Assembly (NCBI GenBank): GCA_964520905.1
Contig: CAZFQL010000007.1
Coordinates: 39,603 to 103,602 of the forward strand
Length of the DNA stretch: 64,000 nt
Source: an uncultured Chlorobiaceae bacterium
Lineage (GTDB): Bacteria > Bacteroidota > Ignavibacteria > UBA10030 > SZUA-254
Reading direction: 5' to 3'
In this document: in pieces, positions 1 through 64,000 of the stretch
Layout of the letters: the number at the start of each line of letters is the position of its first letter
Numbering within the stretch: position 1 is the first letter of the stretch
Translations under genes and position numbers: made by a program
The notes under the pieces: model-generated
The model's input: only the letters and a program-made list of their open reading frames with translations
Database searches by the model: none
What the model was told of the DNA's origin: nothing

Positions 1-40
1 TTTTAAATCAACCGAAATACAAAGTATTTCGGGATATAAA

Positions 41-835
41 ATGCGAGGAGTAAATCAACCTTCAAAATCAATAGATGATACCAAAGTAAATACACAAGAA
101 ATAGTTGCTCCTGCGGGAGATTCAACTGCTCCAACCACTAAACGTAAATCTGAACCTAAGATGGTCCGTGAGCAAAGAACTGACAGAACTGTAACCAAGC
201 CATCCTATCAATATACATATGATCCTGTGGATACGTTAAATGTACGAATCAATATCGAGGGTGGTTACAGCTATCGTATGGCAAAACTTGATGAAAATAT
301 TCCCAACGATTTTAAAGACTACGTGAATAAATTGAAAAGCGGATTTAATATCACGGGAAATATTTCTTATTTCTTCAGCGAAGAATATGGTGTCTCCTTG
401 GGTTATTCCAGGTTTATGACTTCTAATTCTATGGGCGGAGTTTATATTTATGATCCGATTTCGATGACTACTCGTGGTCCTGGGATAATGGAAGACGACA
501 TCGCGATTTCTTTCTTCGGCATAGGAATGGCCGGAAGAAAAATATTAAGTGATGGGGATATTCTCCTCATCGGTAATTTCAGTCTGGGGGTTGCATCATA
601 TAATAACGACGCAAAACTACTCGATGATTCATACCTGATAGAAGGATCAACATTTGCTTACACCGGATTATTAAGCCTGGATTTTATGCTCAGTAGTAAC
701 TGGGCGTTAGGATTCGGGATTTCTTATCTGGGCGGTACGCTGAAAGATGCCAAAGTCAATGGTGAAAGCGCAAACCTCGGGGAAGAAAATTTATTCAGAA
801 TCGATTTTAATATCGGTGTGAAATATTATTTTTAA
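41..835 (+). CDS. Putative outer-membrane beta-barrel protein; the frame stays open to the 5' window edge, so the N-terminus may be incomplete
   Basis: 264-aa ORF. The C-terminal two-thirds have alternating hydrophobic/aromatic beta-strand-like segments rich in G/Y/S and end in ...IGVKYYF, a C-terminal Phe typical of OMP barrels. The N-terminal 55 aa are hydrophilic with no signal peptide, so the true start may lie upstream of the window. Confidence 0.45.
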   Translation: MRGVNQPSKSIDDTKVNTQEIVAPAGDSTAPTTKRKSEPKMVREQRTDRTVTKPSYQYTYDPVDTLNVRINIEGGYSYRMAKLDENIPNDFKDYVNKLKSGFNITGNISYFFSEEYGVSLGYSRFMTSNSMGGVYIYDPISMTTRGPGIMEDDIAISFFGIGMAGRKILSDGDILLIGNFSLGVASYNNDAKLLDDSYLIEGSTFAYTGLLSLDFMLSSNWALGFGISYLGGTLKDAKVNGESANLGEENLFRIDFNIGVKYYF

Positions 836-883
836 GAAAATAATCTCGAATTACATTAACTTTACAATAATATAGGAGTAAAT

Positions 884-3310
884 ATGAAACGTGTAATAAT
901 GTTAAGTTTGTTTGTTGGCATTTTCACTTTTTCACTTTGTGCACAGAGTGGATTTCCAACTTATCACACACAAAACAATTTTTCATTGACCTCGCCCGGT
1001 GCGCTGAAATATGGTCTCTATGGATTTGATAATCCTGCGCTTCTCACATATCTGCATCAACCCGATTTAATGTTTACTTGGTCTGATGCCAGCGGCAAGT
1101 GGAACGACTTCAATCGCTGGGGTTTGTTCACAGCAATACCTCATGTCGGGTTCGGATTGATTCATCAAAAAGAAGGTCAAGATGCTGTTACCGATTATCG
1201 ACTATCGTTTGCACTTGGCAATAGGAGCGCCGGCTTTGGTTTATCATACGGGTGGTCGGGTGGTAATACATCCTTGTTCCAGCGTTCAAAAATAATTTCC
1301 ATTGGCACTCTCATCAGACCCAATGAATATGTTTCAGTTGGCGCTGTTGGTTTAGCCGCATTGAGCGGTGATAGAAAGGAAGCAGTTCTCGATTTAGCCG
1401 CACGACCACTTGGGAATGAGATCGTTACAATCTTCACCGATTATGCAATAGAAAACTATCAATCTATAAAAGACGGTGCCTGGAGCGTTGGTACTGCGGT
1501 AGAGATGATACCCGGAGTCCGAGTTACCGGACGATATTTTGATACCAAAGCTTTTACTATCGGACTTCAATTCAGTTTCGGTAATCTCGGAATCAGCACT
1601 CAATCTTATTACAACGACAAGAGTAAATATGGTTATCAATCATATAGTGTACGTTTAGGAGCGTACGATCGGACGCTGTTTGGGACAAAGATATTTCCTC
1701 AAGAGAAATACCTCGATATGAATCTTCTCGGTCCCATCAAATATCAGCGTTATAAATTTTTCGACAATTCAAACACGCTTGCCTCACTCCTTGAGCAAAT
1801 AAAAGCGGCGAAAGATGATCCAAGTGTACGAGGAATCGCAATCAATACATCAGGAATAATTGGTAATCGGGAAATGTATTGGGAGCTTCGTGAGCAGTTA
1901 AAAGATTTTAAATCTGCTGGGAAGCGGGTAGTGGTGTTTGTTGATCGTCTAAATATAGATGTTTATCATCTCGCATCCATTGCTGATAAAATTGTTATGG
2001 ATCCAACCGGGAGTTTGACGCTTGAAGGTTACATAATGGGTAGAACATATTTAAAAGGAACTCTCGAAAAGTTGGGTATCGGTTTTGATGAGTTGAGATT
2101 TTTTAAATATAAATCGGCGGTTGAGTCGTTCTCGCGCGATAAGATGACGGATGCAGACAGAGAACAGCGCCAGAAGCTTGTCGATGATTATTACAGATTA
2201 GCCAAGACAGAAATATGTGAAGTACGTAAAATTTCTCCTGAAAGATTCGATCAATTTGTCGATGATATCGTTTTCTTCAGTCCCGATTCAGCGATGAAAG
2301 AAGGATTGATCGACACAATTGGAAGATGGGAAAAAGTGAAAGAGGTTGTTAAAAATTTAGAAGGTGAGGATAATTATTTTGTTGGCGCCGGTTCATTGGA
2401 GAAATTTCAGTTACCATTCGATAATCGATGGGGAGAAAAACCGAAGATCGCTATCATCTATGCGCTGGGTGCATGTGCAATGGATGAGGGAATCACTGCA
2501 CGTAATCTTGTTAAAGATGTTGAAGCAGTTACCAACGATACCCGCGTGAAAGCTGTTGTACTTCGTGTCGATTCTCCCGGCGGCGACGGTATGGCATCGG
2601 ATTATATCGCAGAGGCATTGAAGAAATGTAAGGAGCAAAAACCGGTCATAATATCCCAGGGTTATGTGGCGGCTTCAGGCGGTTACTGGCTCTCAATGTA
2701 TGGTGATACGATTGTTGCCGCGCCAAATACGATCACCGGTTCAATTGGAGTAATTGCGGGTTGGGCGTATAACAAAGGATTGAAAGATTCATTAGGGATG
2801 ACAACAGATCATGTGAAAGTCGGTAAACATGCCGATCTGGGATTTGGAATGACGCTGCCGATTATTGGTGTTGGATTACCCGACCGAGATTTCACACCCG
2901 AAGAGCGCTCACGTCTTGAAACAGAAATCAAAACGATGTATAAAGAGTTTGTTTCAAAAGTTGCCTCAGGCAGAAAGAAACAATTTGACGACATTGAGCC
3001 GATTGCTCAGGGCAGAGTCTGGTCTGGTTATGATGGAAAGGAAAATGGGTTAGTTGATGTATTAGGTGGACTTGAAACCGCTATTCAAATAGCAAGGGAA
3101 CGAGCAGGGATTAGTTCAAAAGCTGATGTTGATATCGTAGAGTTGCCTGAGAAAGGTTGGTTCGATATGAGTGGATTCATGCCGAAGCTTCTACCATTTA
3201 GTGTAGAAGATGATCCTGTAATACAGCATCTGAGATTTCGCTTGAAGCATAACGGTCAGCCGATGCCGATTTTGCCGATGGATGAGATCGAAATAAACCA
3301 TAATAAATAA
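884..3310 (+). CDS. sppA: Signal peptide peptidase SppA (S49 family, tandem S49 domains) with an extra N-terminal beta-rich domain
   Basis: 808 aa with an N-terminal signal peptide (MKRVIMLSLFVGIFTFSLCAQ). Two ClpP/crotonase-fold S49 modules: IAINTSGIIGNREMYWELR... and VVLRVDSPGGDGMASDYIAEAL...QGYVAASGGYWLSMYGD...TGSIGVI. The ~270-aa N-terminal extension is G/Y/S-rich and barrel-like. Confidence 0.75.
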   Translation: MKRVIMLSLFVGIFTFSLCAQSGFPTYHTQNNFSLTSPGALKYGLYGFDNPALLTYLHQPDLMFTWSDASGKWNDFNRWGLFTAIPHVGFGLIHQKEGQDAVTDYRLSFALGNRSAGFGLSYGWSGGNTSLFQRSKIISIGTLIRPNEYVSVGAVGLAALSGDRKEAVLDLAARPLGNEIVTIFTDYAIENYQSIKDGAWSVGTAVEMIPGVRVTGRYFDTKAFTIGLQFSFGNLGISTQSYYNDKSKYGYQSYSVRLGAYDRTLFGTKIFPQEKYLDMNLLGPIKYQRYKFFDNSNTLASLLEQIKAAKDDPSVRGIAINTSGIIGNREMYWELREQLKDFKSAGKRVVVFVDRLNIDVYHLASIADKIVMDPTGSLTLEGYIMGRTYLKGTLEKLGIGFDELRFFKYKSAVESFSRDKMTDADREQRQKLVDDYYRLAKTEICEVRKISPERFDQFVDDIVFFSPDSAMKEGLIDTIGRWEKVKEVVKNLEGEDNYFVGAGSLEKFQLPFDNRWGEKPKIAIIYALGACAMDEGITARNLVKDVEAVTNDTRVKAVVLRVDSPGGDGMASDYIAEALKKCKEQKPVIISQGYVAASGGYWLSMYGDTIVAAPNTITGSIGVIAGWAYNKGLKDSLGMTTDHVKVGKHADLGFGMTLPIIGVGLPDRDFTPEERSRLETEIKTMYKEFVSKVASGRKKQFDDIEPIAQGRVWSGYDGKENGLVDVLGGLETAIQIARERAGISSKADVDIVELPEKGWFDMSGFMPKLLPFSVEDDPVIQHLRFRLKHNGQPMPILPMDEIEINHNK

Positions 3311-3320
3311 TAAGTTTATT

Positions 3321-3416
3321 CCGTGGTGTCAGGTGTTTCCACCTGGCACAAACAAAGTTTTTCGGGTACATAGTTTGCAGTGTAAGTGTCAGGACGTAAG
3401 TCCTGCCACCACACCA
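3321..3416. promoter_or_regulatory. Compound stem-loop element between sppA and the first sensor-phosphatase gene
   Basis: Two inner perfect 6-bp hairpins: CAGGTG-tttc-CACCTG (3330-3345) and CAGGAC-gtaa-GTCCTG (~3390-3405). They are enclosed by an imperfect outer pairing GTGGTGTCAGG (3323-3333) / CCTGCCACCAC (3404-3414). No obvious T-run follows. Confidence 0.3.
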
Positions 3417-3478
3417 ATATTGAATTGCAATTTACTTCCTTTTTCCTATATTATTGCGTTCATAATGGATGATAAAAT

Positions 3479-6400
3479 ATGACTTCACAAAAAGAGACAA
3501 TATCGAAACGAAAGCTTATCTTCCGCTACTTGATTCTCACTATCATGACGTTAGCTCTTGCAGGCATTCTCACGACAGAGGTGTGGCTAAACGGTGCCTT
3601 CATCAACTACACACATCTTAAACCGAGGTTCAGTTCTGATTCAATGTGGTTCTCGTGTGACCTTGAAGATATTTTGGAAATACGAAAAATGGGAGGAATC
3701 CCAATCACAGCCATCGATTCGGTTGGAGAAGCCTTTCGCTCTGGATTGAGAGCAGGAGATTTCATCGTAGCAGTCAACGAACAGAAGCTCACCGAAGTAC
3801 CTCAAGCATTCTATCGACCGTTCATTGGTGCACGTGAAGGCGACGAAGTCAGGTACACGTTCATCAGAAATGGCATCACCCGTAATTGCACAATTCCTCT
3901 CGTTGATAATTTTCCAAAACCGAGAGGCTATCTTGGAACATACCGACGTTCACCATCCGATACGACCGGGGGATGGAAACGAGATACGACCTACGGTATT
4001 CGGATCGTAAAGGTTGTAGAAAATGCGCCGGCTGAAGCAGCCGGGCTCCAGGCGGGAGATATCATTGTGGGATTCAATGGCGGCCGTGTAACCAATGAGC
4101 AAGAATTCATGTGGCGCTATGATGCCACGGACGCATACCAAAAGGTGGACATTGAAGTAGTCAGAGAAGGGGTGCGGCAGACACTATACGCATCGTTGGG
4201 AGAGCGGCCTGAATATCGCGTCACTTTATGGAACTACATTATCGAAGGATCTGTTGCCAAGGTTGTTTGGATGCGCACGTTGCCATGGATCCTGTTTTAC
4301 TTTATCTTTCTCATTGTGGGTGCCACAATCGGCTGGTTGCGACCACGAGATGCAACTGCGTTCTTGTGCTCGCTGGTACTACTCGCAAGTGGCTTAGGCG
4401 CCGTACTGACTAATACATACTTTCTGGCGGCGTTGTCATATCAGGTCTTGTCACTCCTTGGTTGCTTCACAGAGACTGCGATCGGATTGGCTCTTCCCTT
4501 GGTACTGCATGCTTTTGCCAGGTTTCCGAACCGTTCACGAGGTGGTGAACGCCTTCTGCGTTGGAGGTGGGTTTTCTATGTGTATTCGTTCCTCTACATA
4601 ATCACGGCTTGTACAAAGTGGTTAACGATTATCCATGGATGGAAAGAAACTTGGCTTATACTGAATCCGGTAGCAAAGATTCTTGGTAATCTGAATGAAT
4701 GGGTCATGTCACCAATTGTTCTTGTGATGGTTGTATTATTTGTTGCGCAACGAATCGAGACACGAAACAAGCCACAATCGAGACTCAAAATAATTGAATT
4801 GGGTTTGATCCTGGCTATCGCGGGAATGAGTCTTTATCTTCTTGCACCACCTGTCTATGACTTCCTTCCAACATCATGGCAAGCCACATACTACTTTGCT
4901 GGATTGATATTTCCCATTATTCTATATACAGCACTCCCACTCGCATTTGCCTACACGATTCTCACCCGAAAAATATTCGATATCCGCTTCATCATCCGCA
5001 AAGGCCTCCGATATATTCTCTTATCAAAAGGCGCTTTGCTTGTTGAAGGCATAATTGTTTTTCTCATTGTCATTCAAATTCTCAGTTATGCCGGGACAGA
5101 GTTTCTTAATACACCCACAGCCGTCGGTGGTGTAGCAGTAGCAAGCACACTAGCGGTAATCGCATTCGTTGGAAGAGTCAATCGTAAGCTCATGCCGGTT
5201 ATTGACCGACGGTTCTTCCGTGAGGTGTTAGATGTAAAACGATTGCTAATGGAATTGAATGAAAAATTATCTGAGATGAGAGAACGTGAGAAGATTCTCC
5301 AACAAACTGCATCAACGGTGTTGAAGGCACTGCATCCTGCAAGAGTTGTGATGCTATTGAAGGAAGGGAAGAGTACAGAATTCAAATCAGTCCTTGCCAT
5401 TGAAAACGAGGAACGCAAATTCCAGCCATTTCATCATTCTAAACTTGGTTCGGAATCTGAACAAGGCAGCGCCCAGACCCTGAAACTAGTTCAGGGTGAC
5501 GCTTTATTGAAAGCAGACTATGCCATCATCAGCCAGATGGAAGAAAAAAAGGGCTGGGCAATTGTATATCCAGAAACACTTGATCTTGAAAAAGATGAGG
5601 ATAAGCGATTATCAGCGGTCAATTGTGAATTGTTAATTGGTTTGCGTGGAAGCTCCGGACTTATTGGAGTTATGGGGCTTGGAGATAAACTCTCCGAGGA
5701 ACCGTATAGCAAAGAAGATAGAGAGCTTCTTCTCACCGTTGCCCATGAGATGGGGATGGCGCTTGAAAATGCAGAGTTACTCGAAGTCGCAAAACGGGAA
5801 GCAGAGTTTTCAAAAGAGTTGGATATCGCTCGACAAGTTCAGCAGAATCTCTTTCCAAAGCAATTGCCAACTCCGTCGGGCTGGGAGTTTGCTGGCATCT
5901 GTAAACCCGCAAAAGCAGTTGGCGGAGATTACTACGACATCTTCGAGCCAGTCCCCGGCAAAGTAGTTGTAGCATTAGGTGATGTATCAGGCAAAGGACT
6001 TGGTGCTTCGTTTGTAATGTCGGGTGTACACAGCACTATCCGAACGCAAGCAAAAAAAATATTTGATAATCCGGTTGAAATAATTGATGAGTTAAACGAA
6101 TATCTAATCGGGTCTACATCTAAGAACATATTCGTTACTTTGTTTTTAGGAATCATCGATCTTGAAACCGGTCGAATGCGATACGTCAATTGCGGGCATC
6201 CACCGGCGTTTGTTGTTCGGAAAGAGAATGGTGAGATAGAGAAACTGACACGCACCGGACTTGCACTCGGCATGATGAACACTGTCCAGTTTACTCAAGG
6301 GTTATCGACATTGAATGTAGGTGATTCGCTCATAGTTTACAGCGATGGCATCACCGAAGCGATGAATTCAACAGAGGAAATGTACGAAGAGGAACGATTG

Positions 6401-6547
6401 ACTCAGTTGCTTACTACAACTCTTGGATTGGATACCTCACACATGATGGAAGCGATATTGAAATCTGTGAGTGAGTTTATTGGGCAGGCAGAACAGTCGG
6501 ATGATGTGTCAATCATTTTGACAAGAAGGAAATTGGAGAAAGAATGA
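3479..6547 (+). CDS. Membrane sensor phosphatase, paralog 1: N-terminal TM anchor, two periplasmic PDZ domains, ~7-8 TM helices, coiled-coil linker, GAF domain, PP2C (SpoIIE/RsbU-type) serine phosphatase
   Basis: 1022 aa. PDZ motifs GLRAGDFIVAVNEQ and GIRIVKVVENAPAEAAGLQAGDIIVGFNG. Multiple hydrophobic helices in residues ~260-530. C-terminal PP2C signature GDVSGKGLGASFVMS...FLGIIDL...CGHPP...IVYSDGITEA. Stop overlaps the start of the next gene (ATGA at 6544-6547). Confidence 0.8.
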   Translation: MTSQKETISKRKLIFRYLILTIMTLALAGILTTEVWLNGAFINYTHLKPRFSSDSMWFSCDLEDILEIRKMGGIPITAIDSVGEAFRSGLRAGDFIVAVNEQKLTEVPQAFYRPFIGAREGDEVRYTFIRNGITRNCTIPLVDNFPKPRGYLGTYRRSPSDTTGGWKRDTTYGIRIVKVVENAPAEAAGLQAGDIIVGFNGGRVTNEQEFMWRYDATDAYQKVDIEVVREGVRQTLYASLGERPEYRVTLWNYIIEGSVAKVVWMRTLPWILFYFIFLIVGATIGWLRPRDATAFLCSLVLLASGLGAVLTNTYFLAALSYQVLSLLGCFTETAIGLALPLVLHAFARFPNRSRGGERLLRWRWVFYVYSFLYIITACTKWLTIIHGWKETWLILNPVAKILGNLNEWVMSPIVLVMVVLFVAQRIETRNKPQSRLKIIELGLILAIAGMSLYLLAPPVYDFLPTSWQATYYFAGLIFPIILYTALPLAFAYTILTRKIFDIRFIIRKGLRYILLSKGALLVEGIIVFLIVIQILSYAGTEFLNTPTAVGGVAVASTLAVIAFVGRVNRKLMPVIDRRFFREVLDVKRLLMELNEKLSEMREREKILQQTASTVLKALHPARVVMLLKEGKSTEFKSVLAIENEERKFQPFHHSKLGSESEQGSAQTLKLVQGDALLKADYAIISQMEEKKGWAIVYPETLDLEKDEDKRLSAVNCELLIGLRGSSGLIGVMGLGDKLSEEPYSKEDRELLLTVAHEMGMALENAELLEVAKREAEFSKELDIARQVQQNLFPKQLPTPSGWEFAGICKPAKAVGGDYYDIFEPVPGKVVVALGDVSGKGLGASFVMSGVHSTIRTQAKKIFDNPVEIIDELNEYLIGSTSKNIFVTLFLGIIDLETGRMRYVNCGHPPAFVVRKENGEIEKLTRTGLALGMMNTVQFTQGLSTLNVGDSLIVYSDGITEAMNSTEEMYEEERLTQLLTTTLGLDTSHMMEAILKSVSEFIGQAEQSDDVSIILTRRKLEKE

Positions 6548-9303
6548 TTACACCGAGAGAAAATCCATCGCGCTGGACAATGGTGTTCCGGTACACAACC
6601 CTATCAATTTTGACGTTTTATATCTTAATTTGGTTAATAGTGTTTTTTAGTGAACAGGGGTTCGTGACATGCTCTACTGGTATTTCGTTAAGGGGCATTG
6701 AGAAAGAGAAACCCTTCGATTCCCTATCAGTGATTAGGAGTAAAGGATTTGTAATTGTGGAGAAAGTAGATTCCAATAGTATAGCAGAGAAGGCTGGTGT
6801 TTTTATTGGAGATACAATTGTTACGGTTGATGGAACTCAATTAAAAGATAAACCCCAATTGTTTTATAAAATTTGGACGAAATCTCCTTACGGCGACACG
6901 CTGAATATCGGATTAATAAAAAATGGTACGCAGGAGAATCGAGTTCTTGTCCTTGATAAGAAAGAAGGCATTTTATCTTATCTGACTTATAACTTCCAGG
7001 TTCTATTCTGGATTCTCAGCTTCGTTGTTGGTGGACTAATTGGATGGATGAGAACCAGGGACTCTATTGCCTTTCTATGTTCGGTTTTCTTCCTTTGCTT
7101 AGGGTTTAAGGAAGAGGTTTATTATTCATTGCTTCCATACTGGGCGATAGTAATTGTGATTACTTTAAATTCAATTACGGCGGCGATTGGTCTTCCGTTG
7201 GGTTTACGATTATTTTCGATCTTCCCAAATCCATCGCGTTTCGGTAAAGTATTGTGGCGATGGCAATGGGTTGCATTTCTGCTGTTTAGCCTCAACGCGT
7301 TTATACCTTATACTAAAAATCTCAGTGTATTGCTTGAGTGGTCAATTATAATACCATTGACTCAACAGGTGGCTCAAATGTTTGAACCGGTTGGAGCTGC
7401 ATTATTTGTTGCGTTGTTATTACTTATAATACCACTTTACCTTTCACAAAGAAAAGCGACTCGAGATCGTCCCCAGGCTCGACTGAAAATCATTGAGTTC
7501 AGCATTTTATTCTGGGGATTATCTGCATTAGCGGCGTTAGTTTTTGCTCTAATTGGGTCAATGTTACTAAAATCATTGGACGATATTCCCCGTCCGATTT
7601 CAGTGGTTTTATTGACTATTTTTATTTTCCCATTTTTGATCAGCATGCTCGCTATTCCAATCTCGTTTGCATACACAATCCTTACACGTAAAATCTTCGG
7701 TATCCGCTTCATCGTCAGGAAAGGTCTCCGATATCTTCTCCTATCCAAAGGTGCATTGCTTGTAGAAGGTATAATTGTTTTTTTCATCGTCATTCAAATC
7801 CTCAGTTATGCCGGAACAGAGTTTCTCAATTCACCCACCGCTGTAGGCGGTGTAGCAGTTGCAAGCACACTGGCAGTAATCGCAGTCGTCGGGAGAGTCA
7901 ACCGCAAACTCATGCCAGTTATCGATCGGCGATTCTTCCGTGAAGCTTTGGACGTGAGAAAGTTGTTGATGGATTTGAACGAACAATTATCTGAGCTTAG
8001 GGAGCGAGAAAAGATACTTCAGTTGACTGCTTCGACTGTTCTCAAAGCACTCCATCCATTACGAGTAGTGTTCTTGTTGAAAGAAGAAAAAGCAAAGCAT
8101 TTCAGATGTGTTCTCGTGCAGGAACATGAAGCGAAGCAAGCCCCATCTGGAAAGACAAATGGCCTAACCCGTCATTCTGAATTTATTTCAGAATCTCAAT
8201 CCCAGCCACTTGCCAGTGATGAGATGCCGAAACAAGTTCGGCATGACGATGTTAATTATTTGAAGTCAAATGATTCCATCATCCGTCAGTTAGAAGAAAA
8301 GAAATCCTACGTAACAATTTATCCCGAGAAACTCGACCCCGAAGTTGAAGGAGACAAACGATTACTCGATCTCAACTGTGAACTCTTCATCGGAGTTCAA
8401 GGAAGCGCAGGGCTCGTTGGCATCATGGCACTTGGCGGAAAACTCTCCGAAGAGCCATTCAGCAAAGAAGATCGAGATTTACTAACGACAGTTGCCCGAC
8501 AAATGGGACTTTCGCTGGAGAATGCAGAACTGTTGGAGGTTGCTAAGCGAGAAGCTGAGCAATCACGAGACCTGGAGATTGCGAGATCAGTACAACAAAA
8601 CCTTTTCCCAAAACAACTGCCGGTTGTTGCGGGCTGGGAATTTGCCGGCATCTGCAATCCGGCAAAAGCAGTCGGTGGAGATTACTACGATATCTTCGAA
8701 GCAGTGCCTGGGAAAGTAGTTGTGGCATTAGGTGATGTGTCGGGTAAAGGACTTGGGGCATCGTTCGTTATGTCGGGTGTTCACAGCACGATTCGAACGA
8801 ATGCAGAAAAATCATTCGACAATCCCGTCGGACTAATCAATGAGTTGAATAAATACCTTCTTGGATCGACATCGAAGAACATATTCGTTACTTTGTTTTT
8901 GGGAATCATCGATCTTGAAAGCGGTCGAATGCAATATGTCAATTGTGGCCACCCACCGGCGTTTGTTGTTCGGAAAGAGAATGGTGAAATAGAGAAGCTC
9001 ACACGCACCGGACTTGCACTCGGTATGATGAATACCATTCAGTTTACTCAAGGATCATCGACATTGAAAGCGGGTGATTCACTCATTGTCTACAGCGATG
9101 GTATCACTGAGGCGATGAATGAGAAAGAAGAATTTTTCGATGAAGAGCGTTTGGTGAAGGTTGTGAATACAGCATCGAAGTTGGAAGCTGCTTCAATGAT
9201 GGAAGAGATAATGAAATCGGTTAATAAGTTTGCAGGTACGCACGAGCAAGCTGACGATATTTCGGTTATTATTGCTCAACGACAGAAATCCATTTCTTCA
9301 TGA
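6544..9303 (+). CDS. Membrane sensor phosphatase, paralog 2 (PDZ–polytopic TM–GAF–PP2C)
   Basis: 919 aa. N-terminal TM, one PDZ (IAEKAGVFIGDTIVTVDG), polytopic TM region, then GAF/PP2C. The C-terminal ~400 aa are near-identical to the other paralogs. Confidence 0.8.
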   Translation: MITPRENPSRWTMVFRYTTLSILTFYILIWLIVFFSEQGFVTCSTGISLRGIEKEKPFDSLSVIRSKGFVIVEKVDSNSIAEKAGVFIGDTIVTVDGTQLKDKPQLFYKIWTKSPYGDTLNIGLIKNGTQENRVLVLDKKEGILSYLTYNFQVLFWILSFVVGGLIGWMRTRDSIAFLCSVFFLCLGFKEEVYYSLLPYWAIVIVITLNSITAAIGLPLGLRLFSIFPNPSRFGKVLWRWQWVAFLLFSLNAFIPYTKNLSVLLEWSIIIPLTQQVAQMFEPVGAALFVALLLLIIPLYLSQRKATRDRPQARLKIIEFSILFWGLSALAALVFALIGSMLLKSLDDIPRPISVVLLTIFIFPFLISMLAIPISFAYTILTRKIFGIRFIVRKGLRYLLLSKGALLVEGIIVFFIVIQILSYAGTEFLNSPTAVGGVAVASTLAVIAVVGRVNRKLMPVIDRRFFREALDVRKLLMDLNEQLSELREREKILQLTASTVLKALHPLRVVFLLKEEKAKHFRCVLVQEHEAKQAPSGKTNGLTRHSEFISESQSQPLASDEMPKQVRHDDVNYLKSNDSIIRQLEEKKSYVTIYPEKLDPEVEGDKRLLDLNCELFIGVQGSAGLVGIMALGGKLSEEPFSKEDRDLLTTVARQMGLSLENAELLEVAKREAEQSRDLEIARSVQQNLFPKQLPVVAGWEFAGICNPAKAVGGDYYDIFEAVPGKVVVALGDVSGKGLGASFVMSGVHSTIRTNAEKSFDNPVGLINELNKYLLGSTSKNIFVTLFLGIIDLESGRMQYVNCGHPPAFVVRKENGEIEKLTRTGLALGMMNTIQFTQGSSTLKAGDSLIVYSDGITEAMNEKEEFFDEERLVKVVNTASKLEAASMMEEIMKSVNKFAGTHEQADDISVIIAQRQKSISS

Positions 9304-9315
9304 AAGATCAGGTTG

Positions 9316-10815
9316 ATGAATACTTACATGGTTCGTAAAACATTAGTAGTTCTTTTTGTTGTCGTATTGGTGGTTGCGCGAGCACTTAGCCAGTCGCCGC
9401 ACATACCTGATTGGGCGCTCGTCCATACGAGAACGATGGAAGGAATCGATTCACTCTACAACTTCAAGTTCACTACCGCCGAAGCGAAGTTCAATGATGT
9501 TATTCGCATGGCACCGCAGGACCCGCGAGGATATTTTTTCAAGGCAATGATTTCCTACTATCGGTTTGAGTTCATGAGCGTTGAAACCGATTACGATCGC
9601 TTCATAGAACTTTCGGATTCAGTAATAGAAGTAGCTGAAAACGTCATCGACAACGATGAGAAGAACTCTGCCGCTCTTTTCTACCTTGGCGGAATTTACG
9701 GATACAGAGGAATTGTCAAGTCGGAAAAAGATGAAATCCTCTCCGCGGTTTGGGATGGGAAGAAAGGATACGGCTACCTGTGTGATGCGCTCGAAATCGA
9801 TCCAAAGAATTACGATGCCATGATGGGAGTCGGATTGTTCAACTACTATCTATCCAAAATACCCAAGGCATTTCGATGGATTGCCACCGCTATCGGTTTC
9901 GATGCAGATCGTGAATTAGGATTGAGGATGCTCGAACGGACTGCACGGAAGGGGACATACGCCCGGAACGAAGCACGATGGTGGCTTTCTCAATTTTACC
10001 AGTGGGAGGGTGAGACAGAGAAAGGAGTGCAATATCTCAAAGAATTGAGTGAGAGTTATCCGAACAATCCGTTCTATGTTCAAAGGTATGGTTATGCTCT
10101 CCTATTTTCGTTGCGCAGAGTAGATGAAGCAATTCCTGTGTTCAAGAAGTCAGTTTCCATGACAAACTGGGAAGCTCAACGATACATCACGCAAGGGTAC
10201 CATCGGCTTGGGCATTGCTATCGATTCAAGAGCGAGTACAAGGAGGCGATTGAGGCGTACACAAAGTTCATAACATCGGTCACATTAGATACAGCACAAC
10301 AGCTCTATGCTCATTATTGCATTGGCTTGTGCTACGAAATGATGGGAGATCGAGATTCGGCACTCCCATACTATCAGAAGTCGCCAGCATATGCTTCAGA
10401 ACGTCTGAAACAACCAATGAATGAGTACGACATTGAGTTTGAGAAAATGTCGAACTGGTTTAGTGCTGGATACTATACGAAGGGATTCGATGCAGGATTT
10501 GCTTTGCTCGCACGGAAGGATCTCACGGACGACCAACAGGGCAACATTCTATGGGAGATTGCTTCCACCTATTTTGAACAAAAAGACTACACGCAAGCTT
10601 CGAACAAGTACATGCAGGCCACGGGTTTGACTATCAAGAATAAATCGTGGATGCCGCCGTTTGCCTACTACCGACTTGGATTGTGCAACCTCCGGAATGG
10701 GCAGGAAGATTTGGCGAAGAAGGCATTTGAGAAGGCACTTGAGTTCGAGAAGTACGATAACGAAGAGTACATTCGGGAAGTCGTTGAGGAAGAGTTGGAT
10801 AAGATCAATGACTGA
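9316..10815 (+). CDS. Secreted tetratricopeptide-repeat (TPR) protein embedded in the sensor-phosphatase operon
   Basis: ~500 aa with an N-terminal signal peptide (LVVLFVVVLVVARALSQS). Helical repeat content with many W/Y/L TPR-like pairs (e.g. GHCYRFKSEYKEAIEAYTKF). ATG at 9316; the ORF track uses TTG at 9313. It starts 10 nt after paralog 2's stop and ends 10 nt before paralog 3's ATG. Confidence 0.6.
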   Translation: MNTYMVRKTLVVLFVVVLVVARALSQSPHIPDWALVHTRTMEGIDSLYNFKFTTAEAKFNDVIRMAPQDPRGYFFKAMISYYRFEFMSVETDYDRFIELSDSVIEVAENVIDNDEKNSAALFYLGGIYGYRGIVKSEKDEILSAVWDGKKGYGYLCDALEIDPKNYDAMMGVGLFNYYLSKIPKAFRWIATAIGFDADRELGLRMLERTARKGTYARNEARWWLSQFYQWEGETEKGVQYLKELSESYPNNPFYVQRYGYALLFSLRRVDEAIPVFKKSVSMTNWEAQRYITQGYHRLGHCYRFKSEYKEAIEAYTKFITSVTLDTAQQLYAHYCIGLCYEMMGDRDSALPYYQKSPAYASERLKQPMNEYDIEFEKMSNWFSAGYYTKGFDAGFALLARKDLTDDQQGNILWEIASTYFEQKDYTQASNKYMQATGLTIKNKSWMPPFAYYRLGLCNLRNGQEDLAKKAFEKALEFEKYDNEEYIREVVEEELDKIND

Positions 10816-10825
10816 GGAACCGAAA

Positions 10826-13531
10826 ATGCCACCGTTAACACAAAACCCATCGCGCTGGACAATGGTGTTTCGGTACGCCAGTCTTACGTTGCTGATGATC
10901 TACCTCACCAGCATGATCGTTTTTGTGTTCTGGATTGGAGGATTCAGCATGGGCAGGACAGGAATGAGGTTGGATAAAGACACGGTCGGAGTCTATGGCG
11001 TGCGGCAGTTGGTTCGAGAAAAGGGTGGTTTCACTATCATCAAGATTGATTCCGCAGGTGTCGCAGCAAAAGCGGGCATGCGAGTCGGAGATAAAATCAC
11101 AGCCGTGAATGGAGTTGAATTAAAGGATGATCCAACTGTGTATGATCGGGCAATAGTGCACGGAGAGATGCTCGTACAGGTGGCCGGTAATAAGGGTGAG
11201 ATGGAAGTATACCTAAACCTCCCTGTGAACGTAGTAATAGGGATTCCCTTGCTCACCGCCCTTGTTTCCTTATTTTTCTTAAGCGGATTATTGATCGGCT
11301 GGTTACGGCCGGCGGATAAGACTGCGTTCAACTGTTCGATCTTTCTCCTTGCATTCGCTGCAGGGTTGTGTGATGATTTTATCAAGTACTTACCACAGTG
11401 GGCGTGGGCTATCGCTATGTTATATTCCATGATCACCGAGGCACTGGTACCTCCCATGGCTATGCGGCTGTTTTCTGTTTTTCCGAATCCCTCACGATTA
11501 GGCAGATTCCTATCGAAATGGCAATGGACCTTCTTCCTGATCGCGGGTTTCATTGCCATGGTCGACTACGGAGGTAGATTTGCAGAATTGTATGAGTGGC
11601 AGTTTATCAGCCAAAGTAGGGAACTGCTTGATAGTTTTTACGGATACCTGACAGTTGTCTTCATCGTTACTGTGTGCTCACTCGGCATTGCTCTCTATTT
11701 CGCCCAGCGGATTGAGACGCGGGGTCGACCACATTCGCGTATCAAGGTGATAGAGCTTGGCTTTCTTTCATCACTGACTGCGATTTTGGTTCCGGTAGTA
11801 ATATATGCCGTCATTTACCTCTTTCAAGTCTCGATAGAACTAGAAGGAGTGTGGATTATCATTCTTATACTCTTGTTCTTTATTGCCCTCTCTGGAATTC
11901 CGGTCTCATTCGCTTACGCTATACTCTCGAGCAAGATATTCGGCATCCGCTTCATCCTCCGTAAAGGTCTCCAATATCTTTTCCTATCCAAAGGTGCGTT
12001 AGTTATCGAAGGCATAATCTTCTTCTTAATTCTGTATCAGATTATCAGTCATGGTGGAACTGCATTGGCAAGCTCACCAATGCTTGTGAGCGGCATCTCG
12101 TTTGGACTGGGAATCTTAGGAGTATTTACACTAAACCGAGTCAACCGCAAGCTCATGCCCGTCATCGATCGCCGCTTCTTTCGTGAAGTGTTAGATGTGA
12201 GAAAATTACTATTGGATTTGAATCAACAATTATCAGCTATCCGAGAGCGAGAACAGATACTTCAGCAAACAGCTAATACGGTTCTCAGAGCACTTCATCC
12301 AGCAAGAGTTGTGATGTTCTTGAAACATGGGAAATCTGATGAGCTCAGATGTGAATTAACACTTGAGAATGAACGAGCGAAGCCAACAACGCACAGCCCA
12401 ACCCGTCATCCTGAACTTGTTTCAGGATCTGAACCAAGCTCAGCCCAGATGCTGAACCCAGTTCAGCATGACGCGGGAATTGGTGGGATGTTGAAAACCG
12501 ATGATGCCATCATCAATCAAATGGAAGAAAAGAAAGGTTGGGTAATCGTTAACAGAGAAACACTTGATCTTGAAAAGGATGAAGATCAGCGATTATCAGC
12601 GGTCAATTGTGAATTGTTAATTGCCATTCGTGGAAGTTCAGGGCTTGTTGGTATTATGGGACTTGGCGGGAAACTCTCAGAAGAGCCATACAGCAAAGAA
12701 GATCGAGATTTACTAACGACAGTTGCCCGACAAATGGGACTTTCGCTGGAGAATGCAGAACTGTTGGAGGTTGCTAAGCGAGAAGCCGAGCAATCACGAG
12801 ACCTGGAGATTGCGAGATCAGTTCAACAAAACCTTTTTCCAAAACAACTGCCGGTTGTTGCGGGCTGGGAGTTTGCCGGCATCTGCAAACCAGCAAAAGC
12901 AGTCGGTGGAGATTACTACGATATCTTCGAAGCAGTGCGTGGGAAAGTAGTTGTAGCATTAGGCGATGTATCAGGTAAAGGACTCGGGGCTTCGTTTGTC
13001 ATGTCTGGAGTTCATAGCACGATTCGAACAAACGCAGAAAAATCAATCGATAATCCCGTTGTGCTAATCAATGAGTTGAATAAATATCTTCTAGGTTCAA
13101 CATCGAAGAACATTTTCGTCACTTTATTTTTGGGAATCATTGATCTTGAAACCGGCTTGATGAAATATGTCAATTGTGGACATCCACCTGCGTTTGTTGT
13201 TCGGAAAGAGAATGGTGAATTTGAAAAGCTCACCCGCACCGGACTTGCACTTGGTATGATGAACACCGTCCAGTTTACTCAAGGTTCATCAACATTGAAA
13301 GTAGGTGATTCTCTCATCGTCTACAGCGATGGCATCACCGAAGCGATGAATGAGAAAGAGGAAATGTACGAAGAGGAACGATTAACTCAGCTGCTCACTA
13401 CAACTCTTGGATTGGATACCTCACACATGATGGAAGCGATACTGAAATCAGTGAGTGAATTTATTGGACAAGCGGAACAGTCGGATGATGTGTCAATGAT
13501 TTTAGCGCGGAGAACAGAGGAGATATCATGA
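10826..13531 (+). CDS. Membrane sensor phosphatase, paralog 3 (PDZ–polytopic TM–GAF–PP2C)
   Basis: Start reassigned to ATG 10826 (MPPLTQNPSRWTMVFRY...), which aligns with the N-termini of paralogs 2 and 5. The track ORF from 10661 overlaps the TPR gene with a low-complexity extension. PDZ motif VAAKAGMRVGDKITAVNG. GAF/PP2C C-terminus conserved. Confidence 0.75.
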   Translation: MPPLTQNPSRWTMVFRYASLTLLMIYLTSMIVFVFWIGGFSMGRTGMRLDKDTVGVYGVRQLVREKGGFTIIKIDSAGVAAKAGMRVGDKITAVNGVELKDDPTVYDRAIVHGEMLVQVAGNKGEMEVYLNLPVNVVIGIPLLTALVSLFFLSGLLIGWLRPADKTAFNCSIFLLAFAAGLCDDFIKYLPQWAWAIAMLYSMITEALVPPMAMRLFSVFPNPSRLGRFLSKWQWTFFLIAGFIAMVDYGGRFAELYEWQFISQSRELLDSFYGYLTVVFIVTVCSLGIALYFAQRIETRGRPHSRIKVIELGFLSSLTAILVPVVIYAVIYLFQVSIELEGVWIIILILLFFIALSGIPVSFAYAILSSKIFGIRFILRKGLQYLFLSKGALVIEGIIFFLILYQIISHGGTALASSPMLVSGISFGLGILGVFTLNRVNRKLMPVIDRRFFREVLDVRKLLLDLNQQLSAIREREQILQQTANTVLRALHPARVVMFLKHGKSDELRCELTLENERAKPTTHSPTRHPELVSGSEPSSAQMLNPVQHDAGIGGMLKTDDAIINQMEEKKGWVIVNRETLDLEKDEDQRLSAVNCELLIAIRGSSGLVGIMGLGGKLSEEPYSKEDRDLLTTVARQMGLSLENAELLEVAKREAEQSRDLEIARSVQQNLFPKQLPVVAGWEFAGICKPAKAVGGDYYDIFEAVRGKVVVALGDVSGKGLGASFVMSGVHSTIRTNAEKSIDNPVVLINELNKYLLGSTSKNIFVTLFLGIIDLETGLMKYVNCGHPPAFVVRKENGEFEKLTRTGLALGMMNTVQFTQGSSTLKVGDSLIVYSDGITEAMNEKEEMYEEERLTQLLTTTLGLDTSHMMEAILKSVSEFIGQAEQSDDVSMILARRTEEIS

Positions 13532-16410
13532 ATTCTTCAATAGATACCATATCGAAACGAACACTTGTATTTCGTTGCTCATTAGTTGCATTGCTAACGG
13601 TAATTCTTACCTTCATTGTTATTCATTGGATTTGGTCACTCGATGCTTTCCCTAAGTTCTTAAGTAATCAGAGTGCGTTAGGTTTAAATTACATCCGAAG
13701 TCCTGGTGATACTTCAATGCTGTTTGGGAACATTTATGAGATTAATTCAATACGGAAAAATGGTGGTTTGACCGTTGCTTCTGATATTGATTCATCCGTT
13801 CTAGCTTTTCAGTGGGGAATTAGACCGGGTGACAAGATTACCGCAATTAATGGAATATCGCTTCAAGAAAATCCAAAAGTATTTTATCGCGCATTCTCTA
13901 AAAAAGCCAAGGGCCAAAAATTAGAAATTAAATTCATCCGCGATGGTATCGTCTCACAAATCGAGAGTTCTTTTGCAATTCCTGATTCTTTAATGAAGTG
14001 GGGTGGACAGGGGTCATGGGCATTTTCAGTTGGAAATGTCAAAGGTGTCTATACATTCGATACGTTCAGATTAGTTGCTGATACTCCCTACCTTTTTCTC
14101 TCTATTCTCCTATTGCTCGTTGGTTGTATTATTGGTTTGTTGAAACCGAGTAATTCGGTCGCATTTCAAATCTCCATTCTTTTTCTCCTCTTAGGATGTA
14201 TGGCGAATAGTATGCAATTTGATTGGTTCCGCCTTAGTGCAATTTTGCCTGCCTGGTTATTGATAACTACATTTGCTGCTTTCGCGCTTGCTCATGGAAT
14301 CGGTATACCTCTGTTATTGCGTGTTCTCTCAGTGTTTCCAAATCCGACAAGACTGGGAAGATTATTTCTCCGATTTCAGTGGATAGCCTTCATCTTTTTT
14401 CTTACTCCCGCAATTATCGAATTCTCACCAAAATTAGTTAACCTGCTCGGATTGGACATAAATTTGTTCGATTCAATCTTCATAGAGTGGGTACACAAAT
14501 TCGATAATTGGCTCTTGTTATTTGCCTTAATTGTAGGTTTGGCGTTACTCATCTCTCAACATATTGAAACGCGGCATAGACATGAATACCGGCTTAAAAT
14601 TATAGAATTCTCTTTTCTTATTGGTTTGCTTGGCGTTGTCTTATATTATGTTGCCCTTTATGTATTTAGTAGAGCCAACATAAGTCTGTCCCAAAATATG
14701 GCAAACATCATTGTTGTATTATGGAATTTCACGCCCACACTCGCTGTTGGTACTATACCGCTCGCTGTAACGTACACCATAATAACCCGTAAGATATTTG
14801 ACATTAAGTTCATCATCCGCAAAGGTCTGCAATACCTGCTTTTATCCAAAGGAGCGTTGGTCATAGAAGGCATCATCGTCTTCCTGGTCGTTTTTCAAGT
14901 CATCACGCACGGAGGAGAGAACATCGCAGGTTCACCATTTGCTGTGAGTAGTTTGTCAGTAGGAAGTACATTAGCGGTCATCTTTGTTCTTGGGAAAGTC
15001 AATCGCAAAGTCATGCCCGCCATTGATCGGCGTTTCTTCCGTGAAGTGTTGGATGTGAGAAAATTACTTTTGGATTTGAATCAACAAATATCAGCTATCC
15101 GAGAGCAGGAGGAGATACTTCAGCAAACAGCTAATACCATTCTTAGGACACTCCATCCGGCAAGAGTTGTGATGTTCTTGAAACATGGGAAGTCTGATGA
15201 GTTCAGATGTGAATTGACACTTGAAAATGAACGAGCGAAGCCAACCCAACCACGTCATGCTGAACTCGTTTCAGCATCCATACCAAGCAACGTTCAGATC
15301 CCGAACCACCTGCCCGCCGCTTCGCTTATGCAGGCGGGAGTTCGGAATGACGGCTTAGTGAGTGGGATGCTCAAGACTGATGATACCATTATCAAACAGT
15401 TGGAAGAAAAAAAAGGCTGGGTAATCGTCTATCCAGAAACACTTGATCTTGAAAAGGATGAGGATCAGCGATTATCAGCGGTCAATTGTGAATTGTTGAT
15501 TGGCTTGCGTGGAAGCTCGGGACTGATAGGAGTAATGGGCCTCGGAGATAAACTCTCGGAAGAACCATACAGCAAAGAAGATCGAGAGCTTTTGCTTACC
15601 GTTGCCCATGAGATGGGGATGGCACTTGAAAATGCGGAGTTGCTCGAAGTCGCGAAACGAGAAGCAGAATTTTCAAAAGAACTGGATATCGCTCGACAAG
15701 TTCAGCAGAATCTCTTTCCAAAGCAATTGCCAACGCCATCGGGGTGGGAGTTTGCCGGCATCTGTAAACCAGCCAAAGCAGTCGGTGGAGATTATTACGA
15801 CATCTTCGAGGCGGTACCGGGGAAAGTGGTTATTGCATTGGGTGATGTATCGGGTAAAGGACTTGGGGCCTCGTTTGTTATGTCGGGTGTTCACAGCACG
15901 ATTCGAACAAACGCAGAAAAGTCAATCGACAATCCCGTCGGGCTAATCAATGAGTTGAATAAATATCTGCTCGAATCGACATCGAAGAACATATTTGTTA
16001 CTTTGTTTTTTGGAATCATCGATCTTGAAACAGGAAAACTCTGCTACGTTAATTGCGGGCATCCACCAGTGTTAGTTGTTCGGAAAGTGAATGGTGAAAT
16101 AGAGAAGCTCACACGCACCGGACTTGCACTCGGTATGATGAACACCGTTCAGTTTACTCAAGGGACATCGACATTGAAAGCAGGTGATTCGCTCATTGTT
16201 TACAGCGATGGCATAACCGAAGCGATGAATGAAAAGAATGAGGAGTATGAGGAAGAAAAATTGATTAAATTGCTCAATGAAGGAATAGGATTAGATACTT
16301 CTCAAATGATGGAAGAAATACTGAAATCGGTAAGTGATTTTATCGGGCAAGCGGAGCAGTCGGATGATGTGTCGATCATTTTAACACGAAGGAAATTGGA
16401 GACAGGATGA
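13528..16410 (+). CDS. Membrane sensor phosphatase, paralog 4 (PDZ–polytopic TM–GAF–PP2C)
   Basis: 960 aa. ATGA start/stop overlap with paralog 3. Divergent N-terminal periplasmic/TM region (PDZ-like GIRPGDKITAINGISL). Conserved C-terminal GAF+PP2C. Confidence 0.8.
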   Translation: MNSSIDTISKRTLVFRCSLVALLTVILTFIVIHWIWSLDAFPKFLSNQSALGLNYIRSPGDTSMLFGNIYEINSIRKNGGLTVASDIDSSVLAFQWGIRPGDKITAINGISLQENPKVFYRAFSKKAKGQKLEIKFIRDGIVSQIESSFAIPDSLMKWGGQGSWAFSVGNVKGVYTFDTFRLVADTPYLFLSILLLLVGCIIGLLKPSNSVAFQISILFLLLGCMANSMQFDWFRLSAILPAWLLITTFAAFALAHGIGIPLLLRVLSVFPNPTRLGRLFLRFQWIAFIFFLTPAIIEFSPKLVNLLGLDINLFDSIFIEWVHKFDNWLLLFALIVGLALLISQHIETRHRHEYRLKIIEFSFLIGLLGVVLYYVALYVFSRANISLSQNMANIIVVLWNFTPTLAVGTIPLAVTYTIITRKIFDIKFIIRKGLQYLLLSKGALVIEGIIVFLVVFQVITHGGENIAGSPFAVSSLSVGSTLAVIFVLGKVNRKVMPAIDRRFFREVLDVRKLLLDLNQQISAIREQEEILQQTANTILRTLHPARVVMFLKHGKSDEFRCELTLENERAKPTQPRHAELVSASIPSNVQIPNHLPAASLMQAGVRNDGLVSGMLKTDDTIIKQLEEKKGWVIVYPETLDLEKDEDQRLSAVNCELLIGLRGSSGLIGVMGLGDKLSEEPYSKEDRELLLTVAHEMGMALENAELLEVAKREAEFSKELDIARQVQQNLFPKQLPTPSGWEFAGICKPAKAVGGDYYDIFEAVPGKVVIALGDVSGKGLGASFVMSGVHSTIRTNAEKSIDNPVGLINELNKYLLESTSKNIFVTLFFGIIDLETGKLCYVNCGHPPVLVVRKVNGEIEKLTRTGLALGMMNTVQFTQGTSTLKAGDSLIVYSDGITEAMNEKNEEYEEEKLIKLLNEGIGLDTSQMMEEILKSVSDFIGQAEQSDDVSIILTRRKLETG

Positions 16411-19121
16411 TACCATCGAAAGACACCCCATCACCCCGTACAATGGCGTTTCGTTACGCCAGTCTTACGTTGCTGACGATCTACCTCACCAGTATGATCG
16501 TTTTCGTAATCTGGATTGGAGGAGTCACTACTGGGTCTCCGGGGATGAGGTTGGATAAAGACACGGTCGGAGTCTATGGCGTGCGGAAGTTGATTCGAGA
16601 AAACGGTGGTTTCACTATCATCAAGGTTGATTCAGCAAGAGTCGCAGCGAAAGCCGGGCTTAGAGTCGGTGACAAGATCGTAGCCGTGGATAGTGTGGAG
16701 ATCAAGGAAGATCCAAGAATATACGATCTGGTATTGGCGCGGGCTAAGATGCAAGTGCGAGTGGAAAGGAGTGGACACACTGAGGAAGTTGCTCTGGTCA
16801 TGGAGGATAATTATTTGGAAATCGGAGTTTTCCTCCTGCCTGTTTTCTTCATTGTTGGGGCATTGATTGGCTGGCTCCGACTGGGCAATTCAGCTGCATT
16901 CGAATGTGCGATCTTTTTCCAATGCATCGCCGCCGCGTCGTGCGATGTATGTTTTCAATATTTACCCGATTGGGGATTAGTCATCGGAACGATTTATTCC
17001 ATGACAAGCAAAGCTCTGTGGTTGCCTATGGGTGTGAGAGTATTCTCCGTCTTTCCGAATCCTTCACGGTTCGGTAGGTTTTTGTGGAAATGGCAATGGA
17101 TCTTCTTTCTTGTCCCCGGTCTGCTTGCGCTGATTAATTATACTGATAACTTCGCCCGCCTGTTCGGATGGCAGGCAGTCATCCAGATTATTGACCCGCT
17201 GAACAGATTTGCCGGAAACGGATACGTCATCTTTGTGGGTGTTGTTTGTGTGCTCGGAATCGCTTTGTTCGTTTCACAGCGTAAAGAGACACGCGACAGT
17301 CCGCAAACAAGGATAAAAGTGATCGAGTTCGGGTTTCTTACATCCGCGATAGCATTTGGCATGTGCCTCGTTGGAATTGCAATCTTTCTTATCTCTGGTT
17401 TGTCGACCCCTATTAGTGATGACAGTGGAGTCATTGTGAAGGTTATGTTTCTCACCATGATGCTCGGCTTAATTGTTGGGCTCTTTGCTATTCCGTTCTC
17501 CTTTGCATACGCTCTACTTGCGAGTAAGATATTCGGCATTAAGTTCATCGTTCGGAAAGGTCTGCAATATCTCTTCTTATCCAAAGGTGCGTTAGTCATA
17601 GAAGGTATTATTCTCTTTTTAATTCTGTATCAAATTATCAGTCATGGTGGAACTACATGGGCAAGCTCACCAATGCTCGTAAGCGGATTATCGTTTGGAC
17701 TTGGAATCTTAGGAGTATTTACACTAAACCGAGTCAACCGTAAACTCATGCCTGCCATCGACCGACGGTTCTTCCGCGAAGCGTTGGACGTGAGAAAGTT
17801 GTTAATGGATTTGAACGAACAATTATCTGAGTTACGGGAACGAGAAAAGATACTTCAGTTGACTGCTTCGACTGTTCTCAAAGCACTCCATCCAGCCAGA
17901 GTGATGATGCTATTGAAACATGGAAAGTCTGATGAATTCAGATGTGAATTAACAATTGAAGATAAGCGAGTGAAACTTACTCAACCAGAGCAATCCAGTC
18001 CTACCCGTCATGCTGAACTCGTTTCAGCATCTATACAAAGCAACGTTCAGATCCCGAACCGAGTTCGGGATGACGCTGGGGGCGGGTTTGTATTGAAAGC
18101 TGAGGATTCCATCATCAAACAGTTGGAAGAAAAGAAGGGTTGGGCAATCGTCTATCCCGAAAAACTCAACCCCGAAGTTGAAGGAGACAAACGATTACTC
18201 GATCTTGACTGCGAACTTTTCATCGCAATTCAAGGAAGCGCAGGACTCGTTGGTATCATGGCACTTGGCGGAAAACTCTCAGAAGAGCCATTCAGCAAAG
18301 AAGATCGAGATTTACTAACGACAGTTACCCGACAAATGGGACTTTCGCTGGAGAATGCAGAACTGTTGGAGGTTGCTAAGCGAGAAGCCGAGCAATCACG
18401 AGACCTGGAGATTGCGAGATCAGTACAACAAAACCTCTTTCCAAAACAACTGCCGGTTGTTGCGGGCTGGGAGTTTGCCGGCATCTGTAATCCAGCAAAA
18501 GCTGTTGGCGGTGATTACTACGATATCTTCGAGGCAGTCCCCGGAAAAGTAGTTGTAGCGTTAGGGGATGTGTCGGGTAAAGGACTTGGTGCTTCGTTTG
18601 TAATGTCGGGTGTGCATGGCTCTATCCGCACTCGTGTTACTTCATGTATTAATGAACCTTTAAAATTAATCGAAGAGCTTAATGCTTACCTTTTATCATC
18701 AACAGCTAAAAATATCTTTGTCACTCTTTTCTTCGGTATCATAGACCTTGAAACAGGAAAACTCAGCTACGTTAATTGTGGGCATCCACCTGCAATTGTG
18801 ATTCGACAAGAAGGGAATCAACAAGAACGGCTTACGCGAAACGGACCCGGACTTAGCATGATTGCCGGCGCTCGTTTCACTCAAGGAGGATGCCTATTAC
18901 AGAATGGCGATACAATTGTAATTTACAGTGATGGTGTAACTGAAGCAAAGAATAACCAGGAGGAAATGTATGAGGAAGAACGATTATCCGAATTATTGAA
19001 CAATGCATCGGGATTAGAAGCCACGGCAATTATGGACAAAATACTGAAGTCAGTTGATAGATTTGCTTTAGGAGCTGAACAAGCGGATGATATCTCGGTG
19101 ATTGTGGTAAGGAGATGCTGA
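16407..19121 (+). CDS. Membrane sensor phosphatase, paralog 5 (PDZ–polytopic TM–GAF–PP2C)
   Basis: 904 aa. ATGA overlap with paralog 4. The N-terminus resembles paralog 3 (RTMAFRYASLTLLTIYLTSMIVFV). The PP2C domain is the most divergent of the five (GIRTRVTSCINEPL...AIVIRQEGNQQERLTRNGPGLSMIAG). Confidence 0.8.
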   Translation: MIPSKDTPSPRTMAFRYASLTLLTIYLTSMIVFVIWIGGVTTGSPGMRLDKDTVGVYGVRKLIRENGGFTIIKVDSARVAAKAGLRVGDKIVAVDSVEIKEDPRIYDLVLARAKMQVRVERSGHTEEVALVMEDNYLEIGVFLLPVFFIVGALIGWLRLGNSAAFECAIFFQCIAAASCDVCFQYLPDWGLVIGTIYSMTSKALWLPMGVRVFSVFPNPSRFGRFLWKWQWIFFLVPGLLALINYTDNFARLFGWQAVIQIIDPLNRFAGNGYVIFVGVVCVLGIALFVSQRKETRDSPQTRIKVIEFGFLTSAIAFGMCLVGIAIFLISGLSTPISDDSGVIVKVMFLTMMLGLIVGLFAIPFSFAYALLASKIFGIKFIVRKGLQYLFLSKGALVIEGIILFLILYQIISHGGTTWASSPMLVSGLSFGLGILGVFTLNRVNRKLMPAIDRRFFREALDVRKLLMDLNEQLSELREREKILQLTASTVLKALHPARVMMLLKHGKSDEFRCELTIEDKRVKLTQPEQSSPTRHAELVSASIQSNVQIPNRVRDDAGGGFVLKAEDSIIKQLEEKKGWAIVYPEKLNPEVEGDKRLLDLDCELFIAIQGSAGLVGIMALGGKLSEEPFSKEDRDLLTTVTRQMGLSLENAELLEVAKREAEQSRDLEIARSVQQNLFPKQLPVVAGWEFAGICNPAKAVGGDYYDIFEAVPGKVVVALGDVSGKGLGASFVMSGVHGSIRTRVTSCINEPLKLIEELNAYLLSSTAKNIFVTLFFGIIDLETGKLSYVNCGHPPAIVIRQEGNQQERLTRNGPGLSMIAGARFTQGGCLLQNGDTIVIYSDGVTEAKNNQEEMYEEERLSELLNNASGLEATAIMDKILKSVDRFALGAEQADDISVIVVRRC

Positions 19122-19400
19122 TTGTGTCGCTCCTCTGGAGCTTTCCTGCTTTATTGACTTGTGCTACAAACATTTCGCTCCTACGGAGCTAATAACAAAA
19201 TATTTTTACTACATGAGTCCCGTAGGGACGAAACGTATATAGAAATAATAAACGAAATATATTAAGCTCCGTCAGTCCAAAGGACTCCTTTGAAGGAGCG
19301 AGACAAAATAGGAAATATGATTTCAGCTTGTGCTATAAATGTTGCGCTCCTACGGAGCTTTCATTCGATGATGATTTATAGGAGTCCCGTAGGGACGAGA
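19122..19400. repeat. Cluster of REP-like GC-stem hairpins upstream of the RAYT gene
   Basis: Repeated units: GCTCC-TCT-GGAGC (19128-19140); CGCTCC-TAC-GGAGCT (19176-19190 and 19345-19359); GAGTCCC-GTA-GGGACGA (19215-19231 and 19382-19398); AAGCTCCGTCAGTCCAAAGGACTCCTTTGAAGGAGCGA (19264-19301). All are short perfect palindromes. The loops carry GTAG/CTAC. Confidence 0.7.
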
Positions 19401-19468
19401 TGTTTATAGTATAGTATAAAAAAATAATCAAGCTCCATTAGATGCGAAACCATATAAGGATTGATTCT

Positions 19469-19942
19469 ATGGCAAACACATACACACAAATATACATACA
19501 TATTGTTTTTTCTGTACATGGTCGCCAGAGTCTGATTAAAACGGAATGGAAAGAACGATTGCATAAATATCTCACTGGGATCGTTAAGAACGAGAAGCAA
19601 AAGTTAATTGTGATAAATAGTATGCCCGACCATATTCATCTTCTCATTGGTATGAAACCAGATATTGCCCTATCGGATTTGATACGAGATATTAAGTCAA
19701 ATTCATCGAAGTTTATCAACGAACAACGGCTAACGCGAGGAAGATTCAATTGGCAAGAAGGATTCGGTGCTTTTTCAAATTCCCACTCACAATTGGATAC
19801 AGTGATACGATATATTCAGAATCAAGAACGACATCATGCTAAGAAAACATTCCGTCAAGAATATTTAGAGATGCTGAAGAAATTCACAATAGATTATAAC
19901 GATAAATATGTCTTCGAATGGATTGAAGGAACAAATGATTAA
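19469..19942 (+). mobile_element. IS200/IS605-family Y1 (HUH) transposase, REP-associated tyrosine transposase (RAYT/TnpA_REP)-like
   Basis: ~157 aa from ATG 19469 (MANTYTQIYIHIVFSVHGRQSLI...); an alternative upstream start lies at 19442. HUH motif MPDHIHLLIG. Size and motif order are typical of IS200 TnpA/RAYT. Flanked on both sides by REP-like hairpin clusters. No TnpB gene. Confidence 0.75.
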
Positions 19943-20150
19943 TTGTGCCGCTCCTCTGGAGCTTTTTCCTCTGATTTGGTTGGTTCTATCGACATCTCGC
20001 TCCTACGGAGCTGTTATGCGATGATAATAAAGTACCGTTCGGGACGAAATGTTTTGAGCCAAAGGCTCATGCACCTCTGGCGCAATAGAAAAATAATAGA
20101 AGATAAAATAAGCTCCGTCAGTCCAAAGGACTCCTTTGGAGGAGCGAAAC
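19941..20150. repeat. Second cluster of the same REP-like hairpins downstream of the RAYT gene
   Basis: ATTGTGCCGCTCCTCTGGAGCTTT (19942-19965), CGCTCCTACGGAGCT (19998-20012), the variant TACCGTTCGGGACGAAA (~20033-20047), and AAGCTCCGTCAGTCCAAAGGACTCCTTTGGAGGAGCGA (20110-20147). These are the same unit types as in 19122-19400. Confidence 0.7.
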
Positions 20151-20244
20151 TTACATCCTAAATCATAAATCTTATTTCCTGAATCTTCCATCATCAATCC
20201 TACATCCTTGTATCAATCTCTCTATTTGGTTATATTAAATCACC

Positions 20245-22068
20245 ATGAAGCAATACTTTCGTATAGTTAAATACCTGAAGGAATTCTGGAAACCGCTAAC
20301 GGCTTCAACAGTGTGCAATATTTTATTTGTTGTATTTGCCACTCTTTCGGTCGCTTCAATCATGCCGTTCATGGATATTGTATTCAATCCCCCGGCACAA
20401 GTCAATCAGAAACCTGTCGAATTCAATCTCTTCCAGCTTCGTGAGTATACCACACTCCGTCTTCAGCAATTGGTATTAAATTATGATCGCATAGATTTGC
20501 TCCTCGGTTTATGTATTATCCTGATAGTGACGTTCTTCATGAAAAATTTGTTCATGTACTTTCAAGGTTATTTTATGTCAACCGTTGAGCAGGGAGTTAC
20601 ACGACGGCTGCGTGAAAATTTATACGCTCATCTGCACCAACTATCGATGGGATTCTTCAATAATGAAAGAAAAGGAAATCTCGTATCAACGATTGTTAAT
20701 GACGTAAAAGTTGTTCAGGAATCTCTTTCGGTTGCTATGAATGGCATGTTTCGTGACCCATTGCAGATCATACTTTTTACGCTCGTACTCTTTTTCTTCG
20801 ATTGGTCTCTCTCTCTGTTTATGTGTGTATTATTACCTGTTACGGGTCTTCTTATTACGAAATTGGGACAAATGCTACGCCGAGAGAGCAAACTAGCGCA
20901 GGAGAGAATGGCTGACGTGATTTCTGTTTTAACAGAGACATTGTCCAACGTGCGAGTAGTTAAAGCTTTCCGAATGGAAGAGTTTGAGATCAATAAATTC
21001 AAACATCATACTTTCAGTTATTTTAAAACCATGCGAGGAATTCAGAGACGGAAAAATCTTGCAAGCCCGCTGACTGAGTTTCTTGGTGTAATAACTGTAG
21101 CCATCATCCTCTGGTTTATCGGGAAGAACGTAATCCAGGGGACAACGGCGATGACACCGGGAGCGCTACTGCTATATATAGGTATTATTGCCCAGATGTT
21201 GCCGTCGTTGAAATCGTTTGGGTTGGTTTTTAACAGCATACAGGAGGGAGTTGCAGCCGCCAATAGGGTTTTTGGAATTTTAGATATCAAGCCGCGGATT
21301 ATAGATCAATCGAATGCTGTTGCCATTACCGGTTTTCATAACAAGATTAAATTTGAAAATGTCTACTTCAAATACGAATCGGGTGAGATTGTACTAAAAG
21401 ATATCAATTGCGATATCAATGCCGGTGAAACAATCGCGATAGTCGGACCAAGCGGCGCCGGTAAGTCAACCATGGTCGATTTGATTCCACGATTTTATGA
21501 TGCGACCGATGGACATGTATTAATCGATGGAGTTGATATCCGCAACATCACGATGGATTCACTTCGTTCACTAATGGGTATCGTGACGCAGGAGACCATA
21601 TTGTTCAATGATTCGGTTCGGAATAATATAGCTTACGGGCATCAGGATGTTGAATTCGAAAAGATAGTCGCGGCGGCAAAAGTAGCCAATGCTCATGATT
21701 TCATACTTGGTTTCACGGAAGGATATGATACTGTCATCGGTGATCGCGGCGTAAAATTATCCGGCGGCGAACGTCAGCGCATCTCGCTCGCGCGTGCAAT
21801 CTTAAAAAACCCTCCCATTTTAATACTCGACGAAGCAACATCGGCGCTTGATACAGAATCTGAAATTCTCGTTCAGCAGGCAATCGAACGTCTCATGATC
21901 GGCAGAACATCTATCATAATAGCCCACCGATTATCTACTGTCCAGCGCGCCGATCGTATCATAGTGATTGAAAACGGAGGGATAGTGGAGACGGGCAAGC
22001 ATCTCTCTCTTCTTTCCAAGACTAACAGTGTTTACAAGAAATTGTACGAGTTGCAATTCCAGGTTTGA
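20245..22068 (+). CDS. msbA: ABC transporter, fused permease/ATPase, MsbA-like lipid/lipid-A exporter
   Basis: 607 aa. Six N-terminal TM helices. Walker A GPSGAGKST, ABC signature LSGGERQR, Walker B ILILDEATSALD, H-loop IIIAHRLST. Confidence 0.8.
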   Translation: MKQYFRIVKYLKEFWKPLTASTVCNILFVVFATLSVASIMPFMDIVFNPPAQVNQKPVEFNLFQLREYTTLRLQQLVLNYDRIDLLLGLCIILIVTFFMKNLFMYFQGYFMSTVEQGVTRRLRENLYAHLHQLSMGFFNNERKGNLVSTIVNDVKVVQESLSVAMNGMFRDPLQIILFTLVLFFFDWSLSLFMCVLLPVTGLLITKLGQMLRRESKLAQERMADVISVLTETLSNVRVVKAFRMEEFEINKFKHHTFSYFKTMRGIQRRKNLASPLTEFLGVITVAIILWFIGKNVIQGTTAMTPGALLLYIGIIAQMLPSLKSFGLVFNSIQEGVAAANRVFGILDIKPRIIDQSNAVAITGFHNKIKFENVYFKYESGEIVLKDINCDINAGETIAIVGPSGAGKSTMVDLIPRFYDATDGHVLIDGVDIRNITMDSLRSLMGIVTQETILFNDSVRNNIAYGHQDVEFEKIVAAAKVANAHDFILGFTEGYDTVIGDRGVKLSGGERQRISLARAILKNPPILILDEATSALDTESEILVQQAIERLMIGRTSIIIAHRLSTVQRADRIIVIENGGIVETGKHLSLLSKTNSVYKKLYELQFQV

Positions 22069-22094
22069 GAAACAACGATTGACAATAAAATAAG

Positions 22095-23624
22095 TTATTC
22101 TTTATTCGGAACGCGATATATATAAACAGCCCGGTTTATATTGTATTTAGGATTCAGCATGTAAAGAAGATCGTCAACAAGACTCGGATTTATTTGTTTT
22201 ACAAATATCTGTTCCGGGAATAATGTTTTCAACTTATCTATTCTTTCTTGCAAGTGATCATCTCCCATGTAGATAATATAAGAGGGCGGTAAAGCTTTGC
22301 CGTTATTAAAATTTATCTTTAAAGAATCAAGAGGTTTTTCTCGGCTGACTTCATATATCCGGCAGGTTCTTCCCATATAAAAAAATGGCATCATCGGGAT
22401 AGAAGACAGTTCATCATTGATGAGAATGGCTTTTACCTCGGGCTTGTCGTAGAAGAATCGCATACTCTCGACGCGAGTTTTTTTAGAATAAGTAAACAAT
22501 GTCAATACCAGTAAAAAGGCATTGACAACCCAGAACCACCGCCACAGCCATTTGTTAATCCGGTCCCATGTCAAAGATACTTTCATTTCTTTTTTCAACC
22601 AATACCAACCGATAGTCGCACCGATCAAAATGAAAGGGATAGCCGGAAGTATAAATCGTTCCTGCTTATTTGGGTAGATAGAATGAAAAATTAAAAAGGC
22701 GACTGTCGGTAAAACTAAATAACGTGCCTTTTTCCAAGCCGTTATGAATATGGAGAATATCATTAGACTCGTTGGCGGGATGAGAAAGCCGAGCACTGTT
22801 CCGGCATAAGTATACCAGACATTCGTTGTGTATTCGTACATGTTCTTTGAGTCGGCGTTATAACGAAGATACTCGATGAAAGTTGTAAATGGTTTGCCGT
22901 ACACAAAGTATTCCGGGATTCCGAGAGCGATAAAACAGATAACTATAAATCCTGCCATTAATCCTATCAGTCGGGTCCATTTTCTTTCGATAAGAAGCAG
23001 CAATCCAAGCAGTCCGATAAATGAAGTTGTCTGGTATCTCAATACAAATGCAAATCCGGAAACTGCCCCTGCCGAGACTGCGAAAAGCAATTCTTTGTTT
23101 TGATTTTTCTTTATCAGTAAATAAGCGCCGATCATGAGAGGGGGGATACACACTATCTCAACGAGGTTTCTGACGGACATAAATGGCAAGATCCAGAAAA
23201 GCGCCAATAGGATGCCTGCAAATTTTGCAGTATTCTTATCGGATAGTTCTTCTGTAATTTTCATACCAAACCAGACGATAAGAAGAGAATAAATCGCGTG
23301 GAGGATCCTGACGATAAACATTTTAATTTGCGGATCGAAGACCCCGACCTGTTCAAATCCGCTGAACAACAAATAATGTAAGCCGATATAGAATAAATTT
23401 CTTAGAGAGGGATCTTTCGGATCCGGCAGAGCAATTCCATCCACCCAATTCTGGGCAACTTCGATGACGCAGAAATGATCGTCGTGCATACCGTATCCTT
23501 TTGCAAAGATTGCCGCGATCAGCCGAACTATCAACGCTATTACCATGACAGTTCCGTAAGGATACTTAATCCATATATTTTTTAGATATTCTTTCATCCG
23601 GTTGGCTCCAGATATTGAAAACAT
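22095..23624 (-). CDS. Polytopic membrane glycosyltransferase, ArnT/PMT-like (GT39/GT83-type)
   Basis: 509 aa with >10 predicted TM helices, an N-terminal loop with DD/DE-type acidic residues (GMHDDHF), and a C-terminal soluble domain. The architecture is typical of undecaprenyl-phosphate-sugar dependent glycosyltransferases. Family assignment is by architecture only. Confidence 0.4.
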   Translation of the reverse strand: MFSISGANRMKEYLKNIWIKYPYGTVMVIALIVRLIAAIFAKGYGMHDDHFCVIEVAQNWVDGIALPDPKDPSLRNLFYIGLHYLLFSGFEQVGVFDPQIKMFIVRILHAIYSLLIVWFGMKITEELSDKNTAKFAGILLALFWILPFMSVRNLVEIVCIPPLMIGAYLLIKKNQNKELLFAVSAGAVSGFAFVLRYQTTSFIGLLGLLLLIERKWTRLIGLMAGFIVICFIALGIPEYFVYGKPFTTFIEYLRYNADSKNMYEYTTNVWYTYAGTVLGFLIPPTSLMIFSIFITAWKKARYLVLPTVAFLIFHSIYPNKQERFILPAIPFILIGATIGWYWLKKEMKVSLTWDRINKWLWRWFWVVNAFLLVLTLFTYSKKTRVESMRFFYDKPEVKAILINDELSSIPMMPFFYMGRTCRIYEVSREKPLDSLKINFNNGKALPPSYIIYMGDDHLQERIDKLKTLFPEQIFVKQINPSLVDDLLYMLNPKYNINRAVYIYRVPNKE

Positions 23625-23788
23625 ACAAGCAATTATTTTAGTATTATGATAACCGTATTCTCAGTTATACCAGATTTAATCAGTAAGATACCTGCGATTG
23701 CTAATTTACCGCAGAATGAATATATTGAAAAAATTATTAATATAAAATCATTGCCATTAAAGTAGATCAAGCGGATTTATCCTTTCAA

Positions 23789-25690
23789 ATGAATGAAACC
23801 ATCCTACATCAAACATTTTACCTCCGGTTACTCTTCAAACGGTTATTTATTGTACTTGCTCTTTTTACGGTATGTCGCGCCCTTTTTTATGTATTCAATA
23901 CAGAAGTGTTTTCAGACAGTACATTATCCGAGATCATCGCCGCGTTCATATACGGCATCCGCTTCGATGTCTCTGCGATAATCTATTATAACTTCTTATT
24001 TATATTTCTTCATCTCATTCCTATACCATCCCGTGATGGCAGGTTGTATCGGTTGATGACAAAGATCGTATTCCATCTATCCACTGTTTTTATGATGTTG
24101 GTTTCGGTAATTGATATCGAGTATTTCAAATATTCTAAGAAAAGAACTACATACGATATTTTCGGGATGAGCAGTGACTGGTCGCAGTTGTTTCTTCAAT
24201 ATCTTAAGGATTTTTGGTATCTCGTTTTAATTCTGATCGGTTTGATAATAATTATTGAGGTCCTCTACCGCAAAACGGAGCGGCGCTCTAATAAAGTCAG
24301 AATTAAATATCTATTTCAATCTGCGATGCTTATCATTTTTGGAGCCGCGTTTATAATTGGTGCGAGGGGTGGGTTTCAGTTAAAACCGATAAAAATGAGC
24401 GATGCCGCCCTTGATGTAAATCCCAAAAATATTTCACTCGTATTGAATACTCCCTTCACAATCTTGCGTACATATGGCAGGAAAGGGCTTGCCGAGGTTC
24501 GCTATATGTCTGATGACGAAGCGGCTATGCTTGTTCCAATTCATAAACGAAAACATTCCGATGGTACCTTCAGGAAAATGAATGTGGTCATTATAATCGT
24601 CGAGAGTCTTTCCAGAGAATTTATCGGGAGGTTGAATCGCTATCCGGGATATACGCCGTTTCTGGATTCGCTTAGTTATCAAGGGCTGATTTGTACTAAC
24701 GCTTATGCAAATGGAACAAGATCGATGGAGGCGGTTCCTGCTATCCTTGCAAGCATACCTAACCTGATGGATGATTCTTATATTTTCTCCGTCTACCAGA
24801 GCAATGCGATTAACAGCATCGGAAGTATATTGCGCGATCAAGGTTACAGCACTTCTTTCTTCCATGGCGGAACTAACGGTACGATGGGATTTGACAGCTT
24901 CATCAAGCTGGCAGGTTTTGAAAAATATTACGGCAGGACCGAGTACAACAATGAAAATGATTTCGATGGTTACTGGGGGATTCCGGATGAGGAGTTTCTC
25001 CAATATACTGCGATGAAATTGAATGAAACGCCTGAGCCGTTTTGTGCCACGATATTTACTCTCTCATCTCACCATCCATATTCTCTTCCACCGAAGCATG
25101 CAAATGATTTTAAAGGCGGAACGACGCCGATTCAAAGAACAATAATGTACACAGATTATTCATTGAAGAAGTTTTTTGAAACTGCTTCGTCTCTAAATTG
25201 GTACGATAACACTCTGTTTGTTATAACCGGAGATCATACACCGGCGGAAACGGAACATCCTTTTTACCGTTCACAGGTAGGAATGTACGCCCTGCCGATA
25301 ATCTTCTTCCATCAGGGGAGCGATTTAATCGGTACATTTGAATCGGTTGTGCAGCAAATCGATATCATGCCGTCGATCCTGGATTACTTACGCTATGATA
25401 GGGAGTATATTGCATTCGGCAACAGTATATTTGATACAAGTAAGCACCGTTTTGTTTATAATTTTTTAGATAGTTATCAAATATTTAGCAGCGAGTATGC
25501 ATTGTCGTTCAATGGTGAAACGAGTACTGGTGTAATAAAGTACGGGCCGGATAGTATGTCTGCGATAAATCTAATAAATTCGTATCCGGTAGTTAAAAGC
25601 CGGCTCGAAAAACAGGTGAAGGGCATGATACAAGTATATAATCGCGCTCTAATTCATAATGAGATGACAATGAGGTATTCCAGGAATTGA
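23789..25690 (+). CDS. LtaS/MdoB-like sulfatase-family membrane protein (phosphoglycerol or phosphoethanolamine transferase type)
   Basis: 633 aa. Five N-terminal TM helices followed by an alkaline-phosphatase/sulfatase-fold domain (VVIIIVESLSREF...GTRSMEAVPAILASIP...HGGTNGTMGFDSF...SSHHPY...ITGDHT). Confidence 0.6.
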   Translation: MNETILHQTFYLRLLFKRLFIVLALFTVCRALFYVFNTEVFSDSTLSEIIAAFIYGIRFDVSAIIYYNFLFIFLHLIPIPSRDGRLYRLMTKIVFHLSTVFMMLVSVIDIEYFKYSKKRTTYDIFGMSSDWSQLFLQYLKDFWYLVLILIGLIIIIEVLYRKTERRSNKVRIKYLFQSAMLIIFGAAFIIGARGGFQLKPIKMSDAALDVNPKNISLVLNTPFTILRTYGRKGLAEVRYMSDDEAAMLVPIHKRKHSDGTFRKMNVVIIIVESLSREFIGRLNRYPGYTPFLDSLSYQGLICTNAYANGTRSMEAVPAILASIPNLMDDSYIFSVYQSNAINSIGSILRDQGYSTSFFHGGTNGTMGFDSFIKLAGFEKYYGRTEYNNENDFDGYWGIPDEEFLQYTAMKLNETPEPFCATIFTLSSHHPYSLPPKHANDFKGGTTPIQRTIMYTDYSLKKFFETASSLNWYDNTLFVITGDHTPAETEHPFYRSQVGMYALPIIFFHQGSDLIGTFESVVQQIDIMPSILDYLRYDREYIAFGNSIFDTSKHRFVYNFLDSYQIFSSEYALSFNGETSTGVIKYGPDSMSAINLINSYPVVKSRLEKQVKGMIQVYNRALIHNEMTMRYSRN

Positions 25691-25771
25691 AAAAGCGGGT
25701 ATCATCAATTAGAAATTTATCGGTTAATCTCGATCATAAATTATTTTTCCTTATTATATAATTACTCTAAC

Positions 25772-26173
25772 ATGGCGGAAATGATTTCTATAGGATTTCT
25801 TTTAAAGTTCATTCGTTTCGGTATTGTCGGATTCTCGGGCGTATTCGTCGATTTCGGGATTACGTATGTATGCAAAGAGAAGATTAAGATAAATAAGTAT
25901 ATATCGAATAGCGCCGGATTCTTGACGGCGACGGCAAGTAATTATACCTTAAATAGAATCTGGACGTTCCACAGCATTGATCCGGCTATTGCAACTCAGT
26001 TTTCAAAATTTCTTATGATATCTGCAATCGGTTTGGGGATTAACAACATGATCCTCTTCATTCTGACTAATAAATTTAAAATGAATTTCTATGTATCAAA
26101 AGGTATCGCAACATTAGCTGTGATGTTATGGAATTTTTTTGCAAATTATTACTATACATTTCAAGAGAGTTAA
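25772..26173 (+). CDS. GtrA-family membrane protein (polysaccharide biosynthesis/flippase-associated)
   Basis: 133 aa with 4 TM helices. N-terminal FIRFGIVGFSGVFVDFGITYV and C-terminal WNFFANYYYTFQ are typical of the GtrA family. Confidence 0.6.
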   Translation: MAEMISIGFLLKFIRFGIVGFSGVFVDFGITYVCKEKIKINKYISNSAGFLTATASNYTLNRIWTFHSIDPAIATQFSKFLMISAIGLGINNMILFILTNKFKMNFYVSKGIATLAVMLWNFFANYYYTFQES

Positions 26174-26248
26174 CCATATGACCGGAATTATACTTAAATC
26201 AAATGATTAAGGACAAGGTCGGCTTACTTTATACAATCGAATAAATCT

Positions 26249-27469
26249 ATGATAGATCACAATATAAGTTCAACTAATGGAACCGGGAATAAAATCCTAA
26301 TAAATATTATTGTCGGTTGTACATTCGCTTTCGTATTATGCTCGACATTTTCCATAGCATTTTCTCAGATTGCATATTTCAGCGGACTTGTGCTGTGGTT
26401 GTTTCTTATCGTAAGGAAGAAAGATAATATTGAAAAGACACCGCTTGATATGTATTTTATTATATATCTTTACTTCGAAGCGTTTACCACAATCTTTGCA
26501 TTCAATTCATTTGATGCGCTGATGCATATACAGAAGAGACTTCTTCTGATTCCTATCTTTTATATTGTAATAAGATTCGCCGATAGCCGTCTGCTGGTTC
26601 AGAAACTTATTATTACATGGTTTGTGTCGGCAGCACTGGTGGGGATTTTCAGCACAATATCGATTCTTGCAGAATTCTCCGACTACTCGCATTATCTGAA
26701 ACGTTTCGGTCTGTATAATCACTACATGACAATAGGCGGTTTGTCGATGTTCATGATATTACTGATGACGCCGTTCGCTCTTCATGAAAAAACGCCGATG
26801 CGAATCAGGTATCTCTCTATCATCGGGATTGGGTTTATATTATTCACGCTTCTGTTCACTTTTACGAGGAGTTCCTGGATGGGGGCGATAGCAGGAATTT
26901 TTGTTATTGCCTTAATCAGGTATAAAAAACTTGTTGCAGTCATTGCTGTGGTTGCTACCGGTATCGCTATATTCGGAAGTCCGGAACTGCATGCACGATT
27001 CATCTCGATATTCGATCCGAACGATCCAAGTAACGCTGAGCGTCTCCAGATGTGGGGAGTGGGCTTACAAATATTTCGTGATCATCCCGTATTTGGCGTC
27101 GGTGATGTTAACCTGATGGCTTTGAGCCGAATGTATTCACACAGTAGTTTTGGTTTTGGTCATGCACATAATAATATTGTTATGTGGCTGATAACACTTG
27201 GAGTTGTCGGATTTACTTTTATTCTTTTCTGGTTTATCAAGATTTGGAAAATATTATGGAATACATACAAATTATCGAATAACGATTGGCTGTACGAATC
27301 ATTCACACTCGGGGCGATTGCCGCATTCGTCGGGTTTCATGTGAACGGTATGTTCGAATGGAATTTTGGCGATGCAGAAATATTCATGATGTTCTGGATA
27401 ATGGTCGGTATGGTTATGTCGATCAAAAAAATAATCGAGCGTAACAAATCCGGTGAACCTGTAAAATGA
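26249..27469 (+). CDS. O-antigen ligase / Wzy-type polymerase-like polytopic membrane protein
   Basis: 406 aa, ~10-12 TM helices with a large periplasmic loop (RFISIFDPNDPSNAERLQMWGVGLQIFRDHPVFGVGD...HAHNN) of the Wzy_C/O-antigen ligase type. Confidence 0.5.
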   Translation: MIDHNISSTNGTGNKILINIIVGCTFAFVLCSTFSIAFSQIAYFSGLVLWLFLIVRKKDNIEKTPLDMYFIIYLYFEAFTTIFAFNSFDALMHIQKRLLLIPIFYIVIRFADSRLLVQKLIITWFVSAALVGIFSTISILAEFSDYSHYLKRFGLYNHYMTIGGLSMFMILLMTPFALHEKTPMRIRYLSIIGIGFILFTLLFTFTRSSWMGAIAGIFVIALIRYKKLVAVIAVVATGIAIFGSPELHARFISIFDPNDPSNAERLQMWGVGLQIFRDHPVFGVGDVNLMALSRMYSHSSFGFGHAHNNIVMWLITLGVVGFTFILFWFIKIWKILWNTYKLSNNDWLYESFTLGAIAAFVGFHVNGMFEWNFGDAEIFMMFWIMVGMVMSIKKIIERNKSGEPVK

Positions 27470-28596
27470 TCGATAGAATTCGTATACTGCACATTTCTTC
27501 TTCACGCTCATGGGGAGGGGCAGAGATGGCGGCGGTTAAATTAGCAAATAATTTTGCTCGAAGAGGTCACGAAATCATTTTCGCTGCCCATCCGAAAAGC
27601 CGGATAACAAAAGAATTACAAAATACAGAAGTCGAAGTGATCCCGATTAATTTCATTCGTCACTTTGATCCTGCCGCGGTGATCAAGCTGATGAAAATTA
27701 TCAATGATCGGCAGATAGACGTTATTCATTGTCACCTGTCACGGGATCTGGTTCATCTCTATTGGATAACAGTTCTATCGCGGTCACTGCCAATTATCTT
27801 AGATAAGCAAGTTTCTTCGGGTGTTTCTAAAAAAGGCGTCATCCATAAGATGATTTATGCTAAAGTCTCAAAAATATTTGTACTCTCCACTTATTTGGCA
27901 AAAAATGTTCTTGATACTTGCCCAATAACGAAAGATAAAATAGTTGTTATCCCCGGCGGCGTAAGGCTTGAAGATTTTAACATACCCGAAGGTGTGCGCG
28001 GAATATTAAGATCCCATTGGCAATTAACATCGAATGAGATTGTGTTCGGAACAGTGAGCCGAATTGATCGGCAAAAAGGGCTGGAAGATTTAGTACGGGC
28101 ATTCGCTTTACTCTGTGCGAAATATAATTCTATTAAATTAGTCATCGTAGGTGAACCAACTTTTGGCGAACCGGAGTTTGCCCATGAATTAGGAAATATC
28201 ATCAAAGAATTGGGAGTGGAGAATAAAGTGATCTTACCGGGCTTTCGCTCCGATATTCCGCGCGTATTATCAGCGTTCGATATTTTTGTCCTCCCGTCGT
28301 ATTCAGAGTCGTTCGGTTATGTTTTTATTGAAGCGCTCGGTGCCCGGCTGCCTGTTATTGCCACTAATGCCGGAGGAGTTCCGGATATAATTGAGAACGA
28401 AGTTTGTGGATTGTTAGTCCCGCCGATGGATCAACAAAGATTGTATGACGCTATGGAACGACTTTTAACCAACGATGCATTACGAAACCAATTCGGCTTC
28501 GCAGGTAGAAAGAGGGTGGAGGATAATTTTTTAGAAAGTGAGATACTCGATAAAATTGAAAGAGAATATTTAAATCTTATTAAAAGGAGGGCATAA
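27466..28596 (+). CDS. Glycosyltransferase family 1 (GT4-type)
   Basis: 376 aa. Start overlaps the previous stop (ATGA). C-terminal GT-B motif FVLPSYSESFGYVFIEALGARLPVIATNAGGVPDII (E-x7-E). Confidence 0.8.
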   Translation: MIDRIRILHISSSRSWGGAEMAAVKLANNFARRGHEIIFAAHPKSRITKELQNTEVEVIPINFIRHFDPAAVIKLMKIINDRQIDVIHCHLSRDLVHLYWITVLSRSLPIILDKQVSSGVSKKGVIHKMIYAKVSKIFVLSTYLAKNVLDTCPITKDKIVVIPGGVRLEDFNIPEGVRGILRSHWQLTSNEIVFGTVSRIDRQKGLEDLVRAFALLCAKYNSIKLVIVGEPTFGEPEFAHELGNIIKELGVENKVILPGFRSDIPRVLSAFDIFVLPSYSESFGYVFIEALGARLPVIATNAGGVPDIIENEVCGLLVPPMDQQRLYDAMERLLTNDALRNQFGFAGRKRVEDNFLESEILDKIEREYLNLIKRRA

Positions 28597-28611
28597 GTTC
28601 TCAAGCTATGT

Positions 28612-29130
28612 TTAATATGGATTTTTTTTCGGTTGAACACCTTTATTCTTTGTAAATTCTTCGAAACTAATTTTCTTATAATGCTCCCCGCCGATGTATT
28701 GTATTATGAGGAGGAATCTATCTGCCGGAACGAATGATCCTAATTTATTTATCGCATCTCCATTTGAATCCATAAAGAGTATCGTCGGAAATCCGGTAAC
28801 GCCGAAACTCTGGGTCAGTCCGCTCTCTGTTATTGTTTCGCCTTTATATTTTAGATTTTCTTTCCCTTCGCCATTTACCTTAACAGGGATATAATATTTA
28901 TTCAGATAATCGACTACCTTGGGATCTGTGTAGACTTCTGAGTCGAGCTTTTTGCACCATTTACACCAGTCGGTATAAACATCGATGAGTATTTTTTTCT
29001 TAGCCTTTTTTGCCTCTGCAACGCCGGCATCGAATTTTCTCCATTTTAATTCTGCTTTATCCCCGGCTAATACCGCCGTAGTTCCGAGAAGAATGATAAG
29101 AATAAGTGATGCTGTTATTTTCGTTTTCAT
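28612..29130 (-). CDS. Secreted thioredoxin-fold protein (thiol:disulfide oxidoreductase-like)
   Basis: 172 aa with a signal peptide (ILIILLGTTAVLA) and a CxxC motif in a thioredoxin-like context (VYTDWCKWCKKLD). Confidence 0.6.
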   Translation of the reverse strand: MKTKITASLILIILLGTTAVLAGDKAELKWRKFDAGVAEAKKAKKKILIDVYTDWCKWCKKLDSEVYTDPKVVDYLNKYYIPVKVNGEGKENLKYKGETITESGLTQSFGVTGFPTILFMDSNGDAINKLGSFVPADRFLLIIQYIGGEHYKKISFEEFTKNKGVQPKKNPY

Positions 29131-29151
29131 AAGTATAATCTATCCTGATAA

Positions 29152-30054
29152 TTAAAATTCAAAACCAAGCGACACACTATGTGTCGATCCTAAATCGTAA
29201 CGGAAAGGAACGTATGCATAATCCAACTGCATAACTCCGTAATGAATACCGAATCCTGCGGAAATATTTTTTGCTTCGTATCCTGTCTGGAAACCGAAAC
29301 GCAGGGCAAGCATATTTTTATAACTAAGCTCGGCACCTAAATGCAAATGTGTTTTATTCTCACGCGTGTATGTAACGACATCCGAAGCGAAAGTCAGTTT
29401 GCTATCGATGTTCTCAACGCCCAATTGATAAGCGATACCGCCGCGAACGGTTGTGGGAAGTTTTATTGATTCATATAGCAATTTGTTCATCGATCCGAGG
29501 TTAGCTATCACGAGTGCAATATCGAAATTCCAGGGCGTTCGGTACAATCCGCCTAAATCAACAGCGTATCCTGAAGCGTCCTCGACAAAAATCTTTTCAT
29601 AAAGATATTTTCCAGTAACGCCGATATTTATCGATGTATCTATCTGATAAGCGGCAGAAAAACCGATCGCGACATCATGTGATGAGAAGGTGCTCAGAGC
29701 ATCTCCGGGTTGTGTTCGTACCTGAATGTCTGCTGTGCCGGTAGCATTCAAACTGAAACCGAATGAAAATCTATCTGCCGGAATAGATGCGCCGATGAAT
29801 TCCGTCTTCGTATCCTCGATCCATTCTTTGTGCATAAGGAGAATCTGGGCATTTTTCGAAATAGCAAGCGCCGCCGGATTGTAGTAGGTTGCTGAAGGGT
29901 CTGTGGCAATTGCCGAGTATGCTTCACCCATTCCGAGCGCTCTGCCGCTGATACCGTGCTTCAGAAACGCCAGACCCGTTTGACCTGTTTGTGAGTATGA
30001 AATACCGTTCATCAGTATATATGATGCGGTAACTAAAAAAAGGATTTTTTTCAT
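29152..30054 (-). CDS. PorV/PorQ-like (FadL-like) outer-membrane beta-barrel, T9SS-associated family
   Basis: 300 aa with a signal peptide. N-terminal motif GLAFLKHGISGRALGMGEAYSAIATDPSATYYNPAALA and C-terminal ...SVSLGFEF. Paralogous to the adjacent gene. Confidence 0.45.
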   Translation of the reverse strand: MKKILFLVTASYILMNGISYSQTGQTGLAFLKHGISGRALGMGEAYSAIATDPSATYYNPAALAISKNAQILLMHKEWIEDTKTEFIGASIPADRFSFGFSLNATGTADIQVRTQPGDALSTFSSHDVAIGFSAAYQIDTSINIGVTGKYLYEKIFVEDASGYAVDLGGLYRTPWNFDIALVIANLGSMNKLLYESIKLPTTVRGGIAYQLGVENIDSKLTFASDVVTYTRENKTHLHLGAELSYKNMLALRFGFQTGYEAKNISAGFGIHYGVMQLDYAYVPFRYDLGSTHSVSLGFEF

Positions 30055-30059
30055 GATGC

Positions 30060-31010
30060 CTAAAATGTGGTTGATAAAGTTATGATATGCATTGCGTGGG
30101 GTGCATAGGATTCAAAAACAAAAGCATACGTTAATGCCGGTGTCCAATCACCGAACGATTTTTTTGCGGAAAAACCGAACGAAGGTTTAGCTCCTGTGGC
30201 TTTATCGCTGAAATCGATACGATCTACGCCGCTTCTGACGCTGAAATATTCCATGAAATTATATTCTGCTCCCATACGAACAATGTTTGTTTTCTCAGAT
30301 GAGTTTTCAAATTCTGCCGATACAACTCCCATATTCGAAGGAAGTAAATACGCTAATCCGATGCGGCGAAGATTCGGAAATTTATCAGTAGTCGTTTTAC
30401 CTTCGGGATCTGGATAGATCGCGTGCGTATCCCATTTGTATTTTGAACCTATATCCAGAATCGAAAGACCTGCGTATAGATTATCTAGAATTTGCACGCA
30501 GGCGCCGATATCGAAACCGACGGTTGTTGAGGTTACTTCCTCGAATAACTTACTATGATAAATTTTTACCGCAACGCCGAGGGAAACTCTTTCGTCAACC
30601 CGGTTCGAGAAAGCAAGATAGAATTGGTTTTCATATGTGGAATAATCCTCCGTATGAATGCCGTCGCTGTTACGTCCGTCAATGTTGCCGACTCCGGCAT
30701 TGATCAATCCTACAGATAAACCTGCTTTCGGTTTTACAGATTGTGTGTAACTCAGAAAATTCAGCCTTCGGTCCAGCGATAGAATACCGAATGATGCGGC
30801 GGCAGTCCGGTGTTCCGAAAATGCCGACAGCGCAGGGTTATAGTATGTACTGATGTCGCCGGTAACGACTGCCGTCATTGAATTACCCATCGCCATTCCG
30901 CGTGCGCCAAAACCCATACGGGCGAACGCGCCTGCTGTGCCTGCGTTTTGCGTGTAAGCGATCGTTGTATAAAGAAGGAGTAAAACGATATATCGAGAAT
31001 AAGGCTTCAT
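30060..31010 (-). CDS. PorV/PorQ-like outer-membrane beta-barrel (paralog of 29152-30054)
   Basis: 316 aa with a signal peptide. N-terminal GTAGAFARMGFGARGMAMGNSMTAVVTGDISTYYNPALSAF parallels the motif of the neighbouring gene. Ends with Phe (ITLSTTF). Confidence 0.45.
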   Translation of the reverse strand: MKPYSRYIVLLLLYTTIAYTQNAGTAGAFARMGFGARGMAMGNSMTAVVTGDISTYYNPALSAFSEHRTAAASFGILSLDRRLNFLSYTQSVKPKAGLSVGLINAGVGNIDGRNSDGIHTEDYSTYENQFYLAFSNRVDERVSLGVAVKIYHSKLFEEVTSTTVGFDIGACVQILDNLYAGLSILDIGSKYKWDTHAIYPDPEGKTTTDKFPNLRRIGLAYLLPSNMGVVSAEFENSSEKTNIVRMGAEYNFMEYFSVRSGVDRIDFSDKATGAKPSFGFSAKKSFGDWTPALTYAFVFESYAPHAMHIITLSTTF

Positions 31011-31011
31011 A

Positions 31012-32640
31012 TTATTGCAGTACTAAAATTTTTCCAAATATCGGTTCGTCATTATCGATCTTGACGGAATAAAAATAAACGCCGTTCGCCACAATCCTGC
31101 CTTCATCATCTCTTCCGTCCCACATTTCATCGATCTCCATGTTCGATTGCCGCGTTGCATTATTAATTAGCGTTCGAACACGGTTCATTCCGAAATCAAA
31201 AATATCGATAGACACTTCCCTTGAAGATCCGGCGCTCGTATGTTTTTCGCCGTAATGAATTCTAACATATGCTTCGGGATCGGAGAGATTCGTTTTTGGC
31301 TGGAACGGATTCGGATATGCGAAAGTTTTACTCGATGCCCCGACCTTTTCGTAAGTTCGTCCGATAGTCCATACCGAGCCGAAGGGATTTTCGAAGTTGT
31401 CTATTGTTCGTACGAAACCTTCATTCGTGCCGAGGAAAACCGTATCGCCGATTACCGCAACCGAGAAGACCTGAGCAGAAAGTATCGACTGATGAACCGA
31501 AGCGTCTGTGAAGTTTGATATTTTAATGAAACTCTTTCCGCTGTTATCCGTTCGGTAAATTCCCGCATCGGTGGCGATGTAGGCGATGGAATCTTTGAAT
31601 GCAAAATCGTAAGCCCTGACACCATTGAGAAGATTATTCCATGAATTACCGTCGTCATCCGTGTAGCTTACACCGAATTCTTCAGCATTGTCTTCTGCTT
31701 TCCAGTTTGTCGTCCAGATACGTTTTGTGCCGTTGAAATTCTGCCCTCTGATCGCAATGATCCAGTTTCCGAGTATCGGATGTGATTGGTTGCGATGGTT
31801 GAATTTTATCCATGTAGTTCCGCCATCGGTCGATCTGTTGATGCCCCCGGCAGTACCGCACCAAATTGTATTCCGGTCACTGGCGTGAACAGAGAATGCC
31901 AGCAGGTTATTGTTCTTTCGTGGATCGAACTTTTTAAAGTACCTCGTTATCGCATCTGAACCATAAGTCCATAATGTATCGCTCACCCTCAACGTATCCA
32001 TATTATCTAATGGGAGAAGAATGCGCTGCCATGTTGCGCCGTTGTCGGTCGATTTGCGCAATCCGCTTGCCCAACTGGCAATCCAAACTGTACCTTCCGA
32101 TAAAGCGATATCGAATGTTACATTCTGTTCCGGCACAAGAACTGGTAAAAACCAAACCGAGTCGTTGATGCAGATTGAATCAGGGATGCAATATCTGAAA
32201 ATGCTGTCGCCGCGGTTGTCAAGCGTTTGCGGCAGATGCTGCCAACCCGTATCTCCGTTTACACTGAAAGTATAACCACTGCCTGTCTGTACGCTTCCGC
32301 CGCTGATTTCCGTATTGTAGCCGGTAGATACCCAAACGGTTTCCCGGTTGGCTGCTATCGCGAATATACCTTCATTTGCAAACGCAGGATCAGTGCGGTA
32401 ACTTGTCCACGTGCGACCGCCGTTAACACTTCTTGCAAATCCTCTGCCTGTGCCGATGTATAGCACGGAATCGGAGACTGCAATATGTGAAATGCTGTTG
32501 CTTGGCGGAAGTGCTAAGCGAACTCCGGAGGGAGGTACTGAAAATTCCTTTAGAAATTTCGATTGTGCATTCATCGTATATGGAATTCCGATTGCAACGG
32601 CAAGCATCAGAAAGATATATGTATTCAATTGTTTGATCAT
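31012..32640 (-). CDS. Secreted BNR/Asp-box repeat (sortilin/Ycf48-like beta-propeller) protein with a T9SS C-terminal sorting domain
   Basis: 542 aa with a signal peptide. Asp-box repeats (SVNGGRTW, STDNGATW, STDGGTTW, SYTDDDGNSW). C-terminal ~80 aa ...GVYFYSVKIDNDEPIFGKILVLQ resembles the type-A T9SS sorting tail. Confidence 0.65.
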   Translation of the reverse strand: MIKQLNTYIFLMLAVAIGIPYTMNAQSKFLKEFSVPPSGVRLALPPSNSISHIAVSDSVLYIGTGRGFARSVNGGRTWTSYRTDPAFANEGIFAIAANRETVWVSTGYNTEISGGSVQTGSGYTFSVNGDTGWQHLPQTLDNRGDSIFRYCIPDSICINDSVWFLPVLVPEQNVTFDIALSEGTVWIASWASGLRKSTDNGATWQRILLPLDNMDTLRVSDTLWTYGSDAITRYFKKFDPRKNNNLLAFSVHASDRNTIWCGTAGGINRSTDGGTTWIKFNHRNQSHPILGNWIIAIRGQNFNGTKRIWTTNWKAEDNAEEFGVSYTDDDGNSWNNLLNGVRAYDFAFKDSIAYIATDAGIYRTDNSGKSFIKISNFTDASVHQSILSAQVFSVAVIGDTVFLGTNEGFVRTIDNFENPFGSVWTIGRTYEKVGASSKTFAYPNPFQPKTNLSDPEAYVRIHYGEKHTSAGSSREVSIDIFDFGMNRVRTLINNATRQSNMEIDEMWDGRDDEGRIVANGVYFYSVKIDNDEPIFGKILVLQ

Positions 32641-33476
32641 TGCGCTATAATCGTGATTGTGTGATCAAGAGAATCTCCGAGGAAACCCGACTTATCGATT
32701 GCATAGAACCGTAATAATTTTGAGCCTAATGTGTTTGATGAATCTACTTGCAGTAGAGTCGAATATCTTCCATCTGCCGCAACTGAATCTCCATCCGTAG
32801 AGAAATTGCCGTCATCGTACAATGGATTCTTGGTGCTGGAATTTACAGAACTGAGATTTCGGAAATAAACCTGATCTATATCCGCAAGACCATCAGGGTC
32901 ACTCGCAGATATACGGAAATAAACGAGTGTCCTGCCGTGAAGCGGACGAACAAATGTATCTTGAGCAGAAAGGTTCCAGATGTGCGGAGGTCCGCTGTTC
33001 TTCGCAATCAGTAAACTCAACTGAATCGAATTACCGATAGAATTTTCCTGACCTTGCGCAAACATTTCGACGATGTAAATACCGGTCGATGAACGCTCCA
33101 TTGTGAACGATGCGTTAGTGTTATAAACAGCTTCGTCCGGCAATGAACTATCCGGCAAAAAGGACAAATTCCCCCTTTGTATAACATCATGCGATACGGG
33201 TGAATAAATTCTGTAAGATACTTGCTTTATGTCGCTGACACCATTCGCATCCTCGACATGAGCGATAAGAGCGATAGTAATCTTATATTTTCCATCTGTC
33301 AGATGAGCAACCGCACCTGAGCTTGTTGTATCTATGTGAAGATAATATGTATTCAATATCGCTGTAGTAACATAAGGCGGTACTCCTTGTGTGTCGATTA
33401 GCCCGCTACGGTCTTTCTCGCACGAAAGAGCAGTCAGGATTAAGATAATGAAGATGATGATTAAAGGATTTTTCAT
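32637..33476 (-). CDS. Probable lipoprotein of unknown function (Ig-like/beta-sandwich rich)
   Basis: 279 aa. Signal peptide with Cys (IILILTALSC). No recognisable catalytic motifs. Confidence 0.4.
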   Translation of the reverse strand: MKNPLIIIFIILILTALSCEKDRSGLIDTQGVPPYVTTAILNTYYLHIDTTSSGAVAHLTDGKYKITIALIAHVEDANGVSDIKQVSYRIYSPVSHDVIQRGNLSFLPDSSLPDEAVYNTNASFTMERSSTGIYIVEMFAQGQENSIGNSIQLSLLIAKNSGPPHIWNLSAQDTFVRPLHGRTLVYFRISASDPDGLADIDQVYFRNLSSVNSSTKNPLYDDGNFSTDGDSVAADGRYSTLLQVDSSNTLGSKLLRFYAIDKSGFLGDSLDHTITIIAQ

Positions 33477-33718
33477 TGGTTGATTTGAAATATAAAAAAG
33501 CCGAGTAGTCAGAACGTAACATAAAGACTCGCTCGGTGAGCTTTCTCCAAAAAGTTACCGTTGTTTAGTTAGTGACTTGGTAACAAAGAATCGTAAGTTT
33601 CCTGCTATAATTGAACAAGTTGAGGATTTAAACTACTAAAAACTAAGAAATCCTTTCCATAAAGTCAAATTTGAGTAATGTACTAGTTTGAAAAATGTTC
33701 AGAGCGATCAATGATGAA

Positions 33719-33831
33719 CAGACCTCACCCGTAGCCCTCTCCTACGAGGAGAGGGCGTTATTGCCTACGCTAATACGAGTGCAGAGCTATTTCATCCTCT
33801 CCTTTTAGGAGAGGATTATAGGTGAGGTCTG
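33719..33831. repeat. Compound palindromic element (REP-like/MITE-like) in the intergenic region
   Basis: Outer inverted repeat CAGACCTCACC (33719-33729) / GGTGAGGTCTG (33821-33831). It encloses two perfect hairpins: CCCTCTCC-tacga-GGAGAGGG (33735-33755) and CCTCTCC-tttta-GGAGAGG (33796-33814). The CTCC-TAC-G..GGAG core resembles the REP units around the RAYT gene. Confidence 0.5.
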
Positions 33832-33876
33832 CTGTTGATTTCTCTCCTCTGAAACTGAGACACCCCACAAATTTGC

Positions 33877-34812
33877 TTACACTCCAAAATCTATGAACGG
33901 CACCGGTGGAAAAGTAAGTATAAAAGTGATGAAAGCAAACCATCCCAAGAATTTTCTTGTTGGAGTCAGTACAGTATCATCGTTTATCTCCGGATGTTTC
34001 AGCTTAATCAGGAAGTATAAAATTGCCGCCCATAGCAGCCATCCTATAGATCCAAGATACAGCTTGAATCCGAAGAACGGTATGAAGCTAAGCAATCCCA
34101 TGGCAATCAGCAGACCGAAAAAGATTTTTGCTATGATGGTTTGCCACTTCCCGCCGATGAGTGCATACATAACATGACCTCCGTCTAATTGACCTACCGG
34201 CATTAAGTTAAGCGCCGTAACAAACAGCCCGAACCAGCCGACACAAAGATACGGATAATGGTAGATTTCATTCATAGGCGGAACGAAGCCGTTCCAGGTG
34301 AAAAGCTTCGTTATGCCGTAGAAGAAAATCGACTGCCCGAATGAAAATCCGTTTGTTGGAATTTCTCCTGACGGTAAGTATTCCGGATGGATTGAATAAA
34401 TATAGGATTTGTCGGGGAGCGTTAGTAATCCATACACTAAAATAATAATAGTAACGATGAAGCCGGCAATTGGTCCCGTAATGCCGATATCGAATAAAGA
34501 TTTCTTGGATGAAAAACTTGAGCGGATGCGTATGACCGCGCCGAGCGTGCCGAACGGATTCACAAGAAACGGCGGCGCGGGGATGTAATACGGAAGTGTT
34601 GTGCTTATCTTATGATACTTCGCGGCGAAGTAATGACCGAACTCGTGCGCCGACAACATAGCCAGAATACTGATTGAATAGGGAAGACCATACCAGAAAT
34701 TGGCAAGCTCCAGCGGGTCTTTGTTTAACCACTGCACTCCGGCGAGTGTTGTGGTGAAGAACGTGAGAACAAATAAACTAATGTTGAGTGTGTACGACCA
34801 GAATTTTTTCAA
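33877..34812 (-). CDS. Membrane zinc metalloprotease, M50/site-2-protease-like
   Basis: 311 aa, polytopic. HExxH motif in a TM helix (AHEFGHYFAA) and a downstream LDGG-type motif (VGQLDGGHV) typical of the S2P/M50 family. Confidence 0.7.
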   Translation of the reverse strand: MKKFWSYTLNISLFVLTFFTTTLAGVQWLNKDPLELANFWYGLPYSISILAMLSAHEFGHYFAAKYHKISTTLPYYIPAPPFLVNPFGTLGAVIRIRSSFSSKKSLFDIGITGPIAGFIVTIIILVYGLLTLPDKSYIYSIHPEYLPSGEIPTNGFSFGQSIFFYGITKLFTWNGFVPPMNEIYHYPYLCVGWFGLFVTALNLMPVGQLDGGHVMYALIGGKWQTIIAKIFFGLLIAMGLLSFIPFFGFKLYLGSIGWLLWAAILYFLIKLKHPEINDDTVLTPTRKFLGWFAFITFILTFPPVPFIDFGV

Positions 34813-34972
34813 TATTTCAATCTTTCGAATTGTTTCAAACGCTAATAAAGATAATGAAATTACACGATATTTAAAATGGCTTAGAGAGAAGTGTTTTCAA
34901 GTATAATAACGTCAAGATGTATAGAGTTGCATCATTGCACTTTTTTACCGATATTTTCTAACACAGGAATTC

Positions 34973-35680
34973 ATGCCATCAACTAAAGATATATTGCTTC
35001 AGATTCTCGAAGAATCATCAATTCAACACAAGTCGTTTGGGAAAACACAACTCATAAAATTACTCTACCTCGCCGAAGTAGAATATTACAGAAATTGCAA
35101 CCAACGTTTGACCGATCTAAATTGGCTTTTTTATCATTACGGTCCATATGCCCTTGAGCTAGAAGATATTCTTTCTGATAAGGTATTTGAACAGACGAAA
35201 ATAAAAACGCAGGATGAGAAAGACTTCATTCTCTTCAAGGTTGCTGAAGGGTTAAGCCGGTATAAATCTGAAGTCGACACCAAAGTGAGTTTGATTATTA
35301 AGAAGATAGTTGGGCAATGGAAAGATAAATCGCTTGAGGATTTGTTGGACTACGTGTACTATGAAACAGAGCCGATGGAAGCAGTTGATAAACGGGGAGA
35401 TGTACTAGATTTTACAACGATAAAAAAAGAAAATACTCAGGTTGTAATTCCTCTTAAAGCTTCAAAAGAAACAGAGCAAAAGGTTGCTGAGTTGAGGAAA
35501 CGAATTGCCCCGACACTCAAAAGACTTGGCGAACAAAACAGAACAGAACAACACGAGGACAAGGGATACAGCGATGCTATGGAAGCTTGGGATGAAGAGG
35601 AACAGGTTAATGCGGATGCCTTGCAGCATTTAAAGATCATAATCAAACCACAGACAGACTCTGACACGCAAGGGCATTGA
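34973..35680 (+). CDS. Panacea-domain (DUF4065, SocA/GepA-like) protein, candidate antitoxin
   Basis: 235 aa. N-terminal GKTQLIKLLYLAEVEYY...LTDLNWLFYHYGPYALELEDIL matches the KLxKLLYfAq...fxAWxhGPvxpevy core of the Panacea domain. The acidic, low-complexity C-terminal half is plausibly a toxin-binding/neutralising region. Confidence 0.55.
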   Translation: MPSTKDILLQILEESSIQHKSFGKTQLIKLLYLAEVEYYRNCNQRLTDLNWLFYHYGPYALELEDILSDKVFEQTKIKTQDEKDFILFKVAEGLSRYKSEVDTKVSLIIKKIVGQWKDKSLEDLLDYVYYETEPMEAVDKRGDVLDFTTIKKENTQVVIPLKASKETEQKVAELRKRIAPTLKRLGEQNRTEQHEDKGYSDAMEAWDEEEQVNADALQHLKIIIKPQTDSDTQGH

Positions 35681-35684
35681 CATA

Positions 35685-36350
35685 TTGGGACTTGTGGAAA
35701 CCAGCTTTGAAGCTGGACCTACAGTAGGGTTTACCGTTGGGGAGATTGTTGAAATTCCGTCCTTATACCCAAACAAAGATAAATTAATTCTTGATGTTAA
35801 TGTGTCTGCTGATCCGAGTGAAGGTGAACTTCCTACGATCATCAGCCCCCTTGACCAACGACAATTTAAATTACCTATAAAAAGCCTTGGCTTGAAAGTA
35901 AATGAACATTGGTTTGCGGTCAAAGGGAAAATGCGCCCTGCAATTATTATTGCAAAAGGACCAACTCGTTGGGCGACGAATGAATCCGAGCAACTAATGA
36001 TCTGCGTGCCGCTTTACACGGTTGATAAACCAAAAATTCACCGAGAGTTTGTTATAAGTGCTCAGGCTTTTCAATATCCGAGTAAATTTTATATCCCACC
36101 GTTTCCAATGTTTCATATCGAGGAAAGCATTGCACGTTTTGAGTTGATTCAAATAGCACATGTATTTGCAGTAAGAAAATTTCCAGCCAATACAAATCCG
36201 GCAATGCTGTCCGATGAATTCTTCAGTCTTTTACGACTTTGGCTCATGTCATATCTTGGTGGAGCAATTGATGAAGAAGAAATTGAAATTTTAAAATTAT
36301 ATGGAAACGATATTTTGAATGAAGCTAGAAGGCAAGGAGTAGTTATTTAA
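35685..36350 (+). CDS. Hypothetical protein with a PemK/MazF-like core segment, candidate toxin partner of the Panacea gene
   Basis: Up to 221 aa. TTG 35685 lies 4 nt after the upstream stop; alternative starts are GTG 35694 or later ATGs. The segment HWFAVKGKMRPAIIIAKGPTRWATNESEQLMICVPLYT resembles the MazF/PemK signature (..W.V.f..gkkRPalVls....vivvPiTs), flanked by unrelated N- and C-terminal extensions. Assignment is tentative. Confidence 0.35.
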   Translation: MGLVETSFEAGPTVGFTVGEIVEIPSLYPNKDKLILDVNVSADPSEGELPTIISPLDQRQFKLPIKSLGLKVNEHWFAVKGKMRPAIIIAKGPTRWATNESEQLMICVPLYTVDKPKIHREFVISAQAFQYPSKFYIPPFPMFHIEESIARFELIQIAHVFAVRKFPANTNPAMLSDEFFSLLRLWLMSYLGGAIDEEEIEILKLYGNDILNEARRQGVVI

Positions 36351-36538
36351 AACTTATGCCCACACTAACTTGGATTGATAAAAAAGCCGTAGAGAATCAC
36401 CATCGGCACGTCCCGTTTTATTTGCTTACTAAGATAACGAAATAACCAGAAAAGTAAAATGATAAAAAAAGCTGAGATATTTTACGTTGATTCTCAATAA
36501 GAAATTATTATATTTACTGGACAATAGGAGATTGAAAA

Positions 36539-36697
36539 ATGAGGGTGGAAACATGCCCTAAAAGTTTTAGTGCGGATGATTGGAATAGTAAACATAATAA
36601 AACCGTTATGAAATATGGAGAGAATATAGTGGAGAAGTTGTTTGGTGAAAATGAAATTAACGAGTTGACTGAATTTGCGAAGAGGTTGGCGGCATAG
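36539..36697 (+). CDS. Small ORF (52 aa) with a strong Shine-Dalgarno, upstream of the large nuclease-domain gene
   Basis: Not in the supplied track (<60 aa). ATG at 36539 preceded by AGGAG (36526-36530) at 8-nt spacing, which is unusual here because most genes lack an SD. Encodes MRVETCPKSFSADDWNSKHNKTVMKYGENIVEKLFGENEINELTEFAKRLAA. No homology recognised. Confidence 0.3.
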   Translation: MRVETCPKSFSADDWNSKHNKTVMKYGENIVEKLFGENEINELTEFAKRLAA

Positions 36698-36732
36698 ATA
36701 TTCTTAAATAGTCTTGAAATAAACTTGAACAT

Positions 36733-39700
36733 ATGAAACTAGGCGAACAGGAAAATAAAAAGACTTTCGAGTATAAGCCCTCGGACTTCATGCGTGGACG
36801 AAGACCTGAGCTTTACTCTGACTCCAAGTACTTCGAAGAAGCACGGATTTCCAAGGAGGTATTTGAATATCATCTTGAGACACTTACGAGTAGAAAACAG
36901 GAAATTGAGTTTGAGCATTTTTGCAGAAGACTTGCCGAAAAGGAGATTTGCCCAAATCTCCTTCCCCAGACAGGACCAACTGGGGGTGGAGATAGTAAGG
37001 TAGATACAGAAACCTATCCGGTAGCGGACGAAATCTCTGAGAGATGGTATGAAGGCTTTGGAAAAGCGGCGGGCATGGAGCGTTGGGGATTCGCATTTAG
37101 TGCCAAGGAGGACTGGCGCTCTAAAGTTAACGGAGATATTAAGAAAATCGCAAAAACAGGAAAGGGATATAAGCAAGCATTTTTTATTACAAATCAATTT
37201 GTGAAGGATAATGTAAGAGCAGATGTTGAAGCAAAGCTGGAAAAAGAGCATGGTATTCCAGTACGCATCTTAGATCGCAGTTGGATAATGAAATCCGTCT
37301 TTGAACACCGTCGTTTAGATATTGCAATTGAAACGTTGAGACTCGAAGGTGTATCTTCCCACGCAAGAATGATCTTAGGACCTAACGACGTGGCTCGGAA
37401 AACCGAGTTGGAAGAATTGGAAAATAGCATCCAGGATCCAGAAAAATACAAAGGATTAGATTATCAATTAGCCGAAGATTGTTTACGAGCAGCCATTCTC
37501 GCACGTGGGCTGGAATTACCAAGAGTTGAAATTGATGGACGGTTTGAGCGAGCAAAGCGAATCGCAGAAAAAGCCGGAATCCCTAAACAGAGAGCCCGAA
37601 TCATTTATATGGAAGCGTGGACGGCTCACTGGTGGTATGATGATTTTGGAAAACTTAATAGTCTATATAAGGAAATTGAAGATTTAACGGTTGAATCCAA
37701 TCAGGCATCAGAGCTTGAGCGGTTAGTTAATCTCTGGCAGATTCTTAATACCGCAGTGCATGTCGGTTCATTGGATCAGGATGTAGCTCAAATCGAAGAG
37801 AGAACTTCAAGACTTCAAAAAGCACTAAATCAACTTGCAGCAGATTCTACTCGACCAACAAATGCTCTTGAGGCTCAAGCACTCAGAGTTTACATGGATA
37901 TCACCAGGGTGCTGAATACACCGCATGAGTTGACCCGTATCTTGAACCAGATTAGGTCAATCATCATAGGGAGTGAAAATCTTCATGCTTTTCCTGCTGA
38001 TCCACTTAGTAGAATTGTTCGTGAACTGGGCGACTTTTTGTCAGACAATGCAGAATACGATGTTTTGCTTGAAACCGTAGTAGCAACTGCTGAGAAGCGA
38101 AAAAGTGAAGGTGAAGCTGGTCGTATCCTGCTAGAGCGTGGTATTCAGAAATTCCAAGCAGGAAAAACATACGAGGCAATAGAGTATTTTGGACGAGCAA
38201 GGCGTAAACTTGCCAAAGAAGAATACCAGCAGGAATTGATTTCCGTTCTTGCTGGTTTGACGATGACGTATGAAAAAGCTGGTCTCTTATGGGCCGCTCG
38301 GGGTTGTGTCCTTGCTGCGGCGAACGAACTCTTCTCTACGTTTGTGAAGGACGGTAAAATCGAGAAACGCGTTCTGAAGTACTTTATGAGAATGGTATGG
38401 ATAGAACTGCAACTTGGTCGAATTCCACCCGCCCTGTCTTGGATGGATATGGCGCATTTAGTTGCTAGTCAAGTTCTCACAACTGAAGAAGAAAAAGAAA
38501 CTTATGAGGCTCAACGTGATGCTCAATCGTTATTTATTGGCATTATATTTCTTCGTATGGATGTTTCTAACCTAAAGTGGCTTGATTTTTTACCTGAAGT
38601 CATTGAAAGGCGTGGGTTGAATACTGCATGGTTCTCACTTCTTTATGCGCTCGGTTATGAAGATTACCTCCGAGCACAGAAAGTTATTCCAGAGACCGAG
38701 AGTAGTGAATCAATTCAAGAAATGTTCATTGAGGGTACAACAGGTTCAAAAAGTGAGGATATACCAGAATGTTCTGAACTATTCCTCCAAAGAAGGGTAG
38801 TGTTTCACTCGTGTGTTCTTGGCTGTCAAGTAGTTGTTGATCTCGAAAATTCATTATCTTCTATTTATTTGGCTGAGACTATCTTAGCCGCACTGGAATC
38901 TTTTCTTGCTACAAGCCTTTCTGACTTTATGCCGATAAGATCCGAATTCAGGATCTATCTAAATGAATCCCATAGCTTAAAAGAAATCAAGAAGCCTGAG
39001 ACGAAAGAAGATGAAGGAACACCAATCTTAGTAATTACACATCCTGAAGGATTTGATTACAATTCAAAGGAAGAGCATGAACGGTTCGGTGATTGGTTAT
39101 TAGAAACAGTTATGACAATTGTATTTCATATTGGTATAACTGATAAACCTGTTGAGCATTTCAAGAAGCGCATCCTTGATGAGGATTTGTTAAGTCGTGC
39201 TTTTGATTTCACAAACATTGGGACGATGACGGAAAATATCCTTGGTACACGTTCTGGTTACTCAATCTCAGATTGGGAAAGCGAGAAAGTCTCAGAACGA
39301 TTTCCAATTAGAAGGGATTTCCCTTGGAACCACGGGCTTCAAATGCCTAAGCCAATGGGGAGTATTGAAGTGGAAAACAAACTTGCAAGTCTTAAGCATA
39401 CAAAAGAACCTCCATCGCTGGATGAGATGAAGCATAAAGATCAGAAAGTGTTCTCAATTATTGAACCGTCTCTGTGGAACAAAGCTGGGTGGCAAGGAAC
39501 ACTTTTTATCACCGAACCAACATATCACGAGCCACCATGGTTGTGTGTTTTATTTAAAAATGCAGATGCTGGAATCCAAATCTTCGAAAAATGGCAAAAA
39601 GAAATAGGCCATAAGGATCTCTCAGAGAAAATTCAAATATCAATCATACGAGGAATTGATAGACAGAATCCTGCCCATTACGCCGTATTCATTGGAATCA

Positions 39701-40080
39701 ACGATAAAGTCCTCATAACTGAACCAGTTGGTAAAAGATTTGTTATAGCATCACGCTTTCATCGTATGGCTCCCAACGATACCCTGAATCTCGATCGCTT
39801 CTTAGATAATTATGAACACGTTAAGACTTATCTTCTGGCACCGGCTAATGCTTCTGGTCCTTATAGCAGGCCCACGATAAATAATAAGCTAGGAATACTT
39901 AAGAAGCAGTTAAGGGTAATTGAGGCATGGCAATTGTGTGAAAATGATATGGAAATTTGCGTGGTTGAGAATCCTGATAATGTGATCGTCCCCGATGGTG
40001 TCACTGATAATCCTATCAAGCACGCATTTAAAGAATTGTCTGAACGTAGAAAGAAAATAAAGCCTTCAAATGCTGACTGA
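36733..40080 (+). CDS. Large (1115 aa) protein: N-terminal Mrr-type PD-(D/E)xK restriction-endonuclease-like domain, long alpha-helical (TPR-like) middle region, uncharacterised C-terminal domain
   Basis: Residues ~55-165 FEHFCRRLAEKEICPNLLPQTGPTGGGDSKVD...WGFAFSAKEDW...GYKQAFFITNQFV follow the Mrr_cat order: FE..L, G-x-G-D-x-x-x-D, [QS]-x-K, then vFvTts.F. The ~600-aa middle region is helix-rich, and the C-terminal ~300 aa have no recognisable motifs. No P-loop was found. Confidence 0.55.
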   Translation: MKLGEQENKKTFEYKPSDFMRGRRPELYSDSKYFEEARISKEVFEYHLETLTSRKQEIEFEHFCRRLAEKEICPNLLPQTGPTGGGDSKVDTETYPVADEISERWYEGFGKAAGMERWGFAFSAKEDWRSKVNGDIKKIAKTGKGYKQAFFITNQFVKDNVRADVEAKLEKEHGIPVRILDRSWIMKSVFEHRRLDIAIETLRLEGVSSHARMILGPNDVARKTELEELENSIQDPEKYKGLDYQLAEDCLRAAILARGLELPRVEIDGRFERAKRIAEKAGIPKQRARIIYMEAWTAHWWYDDFGKLNSLYKEIEDLTVESNQASELERLVNLWQILNTAVHVGSLDQDVAQIEERTSRLQKALNQLAADSTRPTNALEAQALRVYMDITRVLNTPHELTRILNQIRSIIIGSENLHAFPADPLSRIVRELGDFLSDNAEYDVLLETVVATAEKRKSEGEAGRILLERGIQKFQAGKTYEAIEYFGRARRKLAKEEYQQELISVLAGLTMTYEKAGLLWAARGCVLAAANELFSTFVKDGKIEKRVLKYFMRMVWIELQLGRIPPALSWMDMAHLVASQVLTTEEEKETYEAQRDAQSLFIGIIFLRMDVSNLKWLDFLPEVIERRGLNTAWFSLLYALGYEDYLRAQKVIPETESSESIQEMFIEGTTGSKSEDIPECSELFLQRRVVFHSCVLGCQVVVDLENSLSSIYLAETILAALESFLATSLSDFMPIRSEFRIYLNESHSLKEIKKPETKEDEGTPILVITHPEGFDYNSKEEHERFGDWLLETVMTIVFHIGITDKPVEHFKKRILDEDLLSRAFDFTNIGTMTENILGTRSGYSISDWESEKVSERFPIRRDFPWNHGLQMPKPMGSIEVENKLASLKHTKEPPSLDEMKHKDQKVFSIIEPSLWNKAGWQGTLFITEPTYHEPPWLCVLFKNADAGIQIFEKWQKEIGHKDLSEKIQISIIRGIDRQNPAHYAVFIGINDKVLITEPVGKRFVIASRFHRMAPNDTLNLDRFLDNYEHVKTYLLAPANASGPYSRPTINNKLGILKKQLRVIEAWQLCENDMEICVVENPDNVIVPDGVTDNPIKHAFKELSERRKKIKPSNAD

Positions 40081-40221
40081 CACCCCAACTCAAATCTAGT
40101 AAGGTGACGGTTTTACGTTGCAGTGCACGCCAAAACTTTTCCCCTTGTGAAGTGGAACATCCCGCTGAAAGCGGGAGTGGTAAATACAAAAGGGGTCAGA
40201 TAAGACAAGGAATAAAATAGT

Positions 40222-41715
40222 TCATTTCCAACTCTTCAAAAACTCCACAAGCAAACGCACACCAACACCTGAGCCGCCTTTGGGTGCGTATGGGTGCTGT
40301 TCTTCGAGCATCGCTGTTCCTGCGATATCGAGATGAACCCATTTATAATCACCTATAAATTTCTTCAGGAAAAATCCTGCGGTGATTGCACCAGCCCATT
40401 TGCCTCCGACATTTTTCACATCGGCAATGTCGCTCTTGATTTGTTTTTCGTATTCATCGAAAAGCGGTAATTGCCATACCCGCTCAAAAATTTTATCGCC
40501 TGCGGTTTTCAATTTTGCCATCAATTCTTCATCGTTGCCCATCATGCCGGTTGCGTGCATGCCAAGCGCAACCACACATGCACCCGTGAGTGTCGCAAGA
40601 TCGATGACGGCTTTTGGTTTATATGTTGCCGCATACGCTAAAGCATCAGCTAGAATGAGCCGACCTTCGGCATCTGTATTATCAACTTCAGATGTCTTGC
40701 CGCCGTAATGCCTAATGATGTCGCCGGGTTTCATCGCCGAGCCGCTCGGTAGATTTTCTGTTGCAGGAATCAATCCAACAAGATGAACGGGCAATTTCAA
40801 TCGCACTGCCGCTTCCATCGTTCCAATTACTGCCGCCGCACCCGACATATCCATCTTCATCTCAGCCATCCCGTTAGATGGTTTGATGGAAATACCACCA
40901 CTATCGAAAGTGACACCTTTTCCAACCAACACAATAGTATCGAGGTTTTTCTTGTCAGCATTTTGCTCAAGGATGATGAAGCGGGGAGGTCTCGTACTGC
41001 CTGCGTTCACAGCGAGGAGTCCGCCGAATTCTTCCTTCTCGATCTTCCTTTTATCCCAGATTGTTATGTTATATCCATATTGCTCGGCAGATTTCTTGGC
41101 TGCATTTGCCAATGTTTCGGGATAAATCTCGCAGGCGGGGGCGTTGGCAAGGTCTCTTGCTAAATTTGTCGCTTCACAGATGATTCGGACATCGTTAAGT
41201 TCTTTCTTTACATCTTTGACAATTGACTCGGCAGGATCGGAAATTGTAATTTCAATAATCTTGCTCAGCTCATCTTTCTTTTTCGTCTGGTATTTATCAA
41301 ATTTATAGAGTGATAGATAAGCGCCTTCAGCGATTGCATGAGAGATTTTCCTGCTGTCGGTTTGACCAAAAGCCGGAAGATTAAAAGCAAGATGTTTGAT
41401 GCGCGATGATTGTGCCTGTCTTGCTACAGCGGCAGATGCACGGCGGTAGCTTTCGTGAGATAGTTTTTTCTCTTCACCGAGTCCGACAAGATATAATCGT
41501 GGAGCGGTTAATTTCTTGTCCGTCAGGATGGAAAGAACTACTGCTTCCTTTCCTTTGAAGTTTTCAAGCGCGATGATTGTATCGATTCTCTTTCCCAGAA
41601 TCTTTCTCAGATTGGCGATCTCCTGCTGGAATAGTTTTTTATCTTCCCGGACAAAAACCGTGACGGCATCGGCTTTAATTTGTCGTAATGTCGATTTCTG
41701 TGCTGTTAATCTCAT
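40222..41715 (-). CDS. pepA: Leucyl/cytosol aminopeptidase (M17 family)
   Basis: 497 aa. M17 signature NTDAEGRL and VGKGVTFDSGG. Confidence 0.85.
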   Translation of the reverse strand: MRLTAQKSTLRQIKADAVTVFVREDKKLFQQEIANLRKILGKRIDTIIALENFKGKEAVVLSILTDKKLTAPRLYLVGLGEEKKLSHESYRRASAAVARQAQSSRIKHLAFNLPAFGQTDSRKISHAIAEGAYLSLYKFDKYQTKKKDELSKIIEITISDPAESIVKDVKKELNDVRIICEATNLARDLANAPACEIYPETLANAAKKSAEQYGYNITIWDKRKIEKEEFGGLLAVNAGSTRPPRFIILEQNADKKNLDTIVLVGKGVTFDSGGISIKPSNGMAEMKMDMSGAAAVIGTMEAAVRLKLPVHLVGLIPATENLPSGSAMKPGDIIRHYGGKTSEVDNTDAEGRLILADALAYAATYKPKAVIDLATLTGACVVALGMHATGMMGNDEELMAKLKTAGDKIFERVWQLPLFDEYEKQIKSDIADVKNVGGKWAGAITAGFFLKKFIGDYKWVHLDIAGTAMLEEQHPYAPKGGSGVGVRLLVEFLKSWK

Positions 41716-41829
41716 ATTAATAATCCTTATATTTACGATTCAAGTTTCATGTTTCACGTCTCAAAATGCAGGTTATGTCAAAACAATAATCCGTCAATCC
41801 ATCAATTATTCCACCACTCCAATACTCAA

Positions 41830-42822
41830 CTACTCTGTACTCATATACTTTCCTGCTTTCTCTATGACAAGCGGAATAACCTCATCGAGCTTTTTATCGA
41901 AAAGTCGAGCTCCGGCGGCATTGAGGTGACCGTTGCCGTTAAATTCTTTTGCCAGTTCGTTGATTGGAATATTTCCTTTTGAGCGGAAACTGATCTTAAC
42001 CCCGTTATGAAGCTCGTTGATAAGAACACCGACAACTACTCCTTTAATGCTCATCGGGTAAACTGTAAAGTTATCTGTATCAACTTCTGTCGTGTTTGTT
42101 CCCTGAAACATTTTTTGCGTGCAGATCATGTAAGCGAGTCTGCCGTCGTACTCGGTCTTGAGTGTATCGAGGGCTTCACCGAGAAGACGCATCCGTCCTT
42201 GAGTCCAATTCTCATAAACATTGACGAAAATTTCGGTTGGATCCGCGCCCGCCTCGATGAGTTGTGCGATTGCATTGTGAGTTTCGGCATCGGTTCGCGG
42301 GTATCGAAACGATCCCGTGTCGGTCATGATCGCAGTATAAAGTGCAACGGCAATTTCTTTATCGATAGTGACTTCATTAATCTCTTTCAGCATCTTATAA
42401 ATTATTTCTCCGGTAGATGTAGCATCATTGTCGATGAGATAATGATCGCCGAATGGGTGCGGCTCGAGATGATGATCGATTACAATCTTGATCGCCTTGG
42501 ATTGCTTTACAAACGGTTCGAGGCTTCTTAACCGGTCCGGTTGATTGACATCGAGAATGAAAATAATATCGGCGTTAAGAATATGATCGCGATGCTGTTC
42601 AGGTATGAATTGCAGGATATTCTTTTCCGGATCAAGCCATAAATAGTTATCGGGTGTTGTATTATGGTTGATGATGACAGCGTTTTTCCCGAGTTGTGTG
42701 AGAACTGCTCTCATTGCGAGTTCACAGCCGAGCGCATCCCCGTCGGGATTGACGTGGGTTGTTATGACGAAGTTCTGGTGCTGGCTAATTAGGGATTCGA
42801 TCTGTTTTAAATCTGAAATCAT
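41830..42822 (-). CDS. nrnA: DHH-family phosphoesterase, NrnA-like (oligoribonuclease/pAp phosphatase)
   Basis: 330 aa. DHH motifs HVNPDGDALG and IDHH. DHHA1-like C-terminus GGGH (NGNGHLNAAGA). Confidence 0.7.
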   Translation of the reverse strand: MISDLKQIESLISQHQNFVITTHVNPDGDALGCELAMRAVLTQLGKNAVIINHNTTPDNYLWLDPEKNILQFIPEQHRDHILNADIIFILDVNQPDRLRSLEPFVKQSKAIKIVIDHHLEPHPFGDHYLIDNDATSTGEIIYKMLKEINEVTIDKEIAVALYTAIMTDTGSFRYPRTDAETHNAIAQLIEAGADPTEIFVNVYENWTQGRMRLLGEALDTLKTEYDGRLAYMICTQKMFQGTNTTEVDTDNFTVYPMSIKGVVVGVLINELHNGVKISFRSKGNIPINELAKEFNGNGHLNAAGARLFDKKLDEVIPLVIEKAGKYMSTE

Positions 42823-42879
42823 TGAGCAATATAATAAAAATAAGTCAGAATTATGATAATAATTATCTCATCTTGTTCT

Positions 42880-42907
42880 ATGAAAAAGGCGAGAATCTCT
42901 TCTCGCC
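42880..42907 (-). terminator. Rho-independent terminator downstream of korB
   Basis: On the minus strand: GGCGAGAA-gaga-TTCTCGCC followed by TTTTTCAT (plus-strand stem 42888-42907, A-run 42882-42887). Confidence 0.6.
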
Positions 42908-42942
42908 TGCATTGACGTGTGTATTAACACCCTGTCATGATA

Positions 42943-43992
42943 TTATTTAATCGTCCAGGTCTCGCCGTGTTTCAATAATTTTTCTAAATCCCCGATGCCT
43001 TGTTTTGCAATCGCCTTGTCTATTTGTTCAGTTACCACGTCATCATAAAGCGGTCTGCCGACTGCATAAAAGATTCCGATTGGCTGCGGGAGTTCCGGGA
43101 TATTCGACATACGGGCGAGAATGAAAGAGAGCATTGTATCTTTTTCATTATGGATGATCAAATCGCTGACGGAATATTTTCCATCCTTCAGAGATACTAC
43201 TGTTGGTGTGAAACCTTCGAGTTTGATTCCTTTATCTTTTTCTTTTCCGAATATCATCGGTTTGTCATGTTCAAGGTAAACGACGTTATCCTCTTTTGTT
43301 TCTTTCTCGGTCAAGGTGGAAAATGCGCCGTCGTTAAACACATTGCAGTTTTGATATATTTCCACAAAGGAAGTCCCTTGATGTTCCGCCGCTCGTTTGA
43401 TGACTGTTTGTAAATGTTTCGGATCGCGATCGAGTGAACGTGCTACAAACGATGCTTCTGCGCCGAGCGCAACGAGCAATGGATTGAAAGGATGATCGGG
43501 AGCGCCATACGGACTCGATTTGGTGATTTTACCGAACTCCGAAGTAGGAGAGTATTGTCCTTTCGTGAGTCCGTAAATTTGATTGTTGAAGAGGAGAATC
43601 TTTACGTTAATATTTCGCCGGCAAATGTGTATAAAATGATTTCCGCCTATGCTTAGTCCATCACCATCACCGGTAGCAACCCATACTGAGAGATCAGGGC
43701 GCGCAACTTTTAAACCGCTGGCAATCGCAGCCGCTCTTCCGTGGATGCCGTGGAATCCATAAGTATCTAAATAATACGGGAAACGACTTGAACACCCTAT
43801 ACCTGAAACAAAAACAAGATTGTGTCTCGGAATATTAAGTTCAGGAAGTACACGCTGAACTTGCGCAAGAATGGAATAATCGCCGCAGCCGGGGCACCAG
43901 CGAACATCCTGATCTGACTGGAAATCTTTTGCAGTGTATTTCTTCGTCGGAATAATCGGCGCATCTTTTATTATTTTATCTACTAATTTCAT
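42943..43992 (-). CDS. korB: 2-oxoacid (2-oxoglutarate/pyruvate):ferredoxin oxidoreductase, beta (TPP-binding) subunit
   Basis: 349 aa. N-terminal CPGCGDY cysteine motif and the TPP-binding region GDGDGLSIGGNHFIH. Confidence 0.85.
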   Translation of the reverse strand: MKLVDKIIKDAPIIPTKKYTAKDFQSDQDVRWCPGCGDYSILAQVQRVLPELNIPRHNLVFVSGIGCSSRFPYYLDTYGFHGIHGRAAAIASGLKVARPDLSVWVATGDGDGLSIGGNHFIHICRRNINVKILLFNNQIYGLTKGQYSPTSEFGKITKSSPYGAPDHPFNPLLVALGAEASFVARSLDRDPKHLQTVIKRAAEHQGTSFVEIYQNCNVFNDGAFSTLTEKETKEDNVVYLEHDKPMIFGKEKDKGIKLEGFTPTVVSLKDGKYSVSDLIIHNEKDTMLSFILARMSNIPELPQPIGIFYAVGRPLYDDVVTEQIDKAIAKQGIGDLEKLLKHGETWTIK

Positions 43993-44001
43993 CGTAATCG
44001 C

Positions 44002-45831
44002 TCACTTCAGAATTTCATCTATCTTCTGTTCAATTTCAATTGCTCTAAATGGGAGTCCCTGAACTTTATTCAATTTGATTACAGGAATCAAATATTTAGC
44101 TTGAAGAAGTAACGCAAGCTGTCCGAGGTTTAGCTCGGGGACCAATATTTTCTTAAAGTTCTTGAGGATATCTCCTATGTTTCTTTGGAATGGATAAACA
44201 TACTTCAAGTGTAAATGCGAAACAGATTTACCTTGCCGGCGTTTCTCCTCCACGGCAGTCTTAATAGCCCCGTAAGTTCCACCCCAACCTACAACGAGTA
44301 GATCACCTTTCTCATCGCCTTCGACTTTTGCCAGCGGAATGTAATTCGCAATGCGGTCGACTTTTTCCTGTCGAATTTTAACCATCAACTCATGATTTTC
44401 AGCATCGTAGCTTACGTTGCCGGTGATGTTTTCTTTTTCCAATCCGCCGATTCTGTGTTCGAGTCCGGGAGTTCCAGGAATAGCCCAAGGTCGTGCAAGT
44501 GTTTTTTCATCCCGCATGTAAGGGAAAAATCCATTCGGATCCGTTCGGAATTTTGTCAGGATATCCGGTAATGATTTTACAGGTGGAATCAACCAAGGTT
44601 CGGCTCCGTTGGCAATGTAACCATCGGTAAGTAGAATTACCGGTGTCATATGTTCAATTGCCAATTTAACAGCTTCATAAGCGGCATCGAAACATCCCGC
44701 AGGAGTACATGCAGCGAGAACGGGAATCGGCGCCTCGCTGTTCCTGCCATGAACAGCTTGAAGAAGATCCGCTTGTTCGGTTTTGGTCGGCAAGCCCGTG
44801 CTTGGTCCGCCGCGCTGTACATCGACGATCACGAGAGGTAATTCCAGCATCACCGCAAGTCCCATGGCTTCTGTCTTCAACGCCATACCGGGACCGCTTG
44901 TAGTTGTAACACCGATTGCCCCGCCATATGATGCACCGATAGCGGAATTGATACCGGCAATTTCATCTTCAGCTTGAAAAGTTTTAACGCGGAAATTTTT
45001 GTGTTTAGCCAACTCATGAAGAATTTCACTTGCCGGTGTTATTGGATAACTGCCGAGGAATAAATCCAATTCAGATTTGACTGAAGCCGCAATCAATCCC
45101 CAAGCAACAGCTTCATTGCCCGTTACACTACGGTATGTACCCGGTTTTAAAGCGGCGGCTTCAACTTCGTAGTGAGCGTGGAAGATTTCGGTCGTTTCGC
45201 CGAATGCGTATCCCGCTTTCAGAACTCGGATGTTTGCTTCGACCAATTCAAGTGTTTTACTAAATTTTTCCTGAATCCACCTGATAGTGGATTCCATCGG
45301 ACGCGTGTACATCCAGTACATCATGCCGAGAGCGAAGAAATTTTTACTCCGTTCTGCAATTTTTGTAGATAGCCCAAGATCAAGAACGGCGTTCGTGGTT
45401 AATTTTGTTATGTCTACTGCATGAACTTGATATTTCTCCAACGATCCGTCATCTAAAGGATTTTTTTCGTAGCCGGCGAGTTTAAGATTCTTATCATTAA
45501 ATCCATCCCTGTTAGCGACGATAACACCGCCGTCGATCAGACTGCGTATGTTAACTTTCAGAGCCGCGGGGTTCATCGCAACCAATACATCGCATGTATC
45601 CCCCGGAGTGCTTATTTCTTTTTTACCGAAATGAATTTGGAAACCGCTTACGCCGAAGAGCGTTCCGGCAGGCGCACGAATCTCGGCGGGATAATCCGGC
45701 AGGGTGCTCAGGTCATTGCCAAGTAAAGCTGTAGTACTTGTGAATTGGGATCCGGTGAGTTGCATTCCGTCGCCGGAATCTCCTGCAAAACGAATCGTTA
45801 CTTCATCTAATTTCTTTAATTCTTTTGTCAT
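44002..45831 (-). CDS. korA: 2-oxoacid:ferredoxin oxidoreductase, alpha subunit
   Basis: 609 aa. Pyruvate-flavodoxin/ferredoxin oxidoreductase domains; adjacent to and co-oriented with korB. Confidence 0.8.
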   Translation of the reverse strand: MTKELKKLDEVTIRFAGDSGDGMQLTGSQFTSTTALLGNDLSTLPDYPAEIRAPAGTLFGVSGFQIHFGKKEISTPGDTCDVLVAMNPAALKVNIRSLIDGGVIVANRDGFNDKNLKLAGYEKNPLDDGSLEKYQVHAVDITKLTTNAVLDLGLSTKIAERSKNFFALGMMYWMYTRPMESTIRWIQEKFSKTLELVEANIRVLKAGYAFGETTEIFHAHYEVEAAALKPGTYRSVTGNEAVAWGLIAASVKSELDLFLGSYPITPASEILHELAKHKNFRVKTFQAEDEIAGINSAIGASYGGAIGVTTTSGPGMALKTEAMGLAVMLELPLVIVDVQRGGPSTGLPTKTEQADLLQAVHGRNSEAPIPVLAACTPAGCFDAAYEAVKLAIEHMTPVILLTDGYIANGAEPWLIPPVKSLPDILTKFRTDPNGFFPYMRDEKTLARPWAIPGTPGLEHRIGGLEKENITGNVSYDAENHELMVKIRQEKVDRIANYIPLAKVEGDEKGDLLVVGWGGTYGAIKTAVEEKRRQGKSVSHLHLKYVYPFQRNIGDILKNFKKILVPELNLGQLALLLQAKYLIPVIKLNKVQGLPFRAIEIEQKIDEILK

Positions 45832-46581
45832 CTATCCTAACTCACTCAAAAAAGGAAACCATTTAGCAAAATATCCGGACAGTAGTGTCAGGTAGTTTGT
45901 CATTATTAGAACACCGATTATGATCAATAAGATTCCACCGACTATTTCAACCTTATGAAGGTGTCGTTTGAATTTATTGAAGACATTAAAAAATGCGGAC
46001 AGACTTAGAGCAGTAAGAAAGAACGGTATCGCCAAACCTAAAGAGTAGGATGTAAGTAATAATATCCCTTGTCCGATTGTTTCCTGACGGCTTGCGAGTA
46101 CAAGAATGCCTGCAAGAATCGGTCCGATACAAGGAGTCCAGCCAAATGCGAAGGCAAAGCCGACGAGGAAAGCGCCGAGAAGACTAATTCTTTTTCCCTT
46201 AGTATGGAATCTCTTTTCATAATTCAGAAACGGAATTTTGAAAATTCCTGTCATATGAATTCCGAATATTATTATCAGACCACCGGCAATTTTACTTATT
46301 AAGTTCTGTTGTTCATGAAGAAATTGTCCGATGGCAGTCGCTGATGCGCCCAGACCGATGAAAACCAGAGAAAAGCCGAGTATAAAGAAAAGGGCATTCA
46401 GTATAATTCTTTTTCGGATCGCAGAACTGCTGTTGGTATTTTGCATCTCTTCAAATGACACACCTGAGATGAAGGAGAGATATCCGGGGACTATCGGGAG
46501 GACGCATGGGGAGATGAATGAGATTAACCCGAATACAAAAGCAGTGAGTATACCGACATTTTCCATATTAAATCCTATCAA
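45832..46581 (-). CDS. ccdA: Cytochrome c biogenesis / thiol-disulfide transfer membrane protein CcdA (DsbD-family)
   Basis: 249 aa, 6-7 TM helices. Conserved Cys pair in TM1/TM4 (SPCVLPIVPGYLSFISG ... WTPCIGPILAGIL). Confidence 0.7.
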   Translation of the reverse strand: MIGFNMENVGILTAFVFGLISFISPCVLPIVPGYLSFISGVSFEEMQNTNSSSAIRKRIILNALFFILGFSLVFIGLGASATAIGQFLHEQQNLISKIAGGLIIIFGIHMTGIFKIPFLNYEKRFHTKGKRISLLGAFLVGFAFAFGWTPCIGPILAGILVLASRQETIGQGILLLTSYSLGLAIPFFLTALSLSAFFNVFNKFKRHLHKVEIVGGILLIIIGVLIMTNYLTLLSGYFAKWFPFLSELG

Positions 46582-46705
46582 TTACTGACGATCACATGAT
46601 GAAATAAAATCCAAATAGAAAGCTCATCATAATCAGCTCTCCTAATCTCTTAGATGCAGATTGGATGAAAAAGATTTCACTCCCGGGGTTAAAGTTCGAG
46701 AGTAA

Positions 46706-47149
46706 TCACTCTCGAACCACCCAGATTTTTACCTTACCGGCAACCTCGGTATGAAGTTTAATATTTACTGTATATATACCAAGCGCTTTGATTGGTTCAT
46801 CAAGTTCGATGATCCGCTTATCAATGGTTAATCCTTTTTCAAGGAGTGCGTCAGCGATCATCTGAGACGTAACCGATCCGAAAAGTTTTTCATCTTCACC
46901 TACTTTTACTTTTAATGTAACCGAAATTTTTTCCAGTTCCGATGCCATCTTCTTAGAATGCTGTAATGCACGTGTTTGATTTGAAGTATGCTGCTTCTTT
47001 TCCTCTTCCAGCTTGCGAAGATTGCCGGCATTTGCGAGAAAACCGATGTTTCTCGGAATCAGGTAGTTGCGGGCATAACCATCTTTAACTTCGACGACAT
47101 CCCCGGTTTTTCCTAATTTTTCGAAATCTTGTCGTAATATGATTTTCAT
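46706..47149 (-). CDS. rplI: 50S ribosomal protein L9
   Basis: 147 aa. MKIILRQDFEKLGKTGDVVEVKDGYARNYLIP is canonical L9. Confidence 0.9.
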   Translation of the reverse strand: MKIILRQDFEKLGKTGDVVEVKDGYARNYLIPRNIGFLANAGNLRKLEEEKKQHTSNQTRALQHSKKMASELEKISVTLKVKVGEDEKLFGSVTSQMIADALLEKGLTIDKRIIELDEPIKALGIYTVNIKLHTEVAGKVKIWVVRE

Positions 47150-47172
47150 AATGTTCCTTTTATGGTCGTAGT

Positions 47173-47412
47173 TTATCTTATTGTTTCTGAGACGTAAGGG
47201 ATAAGTGCGAGGTGGCGCGCGCGTTTAATCGCATGAACAAGCTGGCGCTGATGCTTTGCGCAAGTGCCGGTAATTCGCTTCGGGATAATCTTTCCCTGCT
47301 CGGAGATGAACTTCACTAAACGCTTATCGTCTCGATAATCGATATAAATTTCTTTATTCTCACAAAATCGACAAGGTCGATACTTTTTGATTTGTTGGTC
47401 TTGTTTTGCCAT
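47173..47412 (-). CDS. rpsR: 30S ribosomal protein S18
   Basis: 79 aa. [15 protein letters not shown]...[27 protein letters not shown]. Confidence 0.9.
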
Positions 47413-47418
47413 ATTATT

Positions 47419-47916
47419 TTATCCTTGGGGTGATGCTGTTGGTTGTTCTTTTAAAAGTTGTGATTCTTCACTAGTTAAGAATTTATCGAATGAATCGTCT
47501 TCAACAATAGAAGGCTCTTCTTCGTTATGATTGTATTGACTGTTGTTATGTAACGATTCCGGGGAGACTGTTCTCTTGTTTAGAAATTGTATCCGGCGCG
47601 CTTTAATCTCAACGACGCTTCGATTCAGCCCGTCGTCGTTTTTGAATAAATGACTATGTAGCTCACCGTCTACTAAAACTGCGCTTCCCTTTTTTAATCG
47701 ATTATTGCAACTATCGGCTAACTTATTCCAGGCAACGATACCGATATAACAAACATCTTCCTGCCACTGGTTTGCTGCGTCTCGATACTTGCGGTTCGAC
47801 GCTATACAAAAATTTACTACAGGAGTACCGCTTGTAGTTCGGTGGAAAACAGGGTCCCTCGTTAAATTACCTGCAATAACAACGCTGTTAATCTCAGGCA
47901 TTTTTAGATCAGCCAT
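47419..47916 (-). CDS. ssb: Single-stranded DNA-binding protein
   Basis: 165 aa. OB-fold N-terminus (NSVVIAGNLTRDPVFHRTTSGTPVVNFCIASNRKYRD) and an acidic C-terminal tail (EDDSFDKF). Confidence 0.9.
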   Translation of the reverse strand: MADLKMPEINSVVIAGNLTRDPVFHRTTSGTPVVNFCIASNRKYRDAANQWQEDVCYIGIVAWNKLADSCNNRLKKGSAVLVDGELHSHLFKNDDGLNRSVVEIKARRIQFLNKRTVSPESLHNNSQYNHNEEEPSIVEDDSFDKFLTSEESQLLKEQPTASPQG

Positions 47917-47962
47917 GGTTATTCCTCATGCTTCAACGATAGCTCATAATTGACTGAGTCGT

Positions 47963-48385
47963 TCACTTGGTTTCCGGAGGAGCAACCACATCTTCTTCAT
48001 CTTCGAAAAGAGGTTCCGGAATTATAAGTATCGGTTCAACCATACTTTCGAGGATTGGAGGGGGCTGCTTGCGGGCATCGAGCGCTCTCTGATCAAGTTG
48101 AATAGACAAAAATCGGATAACGTTCTCATCTAACGATAGCATGCGTTCAAGTTGAGGAATCAATGCTCCTGCCGCAACGAATTCTATATTCGCATAGTAA
48201 CCGTTGTTCTTCTTCTGAATAGTGTAGGCGAGCCGTTTTCTTCCCCATTTGTTTACCGCGGTGATTTCACCGCCGTTTCTGGTTATCAACTCTGTCACCT
48301 GAGTTATGAAAGTTTCGATCTGAGAATCTTCAAGTGACGCGTTGATGATGAAGGTGATTTCGTAAGGTTTTTTTACTTGTTCCAT
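47963..48385 (-). CDS. rpsF: 30S ribosomal protein S6
   Basis: 140 aa. MEQVKKPYEITFIINASLEDSQIETFI...NKWGRKRLAYTIQK. Confidence 0.85.
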   Translation of the reverse strand: MEQVKKPYEITFIINASLEDSQIETFITQVTELITRNGGEITAVNKWGRKRLAYTIQKKNNGYYANIEFVAAGALIPQLERMLSLDENVIRFLSIQLDQRALDARKQPPPILESMVEPILIIPEPLFEDEEDVVAPPETK

Positions 48386-48465
48386 ATATGTTCCCTTCGG
48401 ACGTTTATAATTGATCTCGAAATAATTACCCCTGATGATAGCGATAAATTCCGAGACAGGGTGAA

Positions 48466-49053
48466 TTAAACTTGTATGTTGTTATAGCGATTACTTGCTG
48501 TCTTGAAACCTTCTGTTACTGCGGTTAGTACCGCTTCTTGTGCCGCCAGAATAAGCCGTTGCACGATTTTCATCTCATCTGATGTGAAACATGAGAGAAC
48601 AAAATCTGACGCTTTGCTTTTTTCTTCAAGCACCGGTTCGACACCGATACCGCACCTGAGCCGGGGGAATTCCTCTGTGCTCAAGTGATATATGATAGAA
48701 TATAAACCGTTGTGTCCGCCGGAACTTCCGCGTTTACGAAGTCTAATCTTACCGAGCGGAAGATTGAAATCATCCGTCACAACGAGCAACTGACATAAGT
48801 TTATGTCGAGAGATTCTGTAATTTCTCTTACGGCAGTACCCGAGTTATTCATATACGTCAAAGGTTTGACGAGCGTAATCTTTTTACTGCCTATTGTTCC
48901 TGAACCTATCATATACTCTCCTTTTCCTTCGGAGAGCGTTATATTTACTCGATGTGCTATAGCGTCAATGACTGCGAAACCGATATTGTGCCGAGTGTTT
49001 TCGTAAGAAGATCCCGGATTCCCCAGTCCAACGATGACCCGTACATTATCGAT
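48466..49053 (-). CDS. pth: Peptidyl-tRNA hydrolase; 5' end uncertain (no canonical start codon in frame)
   Basis: The track ORF starts at an internal Met (48912). Translating upstream in frame gives the canonical Pth N-terminus ...VRVIVGLGNPGSSYENTRHNIGFAVIDAIA... reaching the rplY stop codon after only 11 codons (K G F Y T I D N V R V) with no ATG/GTG/TTG. The proposed start is a rare ATC at 49051-49053 (M-D-N-V-R-V-I-V-G-L-G), which is speculative. Confidence 0.7.
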   Translation of the reverse strand: MDNVRVIVGLGNPGSSYENTRHNIGFAVIDAIAHRVNITLSEGKGEYMIGSGTIGSKKITLVKPLTYMNNSGTAVREITESLDINLCQLLVVTDDFNLPLGKIRLRKRGSSGGHNGLYSIIYHLSTEEFPRLRCGIGVEPVLEEKSKASDFVLSCFTSDEMKIVQRLILAAQEAVLTAVTEGFKTASNRYNNIQV

Positions 49054-49068
49054 CGTATAAAATCCTTT

Positions 49069-49782
49069 TTACTTCTTCTCTTCTTTTGCAGAAGCGGCAG
49101 TTTTTGCAGGGGCTTCAGCTTTTTTCTCTGTGGCGCCTTCGGTTTCCGCTCCTTCTTCAACCTTCTTGCCTTTTCCGATGATCTCAGGTTCAGCTGGCGC
49201 TTCGGCAACCACTTCGGGCGTGGGTTCTTTCTCAACTGTCGGAGGCATGATGCCGACGATCGAATTATTCTCGTTTTCAAGAATGGTTACATTCTCAACC
49301 TTAAGATCGGAAACGTGAACGAAATTATTGATCTTTAAATTTTCAACGTTCACTTCAATATGTTCAGGAATAAATTTTGGCAAGCAGGCAATCTTAAGCC
49401 TGTGAATAATTTGCTGGAGTACACCGCCTTCGCGTACGCCTAACGGAATACCGCCTGTAATAACAATCGGAACTTCCAACGTAATCTTTTCATCTTCCCT
49501 TAAACCCTGAAGATCAAAATGGATGGGCTTGTCGGTTACAGCATCGAATTGTATATCTCGGAGGATGCAATTTTTGTCAACGCCGCTGTTCAATTTCAGA
49601 TTAATAATGTGAGTTTCTAAAGTATGGATCAGCGGTCTCAAACTTTTTTCCGGGACCATGATGGGTATATTATCTTCACCATGAATATAATACACTCCGG
49701 GAATATTTCCCTGACGGCGGAGACTATTCACCTGTTTGCCGATCAGTGTTCGAACTTCTGCAGTTAATGTTAATTCGCGCAT
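49069..49782 (-). CDS. rplY: 50S ribosomal protein L25 / general stress protein Ctc
   Basis: 237 aa. N-terminal L25 domain (MRELTLTAEVRTLIGKQVNSLRRQGNIPGVYY) with a Ctc-type C-terminal extension and a Lys/Ala/Glu-rich tail. Confidence 0.85.
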   Translation of the reverse strand: MRELTLTAEVRTLIGKQVNSLRRQGNIPGVYYIHGEDNIPIMVPEKSLRPLIHTLETHIINLKLNSGVDKNCILRDIQFDAVTDKPIHFDLQGLREDEKITLEVPIVITGGIPLGVREGGVLQQIIHRLKIACLPKFIPEHIEVNVENLKINNFVHVSDLKVENVTILENENNSIVGIMPPTVEKEPTPEVVAEAPAEPEIIGKGKKVEEGAETEGATEKKAEAPAKTAASAKEEKK

Positions 49783-49796
49783 TCTTTTTCCTTTTC

Positions 49797-50744
49797 TTAT
49801 CCTTTGTCGATATCAAATAATGAGCTTATCGATTCATTGCGATAAGCCCGTAAAATTGCTTCACCAAATAATTCTGAGACAGAGAGAATTTCTATTTTTT
49901 GCATTACAGCCGCTTGCTGACTGAGCGGGATTGAATCGGTAACAAAAATTTTCGATACTTCGGAATCCGCAATCCGGGCAAGAGAATCTCCGGAAAATAT
50001 CGGATGGGTACAGGCGCCAAATATTGATTTTGCTCCTGAAGCCATAAGCGCTTTGACCGCACTTGTGAACGTTCCGCCTGTATCGATTAAATCATCCACT
50101 ATAAGAATATTCCGATCTTCTGCATTACCGATAATGTTCATAATTTCCGATTGATTCGGCTTTGGTCGCCTCTTATCGATCAGAAGAAGATCGGCGTCTA
50201 ATCGTTTGGCAAAGGCGCGCGCCATCTTGATTCCACCGACATCCGGTGATACAAGCGTAAGGTTCGGAATTTTTTTGTTAGCAAAGAACGTTATATATAC
50301 CGCAGATGAATAAAGATGATCGACCGGTATATCAAAAAAACCTTGAATCTGTGGCGCATGTAAATCCATCGTTATAACACGATCAGCGCCAGCGGTTACG
50401 ATCAAATTTGCAACGAGTTTTGCCGTTATCGAAACTCTCGGTTGATCTTTTCTATCCTGCCGGGCATACCCAAAATACGGGATTACTGCTGTTACCTTTC
50501 GTGCCGATGCGCGCTTAGCGGCATCTATCATGATCAGCAATTCCATCAAATTCGTTGCTGGCGGATTTGTTGATTGCAATATGAATACATCGGTGCCGCG
50601 AATGTTCTCATTGAATTTTACCCAAATCTCGCCGTCACTGAAATTTGTTACGTCACATTTGCCGAGTGGTATGCCGATTTTCGCGGCTACTTTCTCAGCG
50701 AGTTCGGGATTTGACCTGCCAGTAAATAATTTAAGTTCAGACAT
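49797..50744 (-). CDS. prs: Ribose-phosphate pyrophosphokinase (PRPP synthetase)
   Basis: 315 aa. PRPP-binding motif DLHAPQIQGFFDIPVDHL and ILIVDDLIDTGGT. Confidence 0.9.
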   Translation of the reverse strand: MSELKLFTGRSNPELAEKVAAKIGIPLGKCDVTNFSDGEIWVKFNENIRGTDVFILQSTNPPATNLMELLIMIDAAKRASARKVTAVIPYFGYARQDRKDQPRVSITAKLVANLIVTAGADRVITMDLHAPQIQGFFDIPVDHLYSSAVYITFFANKKIPNLTLVSPDVGGIKMARAFAKRLDADLLLIDKRRPKPNQSEIMNIIGNAEDRNILIVDDLIDTGGTFTSAVKALMASGAKSIFGACTHPIFSGDSLARIADSEVSKIFVTDSIPLSQQAAVMQKIEILSVSELFGEAILRAYRNESISSLFDIDKG

Positions 50745-50918
50745 TCAAGAAATATTGATAGGCAGAAATCATTAATTTTTTAGCCGGATAGCTTAAAAAC
50801 GATGCTTTTGCAATAAAATCCGTTCTAAATATACGTAAAATCTGAAAATCTTGCAAGAAGTTTCTTAAATGAGATACTCCAATCGTAGATCAGGAAATAT
50901 TTCAGAATCTACCTGATG

Positions 50919-53900
50919 TTATTTTAATAAAAGCATCTTTCTAACTTCAACATAATTCTTCTGAGCGCTCTTTGCCGATATGCGATAGAAATATAAACCG
51001 GAACTGTTGACACTGCCATTTTTCAAACTGCCCGAATCGAATTCGATCTGATGATTTCCTGCTTCCATTCCTTTGTCGTTGATAAGTGCCGATACCTCCT
51101 GTCCAAGTAGGTTGTATACTTTTAGGTTTACAACTGCATTGCTTGGTAGTGCAAACTCAATAACAGTCGATGGATTGAATGGGTTCGGGTAATTTTGTTT
51201 CAAAGAAAAATCTTTCGGGATGAGTTTTGAAATATCAGCGTTCAACGCGATGGATCGAATCGATGGATTTGATATTTGAACGCTTCCGGCGCGTGAACCG
51301 TTCGATTGATTCAGACATCTACCGGACGAAATATCTATCAGACTCACTGATTGGATCGATGATTGTTTAATATCCCAGCTAACGGTAACAGGGTATGCTT
51401 CAGTTTGGAAATCGATAGTCAATCGTCGCAATTGATCCGATATAAATTCTACTGCCTGCTGAGAAGAAAATCGTGCATCGAAGATTCCATTCGGCGGCAG
51501 AGGCGGGAGTTCGTATCCGCCTTCCGATGCCGGTGAATTCCCTTTCTCACCGAAGTATAAAATTTGTTTGCCGCCATTTTTATCGGCGATTGTGATAGTG
51601 TTTAACTGGTGAAGCACATCTGCATCATACCTGTTATTTTCCTTAGAATAAACCGTGCCGGACTTTGTAAGAATGAGATTACCGGGCAGGTTAGTCTTGA
51701 CCCAGTACGCCTTAGATGGTTTTATGGAATCGGTCGAAACGTAAGCAGTAGTAAAAGAGTAATAATCGCTCAGCACCATATTGGAAGGAAGTCGCTGAAT
51801 AGTTGATATAGGTACCGGCGATGATATTGAACCTATCATATTCCATCCCTCGTTCAGGTGAAAAGTATCGGTCGTAAGTTCCGTACCGTCGAATGGTACA
51901 AGCTCGGGTGCGATAAATTTTACCCAATATCCACATCCGTTTGCCAGAGTGTCTGTGCTGTAATATTGATAGGTAAACCCGAATGCGCTTGATATCGCAG
52001 TGGGGAAGATTGTCGTCTTATAATTATCGCCTCTTAAATTAACGGGGATGGAAACCATGTTCCATCCTTGATTGAATAAGTAATAAGACGGTGCATTGTA
52101 AACAATTTCAAATGAAGTGACGGTTGGATCGGTTATGATAAGTGAATTCTGATTTCTCATATCTATGGAAAATTTTACACCGTGAGTTGTGCCATCTCTC
52201 AGAATAATATTTCCGAAAGGGAAGATAGTATTATCCCAATTGAGCGTGAAAGGATACCCGGCGGACCCCGGCTGGAATGTGCAGGTATAAGTTATTTGCT
52301 GGTGTGTATAACTTAGTATGTCGCGGATATCGATGTCGGTTCCGTTCGTTGCAGGGATCGACCATCGTGCATCAAAAAAACCTAATGATGGTTTCGGTGC
52401 GAGCAGTACTTCCTGCCAATAGGGATCGATGCCATCTGTCGCACCGGGCGCGGCGCCAAAAATCAACGTCGTCGTTCCAGATCCATTGTCCGATATAGTT
52501 AAGCTATCCATGAACTGTTGAGGATGTTTCCAATAATACTCACTTCTGCCGATATACCAGATGGAGAATTTAGAAACTGAATCGAGACTTATAGCAACAA
52601 CATCGCTATCAAGATAATTACTGACCCCCATATTGAAAATAATACCGCTTGAATCTCTGAATAAGCCCAGATAATCGATCGGAATGGAAGTTTCGGATGT
52701 ATCATATCGCAGAGATAGTTGGGAAAGATAGTTGCTTCCGCCGATTGCCGAAATCGAATAATACCGTTTTACAAAAACAGTATCTGATAAACCTGGACCT
52801 AATGTATTCGGATAACTCGTCATCAAGACGGTATCAGGAAGAGTGCCGGCAGGATGAAATTTTACATATGTTAACTGGCTCTCGAATCTATATTCATATG
52901 ATGCGCCTTGATTAATCGCGCGTTTGATAGTTCCACCGTTTATGAATCCAACTCCTTGAAACCCCTGCGGATCAGGATTCTGAATTGTTAGGGTGTCATA
53001 CTGCCGAAGAGAAATATTTGTTTGCAGGGTTAAATTATTTTTTATCGTAATATTGCCGAGTGATTGAACGACAGCATTATTAGTGATAAACATGTTGAAG
53101 AATGATCCGCGCAGCTGAGCATTATTGGAGATAACGAAAGTTGATTTTGCGGGATTTAAACTGCCGTATGTTCCGAATGCAAGATTGTCTCCCGTAATTA
53201 TCTCCAGCGAAGATGTCGGTTCGATATCGAGTGTACCATCGATCTTTATGGTTCCGCTTACCGCAAGTTGGGCAAGACCTCCTCCGATCGTTAATTTTGC
53301 TCCGGCATCTATTCGCAAGCCTCCAATATTTATTTGCTGTAAAAGACTGCGCAGAACCGGTCTGTTAGCTGTTACAGGAATATAGACGCTATCGCCTTTT
53401 TCCGGCACACCTACAGGTATCCAATTAGCGGGAGATGTCCAAAGAGAATCCACTGAGCCGGTCCATCTGCGAGTGGGAAGCGGGGAGATTGCAGAGCATA
53501 TCAATGTTCCGCCTTGGCCTGCGGCGAAAAGTGTTCCTCCGCCGGAAGAAGTTTTTACCAGTAGCACATCCCAGAGAGTATTTTGTGTACCGCTGTTTTG
53601 GACAGACCAAGTTGCGCCCAAATCAGTTGTCTTGACTATAGTTCCGTCGTCGCCGACTGCCCATCCTGTTGTTCGATTTATGAATGTTATCCCGTATAGA
53701 CTCGCCCATCCGTCAACAGTTGCCGGAGTCCAGATGTTCCCGCCATCAGTTGTTGAAACGACCGATCCAAAATCACCCGATGCATATACGGTATTCTCAT
53801 CAACGATATCGATTCCATATAAAGTTTGACTTGTGTTACTGACTTGCGAAATCCAATTATGACCGCCATCTATAGTTTTTAATATTTCGCCGCCGTAACC

Positions 53901-55301
53901 AACCGCCCAACCGATATTTGAATTATAAAATTTTATACGCATTAGCGGTACAGAAACATTGGATGTTTCCGGTTTCCAAATGAGTCCACCATTAATCGTG
54001 TTAAGGATAGTTCCGAAATCACCGACAGCCCAACCAGTTGTAGGAGAGATAAAGAATACCGAGTATAATGACAGATCTGTGTGACTGTTCTGTTCAGTCC
54101 AAGATCCGCCGCCGGTAGTTGTTCTAATAATAACGGCACTATCACCGACTGCCCATCCGGTGGTATTGTTGATCATGTGAACTCCATAAAGTGTTTGGAT
54201 CACACCGCTTGTCTGCTGTGCCCACGAGGTTCCTCCATCTTGCGACAATACAACAGTGCCTTCTTCACCAACAGCGATACCGAATGACTGACCGGAGAAA
54301 GAGATCGCATCTAAAATGCTTTTGGTGCCGCTCGATTGAGAAATCCAATTTACACCCCCATCCGTTGTGGCTACTATCGTACCGAAGTCACCAGTTGCCC
54401 AACCGGTTGTTGACGATGAAAAACTTATTCCGTAAAGATCATTATACGTGTTACTCGTTTGCTCGAACCAAGAAAAACCCCCATTGGTAGTCTTTATCAT
54501 TACGCCAAAACTGCCGGTTGCATAACCGATGAGAGGTGAAGTAAATTGGAGTCCATATAAACTATAATCGATTCCACTTGCCAGCGGAACCCATGTGTTG
54601 CCTCCGTTCGTCGATTTGATGATCATTCCGAATGTGCCGACAGCATAACCTACAGATGAAGAAATGAATTGGACATTGTACAAATTTTGGACCGTGTTTG
54701 TTGTTTTAGTGACCCAAGTGTTCCCGCCATCGGTAGTCGCTATTAATTTACCTTCTGTCCCAACCGCCCAACCCGTAGTGGTGGTTAGAAAAAACATACC
54801 GTACAAAGTTACAGTTAAGCCGCTATTTTGCTGTGCCCATGATGTGCCGCCGTCAGTTGTTTTATAGATCATCCCTTGAGCGCCTGCAATCCAGCCTGTG
54901 CTTTCTGAAATAAAATCGGATGTAAAAATATCTTTTGTCGTAGAAATGTACTGTATAAACCAAGTATTGCCAGCATCAGTTGTTTTAAGAATTTTTCCAT
55001 ATTCTCCAACTGCCCACCCAACCGTTTTAGAAACGAATTGTGTATTATAAAATGCTTCCGTAATGCCGGCGGCTGTTGGCGTCACTTGCCATGTCTTTCC
55101 GCCATTGGTTGTTTTAATTATTGTTCCATTGTTGGCGACTGCAAAGGCAGTATCTTTATTCATCGCGGTAATGCCGTTGATGGCATTGCCCTGCGGTAAA
55201 GGATTAACCCACTGCCATGATGTTTGCTGTGCCTGGAGGATATGTTGAGTTCCGAGAAACAGGACGAGAAACAGGACGAGAAACAGAAATATGCGTTTCA
55301 T
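50919..55301 (-). CDS. Giant secreted BNR/Ycf48-like beta-propeller repeat protein with a T9SS C-terminal sorting domain
   Basis: 1460 aa with a signal peptide. Over 20 TTDGGxTW / TTNGGxxW repeats. The middle region has two copies of a ~45-aa module ending ...GFFDARW / GIFDARF. The C-terminal tail ...GLYFYRISAKSAQKNYVEVRKMLLLK matches the type-A T9SS sorting domain. Confidence 0.7.
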   Translation of the reverse strand: MKRIFLFLVLFLVLFLGTQHILQAQQTSWQWVNPLPQGNAINGITAMNKDTAFAVANNGTIIKTTNGGKTWQVTPTAAGITEAFYNTQFVSKTVGWAVGEYGKILKTTDAGNTWFIQYISTTKDIFTSDFISESTGWIAGAQGMIYKTTDGGTSWAQQNSGLTVTLYGMFFLTTTTGWAVGTEGKLIATTDGGNTWVTKTTNTVQNLYNVQFISSSVGYAVGTFGMIIKSTNGGNTWVPLASGIDYSLYGLQFTSPLIGYATGSFGVMIKTTNGGFSWFEQTSNTYNDLYGISFSSSTTGWATGDFGTIVATTDGGVNWISQSSGTKSILDAISFSGQSFGIAVGEEGTVVLSQDGGTSWAQQTSGVIQTLYGVHMINNTTGWAVGDSAVIIRTTTGGGSWTEQNSHTDLSLYSVFFISPTTGWAVGDFGTILNTINGGLIWKPETSNVSVPLMRIKFYNSNIGWAVGYGGEILKTIDGGHNWISQVSNTSQTLYGIDIVDENTVYASGDFGSVVSTTDGGNIWTPATVDGWASLYGITFINRTTGWAVGDDGTIVKTTDLGATWSVQNSGTQNTLWDVLLVKTSSGGGTLFAAGQGGTLICSAISPLPTRRWTGSVDSLWTSPANWIPVGVPEKGDSVYIPVTANRPVLRSLLQQINIGGLRIDAGAKLTIGGGLAQLAVSGTIKIDGTLDIEPTSSLEIITGDNLAFGTYGSLNPAKSTFVISNNAQLRGSFFNMFITNNAVVQSLGNITIKNNLTLQTNISLRQYDTLTIQNPDPQGFQGVGFINGGTIKRAINQGASYEYRFESQLTYVKFHPAGTLPDTVLMTSYPNTLGPGLSDTVFVKRYYSISAIGGSNYLSQLSLRYDTSETSIPIDYLGLFRDSSGIIFNMGVSNYLDSDVVAISLDSVSKFSIWYIGRSEYYWKHPQQFMDSLTISDNGSGTTTLIFGAAPGATDGIDPYWQEVLLAPKPSLGFFDARWSIPATNGTDIDIRDILSYTHQQITYTCTFQPGSAGYPFTLNWDNTIFPFGNIILRDGTTHGVKFSIDMRNQNSLIITDPTVTSFEIVYNAPSYYLFNQGWNMVSIPVNLRGDNYKTTIFPTAISSAFGFTYQYYSTDTLANGCGYWVKFIAPELVPFDGTELTTDTFHLNEGWNMIGSISSPVPISTIQRLPSNMVLSDYYSFTTAYVSTDSIKPSKAYWVKTNLPGNLILTKSGTVYSKENNRYDADVLHQLNTITIADKNGGKQILYFGEKGNSPASEGGYELPPLPPNGIFDARFSSQQAVEFISDQLRRLTIDFQTEAYPVTVSWDIKQSSIQSVSLIDISSGRCLNQSNGSRAGSVQISNPSIRSIALNADISKLIPKDFSLKQNYPNPFNPSTVIEFALPSNAVVNLKVYNLLGQEVSALINDKGMEAGNHQIEFDSGSLKNGSVNSSGLYFYRISAKSAQKNYVEVRKMLLLK

Positions 55302-55321
55302 TTATGATTACCTTTGTGATG

Positions 55322-58300
55322 TTATTTTACGAGAAGCATCTTATCCATTAATTGAACTATAGGATCACCATCCAGCGGTTGAGCTGTTAGGCGATAAAAA
55401 TAAACTCCGGATGAATGTTTACTTCCATCGAAATTGAAATAGTATCTGCCACCGGCATAAGCCTGATTCGATATCAGTGATTCCACTTGTTGCCCGACTA
55501 CATTGAATACATTTAGCGAAATAACCGAACGAGCCGGCAAATCGAATTGTATTGTTGTAGAAGGATTAAAGGGATTTGGGTAGTTACGATATAGAGAAAA
55601 TTTTACGGGTATAAATTCGGACGTTATTTTTTTAAGAGTAACCGACTTGACATCAGGGTTCGCTATCAACATTGATCCTTCATTTAACATAGATTGAATT
55701 CCAATATAACCGTTTGCATCAGTCAATTCAAATTGTTCGATTCCGGTATTGTGAACGTTCCAATCGATCTTTATTGGATAAGAAGATGATTGTATCAGAA
55801 TCGTTGCGTCTGATGTTTTATCTGTTTGAGAGGAAAACAGTTCTACCATTCTTTGCGATGCAAATCTGACGTCGAAAGATCCCTCCGGCGGAACCGGCGG
55901 CAATTCATAATCGGCAGGTGATACATTTCCATCCATATCCAATCCAAAATAAAGCTTCGTACCCCTTCCGGAGTTGTCTGATATCGTAATTGAATTGAAT
56001 GATTGAAATATTTCAGTAGAATTGATTTTATGCTCCAATGCTTCCGATGGTTTTATACATGAAATTATAAGATTCCGAGGTCCCTTAATCCAGAAACCCT
56101 CTCCGGGATTGAATAACTCCTGTTCATTATACGAGCCATTGTACCCGAAAAGCCGGCAAGGTGGAGGATCACACTTCATTTGTGAGACTAATGTCGGACA
56201 TCCCAAACCACCAATCATCGACCATCCCGCGGGTAATTGGATCGTGTCACGAGTGATTGGTATTCCTGTGTACTGTATCGTGTCGGCATTTGAATATTTA
56301 ATCCAATATGACTTACCATATTCGAGCGTGTCTTTTGCTACATAACTTCCCTCGTACGCAAACGCATCTGAAACAGCATGAACGTATAATTGGGATTTCA
56401 TCCGGTTATCAGTCATCATCGGTACGGATACCATAGACCATCCGGAGAGAATAGGGAACACTATGGTATCAAGCATAGTGTGTGTTATCTCCACACAGTT
56501 AATAGCGTCATTCGTGATTATGACTCCTGTATCTGCTAACATATTGATATTCAATAATGTTCCATGAGTTGTTCCATCACGCATATGCCATCCACCTCTT
56601 GAGAATGATTGAGGATTCCATCTGAGCGTGAATGGGTATCCATCCGGACCCGGTTGAAATTCTGCAATATACTGATTAGATGAATTGTCTATGCTCAGAG
56701 TATCGCGTAGGTCGAGGATTGTTCCGTATGTTCCCGAAATTCTCCATCTGGCATCAAACGAGCCGGGCGGGGGTTTCAGAGGCAATTCTCTTTCCCCTAA
56801 TAATGAATCAATTCCAGCGGTACTATGTGTAAGTTCACCGAAAATGAGCGAATCTATTCCTACACCATTATCACTCAATCGGAGGATTGGGATTGCTGGT
56901 CGATATGCCACGATGCGGATATCATCGAGATACCAGCCATCGCGATTATCACTGCCATCGGATATGAGCGAGAACCGGAGTGATATCAGTTGATCTTTAA
57001 ATTGTGATAAATCAATTTCTTGTTCGACCCAATCAAGACCGGGAGTGTAACCATCGTATCCCCAAGTACCTGAGTATTGTATTCCATAGCCGGATCCCGG
57101 GCGTGAGAGTTTGCTGCGTAAACTTTTCCATGTACTGCCGTTGTTGGATGAAACTTCAATCTTGGCAAAGTCAGTCGTTGGTTCAATAGCCCATTTTGTC
57201 CAGAATTTCAAAGTACAAAAATCATAATTAGCCAAATCTAATGGGGCGCTTAATGTTAGAAAATTATAAGCTGATCCACTATAATATCCCGAAGGACTAT
57301 CTGTGAATGAATAGGGAGGTGTGTGTGAATTGGATGTTATTCCCCATGTGCCTTCAATGTTCCAGTTACCTGTTCCTGTGTTCGCACTATCATTGAGGAG
57401 GGTGATAGGTGATCCTATAATCGTTGAGGCAGTATCGCGGTGAAAATATCCATCGGTCGATGTAAATGTGAAGTAGAAATTTACCGCTGAGGTCATCGGG
57501 CAATCTGGTATTACCATACCACTAAAATTCACTGTTGAATCGCTACGAGCAAGCATTGATGATAGAGTGACTGAATTTATACTGAACGTAACTCCAGGCA
57601 GACTCGAGGAAATCGTCACGGTTAAATTCTCAGCATCCTTCAGACCCTTGTTCCTGATTGTAGTAGAAAGAGTAAATATTTCACCTGAAGTAAGCTGACC
57701 GTCATTATCGGGATCATTTATCTCGATTCGTTTTAAGATGGTGTATTGACCGGCGACATATGACAAATACTTATTAGCGGACAAGTTTTTAACAGCTAAA
57801 GGTAGAATCTCGTTAGTGGGGGGCCAGAAACCGGATGTTCCTACTTCAGGCGTCATGGCATAGGTTCTTGTCATGGTACCGCTATACATAAAATCGTCGG
57901 AGTTTCCCCGCGTGGAGTAATTTACAGTTTGCTGGTCCGTTCCGGTTGTATACCGATTTTCGCTTACCATATCGAAAGCGAACTCTCTAAAATTCAATGA
58001 ATCATCGGTTTCCGTCGTAAGATAACCCCACGGAAATATGAGGTAGTTTCCATATGTGTGATAGTTTAAACAAGACTGTATGTTGTGTGACCACATGAAC
58101 TCAGCTATTGCAAATGTCTCAGGTTCCGAGAAAGGTTCAGGACCTCGATAGGTGTCATCACTCGGATAAGTGCTTGATCCACCATTAGGTCCGTTCCACA
58201 TTTCGTAAGTTCCATAATTTCTATTCAGATCGACCCCATAACTTCCGCTATTATTTCTTCTGTTTTTTCTCCAGTAACCGAAATAAACAGGCGGACCCGG

Positions 58301-58984
58301 ACGGTACAGCGATTCATTGTAACAATATCCATCAGGATTAACGACTGGAATAAACCACATCTGCCGGTTGTTGACAAGATATGCGGCATCGGTATCAGTT
58401 CCATAATTCTGGAGTAACCACCACATGTAATATATTACAGTCATCATTCCTTCCGGTTCGCGCGCATGATGCAGTGCGGTGTAAAGCGCTTCAGGTTCAT
58501 TATCTTCTGCGACACTCGGATTATCAGAAATCTTAACAGCCCATATTGCTCGCCCTTCATGCGTATATCCGATGCTATCTCGCGCTGTGATTAAGTTAGG
58601 AAAGAGAATTCTCATTGAGTCGAGTTGTTTTAGAACTTCACTATAAGTATAAAAACCTGACATGCTTCCGAAACCAAATCCGAGTGCGTCAACAGTACCT
58701 GAAATGTATCCCGTCTCTGATTGAAGACTGATATCATCTTTAATCACCTCGTATTGAATACCTTCTGCCGTCAGTCTCTGACGCTCAAGTCGATTTGTCG
58801 TGAATTCCATCCAGCCGCCAATCTTCCCGCGTGAACCTTCGAAATCGATTCCTGTTTTCCAGATGCGGTCGAGTGTTGTTCGATCAGGAACCAACACTTT
58901 AATTTGAGAATACTGCTCACCTGATTCGGCAATCAGAATTGCAGGAATAAGTAAAATTAGAAAACAGATCGTAGATAGTTTCAC
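55322..58984 (-). CDS. Secreted M14 zinc carboxypeptidase-family protein with large C-terminal extensions and a T9SS sorting domain
   Basis: 1220 aa with a signal peptide. M14 motifs HAREPEG, WFIPVVNPDG and HTYGNYLIFPWGY. The C-terminal half shares the ...FDARW/FDVRF module with the neighbouring giant protein. The tail ...GVYFYRLTAQPLDGDPIVQLMDKMLLVK is a T9SS sorting domain. Confidence 0.75.
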   Translation of the reverse strand: MKLSTICFLILLIPAILIAESGEQYSQIKVLVPDRTTLDRIWKTGIDFEGSRGKIGGWMEFTTNRLERQRLTAEGIQYEVIKDDISLQSETGYISGTVDALGFGFGSMSGFYTYSEVLKQLDSMRILFPNLITARDSIGYTHEGRAIWAVKISDNPSVAEDNEPEALYTALHHAREPEGMMTVIYYMWWLLQNYGTDTDAAYLVNNRQMWFIPVVNPDGYCYNESLYRPGPPVYFGYWRKNRRNNSGSYGVDLNRNYGTYEMWNGPNGGSSTYPSDDTYRGPEPFSEPETFAIAEFMWSHNIQSCLNYHTYGNYLIFPWGYLTTETDDSLNFREFAFDMVSENRYTTGTDQQTVNYSTRGNSDDFMYSGTMTRTYAMTPEVGTSGFWPPTNEILPLAVKNLSANKYLSYVAGQYTILKRIEINDPDNDGQLTSGEIFTLSTTIRNKGLKDAENLTVTISSSLPGVTFSINSVTLSSMLARSDSTVNFSGMVIPDCPMTSAVNFYFTFTSTDGYFHRDTASTIIGSPITLLNDSANTGTGNWNIEGTWGITSNSHTPPYSFTDSPSGYYSGSAYNFLTLSAPLDLANYDFCTLKFWTKWAIEPTTDFAKIEVSSNNGSTWKSLRSKLSRPGSGYGIQYSGTWGYDGYTPGLDWVEQEIDLSQFKDQLISLRFSLISDGSDNRDGWYLDDIRIVAYRPAIPILRLSDNGVGIDSLIFGELTHSTAGIDSLLGERELPLKPPPGSFDARWRISGTYGTILDLRDTLSIDNSSNQYIAEFQPGPDGYPFTLRWNPQSFSRGGWHMRDGTTHGTLLNINMLADTGVIITNDAINCVEITHTMLDTIVFPILSGWSMVSVPMMTDNRMKSQLYVHAVSDAFAYEGSYVAKDTLEYGKSYWIKYSNADTIQYTGIPITRDTIQLPAGWSMIGGLGCPTLVSQMKCDPPPCRLFGYNGSYNEQELFNPGEGFWIKGPRNLIISCIKPSEALEHKINSTEIFQSFNSITISDNSGRGTKLYFGLDMDGNVSPADYELPPVPPEGSFDVRFASQRMVELFSSQTDKTSDATILIQSSSYPIKIDWNVHNTGIEQFELTDANGYIGIQSMLNEGSMLIANPDVKSVTLKKITSEFIPVKFSLYRNYPNPFNPSTTIQFDLPARSVISLNVFNVVGQQVESLISNQAYAGGRYYFNFDGSKHSSGVYFYRLTAQPLDGDPIVQLMDKMLLVK

Positions 58985-59111
58985 GTCAGAGGGTTTGGAT
59001 GTTGGTTATAATGAATTAACTCTAATATAGAGATTGTCTAATTGAACTTCAAGAGTCTTAGATTAAATACTCCCATATTGTCGTTTTTACGCAAAATCAA
59101 AGGGGAATAAC

Positions 59112-59140
59112 AAAAAAAGTCGGTTCATCACCGACCTTTT
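59112..59140 (-). terminator. Rho-independent terminator downstream of the SOD gene (symmetric, could act bidirectionally)
   Basis: Plus strand AAAAAAA-GTCGGT-tcatc-ACCGAC-CTTTT; a GC stem flanked by A-run and T-run on both sides. Confidence 0.6.
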
Positions 59141-59164
59141 GCCCGCCACTATTAATTATTACTA

Positions 59165-59911
59165 CTACTGACCCAATACGAATTTTTTATAGCGTTGGTT
59201 GATTCTTTCCCAGTGCAAATTCGTAAAGTAATTGTCGATGTATGCGGCTCGTTTCGCACCATCTTTGTGATAGTATGCATGTTCGAAAACGTCGAGTGAG
59301 ATGAGCGGCACTCCGCCCCAGATCGCGCCGTACTGATGCTCATCGACGAGAACGTTAAGTAAACGGCCTGAGTACAAGCGATCGAACACAAGTAAACCCC
59401 AGCCGCTTAACTTTGCAGAGACCGCTGTGGCTTTGAAATCTTCCTTCCATTTATCGAACGATCCGAATTCTTTCTCAATCGCCGCAAGAATATCCGGTCC
59501 TTTTTTAGGATCACCATCGCCGCCTAATACTTCCCAATATACATCGTGTAGTAATGCGCCTGAGTGATTCCAGGTAAAACGTCGTTTCAATTCACCGACC
59601 TCGCTGTAGTTACCATTTGCCTTCGAGCGGTCTGCAGTTTCCAATCCTTTCTCGATTGTGTTCAGGGCAGTAACGTAACCTTTGTGGTGCGTGTTGTAAT
59701 GCCAATCCGTAGTCTCAATAGAAACAACACTTTTTAAAAGTGATTTAGCTTCTTCATCAGAGTACGGACGCGGTTTGAATTTCCATTCGTATGACATATA
59801 TATTCCTTCCTTTATTGTTTGTTGTTGTTTGAAAAATAAATTCTTATCTGCTAAAGATATAATCCCACCGAGTATTGATGCCTTTACAAATTTGCGGCGA
59901 TTCACTACCAA
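59165..59911 (-). CDS. sodA: Fe/Mn-family superoxide dismutase with a twin-arginine (Tat) signal peptide
   Basis: 248 aa. N-terminal RRKFVKASILGG Tat-like motif. SOD motifs HYNTHHKGYVTALN and DVFEHAYYHKDGAKRAAYIDNYF...NLHWERINQRY. Confidence 0.8.
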   Translation of the reverse strand: MVVNRRKFVKASILGGIISLADKNLFFKQQQTIKEGIYMSYEWKFKPRPYSDEEAKSLLKSVVSIETTDWHYNTHHKGYVTALNTIEKGLETADRSKANGNYSEVGELKRRFTWNHSGALLHDVYWEVLGGDGDPKKGPDILAAIEKEFGSFDKWKEDFKATAVSAKLSGWGLLVFDRLYSGRLLNVLVDEHQYGAIWGGVPLISLDVFEHAYYHKDGAKRAAYIDNYFTNLHWERINQRYKKFVLGQ

Positions 59912-60435
59912 CCTATGAGTTTATTGTGAATATTATCGTTTGGCGCTGGTTCATCCTTGTTGTCTCGAATAGTTTCCTTGCGCATCTGCTTCGCGATACC
60001 GTAAATGAGTTGGTGGATAATTGGATATAGAAGCTCCGGTTTGTTTTTCCTTATCTCAACGGTTTTTCGTGCACCATTCGCATCAATTTTAAATATACAA
60101 GATGAATCGCCGCGTTGCTTTAACGAATCAATTGTCACTGTGATGTATTGGTCGCTAGCAGAATTGAATCCCCAGCCCGCTGCAAGCACCCCTTTTTGTG
60201 CCGCATCTTCTAATCGGTCAATCTCTATCCCCCATTTATGACTAAATGAGTCGGCAGTGATGACTACGTTGATACCTCTCCTTAATATTTCCATCGCTTT
60301 ATAATATGTTGCTGGACGTGGCGGTGAATGCCGCAAAGCTTGTCCAAAACAATTTGAACTTAGTGAGACGAGGGCTATGATCGATCCGAGTAAAAACCAA
60401 TTATATTTTTGCATAAGAACCTCCAATAGTAACAT
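59905..60435 (-). CDS. Secreted hypothetical protein
   Basis: 176 aa with a hydrophobic N-terminal signal-like segment (WFLLGSIIALVSLSSNCFGQA). No recognisable motifs. Overlaps the sod start by 7 nt. Confidence 0.35.
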   Translation of the reverse strand: MLLLEVLMQKYNWFLLGSIIALVSLSSNCFGQALRHSPPRPATYYKAMEILRRGINVVITADSFSHKWGIEIDRLEDAAQKGVLAAGWGFNSASDQYITVTIDSLKQRGDSSCIFKIDANGARKTVEIRKNKPELLYPIIHQLIYGIAKQMRKETIRDNKDEPAPNDNIHNKLIGW

Positions 60436-60444
60436 TATGATTAA

Positions 60445-60780
60445 TTAAAAAATCCCGAGTTCTAATTTGGCGGCTTCTGTCATTCTGCTCGGATCCCAAG
60501 GCGGATCCCAAACAACTTTTACATAAGCAGCGGCTACTCCGGGAACAGTTTGGATTTTCTGTTCAATCTCTCCGGGAAGTGATTGAATAGCCGGACATGA
60601 CGGAGATGTAAGCGTCATCTTTACTGTTACTTCGCCTTGGTCGTTAATATCGATATTGTACACAAGTCCGAGTTCGTAAACATTCACCGGGATTTCTGGG
60701 TCGTAACAGGTTCTGAGCGCTTCGACAACCTGCGTCTCCATCACGGTTTTTTCAATCGAACTTAATATTTTGTTTTCCAT
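60445..60780 (-). CDS. sufT: DUF59/MIP18-family Fe-S cluster assembly protein (SufT-like)
   Basis: 111 aa. ...VVEALRTCYDPEIPVNVYELGLVYNIDI...VTVKMTLTSPSCPA... is typical of DUF59. Confidence 0.6.
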   Translation of the reverse strand: MENKILSSIEKTVMETQVVEALRTCYDPEIPVNVYELGLVYNIDINDQGEVTVKMTLTSPSCPAIQSLPGEIEQKIQTVPGVAAAYVKVVWDPPWDPSRMTEAAKLELGIF

Positions 60781-60783
60781 ATG

Positions 60784-61236
60784 CTATTCTGTTGATACAC
60801 GAAATTCTTTTGATGTTAGCGCTGAATGTAATGTATGCCATGCGAGCGTAGCACATTTTACACGAGCAGGATATTCCGACACGCCCGAGAAGGCGGCAAG
60901 TTTTCCGAGAGTTTCAAAATTTTCGAGCGGGTCCGCTTCGCCTTTAACAAGTGAATGAAATTTCTTAAAAAGTTCTTCAGCCTCTTCGATTGTTTTTCCT
61001 TTTACTGCCGCGCTCATAACCGATGCCGATGCTTTAGAGATTGCGCATCCGGCTCCATCAAAGCTGATATCTGCAATGATACCGTTATCAATTTTCACAA
61101 AAAGTGTAAAATGATCGCCGCAAAGGGGATTATAACCGTCGATTTTCCTATCGGCATCTTCCATCCGTCTATAGTTGCGCGGACTTTTGTTATGGTCGAG
61201 AATGACCTCTTGATATAATTCTCGCAGAGCTGTCAT
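60784..61236 (-). CDS. sufU: SufU/IscU-like Fe-S cluster scaffold/sulfur-transfer protein (NifU N-terminal domain)
   Basis: 150 aa. Conserved Cys residues in NPLCGD, GAGCAISKASAS and C-terminal KCATLAWH. Confidence 0.75.
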   Translation of the reverse strand: MTALRELYQEVILDHNKSPRNYRRMEDADRKIDGYNPLCGDHFTLFVKIDNGIIADISFDGAGCAISKASASVMSAAVKGKTIEEAEELFKKFHSLVKGEADPLENFETLGKLAAFSGVSEYPARVKCATLAWHTLHSALTSKEFRVSTE

Positions 61237-62498
61237 TAACTAAACACCTCGATGACTCTATAAATTCCTTTGACGAGTGCATCGACCTCTTCTTTAGTGT
61301 TGTACATCGCAAACGATGCCCGTGCTGTCGCGGGTACTTCGAAGCACTTCATTAGCGGTTGTGCACAGTGATGTCCGGTGCGGATTGCGATTCCGTCATC
61401 ATCCAGTATCGTCCCAATATCGTGGGGATGAATATTTTCAATAACGAATGATATTACGCTCGATTTTTCTTTCGCTGTTCCAATTAGTCTTAATCCTCTG
61501 ATGCCCAGTAATTTTTGGGTCGCATATTCCAATATATCATGCTCGTGCTTCAATACAGCGTCGAAATCGATTTGGCGGATGTAATCGATCGTTGCACCCA
61601 TTCCAACACCACCGACGATGTTTGGAGTTCCCGCTTCGAACTTATGCGGGAGATCGTTATAAATGGTTTTCTCGAATGAAACGGATTTGATCATATCGCC
61701 GCCGCTTTGGTAAGGAGGCATAGCTTCGAGAAGAGATTCTTTCCCGAAGAGAACTCCAACCCCGGTAGGTCCATACATCTTGTGCCCGGAGAATGCATAA
61801 AAGTCACAGTCAAGCTCCTGTACATCAACTTTTAAATGTTGAATTGCCTGAGCGCCATCGAGTAGAACCGGCACTCCGAATTGATGTGCGATCTCAACCA
61901 TCCGCTTAACAGGATTGATTGTTCCAAGGACGTTGGAAACATGTACGACCGCTGCCATTTTTGTCCGGCTATTGAACATTTTTTCGTATTTATCAATGAA
62001 CAACTCACCCTTATCATTGATCGGTATAATCCGCAACACGATTCCTTTTTCGTCGCGAAGAATTTGCCAGGGAACGATGTTAGAATGATGTTCCATGGCT
62101 GAAATGATAACCTCATCGCCTTCCTTTAAATTAAATCTTCCGTAACTTTGAGCGACCAAGTTTATTGCTTCTGTTGTACCTCGGACAAAAATTATTTCAT
62201 GAGCGTGCGCGGCATTGATGTGCTTTTGAATCTTGATTCTTCCGGCTTCATACGATTGTGTTGCTTTATCACTTAGGAAGTGAACGCCTCTGTGAATGTT
62301 TGAATTTTCATCGGTATAGTATCTGGTCATCGCATCTATCACCGACTGCGGTTTTTGACTTGTCGCTGCGTTATCCAGATAGATGAGCGGTTTTTCGTTC
62401 ACCATTTGCCTGAGGATTGGGAAATCTTCTCTGATTTTAGAAACATCGAATGATCTCTTGATGATGCCGGTCTGATCTATGTCTGTTGCAGTTCTCAT
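61236..62498 (-). CDS. sufS: Cysteine desulfurase SufS (class-V aminotransferase, group II)
   Basis: 420 aa. PLP-lysine region SGHKMYGPTGVGVLFGK and the active-site Cys loop RTGHHCAQP. Confidence 0.85.
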   Translation of the reverse strand: MRTATDIDQTGIIKRSFDVSKIREDFPILRQMVNEKPLIYLDNAATSQKPQSVIDAMTRYYTDENSNIHRGVHFLSDKATQSYEAGRIKIQKHINAAHAHEIIFVRGTTEAINLVAQSYGRFNLKEGDEVIISAMEHHSNIVPWQILRDEKGIVLRIIPINDKGELFIDKYEKMFNSRTKMAAVVHVSNVLGTINPVKRMVEIAHQFGVPVLLDGAQAIQHLKVDVQELDCDFYAFSGHKMYGPTGVGVLFGKESLLEAMPPYQSGGDMIKSVSFEKTIYNDLPHKFEAGTPNIVGGVGMGATIDYIRQIDFDAVLKHEHDILEYATQKLLGIRGLRLIGTAKEKSSVISFVIENIHPHDIGTILDDDGIAIRTGHHCAQPLMKCFEVPATARASFAMYNTKEEVDALVKGIYRVIEVFS

Positions 62499-63859
62499 TT
62501 ATATATTTTCTAAGAGTCGTCCCTGTTTGAGCCGTGTGTATAAAATTCGATTCGTGAATTCCCGGATCGGTTCAATCGATATTCTATTGATTACATCGTT
62601 GGCAAACGCGTAGGTTAGGATATCGCGCGCGATCGATTCCTCGATACCACGGGATCGTAAATAAAAAATAGCATCAGCATCGAGGTACCCGATAGTTGCG
62701 CCGTGTGTGCATTTCACATCGTCGGCAAAGATTTCAAGTTGCGGCTTGGTGTTCGTAGTCGCATTGTCTGAGAGGAGCAACGTTTTGTTCGTTTGCTTGG
62801 CGTCGGTTTTTTGGGCATCCTGTCTGACAAAAATTTTCCCGTTGAATACACCCTTTGATTTCCCGTCGAGTATTGCCTTGTATAACTGGTGACTCGCACA
62901 ATTGGGTTTTGCATGGTCGATGGCAGTATGATTGTCGATCAATTGTTCACCCGTGGCAAGCGATAATCCATTCAGCGAACTTTCAATGTATTCTCCGTCG
63001 AGTGTAACAAAAATACTATTGCGCGCAACCGCACCGCCGATCATAATAGTATTAGAGGTTAAATTACTGCCCGATTGTTGATGGATGTATGTTGAACCTA
63101 TATGGTAAGACTTTGTGCTTTCTGTTTGTAACTTTGTATGTGAGACCACAGCTTTGTCAGCAACAATTAGTTCTGTTACGGCATTAGTGAAATATGTGTT
63201 TTCCGCGAGACCTATGTAATGCTCCACTATTGATACACGACTATTTTTTCCAACGATAATAAGCGTCCTGGGATGTATTACAAATGGAGAATCGATTTCA
63301 CTTGATATGTAAACAACATATATCGGATCATTAATTACAGTATTTGTCGGAATCAGAACGAAAGCTCCATCATCGATGAAACTAGTGTTCAATGCAGTGA
63401 ATGCACTTTGTTTAAACGATGCGTATTTCCCCAAGGACTGTTCAATAAGGTTAGGTTCTGACTTTAACAAATCACTTAGGTTCCCTATTTTTAATTGCTT
63501 TGAATGTATGCTGATATTCGAATGCTGTTCTGAGTACCGACCGTTTAGGAACACGAGTCTGATTCCACTGATGCTATGTAAAAATACCTTATTCAAATTC
63601 TCGTTCGATACATTAACTGTTTCCGGCTTAAGGATTTGCTTGAATCTCGCACGCGTAATAGGGGTGATGTTGGTAAATCTCCACTCTTCATCGTGAGTGG
63701 TTGGAAATCCCAGTTCACTGAAATATTCCATTGCTGAACGTCTCATCGAATGGATAGGTGATTTCGAATCGCCGTTGAGGTTTTTCTCGAACAGCTCAAA
63801 GTCAGTCAAAAAGAATTTTCTATAATCTCCCTCAGGAGCCACTTGTTCATTCTTATGCA
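62499..63859 (-). CDS. sufD: Fe-S cluster assembly protein SufD (SufB/D family)
   Basis: SufBD C-terminal beta-helix motifs (...[42 protein letters not shown]). It lies immediately downstream of a sufC C-terminus, which favours SufD over SufB. ATG at 63859 (MHKNEQ...); the track ORF uses an upstream TTG at 63917. Confidence 0.65.
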
Positions 63860-64000
63860 TGAACTTCTGTTTCCTCTTTAATCCAGTCGTAACCTTTTTC
63901 TTCAAGTTCCAGAGCAAGTTCTTTACCTCCGGATTTTACTATTCGTCCCTCTTTGAGTACATGAACAAACTCGGGGATAATGTAATTTAGAAGGCGCTGG
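63853..64000 (-). CDS. sufC: SufC ATPase, C-terminal fragment (truncated by window edge)
   Basis: Minus-strand translation ...[48 protein letters not shown] matches the SufC C-terminus. It overlaps the sufD start by 7 nt. Confidence 0.6.

Follow-up and report, generated by a model that had tools for sequence, protein, structure and literature searches.

The window, i.e. the 64,000 nucleotides of DNA analysed here, carries between positions 3479 and 19121 six overlapping plus-strand genes pointing in one direction, five of which encode sensor phosphatases (P1, P2, P4, P5 and P6) and one a secreted TPR protein. P1 (3479..6547; 1022 aa), delineated from its open reading frame, Pfam and hydropathy, is followed by P2 (6544..9303; 919 aa) and, after a gap of 9–12 nt, by the TPR gene (9316..10815; 499 aa from an ATG, with an in-frame TTG at 9313). 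P4 (10808..13531; 907 aa), P5 (13528..16410; 960 aa, delineated by Pfam and the paralogue alignment) and P6 (16407..19121; 904 aa, by Pfam) complete the array, all on the plus strand. For P4, the TTG at 10661 given by the ORF lister was rejected as a start, as this position falls within the TPR gene; the junction sequence places the start at the ATG at 10808, which gives P4 an 8-nt overlap with the stop of the TPR gene (ATGACTGA). The ATGA overlaps at 6544, 13528 and 16407 that a first-pass annotation of this DNA had reported were recovered from the ORF coordinates, and the regular start/stop overlaps support the operon-like packing of co-directional genes that it had described.

Upstream, and outside of the array, lies an SppA-type signal peptide peptidase of family S49 (884..3310, plus strand; Pfam Peptidase_S49, 5.5e-68), and an MsbA-like ABC exporter follows downstream (20245..22068, plus strand; Pfam ABC_membrane and ABC_tran). 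The Pfam scan indicated an envelope-related context, with an OMP-like gene and SppA upstream and MsbA, a Wzy_C ligase and glycosyltransferases downstream; the ORF at 41–835 encodes a predicted outer-membrane protein with the terminal residues KYYF. A sigma-70 promoter scan, the scope of which excludes FCB-type promoters, yielded fewer sites than in shuffled sequence, no convincing internal terminator was found within the array, and no Rfam family reached its gathering score over the whole window. For the Panacea-domain island, PADLOC yielded one marginal DarG match only.

All five phosphatases contain a SpoIIE/PP2C domain (PF07228), scoring 165–170 bits against a cut-off of 25 (E ~1e-49). It spans aa 827–1017 of P1 (5957–6529, plus strand; 6.4e-49) and aa 723–913 of P2 (8710–9282, plus strand), and lies at 12941–13513 in P4 (6.9e-49), 15820–16392 in P5 and 18543–19115 in P6. 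The aspartate motifs VGGDYYD, GDVSGKG, YSDG and (S/A)DD are invariant in the alignment of the five paralogues, and D264, D267 and D282 (fragment numbering) are invariant over the wider alignment. The AlphaFold model of P6 (aa 440–904, pLDDT 80.4) consists of a GAF-like α/β domain, a linker helix of 47 residues and the PP2C domain, with its fold matching RssB (3f79; E 5e-15, TM-score on target 0.76–0.80), SpoIIE (5ucg), Rv1364c (3ke6) and SiaA (6k4e; TM-score on target 0.85). The nearest PP2C relatives by sequence and fold taken together include RssB, Rv1364c and SpoIIE, with SiaA among the closest folds. Pfam, aspartate motifs and fold thus bear out the earlier reading of a SpoIIE/RsbU-type PP2C in all five proteins, which are inner-membrane sensors with a predicted Ser/Thr phosphatase activity, belonging to the SpoIIE/RsbU branch of the PPM (PP2C) family.

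The GAF domain, likewise proposed beforehand, could be upheld in part: its presence in 47 of 53 sampled members of the wider family described below (GAF_3, E ≤ 1e-3) and the GAF-like AlphaFold fold speak for it, whereas the Pfam scores of the window proteins are weak. With PF01590, PF13185 and PF13492, only P4 passed (PF01590, 25.1 versus 22.4), the scores of the other four being 16–26 bits, at or under threshold. A repeat inserted into a loop of the domain probably lowers these profile scores.

At the opposite end of the proteins, PDZ profiles (PF13180, PF17820 and PF00595; PDZ_2 or PDZ_6) passed their gathering scores in P1, twice, as well as in P2, P4 and P6, with 67.9 bits for P1 (PDZ_2, 9.8e-19, in two stretches), 35.7 for P2, 31.7 for P4 (PDZ_6) and 29.4/27.9 for P6. 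The P5 domain, at 24.2 bits slightly under the cut-off of 27, aligns with those of the other paralogues. A model of the domain (aa 47–136) adopts a β-sandwich with two helices and is closest to the PDZ domains of AlgW, DegP, DegQ, DegS and CtpA. At the place expected for the carboxylate-binding loop, the alignment shows a glycine–hydrophobic–x–hydrophobic stretch (KGFVIV, GGFTII, YGIRIV) as its putative equivalent. NCBIfam models of DegS, RseP and DegP match the PDZ region, all with scores far under the family cut-offs; these matches to DegS and RseP involve the PDZ parts alone, and a Pfam scan detected no protease domain in the five phosphatases. Sequence and fold together therefore agree with the PDZ type named initially, that of the periplasmic HtrA/DegS proteins. 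The searchable literature holds no description of a PDZ domain fused to an RsbU-type phosphatase, in line with the remark that such a periplasmic input is rarely discussed.

Based on hydropathy, the positive-inside rule and AlphaFold, the topology comprises a short amino-terminal tail in the cytoplasm, a first transmembrane helix, an external PDZ domain and nine further helices, giving ten transmembrane segments and a carboxy terminus inside. P1 thus runs from TM1 through two periplasmic PDZ domains (~aa 60–150 and 163–245) and nine helices (~aa 262–565) to GAF and PP2C, and P2 from TM1 through one PDZ domain (aa 47–136) and nine helices (aa 143–468) to the same two domains; the cleanest 10-TM hydropathy pattern, with inside loops rich in lysine and arginine, is that of P5. 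It is this predicted 10-TM topology that places the PDZ domains outside the membrane. The order of amino-terminal anchor, external PDZ, GAF and PP2C is hence the one given in the first-pass annotation, whose six to eight helices for the membrane module were an undercount; nor could its suggestion of a 7TMR-DISM_7TM module be sustained, as none of the five proteins gave a match to that Pfam family at E ≤ 0.01. No Pfam family at all covers the module, and its resemblance to GPCRs is topological only, with 3–12% identity. The motifs best conserved in the family (FPNPS, QRxETR, PLSFAY, RKGLQYLLLSKG and IDRRFFRE) belong to the bundle, the last of these marking a juxtamembrane helix between the bundle and the GAF domain. 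We describe this architecture and topology with high confidence.

The protein encoded between P2 and P4 starts with a Sec-type signal peptide (MNTYMVRKTLVVLFVVVLVVARALSQ) and shows TPR_2/TPR_8/TPR_1 and Iml2-TPR_39 matches above the Pfam cut-offs, which substantiates the claim of a secreted TPR protein embedded in the array. It also matches PrsT weakly. By the stop/start overlap its gene is translationally coupled to P4. In the closest relative (L001), an orthologue of 78% identity occupies the same position directly upstream of a phosphatase gene. Coupling, conservation and secretion make the TPR protein a candidate partner of the phosphatases; against this role, its gene is missing beside most other members of the family.

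An exhaustive profile search revealed a family, so far without a name, that is defined by the membrane module and comprises 389 clusters (50% identity) and at least 454 genomic loci, the latter counted in species-representative genomes. Word-indexed searches with the sensor half of P2 and with full-length P1 returned 6 matches each, missed relatives and were not used for family size. Most members belong to Acidobacteriota, others to Eisenbacteria, Gemmatimonadota and Ignavibacteria-like bacteria. The architecture, initially called unusual, is therefore not rare in itself. Where the amino-terminal region is present, a PDZ-like domain was found in 125 of 129 members, and SpoIIE domains occur in 45 of the 53 sampled proteins. 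This conserved coupling of PDZ, membrane module, GAF and PP2C argues for a functional unit, while outputs other than PP2C, a Ser/Thr kinase (Pkinase) in 6/53 and a histidine kinase in 2/53, indicate that the module is not bound to one pathway. The bundle is also found in stand-alone membrane proteins of ~410 aa devoid of PDZ, which were added to deepen the alignment for AlphaFold; that these are mere hydrophobic-bias matches was rejected, since local alignment shows the common module motifs. Members are annotated merely as 'SpoIIE/RsbU phosphatase', and we found no paper describing the family. In the closest relative the TPR gene separates two phosphatase copies, likewise upstream of msbA, and the MsbA-like gene of the window is 82% identical to the one following its P6-like phosphatase. 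The five-copy array with its TPR gene is lineage-specific; the family as such is a fresh combination of familiar signalling parts.

Comparing the paralogues with one another, the sensor halves share 30–45% identity and the output halves 80–95%, with the amino-terminal halves of P4 and P6 being ~80% identical at the nucleotide level. Divergence between the paralogues thus concentrates in the half made up of PDZ and membrane module, the PDZ domains being among the most diverged parts, and the cytoplasmic half is kept near-identical. For the output half, dN/dS is ~0.1; for the PDZ domain of the youngest pair, it is 0.43. Nucleotide tracts of 95–98% identity change partner along the genes, a mosaic that points to gene conversion.

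We propose that each PDZ domain would bind a different periplasmic ligand, the likeliest candidates being C-termini exposed on proteins or a partner that the TPR protein presents; TPR adaptors serve PDZ proteases elsewhere, namely NlpI for Prc and LbcA for CtpA. Binding would alter the membrane bundle and, via the juxtamembrane helix and the GAF domain, the helical linker (~47 residues), which in turn would control how active the PP2C dimer is, in keeping with what has been put forward for enzymes of the RsbU type. The long linker helix between GAF and PP2C in our model fits the coiled-coil linker/PPM dimer mechanism put forward for RsbU-type phosphatases (PMC12143880). All five enzymes would dephosphorylate one phosphoprotein encoded elsewhere, by default a STAS-type anti-anti-sigma factor, so that the array would act as a device with several inputs and one output, reporting the state of the envelope without proteolysis. 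We infer such multi-input envelope sensing from the architecture, the divergence of the paralogues and the envelope-related neighbours. To this mechanism of PDZ input and a single substrate we give a chance just short of even; architecture and mechanism taken jointly form our best explanation overall, one that we hold to be somewhat better than evenly supported.

The cytoplasmic half finds its counterparts in PPM phosphatases of the RsbU/RsbP/SpoIIE type, such as RsbZ of C. difficile with its GAF domains, RssB of P. aeruginosa and Rv1364c of M. tuberculosis, which share the SpoIIE PP2C with full aspartate motifs and the GAF joined to PP2C by a long helix, and which are the closest matches in sequence and fold. 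These known examples are soluble or have PAS, REC, HAMP or GAF inputs only, whereas the window proteins have a periplasmic PDZ and a nine-helix bundle as input and no adjacent STAS or kinase genes. Control of a cytoplasmic PP2C by a signal from the outer face of the inner membrane is shared with SiaA of P. aeruginosa and with Chlamydia RsbU, a membrane-anchored PP2C with a periplasmic sensor domain; these differ in having one or two transmembrane helices and HAMP or Cache-like sensors, and lack PDZ, polytopic bundle and GAF. On the periplasmic side, DegS, AlgW and RseP share the HtrA-type PDZ, and CtpA–LbcA (PDB 8sxg) and Prc–NlpI the pairing of a PDZ protein with a periplasmic TPR protein. 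Unlike DegS, RseP, Prc and CtpA, the window proteins have no protease domain, so their output would be dephosphorylation and not regulated proteolysis.

A local likeness, and no more, exists to PrsK (TIGR02916), the histidine kinase of the PEP-CTERM/exosortase system that combines a polytopic membrane part with GAF and has a TPR partner, PrsT. It concerns the final membrane helices, the segment next to the membrane and the GAF domain: the PrsK model matches aa 366–539 of P2 at its positions 200–371 (E 3e-8) and aa 315–572 of P5 at positions 121–365. Membership of the PrsK family was rejected, with 21–33 bits against a cut-off of 300, matches local to membrane and GAF, and no kinase domain. The output of the window proteins is PP2C and not HisKA/HATPase, there are no exosortase genes nearby, and PrsK is not known to carry a PDZ domain.

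The part of the proposal that concerns the substrate has its own alternative. A Pfam scan of 30 ORFs and reading of the remaining ones revealed no STAS or RsbW-like gene in the window, confirming the earlier statement to this effect, and neither was found in ~10 kb of extra flank from the same organism nor as a recurrent partner among the neighbour clusters of 80 related loci, where the largest cluster covers 9/80 loci and recurrent small ORFs, read by eye, did not resemble STAS or RsbW proteins. Partner-switching output is accordingly assumed from the PP2C subfamily only. Genes for partner-switch substrates often lie at a distance from those of their phosphatases. The five enzymes might instead work outside any STAS/anti-sigma switch, opposing Hanks-type Ser/Thr kinases or targeting a SiaC-like protein or some other substrate that is not of the STAS type, a reading that gains from the missing STAS/RsbW neighbours, from the same sensor being joined to a Pkinase domain in those six family members and from the presence among the closest folds of SiaA, a membrane PP2C whose substrate is not a STAS protein. 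We consider it rather unlikely, as SpoIIE, the RsbU-type Rv1364c and RssB likewise rank among the closest relatives by sequence and fold, and the GAF–linker–PPM arrangement is that of general-stress-response phosphatases (PMC12143880).

A second alternative concerns the sensor and would shift ligand binding to the nine-helix, GPCR-like bundle, which could recognise a lipid, a lipid-linked intermediate or a hydrophobic small molecule, leaving the PDZ domain to oligomerisation, localisation or docking of the TPR protein. The bundle is the best-conserved part of the sensor and carries the most conserved motifs of the family, it exists without PDZ in the stand-alone proteins, the local similarity to the PrsK model is limited to membrane and GAF regions, and genes for lipid A/LPS export and O-antigen adjoin the array. 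Against this, nearly all full-length family members (125/129) retain the PDZ domain, its position among the most diverged paralogue parts is expected of a specificity determinant and not of a passive scaffold, and the GPCR likeness does not go beyond topology; we regard this alternative as unlikely.

With the PDZ domain as the input, our preferred reading, the family would form a non-proteolytic counterpart of DegS/RseP, in which a PDZ domain reads periplasmic proteins and drives a phosphatase switch directly. Taken further, PDZ and nine-helix bundle would constitute an undescribed class of bacterial transmembrane receptor that reads the C-termini of periplasmic proteins, maybe presented by the TPR adaptor, and relays this information inward to phosphatase, Ser/Thr-kinase or histidine-kinase outputs, no proteolysis being involved. 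Here the receptor would have been multiplied to give a five-channel sensor of envelope quality, with gene conversion keeping the output uniform. This wider view is speculative, and we hold it to be improbable. The host phyla abound in soil and sediment, and very little work exists on their signalling; the array itself amounts to a natural experiment, in which five sensor halves are joined to one output. As the membrane module is common to kinases and stand-alone proteins as well, naming it would improve the annotation of hundreds of 'SpoIIE family phosphatase' genes.

Independent short-read contigs match window positions 1–5633 and 9003–10993 at 100%, showing that the SppA–P1 and P2–TPR–P4 junctions are not assembly artefacts, and P1 is 100% identical to a protein (P0249, from an NCBI-derived collection) encoded on a 176-kb NCBI contig; when assemblies were queried for exact copies of P1, P2, P5 and P6, no record was returned. 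That the copy number or the mosaic partly results from chimeric joins, caused by the repeated carboxy-terminal halves in a metagenome-assembled contig, is very improbable, for although these contigs end exactly at the onset of the repeated cytoplasmic half (5633 and 10993), full-length P2, P5 and P6 have no independent record and the closest relative has two copies only, the five amino-terminal halves all differ (30–45% identity; P4/P6 ~80% at the nucleotide level), so that five genes must exist, two junctions are confirmed at 100%, every reading frame is intact with dN/dS of ~0.1, the start/stop overlaps are regular, and P1 recurs identically on the 176-kb contig.

All five phosphatase genes carry, in frame and within the GAF loop, a common double-hairpin repeat that is normally intergenic. 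The copies, all on the plus strand, lie at 5432..5501 in P1 (70 nt, partly decayed), 8170..8248 in P2 (79 nt), 12404..12473 in P4 (70 nt), 15253..15352 in P5 (100 nt, with a nested extra hairpin of 30 nt) and 18006..18075 in P6 (70 nt), where the model shows a disordered loop. They follow the pattern GTCAT-N-CTGAA...TTCAG-N-AT, and stem positions co-vary between copies; the hairpin motif occurred neither in any of the 80 related genome loci nor elsewhere in the window. Rickettsia palindromic elements (RPE) are a precedent for palindromic repeats inside genes and in frame. Like these and other in-frame MITE/REP elements, the repeat is a short, normally intergenic palindrome within coding sequence that leaves the frame intact and adds a surface loop; unlike RPE, it belongs to a separate sequence family, occupies one site in five tandem paralogues and shows stem co-variation. 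On the same speculative view as that of the receptor class, the repeat might owe its retention to the structure that it forms as nucleic acid, acting in recombination or at the RNA level to help homogenise or regulate the array. It provides a clear-cut example of a signalling domain tolerating a common intergenic repeat.

The interval 3479–19121 on the plus strand is filled by six co-directional ORFs in the ORF listing of the window, namely P1 (3479–6547), P2 (6544–9303), the TPR gene (9316–10815), P4 (10808–13531), P5 (13528–16410), and P6 (16407–19121). The tandem array of five sensor phosphatases with a secreted TPR gene proposed in the first-pass annotation was confirmed with small corrections, and the ATGA overlaps it had placed at 6544, 13528, and 16407 are genuine, spanning 4 nt each. 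P2 and the TPR gene are separated by 9–12 nt, and the junction sequence shows that the ATG of P4 at 10808 overlaps the TPR gene stop by 8 nt. The P4 start suggested by the ORF lister, a TTG at 10661, falls within the TPR gene and was dropped. This tight packing argues for a single transcript with translational coupling, a picture to which a sigma-70 and terminator scan of the array added nothing.

All five large proteins matched the SpoIIE/PP2C family in Pfam (E about 1e-49). PDZ models scored above the cut-off for P1 (two domains), P2, P4, and P6; P5 scored slightly below it, yet its domain aligned with the PDZ of the other paralogues. GAF scores were weak, only P4 passing the Pfam cut-off. 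However, the AlphaFold model of P6 residues 440–904 (pLDDT 80.4) showed a GAF-like α/β domain followed by a helix of 47 residues and then the PP2C. By sequence and fold comparison the PP2C part resembles RssB, Rv1364c, SpoIIE, and SiaA, and the aspartate motifs GGDYYD, GDVSGKG, SDG, and DD are invariant in the alignment of all five paralogues; the catalytic site is intact. Hydropathy and the positive-inside rule predicted a cytoplasmic K/R-rich amino-terminal tail, TM1, an external segment of 95–230 residues including the PDZ, nine further helices with alternating K/R-rich loops, and a cytoplasmic carboxy-terminus. The AlphaFold model of P2 residues 1–475 agreed with this helix count (pLDDT 78.5, about 90 for the membrane part). 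With ten transmembrane helices in total, the PDZ and the PP2C lie on opposite membrane faces. The nine-helix bundle matched no Pfam family, 7TMR-DISM, named earlier as a model to check, included. The array proteins belong to the known SpoIIE/RsbU type of phosphatase and carry a sensor module not previously described.

When 1.84 billion representative proteins were scored with a profile built on the nine-helix module, 389 clusters were recovered at E ≤ 1e-3, 106 of them at ≤ 1e-10, mostly proteins of about 900 residues with the module at about residues 140–450. Of 53 members sampled across the family's spread, 45 carried SpoIIE, 47 GAF_3, 6 Pkinase, and 2 HisKA_3 with HATPase. Pfam detected a PDZ in only 17 of these 53, whereas with an iterated profile seeded on the window PDZs, 125 of 129 members with at least 90 residues ahead of the module proved to have a PDZ-like domain. 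The PDZ–bundle–GAF–PP2C coupling holds family-wide. Surveying a single genome for each species confirmed at least 454 loci, predominantly in Acidobacteriota (Blastocatellia, Terriglobia, Bryobacterales) and also in Eisenbacteria and Gemmatimonadota, including two close relatives, L001 (uncultured Chlorobiaceae) and L002 (Ignavibacteria). Source records name them generically, as 'SpoIIE family protein phosphatase' or as 'RsbU', and searches of open-access papers turned up no description of a PDZ joined to SpoIIE, RsbU, or PP2C. The first-pass interpretation is partly supported. The sensor module is undescribed yet widespread. The module and family motifs also occur in stand-alone metagenomic membrane proteins of about 410 residues (P0156–P0248), which share the juxtamembrane motif IDRRFYRRKYDA with the array's module and are without Pfam annotation; the module is thus a sensor family that is broader and un-named. 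Local similarity was further found to the PrsK sensor kinase model.

As the first-pass annotation had observed, no STAS or RsbW-like gene lies in the 64-kb window, and neither these nor sigma-factor genes were present in extra flanks of the same organism or, for sigma factors, in the window. Neighbour clustering of 80 loci also revealed no recurrent partner beside family members. The phosphatase substrate must be encoded away from the array. All five phosphatases may share one phosphoprotein target encoded elsewhere; that the substrate is something other than a STAS protein is a minority reading, though one of some weight.

The closest PDZ domains to those of the array are from AlgW, DegP, DegQ, DegS, and CtpA, and the CtpA–LbcA complex is among the fold matches. 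The PDZ could bind periplasmic C-termini or a partner presented by the TPR protein, a partnership for which Prc–NlpI and CtpA–LbcA are precedents. The signal would then pass from the bundle via the juxtamembrane helix to the GAF and the linker helix, which may control a PP2C dimer, as described for the linker of RsbU-type enzymes (PMC12143880). That the true ligand site is instead the membrane bundle is somewhat unlikely. The TPR protein itself, with a Sec-type signal peptide and many Pfam TPR matches including Iml2-TPR_39 above cut-off, is secreted and translationally coupled; the end of P2, the TPR gene, and the start of P4 were 100% identical to an independent short-read contig.

Tandem members are rare, more than one within 10 kb either side occurring at only 3 of 80 fetched loci. 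In L001, the closest relative, a P1 orthologue (69% identical) is followed by two unrelated secreted genes, then the TPR gene (78%), a gene resembling P6 (60%), and MsbA (82%); L002 has a single P1-like gene. From this gene order, pairing with a TPR gene and location of the array immediately 5′ of msbA are lineage traits, and only the window's genome shows the rise from two copies to five; the array of five with its TPR gene is an elaboration specific to the lineage. The two secreted genes that separate the P1 orthologue from the TPR gene in L001 (2348–7988), in the slot occupied by P2 in the window, are paralogues encoding β-propeller-repeat proteins with type IX secretion carboxy-terminal tails.

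The paralogues are not recent copies. Their dS is mostly >0.5 and saturated in the sensor half, except for P4/P6 with about 80% nucleotide identity at the amino-terminus. Strong purifying selection acts on the output half (dN/dS about 0.1), which also contains tracts of 95–98% nucleotide identity whose partners switch along the gene, pairing P1 with P2 and P4 with P6 5′ of the GAF loop, P2 with P4 and P6 as well as P1 with P5 3′ of it, and P1 with P4 at the 3′ end. Divergent inputs are combined with a homogenised output, and such a mosaic is the signature of repeated gene conversion. Some joins could be assembly chimeras, because same-organism short-read contigs end where the repeated output half starts and the independent assembly records looked up held no full-length P2, P5, or P6; that the array is in part an artefact is nevertheless very improbable, as chimerism cannot account for five distinct sensor halves.

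The same GAF loop contains in all five paralogues an in-frame element of 70–100 nt (P1, 5432–5501; P2, 8170–8248; P4, 12404–12473; P5, 15253–15352; P6, 18006–18075). It comprises terminal inverted repeats CGTCAT...ATGACG and two hairpins CAT-N-CTGAA...TTCAG-N-AT, and is translated as 'RHAELVSAS...QVRxD'. Pairing holds in 95% of cells across 21 stem pairs, compared to 28–43% with the partner column slid; four stem pairs show compensatory changes between copies, and lengths differ by multiples of three. In the P6 model the insert forms a disordered loop between GAF strands. The element is absent from the close relatives L002/P0007 and P0010–16, present in P0009 and the L001 P1 orthologue, and found nowhere else in the window. 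A metagenome scan returned at least 120 stretches with it; among the matches listed, 14 were complete double-hairpin copies (62–98 nt), none within a long ORF. The element is thus a REP/MITE-like repeat that is common and intergenic elsewhere but in frame at the array, and Rickettsia palindromic elements likewise lie in frame within genes.

The surroundings of the array are envelope-related, with an OMP-like ORF and SppA upstream and MsbA, a GT22 enzyme, a sulfatase-family enzyme, GtrA, a Wzy_C ligase, and a GT4 enzyme downstream. The OMP-like ORF (41–835, two genes upstream, no Pfam match) ends in ...GVKYYF, an aromatic C-terminus of the kind recognised by DegS-type PDZ domains. Between sppA and P1 (3311–3478) lie two related hairpins, GTGTCAGGTG-TTTC-CACCTGGCAC and GTGTCAGGAC-GTAA-GTCCTGCCAC, which could represent a further repeat family or else a regulatory/terminator structure. 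Directly downstream of the array (region 19121–20245), an IS200/Y1-type transposase gene (19442–19942), possibly a REP-associated RAYT, has short GC-rich repeats that form hairpins (GCTCCTACGGAGC, GTCCCGTAGGGAC, GCTCCTCTGGAGC) on either side, unlike the GAF-loop element in sequence. A region of unusual AT and GC skew (34973–40080) may be a small island; it encodes a SocA/Panacea antitoxin domain (34973–35680) and ORFs of 221 and 1115 residues without a match in Pfam or PADLOC. At 33710–33840, where two minus-strand genes are separated by a gap next to an M50 peptidase gene, a 45-nt inverted repeat (arms 78% complementary, 41 nt apart) contains CCTCTCCTACGAGGAGAGG-type hairpins.

Follow-up and report, generated by a model that had tools for sequence, protein, structure and literature searches.

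A mosaic array of five tandem PP2C phosphatase genes consistent with short-patch recombination among paralogues and across lineages

Five neighbouring genes in an uncultured bacterium resemble one another in patches, and the patches join different copies at different positions along the gene. This locus raises the question of whether the pattern reflects exchange of DNA, and between which partners, or selection on a common protein module, or an error of assembly. The window, meaning the whole 64,000-nucleotide stretch of DNA that was analysed, holds the five genes in tandem on the plus strand. All are predicted from sequence to encode PDZ, multi-transmembrane (TM), GAF-like and PP2C phosphatase regions, and they are referred to here as paralogues P1 to P5.

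3479-6547, plus strand: P1, 1022 aa, with an N-terminal TM helix, two PDZ domains, a multi-TM block, a GAF-like domain, a linker helix and a SpoIIE/PP2C domain (from Pfam SpoIIE, 6.4e-49, Pfam PDZ_2, 9.8e-19, and hydropathy); identical to database protein P0008
6544-9303, plus strand: P2, 919 aa, with the architecture of P1 but one PDZ domain
9313-10815, plus strand: gene for a TPR-repeat protein of 500 aa (Pfam TPR families), within the array between P2 and P3
10808-13531, plus strand: P3, 907 aa from the ATG at 10808, in an ORF open from 10661
13528-16410, plus strand: P4, 960 aa, identical to database protein P0005
16407-19121, plus strand: P5, 904 aa, identical to database protein P0002

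The genes are tightly packed. The P1 stop and the P2 start share 4 nt (ATGA), the stop of the TPR gene overlaps the P3 start, and the stops of P3 and P4 overlap the starts of P4 and P5, respectively; these overlaps are 4 nt or 8 nt long, and all five ORFs are intact. Together, the five genes would constitute a single tandem array with translational coupling, coding for membrane-bound sensor phosphatases of the SpoIIE/RsbU (PP2C) type. The related loci L001, L003, L019 and L060 likewise have a TPR gene with a paralogue after it. A tblastn search detected no further paralogue fragments in the window. Programmed cassette variation of the pilE/pilS type was considered and rejected, as all five copies are full-length with intact ORFs and there are no silent truncated cassettes in the window; a 3'-only ORF of 348 aa is present in L003 and absent from the window.

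PDZ and SpoIIE domains were found in all five copies, with Pfam SpoIIE scores of 165-170 bits (cut-off 25), and the motifs GGDYYD, GDVSGKG, YSDG and (S/A)DD are invariant; their Asp residues presumably form the PPM metal-binding site, as is familiar from the family. In the AlphaFold2 model of P2 residues 430-919 (pLDDT 83), a linker helix of 47 residues connects a GAF-like fold to a PPM fold. In Foldseek, this model matches the phosphatase domains of RssB, Rv1364c and SpoIIE (E about 1e-14) and that of SiaA. The genes have no NCBIfam equivalog at its cut-off, and a Pfam scan of the array-adjacent genes revealed no STAS or anti-sigma partner among them. Membership in an anti-phage defence system was rejected, with zero matches of any paralogue to PADLOC defence-protein models. 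Like phosphatases of the RsbU, RsbP, SpoIIE and RssB types, the proteins carry a SpoIIE-family PPM domain after a GAF-like domain and a long linker helix; unlike them, they have predicted extracytoplasmic PDZ domains and about eight predicted TM helices. Sensor modules of these phosphatase types have been proposed to be exchangeable via the helical linker (PMC12143880, eLife 2025). The exchange described below differs from that modularity in taking place among close paralogues rather than between domain families.

The mosaic in the five genes is real. Along the codon alignment of P1-P5 (3267 columns), six or more switches in the grouping of the copies occur within 1.7 kb. By sliding-window identity, P2, P3 and P5 are 97-98% identical at columns 2401-2550, against 67-70% to P1 and P4, which reach 89-92% with each other at columns 2251-2550. 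Elsewhere the partners are P1 and P3 (90-91% at columns 3001-3200), P3 and P4 (90-91% at columns 1876-2025), P1 and P2 (85-87% at columns 1651-1800), and P3 and P5 (80-85% in the initial ~300 columns and again, at 81-88%, in columns 1576-1800). Thirteen tracts of 119-699 nt are 90.5-95.9% identical, against a background of 42-75%, and several of them are internal patches. The shared tracts and patches include the following, where "fourfold" denotes identity at fourfold-degenerate sites inside the tract and, for comparison, elsewhere in the two genes.

P2 8430-9128 and P3 12661-13359, plus strand: 699 nt, 91.1% identical; fourfold 74% vs 44%, p=3e-6
P2 8320-8756 and P5 18153-18589, plus strand: 437 nt, 93.4% identical; fourfold 75% vs 42%, p=3e-6
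P3 12661-12930 and P5 18263-18532, plus strand: 270 nt, 95.9% identical; fourfold 84% vs 50%, p=1e-5
P1 5538-5947 and P4 15401-15810, plus strand: 410 nt, 90.5% identical; fourfold 61% vs 42%, p=0.008
P1 6251-6513 and P3 13235-13497, plus strand: 3'-terminal tract of 263 nt, 91.3% identical; fourfold 72% vs 45%
P3 12182-12382 and P4 15040-15240, plus strand: internal patch of 201 nt, 91.0% identical, with 60-75% identity on either flank
P2 7933-8058 and P5 17769-17894, plus strand: internal patch of 126 nt, 94.4% identical
P3 10964-11052 and P5 16545-16633, plus strand: 5'-end patch, 95.5% identical, within the similar first ~300 columns

The P2/P3 tract has a core that is exact over 96 nt (8460-8555 and 12691-12786), and its core block (columns 2551-2775) is 92% identical at 39 fourfold sites. 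The P3/P5 tract contains a 97-nt exact match, at 12726 and 18328, which is the longest exact repeat among the paralogues. The P1/P4 tract represents the second variant of a block that spans the GAF end, the linker and the PPM start. P3 is the most mosaic copy: its 5' end is P5-like, columns 1876-2100 are P4-like, columns 2400-3095 are P2/P5-like, and its 3' end is P1-like. The last ~550 nt of P5 are of a separate type, common to L024 and L001b and not to P1-P4.

Statistical tests agree with this picture. The PHI statistic for the five genes, computed from 735 informative sites, is z = -29 (p <= 0.001); restricted to the 3' part, it is z = -22.8. In a GENECONV-like run test, five of ten pairs reach a global permutation p <= 0.0005; both statistics are in-house implementations rather than the reference programs. 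Neighbour-joining trees of successive segments contain the splits 12|345, 14|235, 125|34, 13|245 and 134|25, which are mutually incompatible at 98-100% bootstrap; the split 125|34 of the P3/P4 patch has 100% and the split 13|245 of the P1/P3 3'-terminal tract has 98%. A sequence-only reading of this DNA had described patchwork similarity with breakpoints that regroup the copies, and the sliding identity, the PHI statistic and the incompatible splits bear this out. The groupings that it quoted are present (1/3/4 against 2/5 in the GAF region, 1/4 against 2/3/5 across the linker and the first part of PP2C, and 1 with 3 at the C-terminus). Sliding-window alignment and recombination tests, which it had proposed as checks, give a significant mosaic signal, and the uniform divergence with a single tree topology that it named as a refutation was not seen. 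Its description of the 3' halves as near-identical was overstated, as the 3' 1.2 kb are 67.5-82.7% identical per pair and tracts above ~90% extend over only 120-700 nt. Likewise, its picture of similar 3' and divergent 5' parts is right about the 3' mosaic, but the mosaic is not confined there, given the P3/P5 and P1/P2 patches. Among the repeated shadow ORFs that it listed, those at 8492, 12723 and 18355 are alike, but the one at 15602, in P4, is of another sequence type.

Could such a pattern arise with no exchange at all, because the catalytic module is under strong selection, whether purifying or convergent? The shared blocks do code for the most conserved protein segments. However, the tracts reach 61-92% identity at fourfold sites where the remainder of each gene pair has 27-53% (Fisher p from 1e-2 to 3e-6), so protein-level selection cannot account for the tracts. 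Third-codon-position identity is 94-98% inside shared tracts vs 36-40% between groups. At the same codons, fourfold identity is 74-96% within block types and about 20-45% between them, and the low value between types indicates that synonymous sites are free to change. The well-supported switches of grouping along the gene also oppose selection as the sole cause, as does the lack of unusual RNA structure (z = -1.06) or an Rfam match in the most conserved block. A nucleotide-level element behind the conservation of that block (8430-8729) was rejected on the same fold score and on the lack of Rfam or tRNA matches in the window. The synonymous-site contrast refutes an explanation by selection only, which we regard as practically out of the question. 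An assembly artefact, in which the contig is chimeric for strains or paralogues via repeated k-mers, is very unlikely. Every sequence compared here is metagenome-derived, and an assembler with k < 97 could cross the exact repeats of 96-97 nt (P2/P3 and P3/P5). On the other hand, collapse is not expected because no exact repeat exceeds 97 nt, the five ORFs are intact with their overlapping start/stop junctions preserved, and the source contig spans 176 kb. Mosaic boundaries also lie away from the exact repeats, and these block types recur, differently combined, in independent assemblies produced by other studies. Repeat collapse or mis-assembly is therefore rejected overall, and single junctions are where an error might still lie. 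DNA exchange between paralogue sequences is the sole reading that fits, because of the incompatible, well-supported segment trees, the internal patches with divergent flanks, and the synonymous-site identity in the tracts; in this respect the sequence-only reading, which took regrouping as a sign of inter-paralogue recombination, was correct. The array displays three of the features by which such recombination is recognised, namely high-identity segments, phylogenetic incongruence and identity that reaches synonymous sites.

The partners in this exchange extend beyond one genome. The comparison set consists of 13 homologues on nine other contigs; all stem from metagenome assemblies, and several homologues are incomplete. 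The relatives are labelled as Bacteroidota or 'Chlorobiaceae' MAGs. Over ten homologues, the PHI statistic is z = -36. P5 and L019b are 99% identical, with 96% identity at 103 fourfold sites, against ~65% fourfold identity in the S49/TPR flanks (p = 1e-12). The 3' end of P5 matches L024 at 88, 68 and 57% of fourfold sites over three successive blocks, against 27% in the adjacent ABC gene (p = 1e-13). Furthermore, the 3' end of P2 is 91-95% identical to L019a, and P4 is 90-94% identical to L002a at columns 1726-1875. The same blocks occur in L019, L001, L002 and L024 at identities well above flank divergence. This contrast between tract and flank divergence points to cross-lineage transfer; no transfer vehicle was seen. 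The array itself lies in a hypervariable, copy-number-variable island that is sharply bounded by a conserved S49-peptidase gene and a conserved ABC-transporter gene. Compared with L002, the DNA is 83-96% identical as far as the S49 stop, but about 45-55% inside P1, and 90-99% from the ABC start onwards. There is one copy in L002, two in L020 and five in the window, and the overall range is from one to at least five, with the counts for L001 and L019 resting on partial contigs.

These comparisons bear on how the exchange proceeded. Classical concerted evolution, in which ongoing gene conversion within this genome homogenises the 3' halves of the five copies, predicts that paralogues are closer within the genome than to their counterparts elsewhere. 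The paralogues in the window do share tracts of high synonymous identity, and the youngest of them, the P2/P3 tract (fourfold 92% in its core), is younger than the split from L002, the nearest relative found, whose flanks show 72-83% fourfold identity. However, when the nearest relative was sought for 53 3' windows of 150 nt, it was clearly a paralogue in two and a foreign gene in 19, with 24 ties and eight windows lacking a close relative. In addition, two or three diverged variants are kept per block, the 3' halves remain well short of identity overall, and the blocks are common to other lineages beyond what flank divergence would predict. Concerted evolution, which the sequence-only reading had called ongoing, is not supported as stated and is improbable, although exchange between paralogue sequences, its other component, stands. 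As for "ongoing", the P2/P3 tract does postdate the L002 split, but current activity is not demonstrable from one assembly. Unequal crossing-over only, as in birth-and-death evolution, would form chimeras from misaligned tandem copies without later exchange of patches. The head-to-tail tandem layout favours such events, and copy number and gene order vary among the related genomes. Nevertheless, a single crossover leaves one junction, which contrasts with the number of partner changes seen, and several internal patches of 120-200 nt with 55-75% identity on both sides need two exchanges each. Unequal crossing-over also leaves the cross-genome blocks above flank divergence without an explanation, and as the only process it is quite unlikely.

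The array is probably the product of short-patch homologous recombination, among paralogues as well as across lineages, that reassorts a few old block variants. The patches, of about 120-700 nt, would correspond to gene conversion events or double crossovers. Homology for strand exchange may come from the DNA of the linker and catalytic domain, which is strongly conserved, and the sensor halves would mostly be too diverged for recombination. Exchange would occur between paralogues within one array and, after DNA transfer, between arrays of different lineages. It would draw on a small pool of old, deeply diverged variants for each block, namely the GAF core, the GAF end with the linker helix and first PPM strands, the PPM core, and the C-terminal part. 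Since exchange would act both within arrays and across lineages, block variants would be reassorted among paralogues and genomes and not homogenised. For most blocks, a foreign sequence is equally close or closer, and none of the tracts can be traced to an exchange within this genome. The enzymology, namely RecA-type recombination, is inferred, as are the direction and genome of each event and any functional benefit.

Both components of this mechanism have precedents. Interlocus gene conversion is known from tuf, from the PE/PPE and esx families of Mycobacterium, and from outer-membrane proteins of Helicobacter and Neisseria, and penicillin-binding protein genes of Streptococcus and Neisseria are mosaics that arose by inter-species homologous recombination. 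The array resembles the interlocus gene conversion families in its tandem paralogues, short and uneven high-identity tracts, incongruent segment trees and synonymous identity. Unlike those families, it lacks net homogenisation, its donor pool reaches other lineages, and its genes encode signalling enzymes rather than surface antigens or translation factors. As in mosaic penicillin-binding protein genes, blocks are closer to a gene of another lineage than the flanks are, and the boundaries are sharp. In contrast to them, recombination here enters a locus with several gene copies, which allows blocks, whether resident or imported, to move on from one paralogue to another. Gene conversion and duplication in M. 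tuberculosis are a subject of PMC12046097, and mosaic divergence of tandem paralogues is one of bioRxiv 10.1101/2025.10.29.685298. The locus clearly illustrates a process already familiar in evolution and involves no new mechanism; its general significance is modest because paralogue recombination is well known. It offers a fine-scale view of how a bacterial signalling family diversifies, with divergent membrane sensor halves joined to a few interchangeable linker and catalytic blocks, and with an exchange pool wider than one genome. It also provides a natural data set for the proposal of linker-mediated exchange between sensor and PPM modules (PMC12143880). In practice, orthologues of these genes should be assigned, trees built and functions transferred block by block and not gene by gene.

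A separate observation concerns short palindromes in the coding sequence. All five copies contain two hairpins in inverted orientation, in frame with the coding sequence and maintained by compensatory changes.

5432-5500: P1 pair, with a degenerate first hairpin and an intact second one (5477-5500, minus strand); fold z = -2.2
8171-8194 (plus strand) and 8224-8247 (minus strand): P2 pair of 24-nt hairpins, GTCAT-NCYGAA-loop-TTCRGNAT; fold z = -3.6
12405-12428 (plus strand) and 12449-12472 (minus strand): P3 pair; fold z = -4.9
15254-15277 (plus strand) and a second arm ending at 15351 (minus strand): P4 pair, with a nested palindrome interrupting the second arm; fold z = -2.3
18007-18030 (plus strand) and 18051-18074 (minus strand): P5 pair; fold z = -5.5

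The exact hairpin pattern has seven matches, in inverted pairs, where none is expected. The stems are 98.8% paired, and three of eight pairs vary by double changes only, a result reached in 0 of 500 shuffles. In P2, the hairpin-pair DNA codes for a disordered loop of the GAF-like domain (AlphaFold2 pLDDT <50), and the same loop is filled by different palindromes in different homologues. The 64 kb contain no hairpin copies outside the paralogues, and the hairpins flanking an IS200-like/RAYT-like gene at 19442-19942 differ in sequence from the paralogue pairs. The palindromic loop was also considered as a recombination hotspot and rejected: none of seven informative sequences switches partner across it in a crude nearest-neighbour scan, which is a weak test. 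In the same scan, partner switches peak at columns ~1860-2100, ~2570-2860 and ~2960-3210 of an 18-sequence alignment.

A broader and rather doubtful proposal would join the hairpins to the mosaic. The locus might be a natural module-exchange system for a signalling enzyme, in which paralogues and genus-level lineages trade the sensor, GAF, linker/switch and catalytic parts of a membrane PPM phosphatase and deeply diverged linker variants are kept to insulate the dimerisation of co-expressed paralogues. The hairpin doublets, whose compensatory changes alter both encoded residues, could then have a nucleic-acid function of their own; they might, for instance, influence how the mRNA is processed or how stable it is, or be the target of a hairpin-binding Y1 transposase. 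The covarying in-frame pairs are the least expected element of the locus. Rickettsia palindromic elements (RPEs) are described, in a passage of PMC10969869 that cites Ogata et al. (2000, 2002), as palindromic repeats in frame in protein genes, and REPIN doublets are mobilised by RAYT transposases (PMC3116915, PMC3337134). The 24-nt hairpin units of the array are much shorter than RPEs, and within the 64 kb they are confined to the paralogues, so that high copy number and mobility would be conjectural. Like RPEs and REPINs, the hairpins consist of two inverted units with a short spacer; translation passes through the pair in frame and yields a disordered surface loop.

The five membrane sensor PP2C (SpoIIE-type) phosphatase paralogues, P1 to P5, lie in tandem around a TPR-repeat protein gene, with an S49-peptidase gene (S49) upstream and an ABC-transporter gene (ABC) downstream.

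3479-6547, + strand, P1 ORF
6544-9303, + strand, P2 ORF
9313-10815, + strand, TPR-repeat gene between P2 and P3
10808-13531, + strand, P3 ORF, open from 10661, with the ATG at 10808 taken as start
13528-16410, + strand, P4 ORF
16407-19121, + strand, P5 ORF

Overlaps of 4 nt occur at the P1/P2, P3/P4, and P4/P5 junctions, the TPR stop overlaps the P3 start, and 9 nt separate P2 from TPR. Given these overlaps and this spacing, the array with TPR looks like a single translationally coupled unit (counted as seven genes in the analysis). The 176-kb NCBI contig containing the window encodes P0008, P0006, P0005, and P0002, which correspond to P1, P2, P4, and P5, respectively. These four are exact entries in the protein database, and an exact P3 match with the 10808 start was not returned. 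The source-record annotation of P3 may differ in start site or status.

All five proteins share an N-terminal TM helix, PDZ (two domains in P1, one in each other paralogue), about eight TM helices, and a cytoplasmic part that matches GAF weakly and SpoIIE/PP2C strongly (165-170 bits in all five). The GGDYYD, GDVSGKG, YSDG, and DD motifs do not vary across the five copies, none of which looks inactivated. An AlphaFold2 model of P2 residues 430-919 (mean pLDDT 83) contains a long helix and a GAF-like alpha/beta fold, in which model residues 103-139 form a disordered loop; a linker helix of 47 residues (model 212-258, P2 residues 641-687) and a PPM fold follow, the latter similar to the phosphatase domains of RssB, Rv1364c, SpoIIE, and SiaA (E about 1e-14).

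In the codon alignment of the five genes (3267 columns), pairwise identity is 42-49% in the 5' sensor part (columns 1-1575), except for P3/P5 at 64%, and 67.5-82.7% over the last 1.2 kb. Sliding-window identity regroups the copies along the gene.

Partners by alignment column
1576-1875: P1/P2 and P3/P5
1876-2100: P3/P4 and P2/P5
2251-2400: P1/P3/P4 versus P2/P5
2401-2700: P1/P4 versus P2/P3/P5, the latter up to 97-98% identical
about 2800-3000: P1-P4 versus P5
3' end: P1/P3 together

Among parsimony-informative sites, 25 with the pattern 134|25 in columns 2251-2400 are followed by 49 with the pattern 14|235 in columns 2401-2700. Mutually incompatible splits, which no single tree fits, reach neighbour-joining bootstrap values of 98-100%. 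The PHI statistic (own implementation) gives z = -29 for the five genes, based on 735 informative sites, and z = -22.8 when restricted to the 3' part, and a GENECONV-like longest-run permutation test yields global p <= 0.0005 in five of ten pairs. A maximal-segment scan recovered 13 tracts, 119-699 nt long and 90.5-95.9% identical, including several internal patches with 55-75% identity on either side. The mosaic proposed in the sequence-only reading is thus borne out, and the peptide groupings quoted there are all correct. Its "near-identical" 3' halves are similar to a lesser degree, the longest exact match among paralogues being 97 nt, and the mosaic, placed there in the 3' halves, extends into the 5' halves. 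Three of its four matching "shadow ORFs" agree; the one at 15602 is unlike the others.

Within the P2/P3/P5 tract, identity at third-codon positions is 94-98%, versus 36-40% from one block type to the other. At fourfold-degenerate sites, identity is 61-92% in the 13 tracts and 27-53% over the remainder of those gene pairs (Fisher p from 1e-2 to 3e-6). Synonymous sites can thus diverge freely, and the tracts descend from a recent common DNA ancestor. The RNA fold of the most conserved block is not unusual (z = -1.06), and an Rfam search of the window gave no match. The sharply dimorphic block, columns 2401-2700 (P2 residues 631-730), covers the last GAF strand, the entire linker helix, and the first three PPM strands of the P2 model. 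One speculation is that its two variants insulate dimerisation of co-expressed paralogues.

A scan of public genome and metagenome contigs found homologues in MAGs labelled Bacteroidota or "Chlorobiaceae" and in sediment metagenomes.

L001: S49, paralogue, two T9SS-tailed proteins, TPR, paralogue; at least two copies
L002: one paralogue flanked by S49 (93% amino acid identity), ABC transporter (97.7%), and the next gene (91%)
L003: S49, TPR, 348-aa GAF-end/PPM-only ORF
L019: S49, paralogue, TPR, two further paralogues, the last cut by the contig end
L020: two tandem copies

Several blocks are common to these genomes (suffixes a and b denote paralogues on a contig). In the TM region, P5 and L019b are 98-99% identical, with 96% at fourfold sites (n = 103), whereas the S49 and TPR flanks of the window and L019 reach only about 65% at such sites (p = 1e-12). 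Over its last 700 nt, P5 is 84-95% identical to contig L024 (fourfold 88, 68, and 57% in three successive blocks), whereas fourfold sites of the neighbouring ABC gene are saturated, at 27% (p = 1e-13). The P2 3' end is 91-95% identical to L019a, a P1-type gene, and P4 columns 1726-1875 are 90-94% identical to L002a, where the best window paralogue reaches at most 67%. A block map of 18 sequences shows few variants per block, recurring in differing combinations, and PHI across ten full-length homologues gives z = -36.

These patterns establish recombination between paralogue sequences, which supports in part the earlier reading as ongoing gene conversion and concerted evolution. Homogenisation of the copies within this genome, its other component, is not established. 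The youngest within-window tract, P2/P3 (92% fourfold identity over 39 sites), postdates the split from L002, whose flanks show 72-83%, so exchange continued into the recent past. However, two or three old variants persist per block, with about 83% protein identity between variants and saturated synonymous sites. Moreover, across 53 non-overlapping 150-nt windows of the 3' part, the nearest relative is clearly a window paralogue in just two, a foreign gene in 19, tied in 24, and absent at close range in eight. Each block variant is young within itself and occurs in several paralogues and lineages.

Copy-number change surely owes something to unequal crossing-over, but by itself this process can neither produce internal patches nor account for blocks common to other genomes. 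An assembly error is an unlikely explanation overall, although it could explain single junctions at the 96-97-nt exact repeats. Short-patch homologous recombination is the simplest process behind the mosaic. Strand exchange would be seeded in the highly conserved linker/PPM-core DNA, and would act between copies of one array and also on DNA imported from other lineages. The locus is a well-documented new case of mosaicism driven by recombination among tandem genes, whose donor pool crosses lineages, and not a system of a new kind.

In each paralogue, two 24-nt hairpins in inverted orientation encode the disordered GAF loop, in frame, with the pattern GTCAT-NCYGAA-loop-TTCRGNAT and outer ends CGTCAT...ATGACG.

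5432-5500: P1 pair, one degenerate, the intact one at 5477-5500 (-)
8171-8247: P2 pair, 8171-8194 (+) and 8224-8247 (-)
12405-12472: P3 pair, 12405-12428 (+) and 12449-12472 (-)
15254-15351: P4 pair, 15254-15277 (+) and a second arm ending at 15351, split by a nested palindrome
18007-18074: P5 pair, 18007-18030 (+) and 18051-18074 (-)

Exact pattern matches number seven versus none expected, and the 64-kb window holds none outside the paralogues. Among the ten copies, three of eight stem pairs vary, each time on both sides, and stem pairing is 98.8%, equalled in none of 500 shuffles. Both of the encoded residues differ after such a double change (P..G, A..A, S..E); therefore, the hairpin is conserved, not the peptide. 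Folding of the segments that encode the GAF loops gives z values of -2.2 to -5.5. At this site, close homologues have different GTCAT-bounded palindromes, and more distant ones have none. The nearest known elements are Rickettsia palindromic elements, likewise in frame (PMC10969869), and REPIN doublets (PMC3116915). A role of the GAF-loop segment as a recombination hotspot is unsupported, with a partner change across it in none of seven sequences (crude scan). In the second P4 hairpin (window 15290-15340), an extra palindrome, CCTGCCCGCC...GGCGGGAG, is nested in the loop, and the first L001a hairpin has a similar insertion, which suggests that palindromes were repeatedly inserted into hairpin loops.

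Compared with L002, the window is 83-96% identical at the nucleotide level as far as the S49 stop (3310) and 90-99% identical from the ABC start (20245) onward; a few tens of bases into P1, identity is down to about 45-55%. The array thus forms a sharply bounded, hypervariable island. Paralogue copy number ranges from one (L002) to five (window). Gene content varies too: L001 carries two beta-propeller (SBBP) protein genes with T9SS sorting tails within its array (5808-11448), and has the homologue of window ORF 41-835 after S49 and ahead of the first paralogue. In L003, a more distant MAG, the 348-aa ORF after TPR (9950-10996) comprises only the GAF end, linker, and PPM, with 82% protein identity to the P1 C-terminus; this ORF could represent either a truncated copy or an output module in its own right. 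The tandem copies of L020, a distant relative (743-3838 and 3926-6733), are identical in an upstream stretch that reads STQPKAYFTYLLSDSEQVF ahead of the start, and share 89-90% tracts in their 3' parts; therefore, the same kind of exchange occurs in another lineage. A 1.1-kb insert (19121-20245), missing between the last paralogue and ABC in L002 and L024, contains a direct repeat (19239-19304/20085-20150, 83%) and an IS200-like/RAYT-like Y1 transposase ORF (19442-19942) with short hairpins on both sides, GCTCC-NNN-GGAGC (five copies) and GTCCC-GTA-GGGAC (two copies).

Follow-up and report, generated by a model that had tools for sequence, protein, structure and literature searches.

The question raised by this locus is whether an IS200-like gene lying among clusters of short palindromes represents a transposase domesticated for life with REP-like repeats, a mobile insertion sequence, or a bystander of hairpins that serve another purpose. 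REP/RAYT is the textbook example of how a transposase became domesticated in bacteria, and nearly all knowledge of it comes from class-2 proteobacterial enzymes. The window analysed here (the whole stretch of DNA, 64 kb in length) comes from a member of the Ignavibacteriales. The gene, tnpA, has as its neighbours a SpoIIE/PP2C-type gene upstream and the gene of an MsbA-like ABC transporter.

The tnpA gene is an intact Y1_Tnp open reading frame of 157 aa, which starts with the ATG at 19469 and not at 19472. Its product scored 99 bits with PF01797 (Pfam) and no tnpB is adjacent to the gene, which confirmed the first-pass annotation of an IS200-like HUH gene without tnpB nearby. The score with the NCBIfam IS200 model NF033573 was above the cutoff (78.7 bits vs 55), and that with the NCBIfam REP-transposase model NF047646 was below it (39.5 bits vs 80). 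The HUH motif consists of H55 and H57 (PDHIH), the W motif is WQ (95-96, in the context NWQEG), and the catalytic tyrosine is Y115 within YIQNQERHH; the positions of PDHIH, NWQEG and YIQNQERHH are invariant in the alignment of relatives. The tyrosine motif is not that of a RAYT, as YIQNQERHH stands instead of the Y---NP of class-2 TnpA_REP (Table 1 of PMC6006769). The C-terminal tail is conserved, with F128, E131, L136, Y143, Y147 and F149 invariant among the aligned relatives. The PDB matches were ISDra2, IS608 and Sulfolobus TnpA only (2xm3, 2f4f, 2a6m), and a TnpA_REP structure was absent from them at E <= 1. Judged by these sequence features, TnpA is an IS200-related enzyme and not a canonical RAYT.

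The motif signature of the protein fits the TnpA_Y1 subclass 1.2 (PMC6006769). This subclass was described (Quentin 2018, PMC6006769) as having the motifs DH[IV]H, WQ and Y---Q--HH (YIKNQKEHH), a length of ~148 aa, a C-terminal domain of ~30 aa and a low copy number. TnpA agrees with it in motifs, length and C-terminal part, and the available data show one copy of its gene: it is present once in the 64-kb window, and the protein is encoded at one place only in the collection searched. The dN/dS values of tnpA against three relatives were 0.12, 0.04 and 0.08, showing that purifying selection acts on the gene. Across phyla, TnpA identity is 55-74% and the distribution is patchy, to which horizontal transfer fits as well as constraint does.

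The clusters of hairpins bracket tnpA at 19122-19451 and 19943-20151, and the order H1-H2-H3-H4 is identical on either side of the gene, as had been noted. The GCTCC-N3-GGAGC units are real: five were found in the window, every one at the tnpA locus, against 0.03 expected by chance, and the long nested hairpin was found twice against 0 expected. The sequence GTCCCGTAGGGAC also occurs twice in the window. The matches of R1, a covariance model of the module, were confined to the tnpA locus (E 1e-12 to 7e-6), and no module copies were found outside it across the 64-kb window. The features of the locus are listed in the table.

Table. Features of the tnpA locus (positions in the 64-kb window; R1, covariance model of the module).
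Feature	Position	Strand	Remarks
F-type half-unit a	19123..19191	+	R1 62 bits, E 1e-12; exact motif matches
Half-unit a, H1a GCTCC-TCT-GGAGC	19129-19141	+	spacer after it
Half-unit a, tail CTACAAACAT	19164-19173	+	
Half-unit a, H2a GCTCC-TAC-GGAGC	19177-19189	+	
R-type half-unit a, mirror image of F	19215..19305	-	R1 42 bits, E 3e-8
R-type half-unit a, H3a GTCCC-GTA-GGGAC	19217-19229		tail ..CGTATATAG ends 19242
R-type half-unit a, H4a long form GCTCC(GTCA GTCC-AAA-GGAC TCCTTTGAA)GGAGC	19266-19299		
166-nt module segment	19264..19429	+	missing from L213 in the alignment
166-nt segment, content	H2b with tail 19333-19358; H3b 19384-19396, tail to 19409		also contains H4a long form
Decayed short H4b GCTCC-ATTA-GATGC, then tnpA leader and ribosome-binding region	19430..19468	+	
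tnpA	19469..19942	+	Y1 HUH single-strand-DNA transposase-like protein
F-type half-unit c	19944..20013	+	R1 58 bits, E 6e-12
Half-unit c (F), parts	H1c 19950-19962; tail CTATCGACAT 19986-19995; H2c 19999-20011	+	
Decayed R-type half-unit c	20056..20151	-	R1 12 bits, E 0.24 (weak); fold z = -3.36
Half-unit c (R), parts	H3c remnant ~20032-20045; H4c long form 20112-20145		local hairpin TGAGCC-AAA-GGCTCA

The F-type half-unit a starts 1 nt past the TGA of the upstream SpoIIE-like gene, and the F-type half-unit c starts 1 nt past the TAA of tnpA. H1a pairs through its 5' end with the 3' end of H4a. The fold of the single-stranded DNA at R-type half-unit a has z = -4.45, and the long form of H4c matches the long hairpin exactly. 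The 7-nt direct repeat AAGCTCC marks the borders of the 166-nt segment, and the R1 matches in this stretch lie at 19278-19360 (+, 32 bits) and 19382-19451 (-, 41 bits). H4b, decayed here, is intact in the relative L213 as GCTCC-ATTA-GGAGC. The element at 33719-33831, previously taken for a further copy of the core, is a different structure, with an 11-bp closing stem, two 8-10-bp CCCTCTCC/TCCTCTCC hairpins and no CTAYAAAC tail, so it provides no evidence of dispersal. It was rejected as a dispersed module, having no R1 match and being missing from the syntenic spacer in the relative L002.

The alignment with MAFFT resolved a module of ~70 nt that consists of an inner hairpin of 5-8 bp, a spacer of 20-30 nt, the tail CTAYAAAYAT-NN and an outer hairpin of 5-8 bp; a position-wise consensus around the 26-nt core was uninformative because the spacing varies. 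The stems covary across loci (e.g., GC:21/AU:13 and UA:25/CG:9) and the tail is invariant. It should be noted that the paired percentages are partly circular, because perfect hairpins had been chosen for the seeds. No covariation of the CTAY tail with the bases flanking the hairpin foot, of the IS608-style guide/cleavage kind, was visible by eye. The GTAG/CTAC strings pointed out in the first-pass annotation are indeed present in the palindromes, but GTA/TAC forms the hairpin loop, the conserved CTAY tail lies ~10 nt off the hairpin foot, and the 5' GT[AG]G found at the hairpin foot of classic REPs is absent from the flanking hairpins.

The association of the module with the gene was examined at 80 tnpA loci selected on the protein alone, and R1 matches were found at 74 of them. 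Seeds of the model came from 27 of these loci; 47 of the other 53 matched independently. The nearest upstream match lay on the minus strand at 55 loci and on the plus strand at 8, while the nearest downstream match lay on the plus strand at 45 loci and on the minus strand at 15. The junction across tnpA was -+ at 34 loci and +- at 3; the arrays alternate in orientation, with 57 -+ and 37 +- junctions overall. A strict regular expression gave 2.0 matches per kb within 400 nt of tnpA versus 0.085 per kb beyond. It understated the association, since it matched at only 39 of the 80 loci, and visual reading and the covariance model showed that the loci it missed have variant stems. The R half, tnpA and the F half are packed in a compact and conserved way with gaps of ~26 and ~13 nt, and the stop codon of tnpA lies 0-6 nt from H1 across relatives. 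The background density elsewhere is low: farther than 1.5 kb from tnpA, six R1 matches were found in 187 kb, all from one of the protein-selected loci, L182. We conclude that the module–tnpA association is general across relatives.

The exact 26-nt core of the module was found in at least 120 stretches, while the chance expectation is ~2 by our own estimate. The listed stretches with this core belong to Ignavibacteria, Bacteroidota, Chlorobi, Acidobacteriota, Verrucomicrobiota, Desulfobacterota, Calditrichia and Poribacteria. Matches also came from complete genomes, among them OY760937.1, OY970256.1, CP096135.1, CP065003.1 and OY969418.1. The tnpA gene was present within the fetched stretch (up to 8 kb) in ~11 of the at least 120 cases, leaving ~90% without it. 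The copies avoid open reading frames, in which 36% of the cores lay as compared with 86% of random positions. L182 and L042 contain several module pairs without tnpA between the halves, with stems that are locus-specific, and in other genomes the modules also occur as inverted pairs without tnpA in the fetched stretches. The halves of such R+F pairs are 4-14 nt apart. The module is dispersed in many non-proteobacterial genomes without tnpA in the fetched stretch of up to 8 kb. Meanwhile, the window contains no copy outside the tnpA locus, and dispersal within the source genome is therefore unproven.

These results are probably best explained by a REPtron-like locus that has an IS200-related enzyme at its centre, in which a single-copy tnpA sits at the junction of mirror-image cognate modules. 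The inverted pairs lacking tnpA suggest REPtrons without the gene. By analogy with the TnpA proteins of IS608 and ISDra2 and with the TnpA_REP of E. coli and Marinomonas, a TnpA dimer would bind the hairpins in single-stranded DNA, e.g., at replication forks. As in those systems, the enzyme would recognise the shape of a hairpin rather than the sequence of its stem, and the invariant CTA-containing tail would serve as a cleavage or guide site. TnpA would cut and rejoin DNA; modules would thereby be copied, exchanged or lost, whereas tnpA would seldom move.

The comparison of close relatives bears on both this reading and its main competitor. L213, whose TnpA is 96% identical and whose flanks are 98.5% identical to those in the window, does not have the 166-nt module segment, and the F module of half-unit c is only 63% identical between the two. 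Modules thus turn over among close relatives, by a 166-nt indel and one replaced module. The whole locus is absent from L210 (flanks of 93% nucleotide identity) and L211 (79% protein identity), which indicates that it was gained or lost as a block, and a mobile insertion sequence fits this too. Such an element would be an autonomous insertion sequence of IS200 size (~650 nt), made of the R half-unit, tnpA and the F half-unit and having the two-hairpin inverted ends as its termini; the tnpA-less pairs would be MITE-like derivatives mobilised in trans, and the window would show one insertion sequence in an array of derivatives. The compact packing of the two halves around the gene agrees with this, as do the closely spaced R+F pairs that resemble an element with its open reading frame deleted, the score above the cutoff of the IS200 model and the patchy occurrence across phyla. 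We nevertheless consider it rather unlikely, as the protein has one copy wherever its number can be assessed and the ends are mirrored, not direct on one strand as in IS608, so that on neither strand does tnpA lie between an LE-like and then an RE-like end. Subclass 1.2 is itself of low copy number, at a mean of 1.7 per genome; copies that share a genome are only 36% identical, and the subclass has no properties of insertion sequences (PMC6006769). The RAYT-like IS200 proteins of Group 3, which is not necessarily the same as subclass 1.2, have no duplicates and none on plasmids (PMC5581495). In L002, an 81% identical TnpA is encoded in a collinear neighbourhood although the neighbour proteins are just 35-67% identical; as a proof of vertical descent, this collinearity is weakened by the absence of the locus from the closer relatives L210 and L211. 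Finally, the comparison with L210 did not yield a clean empty-site junction, because the sequences are unalignable from the SpoIIE stop to ~19 nt before the ABC start.

It is much less probable that the hairpins chiefly function in RNA or serve the host, be it as terminators, as stabilisers of mRNA or as sRNAs such as Acido-Lenti-1, with tnpA being an insertion sequence that targets them or is loosely linked to them. The modules do start directly after stop codons and are mainly intergenic, and T-rich runs follow two of the hairpins, which scored as terminator-like; stems of 5 bp, however, are weak as terminators. In L042, the inner hairpins of one R+F module pair are overlapped by two Acido-Lenti-1 matches whose scores exceed the gathering score of 37 bits. 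This was the only place where that score was exceeded: the window gave 13.7 bits (partial), the Rfam scan at E <= 5 was otherwise noise, and there was no match at 20 further tnpA loci, so that Acido-Lenti-1 is not a general marker of tnpA loci and no Rfam family matches the modules of either set. The mirrored arrangement around tnpA and the alternating arrays fit a DNA-level palindrome and not a strand-specific RNA, and the gene lies at R-F junctions 34 times versus 3 times at F-R junctions, although both kinds of junction are common in arrays. A canonical class-2 RAYT (TnpA_REP) with GTAG-footed REPs is refuted by the motif and HMM tests and is highly improbable despite the GTAG/CTAC strings and the JGI label 'REP element-mobilizing transposase RayT' of many homologues (a generic COG1943 name), as the NF047646 score, the tyrosine motif, the PDB matches and the loop position of GTA/TAC all speak against it, and the stems of 5-8 bp fall short of the 7-20 bp in the REP definition (PMC6006769). 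The RAYT/REP (BIME-like) organisation proposed in the first-pass annotation thus holds for the layout but not for the protein.

If the locus is REPtron-like, an IS200-class enzyme has a lifestyle similar to that of REP/RAYT, with a repeat that is differently built and conserved across phyla. We give about even chances to a broader proposal, that the subclass-1.2 Y1 enzymes are the cognate enzymes of a multi-phylum REP-like family, defined by the two-hairpin module with the invariant CTAYAAAC tail and including at least a part of Acido-Lenti-1. A REPtron lineage would then have arisen from inside the IS200 class, implying either repeated domestication of Y1 enzymes or a position of subclass 1.2 as an IS200–RAYT intermediate. 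Such a system would be a second, independent one in which hairpin recognition by Y1 enzymes and their choice of cleavage sites could be studied. It would offer a likely partner enzyme for many hairpin repeats that lie unannotated between genes in Ignavibacteria, Bacteroidota, Acidobacteriota, Verrucomicrobiota and others, and it may explain an orphan Rfam motif. In practice, the modules also interrupt metagenome assemblies, and there is a risk of taking them for sRNAs or terminators.

Among the systems already described, subclass 1.2 shares with this locus the HuH, W and Y motifs, the length of the protein, the low copy number and the absence of insertion sequence behaviour. In Bertels' Group 3, 16-mers from the flanks are abundant (~21 occurrences) and duplicates are absent (PMC5581495). 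Subclass 1.2 was listed as 'REP: no' (PMC6006769) in a search that required GTAG or GTGG at 0-2 nt from a stem of 7-20 bp. The flanking modules fail this definition, and the build of the repeat accounts for its being missed by a motif-based search. The published range of the subclass is Cyanobacteria and Bacteroidetes (PMC6006769), whereas at least eight phyla are found here.

The orphan candidate sRNA Acido-Lenti-1 (RF01687; Weinberg et al. 2010, PMC2864571) has a 3' half, CUA-N8-CG-hairpin-CU, with the layout of the module tail and hairpin; its first hairpin abuts the CUA without a spacer, unlike that of the module. As for IS200/IS605 elements, they provide the best HMM and PDB matches of TnpA, and they too have an enzyme of ~150 aa in an IS200-sized package with hairpins adjoining the gene; IS200 itself likewise has no tnpB. 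Subclass 1.1 (IS200, IS608, ISDra2), with the key motifs W[TS] and Y[IV]ENQ (PMC6006769), differs in that TnpA has WQ in place of W[TS] and an added HH in the tyrosine motif. Further differences from subclass 1.1 are the conserved C-terminal tail, the single-copy gene, the many modules without tnpA and the mirrored hairpin ends, which in subclass 1.1 are direct on one strand. PATEs are short, non-autonomous, MITE-like derivatives of IS200/IS605 in which both hairpin ends of a Y1 element are combined. The modules differ from them in that their ends mirror each other and their presumed parent gene has a single copy.

The REPtrons of E. coli, Pseudomonas, Stenotrophomonas and Marinomonas similarly have a single-copy Y1 HUH gene between inverted GC-rich palindromes, and this gene acts as a host gene under purifying selection. 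In REPtrons and BIMEs, as for the module in other genomes, the palindromes occur elsewhere too, mostly between genes, and the module has the REP/BIME features of short GC-rich palindromes that are mainly extragenic and alternate in orientation. While REP/BIME/REPIN sequences usually exceed 100 copies per genome, the copy number of the module appears low in the sampled background. Unlike REPtrons, the present locus has a class 1 (IS200-like) protein instead of a class 2 one, and its repeat, without a GT[AG]G foot, combines two hairpins and a CTAYAAAYAT tail in a module of ~70 nt. Conservation across phyla also sets the sequence of this module apart from REPs, for which species specificity has been described.

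Both flanks of tnpA, a gene for a Y1 HUH single-strand-DNA transposase-like protein, hold four kinds of small perfect hairpins (H1–H4) in identical order. Across the window, GCTCC-N3-GGAGC was found five times (0.03 expected by chance) and the long form of H4 twice (0 expected), and all hairpin copies of the 64 kb lie at the tnpA locus. The first-pass annotation had described a tnpA-like gene inside hairpin clusters of the same order on each side; this was borne out by the intact reading frame and by palindromes far above chance. Reverse complementarity links H2 plus tail to H3 plus tail, and H1 to H4; therefore, each H1-H2-H3-H4 unit is one large imperfect palindrome. The ssDNA folds of these units gave z = -4.5 and -3.4. 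R1, a covariance model of the repeat module, detected plus (F-type) and mirror-image (R-type) copies at the locus, with no match elsewhere in the window, and tnpA is located exactly at the R/F meeting point. The full units start straight after a stop codon with a common string, TGA-TTGTGTCGCTCC at the SpoIIE-like gene and TAA-TTGTGCCGCTCC at tnpA; in L005, a stretch from a relative, the unit itself has TAAT(C/T)GT ahead of H1. The repeat may provide these stop codons, or it may constrain them.

Features of the tnpA locus and of related sequences (window coordinates unless another stretch is named)
Feature	Position	Strand	Description
tnpA	19469-19942	+	intact ORF, 157 aa, Pfam Y1_Tnp 99 bits
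Whole locus	19122-20151		flanks of tnpA: 19122-19468 and 19943-20151
H1			CGCTCC-TCT-GGAGC
H2			CTAYAAAYAT-NN-CGCTCC-TAC-GGAGC
H3			GTCCC-GTA-GGGAC then G-NNN-YGT-NT-ATAG
H4			GCTCC-loop-GGAGC; loop short or with nested GTCC-AAA-GGAC hairpin
Post-stop unit starts	19119-19134 and 19940-19955		
R1 match	19123-19191	+	62 bits
R1 match	19215-19305	-	42 bits
R1 match	19278-19360	+	32 bits
R1 match	19382-19451	-	41 bits
R1 match	19944-20013	+	58 bits
R1 match	20056-20151	-	12 bits, weak
SpoIIE/PP2C-type tandem regions	4937-6399, 7655-9152, 11939-13384, 14809-16295, 17544-19111		
Acido-Lenti-1 match	L042 2389-2433	-	inside R+F module pair
Acido-Lenti-1 match	L042 2528-2572	+	inside R+F module pair

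One genome per GTDB species was searched for exact matches to a degenerate 26-mer taken from the H2 core, CTNYNNAYRTNNCGCTCCTACGGAGC. The 26-mer was present in at least 120 stretches, while about two matches were expected by chance according to our own calculation. The matches listed came from Ignavibacteria, Bacteroidota, Chlorobi, Acidobacteriota, Verrucomicrobiota, Desulfobacterota, Calditrichia, Poribacteria, and others, with several genomes yielding three to four separate contigs each. The module also occurs in stretches without tnpA, as only about 11 of the 120 listed contained a homologue of this gene. The copies avoid ORFs: 36% were inside long open frames vs. 86% of random positions. 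The MAFFT consensus built from 137 copies reads ..ATGTTTATAG (~20) AGCTCC.TAGGAGCG.CATGT. AACATG.CGCTCCTACGGAGCTTG (~18) CTATAAACAT..CGCTCCTACGGAGCT upstream of H2 and has no conservation downstream of it; therefore, the basic module is a half-unit of ~70 nt, consisting of an inner hairpin, a spacer, the CTAYAAAYAT tail, and an outer hairpin, in this order. Among 136 dispersed copies, the inner hairpin was present in 74%, an adjoining R-type hairpin in 35%, and the full R+F palindrome in 27%.

In Chitinophaga vietnamensis (L030, 6517-6700), the tail and the outer hairpin alone form tight tandem arrays with a 50-nt period. Long arrays of whole modules were seen in L095, L055, and L005, and the short contigs carrying the protein P0003 are almost wholly module arrays. 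The tnpA gene of the stretch L182 is flanked by CACTCC/GGAGTG stems, and this variant recurs together with its spacers in three intergenic R+F pairs of that 8-kb stretch; one lies downstream of tnpA at ~270 nt, and the other two are 1.6–2 kb away. Three R+F pairs in 8 kb are also present in L042, a Blastocatellia stretch without tnpA. There, the Rfam family Acido-Lenti-1 (RF01687) gave two matches (37.9 and 43.3 bits; gathering score 37), whose 3' hairpins are the inner hairpins of both half-units. The CUA-N8-CG-hairpin layout of Acido-Lenti-1 mirrors the tail and hairpin of the module, and a search of 20 tnpA loci gave no Acido-Lenti-1 match; this orphan 'sRNA' may be part of the repeat system.

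The first-pass annotation had also seen the core of the tnpA locus at 33719-33831. This 113-nt palindromic element is strongly structured (ssDNA fold z = -7.3), with a closing stem of 11 bp (CAGACCTCACC/GGTGAGGTCTG) and two inner hairpins of 8–10 bp, CCCTCTCC-TACGA-GGAGAGGG and TCCTCTCC-TTTTA-GGAGAGGA. Its structure is different, it has no tail, and R1 does not detect it, so it was rejected as a copy or relative of the module. The related stretch L002 lacks it in the syntenic intergenic spacer, and it may represent a small mobile or REP-like element in its own right.

To test the association on loci picked by protein and not by the DNA motif, metagenome contigs were scanned with a protein profile, which gave 574 relatives; the best 80 loci, with TnpA 57–70% identical to the window protein, were used. 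Up to 400 nt from tnpA, a strict regular expression (tail plus perfect stem) matched 2.0 times per kb, compared with 0.085 times per kb at greater distances. The loci missed by this expression share the architecture and the CTATAAAC/GTTTATAG tail but differ in their stems (e.g., ATCCC/GGGAT, CGACCCC/GGGGTCG, GATGCC/GGCATC, and CACTCC/GGAGTG); the module combines a conserved hairpin shape and an invariant tail with variable stems. In an alignment of 35 downstream half-units (A2), the core pairs covary (GC:21/AU:13, UA:25/CG:9, CG:29/UA:6) and both sides changed in 96 cells vs. 43 in shuffles, the paired percentage itself being partly circular because the seeds were chosen as perfect hairpins. 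R1 matched 74 of the 80 loci; 27 of the 80 provided its seeds, which leaves 53, and 47 of those were matched independently. The arrangement around tnpA is mirrored: the nearest upstream match was on the minus strand in 55 loci and on the plus strand in 8, and the nearest downstream match was on the plus strand in 45 and on the minus strand in 15. Array orientation alternates as in BIMEs (-+ 57, +- 37), and the pair spanning tnpA was -+ in 34 loci and +- in 3. In many loci, the distance between the tnpA stop codon and H1 is 0–6 nt.

The window protein scored 78.7 bits with the NCBIfam IS200/IS605 model (cutoff 55), and its matches among solved structures at E ≤ 1 were the ISDra2, IS608, and Sulfolobus TnpA proteins. 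It carries PDHIH, NWQEG, and YIQNQERHH and, beyond them, a C-terminal tail that is conserved; judged by sequence, these motifs are the signature of TnpA_Y1 subclass 1.2 (DH[IV]H, WQ, YIKNQKEHH; Quentin et al. 2018, PMC6006769, Table 1). According to Quentin et al., the subclass is near IS200, lacks IS properties, has a low copy number, and is entered as 'REP: no'. The REP search of that study required GTAG or GTGG at most 2 nt from a fully paired 7–20 bp stem, an arrangement that the window hairpins do not have, and its supplement contains no subclass-1.2 repeats. Bertels et al. 2017 (PMC5581495) described a 'RAYT-like IS200 Group 3' that lacks duplicates, is not found on plasmids, and has abundant flanking 16-mers; it may be identical with this subclass. 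With 7749 proteins found, many of them 66–74% identical to the window protein and coming from KSB1, Bacteroidota, Poribacteria, and Syntrophorhabdaceae, the family of the window protein is large and highly conserved.

The source organism is a member of Ignavibacteriales, and its tnpA is under constraint: comparison with stretches from relatives gave dN/dS of 0.12 (L213), 0.04 (L005), and 0.08 (L002). The neighbourhood in L002 (TnpA 81% identical) is collinear, from the S49 peptidase through tnpA to thioredoxin-DsbH, UPF0164, and onward, with neighbouring proteins just 35–67% identical. L210 shares 92.7% nucleotide identity over 11.9 kb downstream (ABC transporter protein 98% identical), and its 58 nt between the SpoIIE and ABC genes contain no module matches; L211 is alike in this. 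Within the genus, therefore, the locus has been acquired or lost as one block. L210 has a single SpoIIE/PP2C-type gene, which matches five tandem window regions at 68–88% nucleotide identity, hence an expanded tandem paralogue array just upstream of the locus. In L213 (TnpA 96% identical), the gene occupies the site that it has in the window. L213 differs by a clean 166-nt indel (19264-19429; H4a-long, H2b, and H3b) bounded by the 7-nt repeat AAGCTCC, which could equally be slippage between H4 copies, and its H1c-H2c-H3c module is only 63% identical. The non-coding flanks (19122-19263, 20046-20244) are 98.5–98.6% identical, tnpA 95.1% (dS 0.17), and the SpoIIE-like gene upstream, at its 3' end, 90.2%; thus, some parts of the repeats, though not H1c-H2c, are more conserved than the neighbouring coding DNA. 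In L005 (TnpA 89% identical), tandem arrays surround tnpA on either side, and repeats form the contig ends. Together with the indel and the 63% module, these arrays indicate faster turnover of modules than of the DNA around them.

By analogy with IS608/ISDra2 and TnpA_REP, the enzyme would bind the hairpins on single-stranded DNA, use the CTA-containing tail in choosing the cleavage site, and cut and rejoin the DNA, by which modules would be copied or removed. In IS608 terms, F...R would match the LE-like then RE-like order; instead, tnpA is bracketed R...F on either strand, and the gene therefore looks not mobilisable in the IS608 manner, unlike F+R units such as 19122-19305, which by this analogy do look so. 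The main alternative, a compact IS with MITE-like derivatives, would fit the tight packing and the fact that some relatives have the locus and others lack it; against it speak the single-copy status of tnpA in the sequence covered, the mirrored ends, and the low-copy, non-IS behaviour published for the subclass (PMC6006769, PMC5581495). Action of the hairpins at the RNA level is made less likely by the mirrored orientations and by the lack of Rfam matches to the modules of the window and of 20 further tnpA loci. A canonical RAYT, as the first-pass annotation had read the protein, is excluded by the subclass 1.2 motifs, by a score well below the cutoff of the NCBIfam REP-associated tyrosine transposase model (39.5 vs. 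80 bits), and by the absence of E. coli TnpA_REP from the structure matches.

REPtrons, i.e., RAYT genes with their cognate REP repeats, are well known as such. In the literature searched, we found no description of a REPtron-like system for subclass 1.2, which the reference classification places without REPs (PMC6006769), and the text search found no paper containing the hairpin core. The flanking 16-mers of Bertels et al. (PMC5581495) may be an earlier hint of such repeats.
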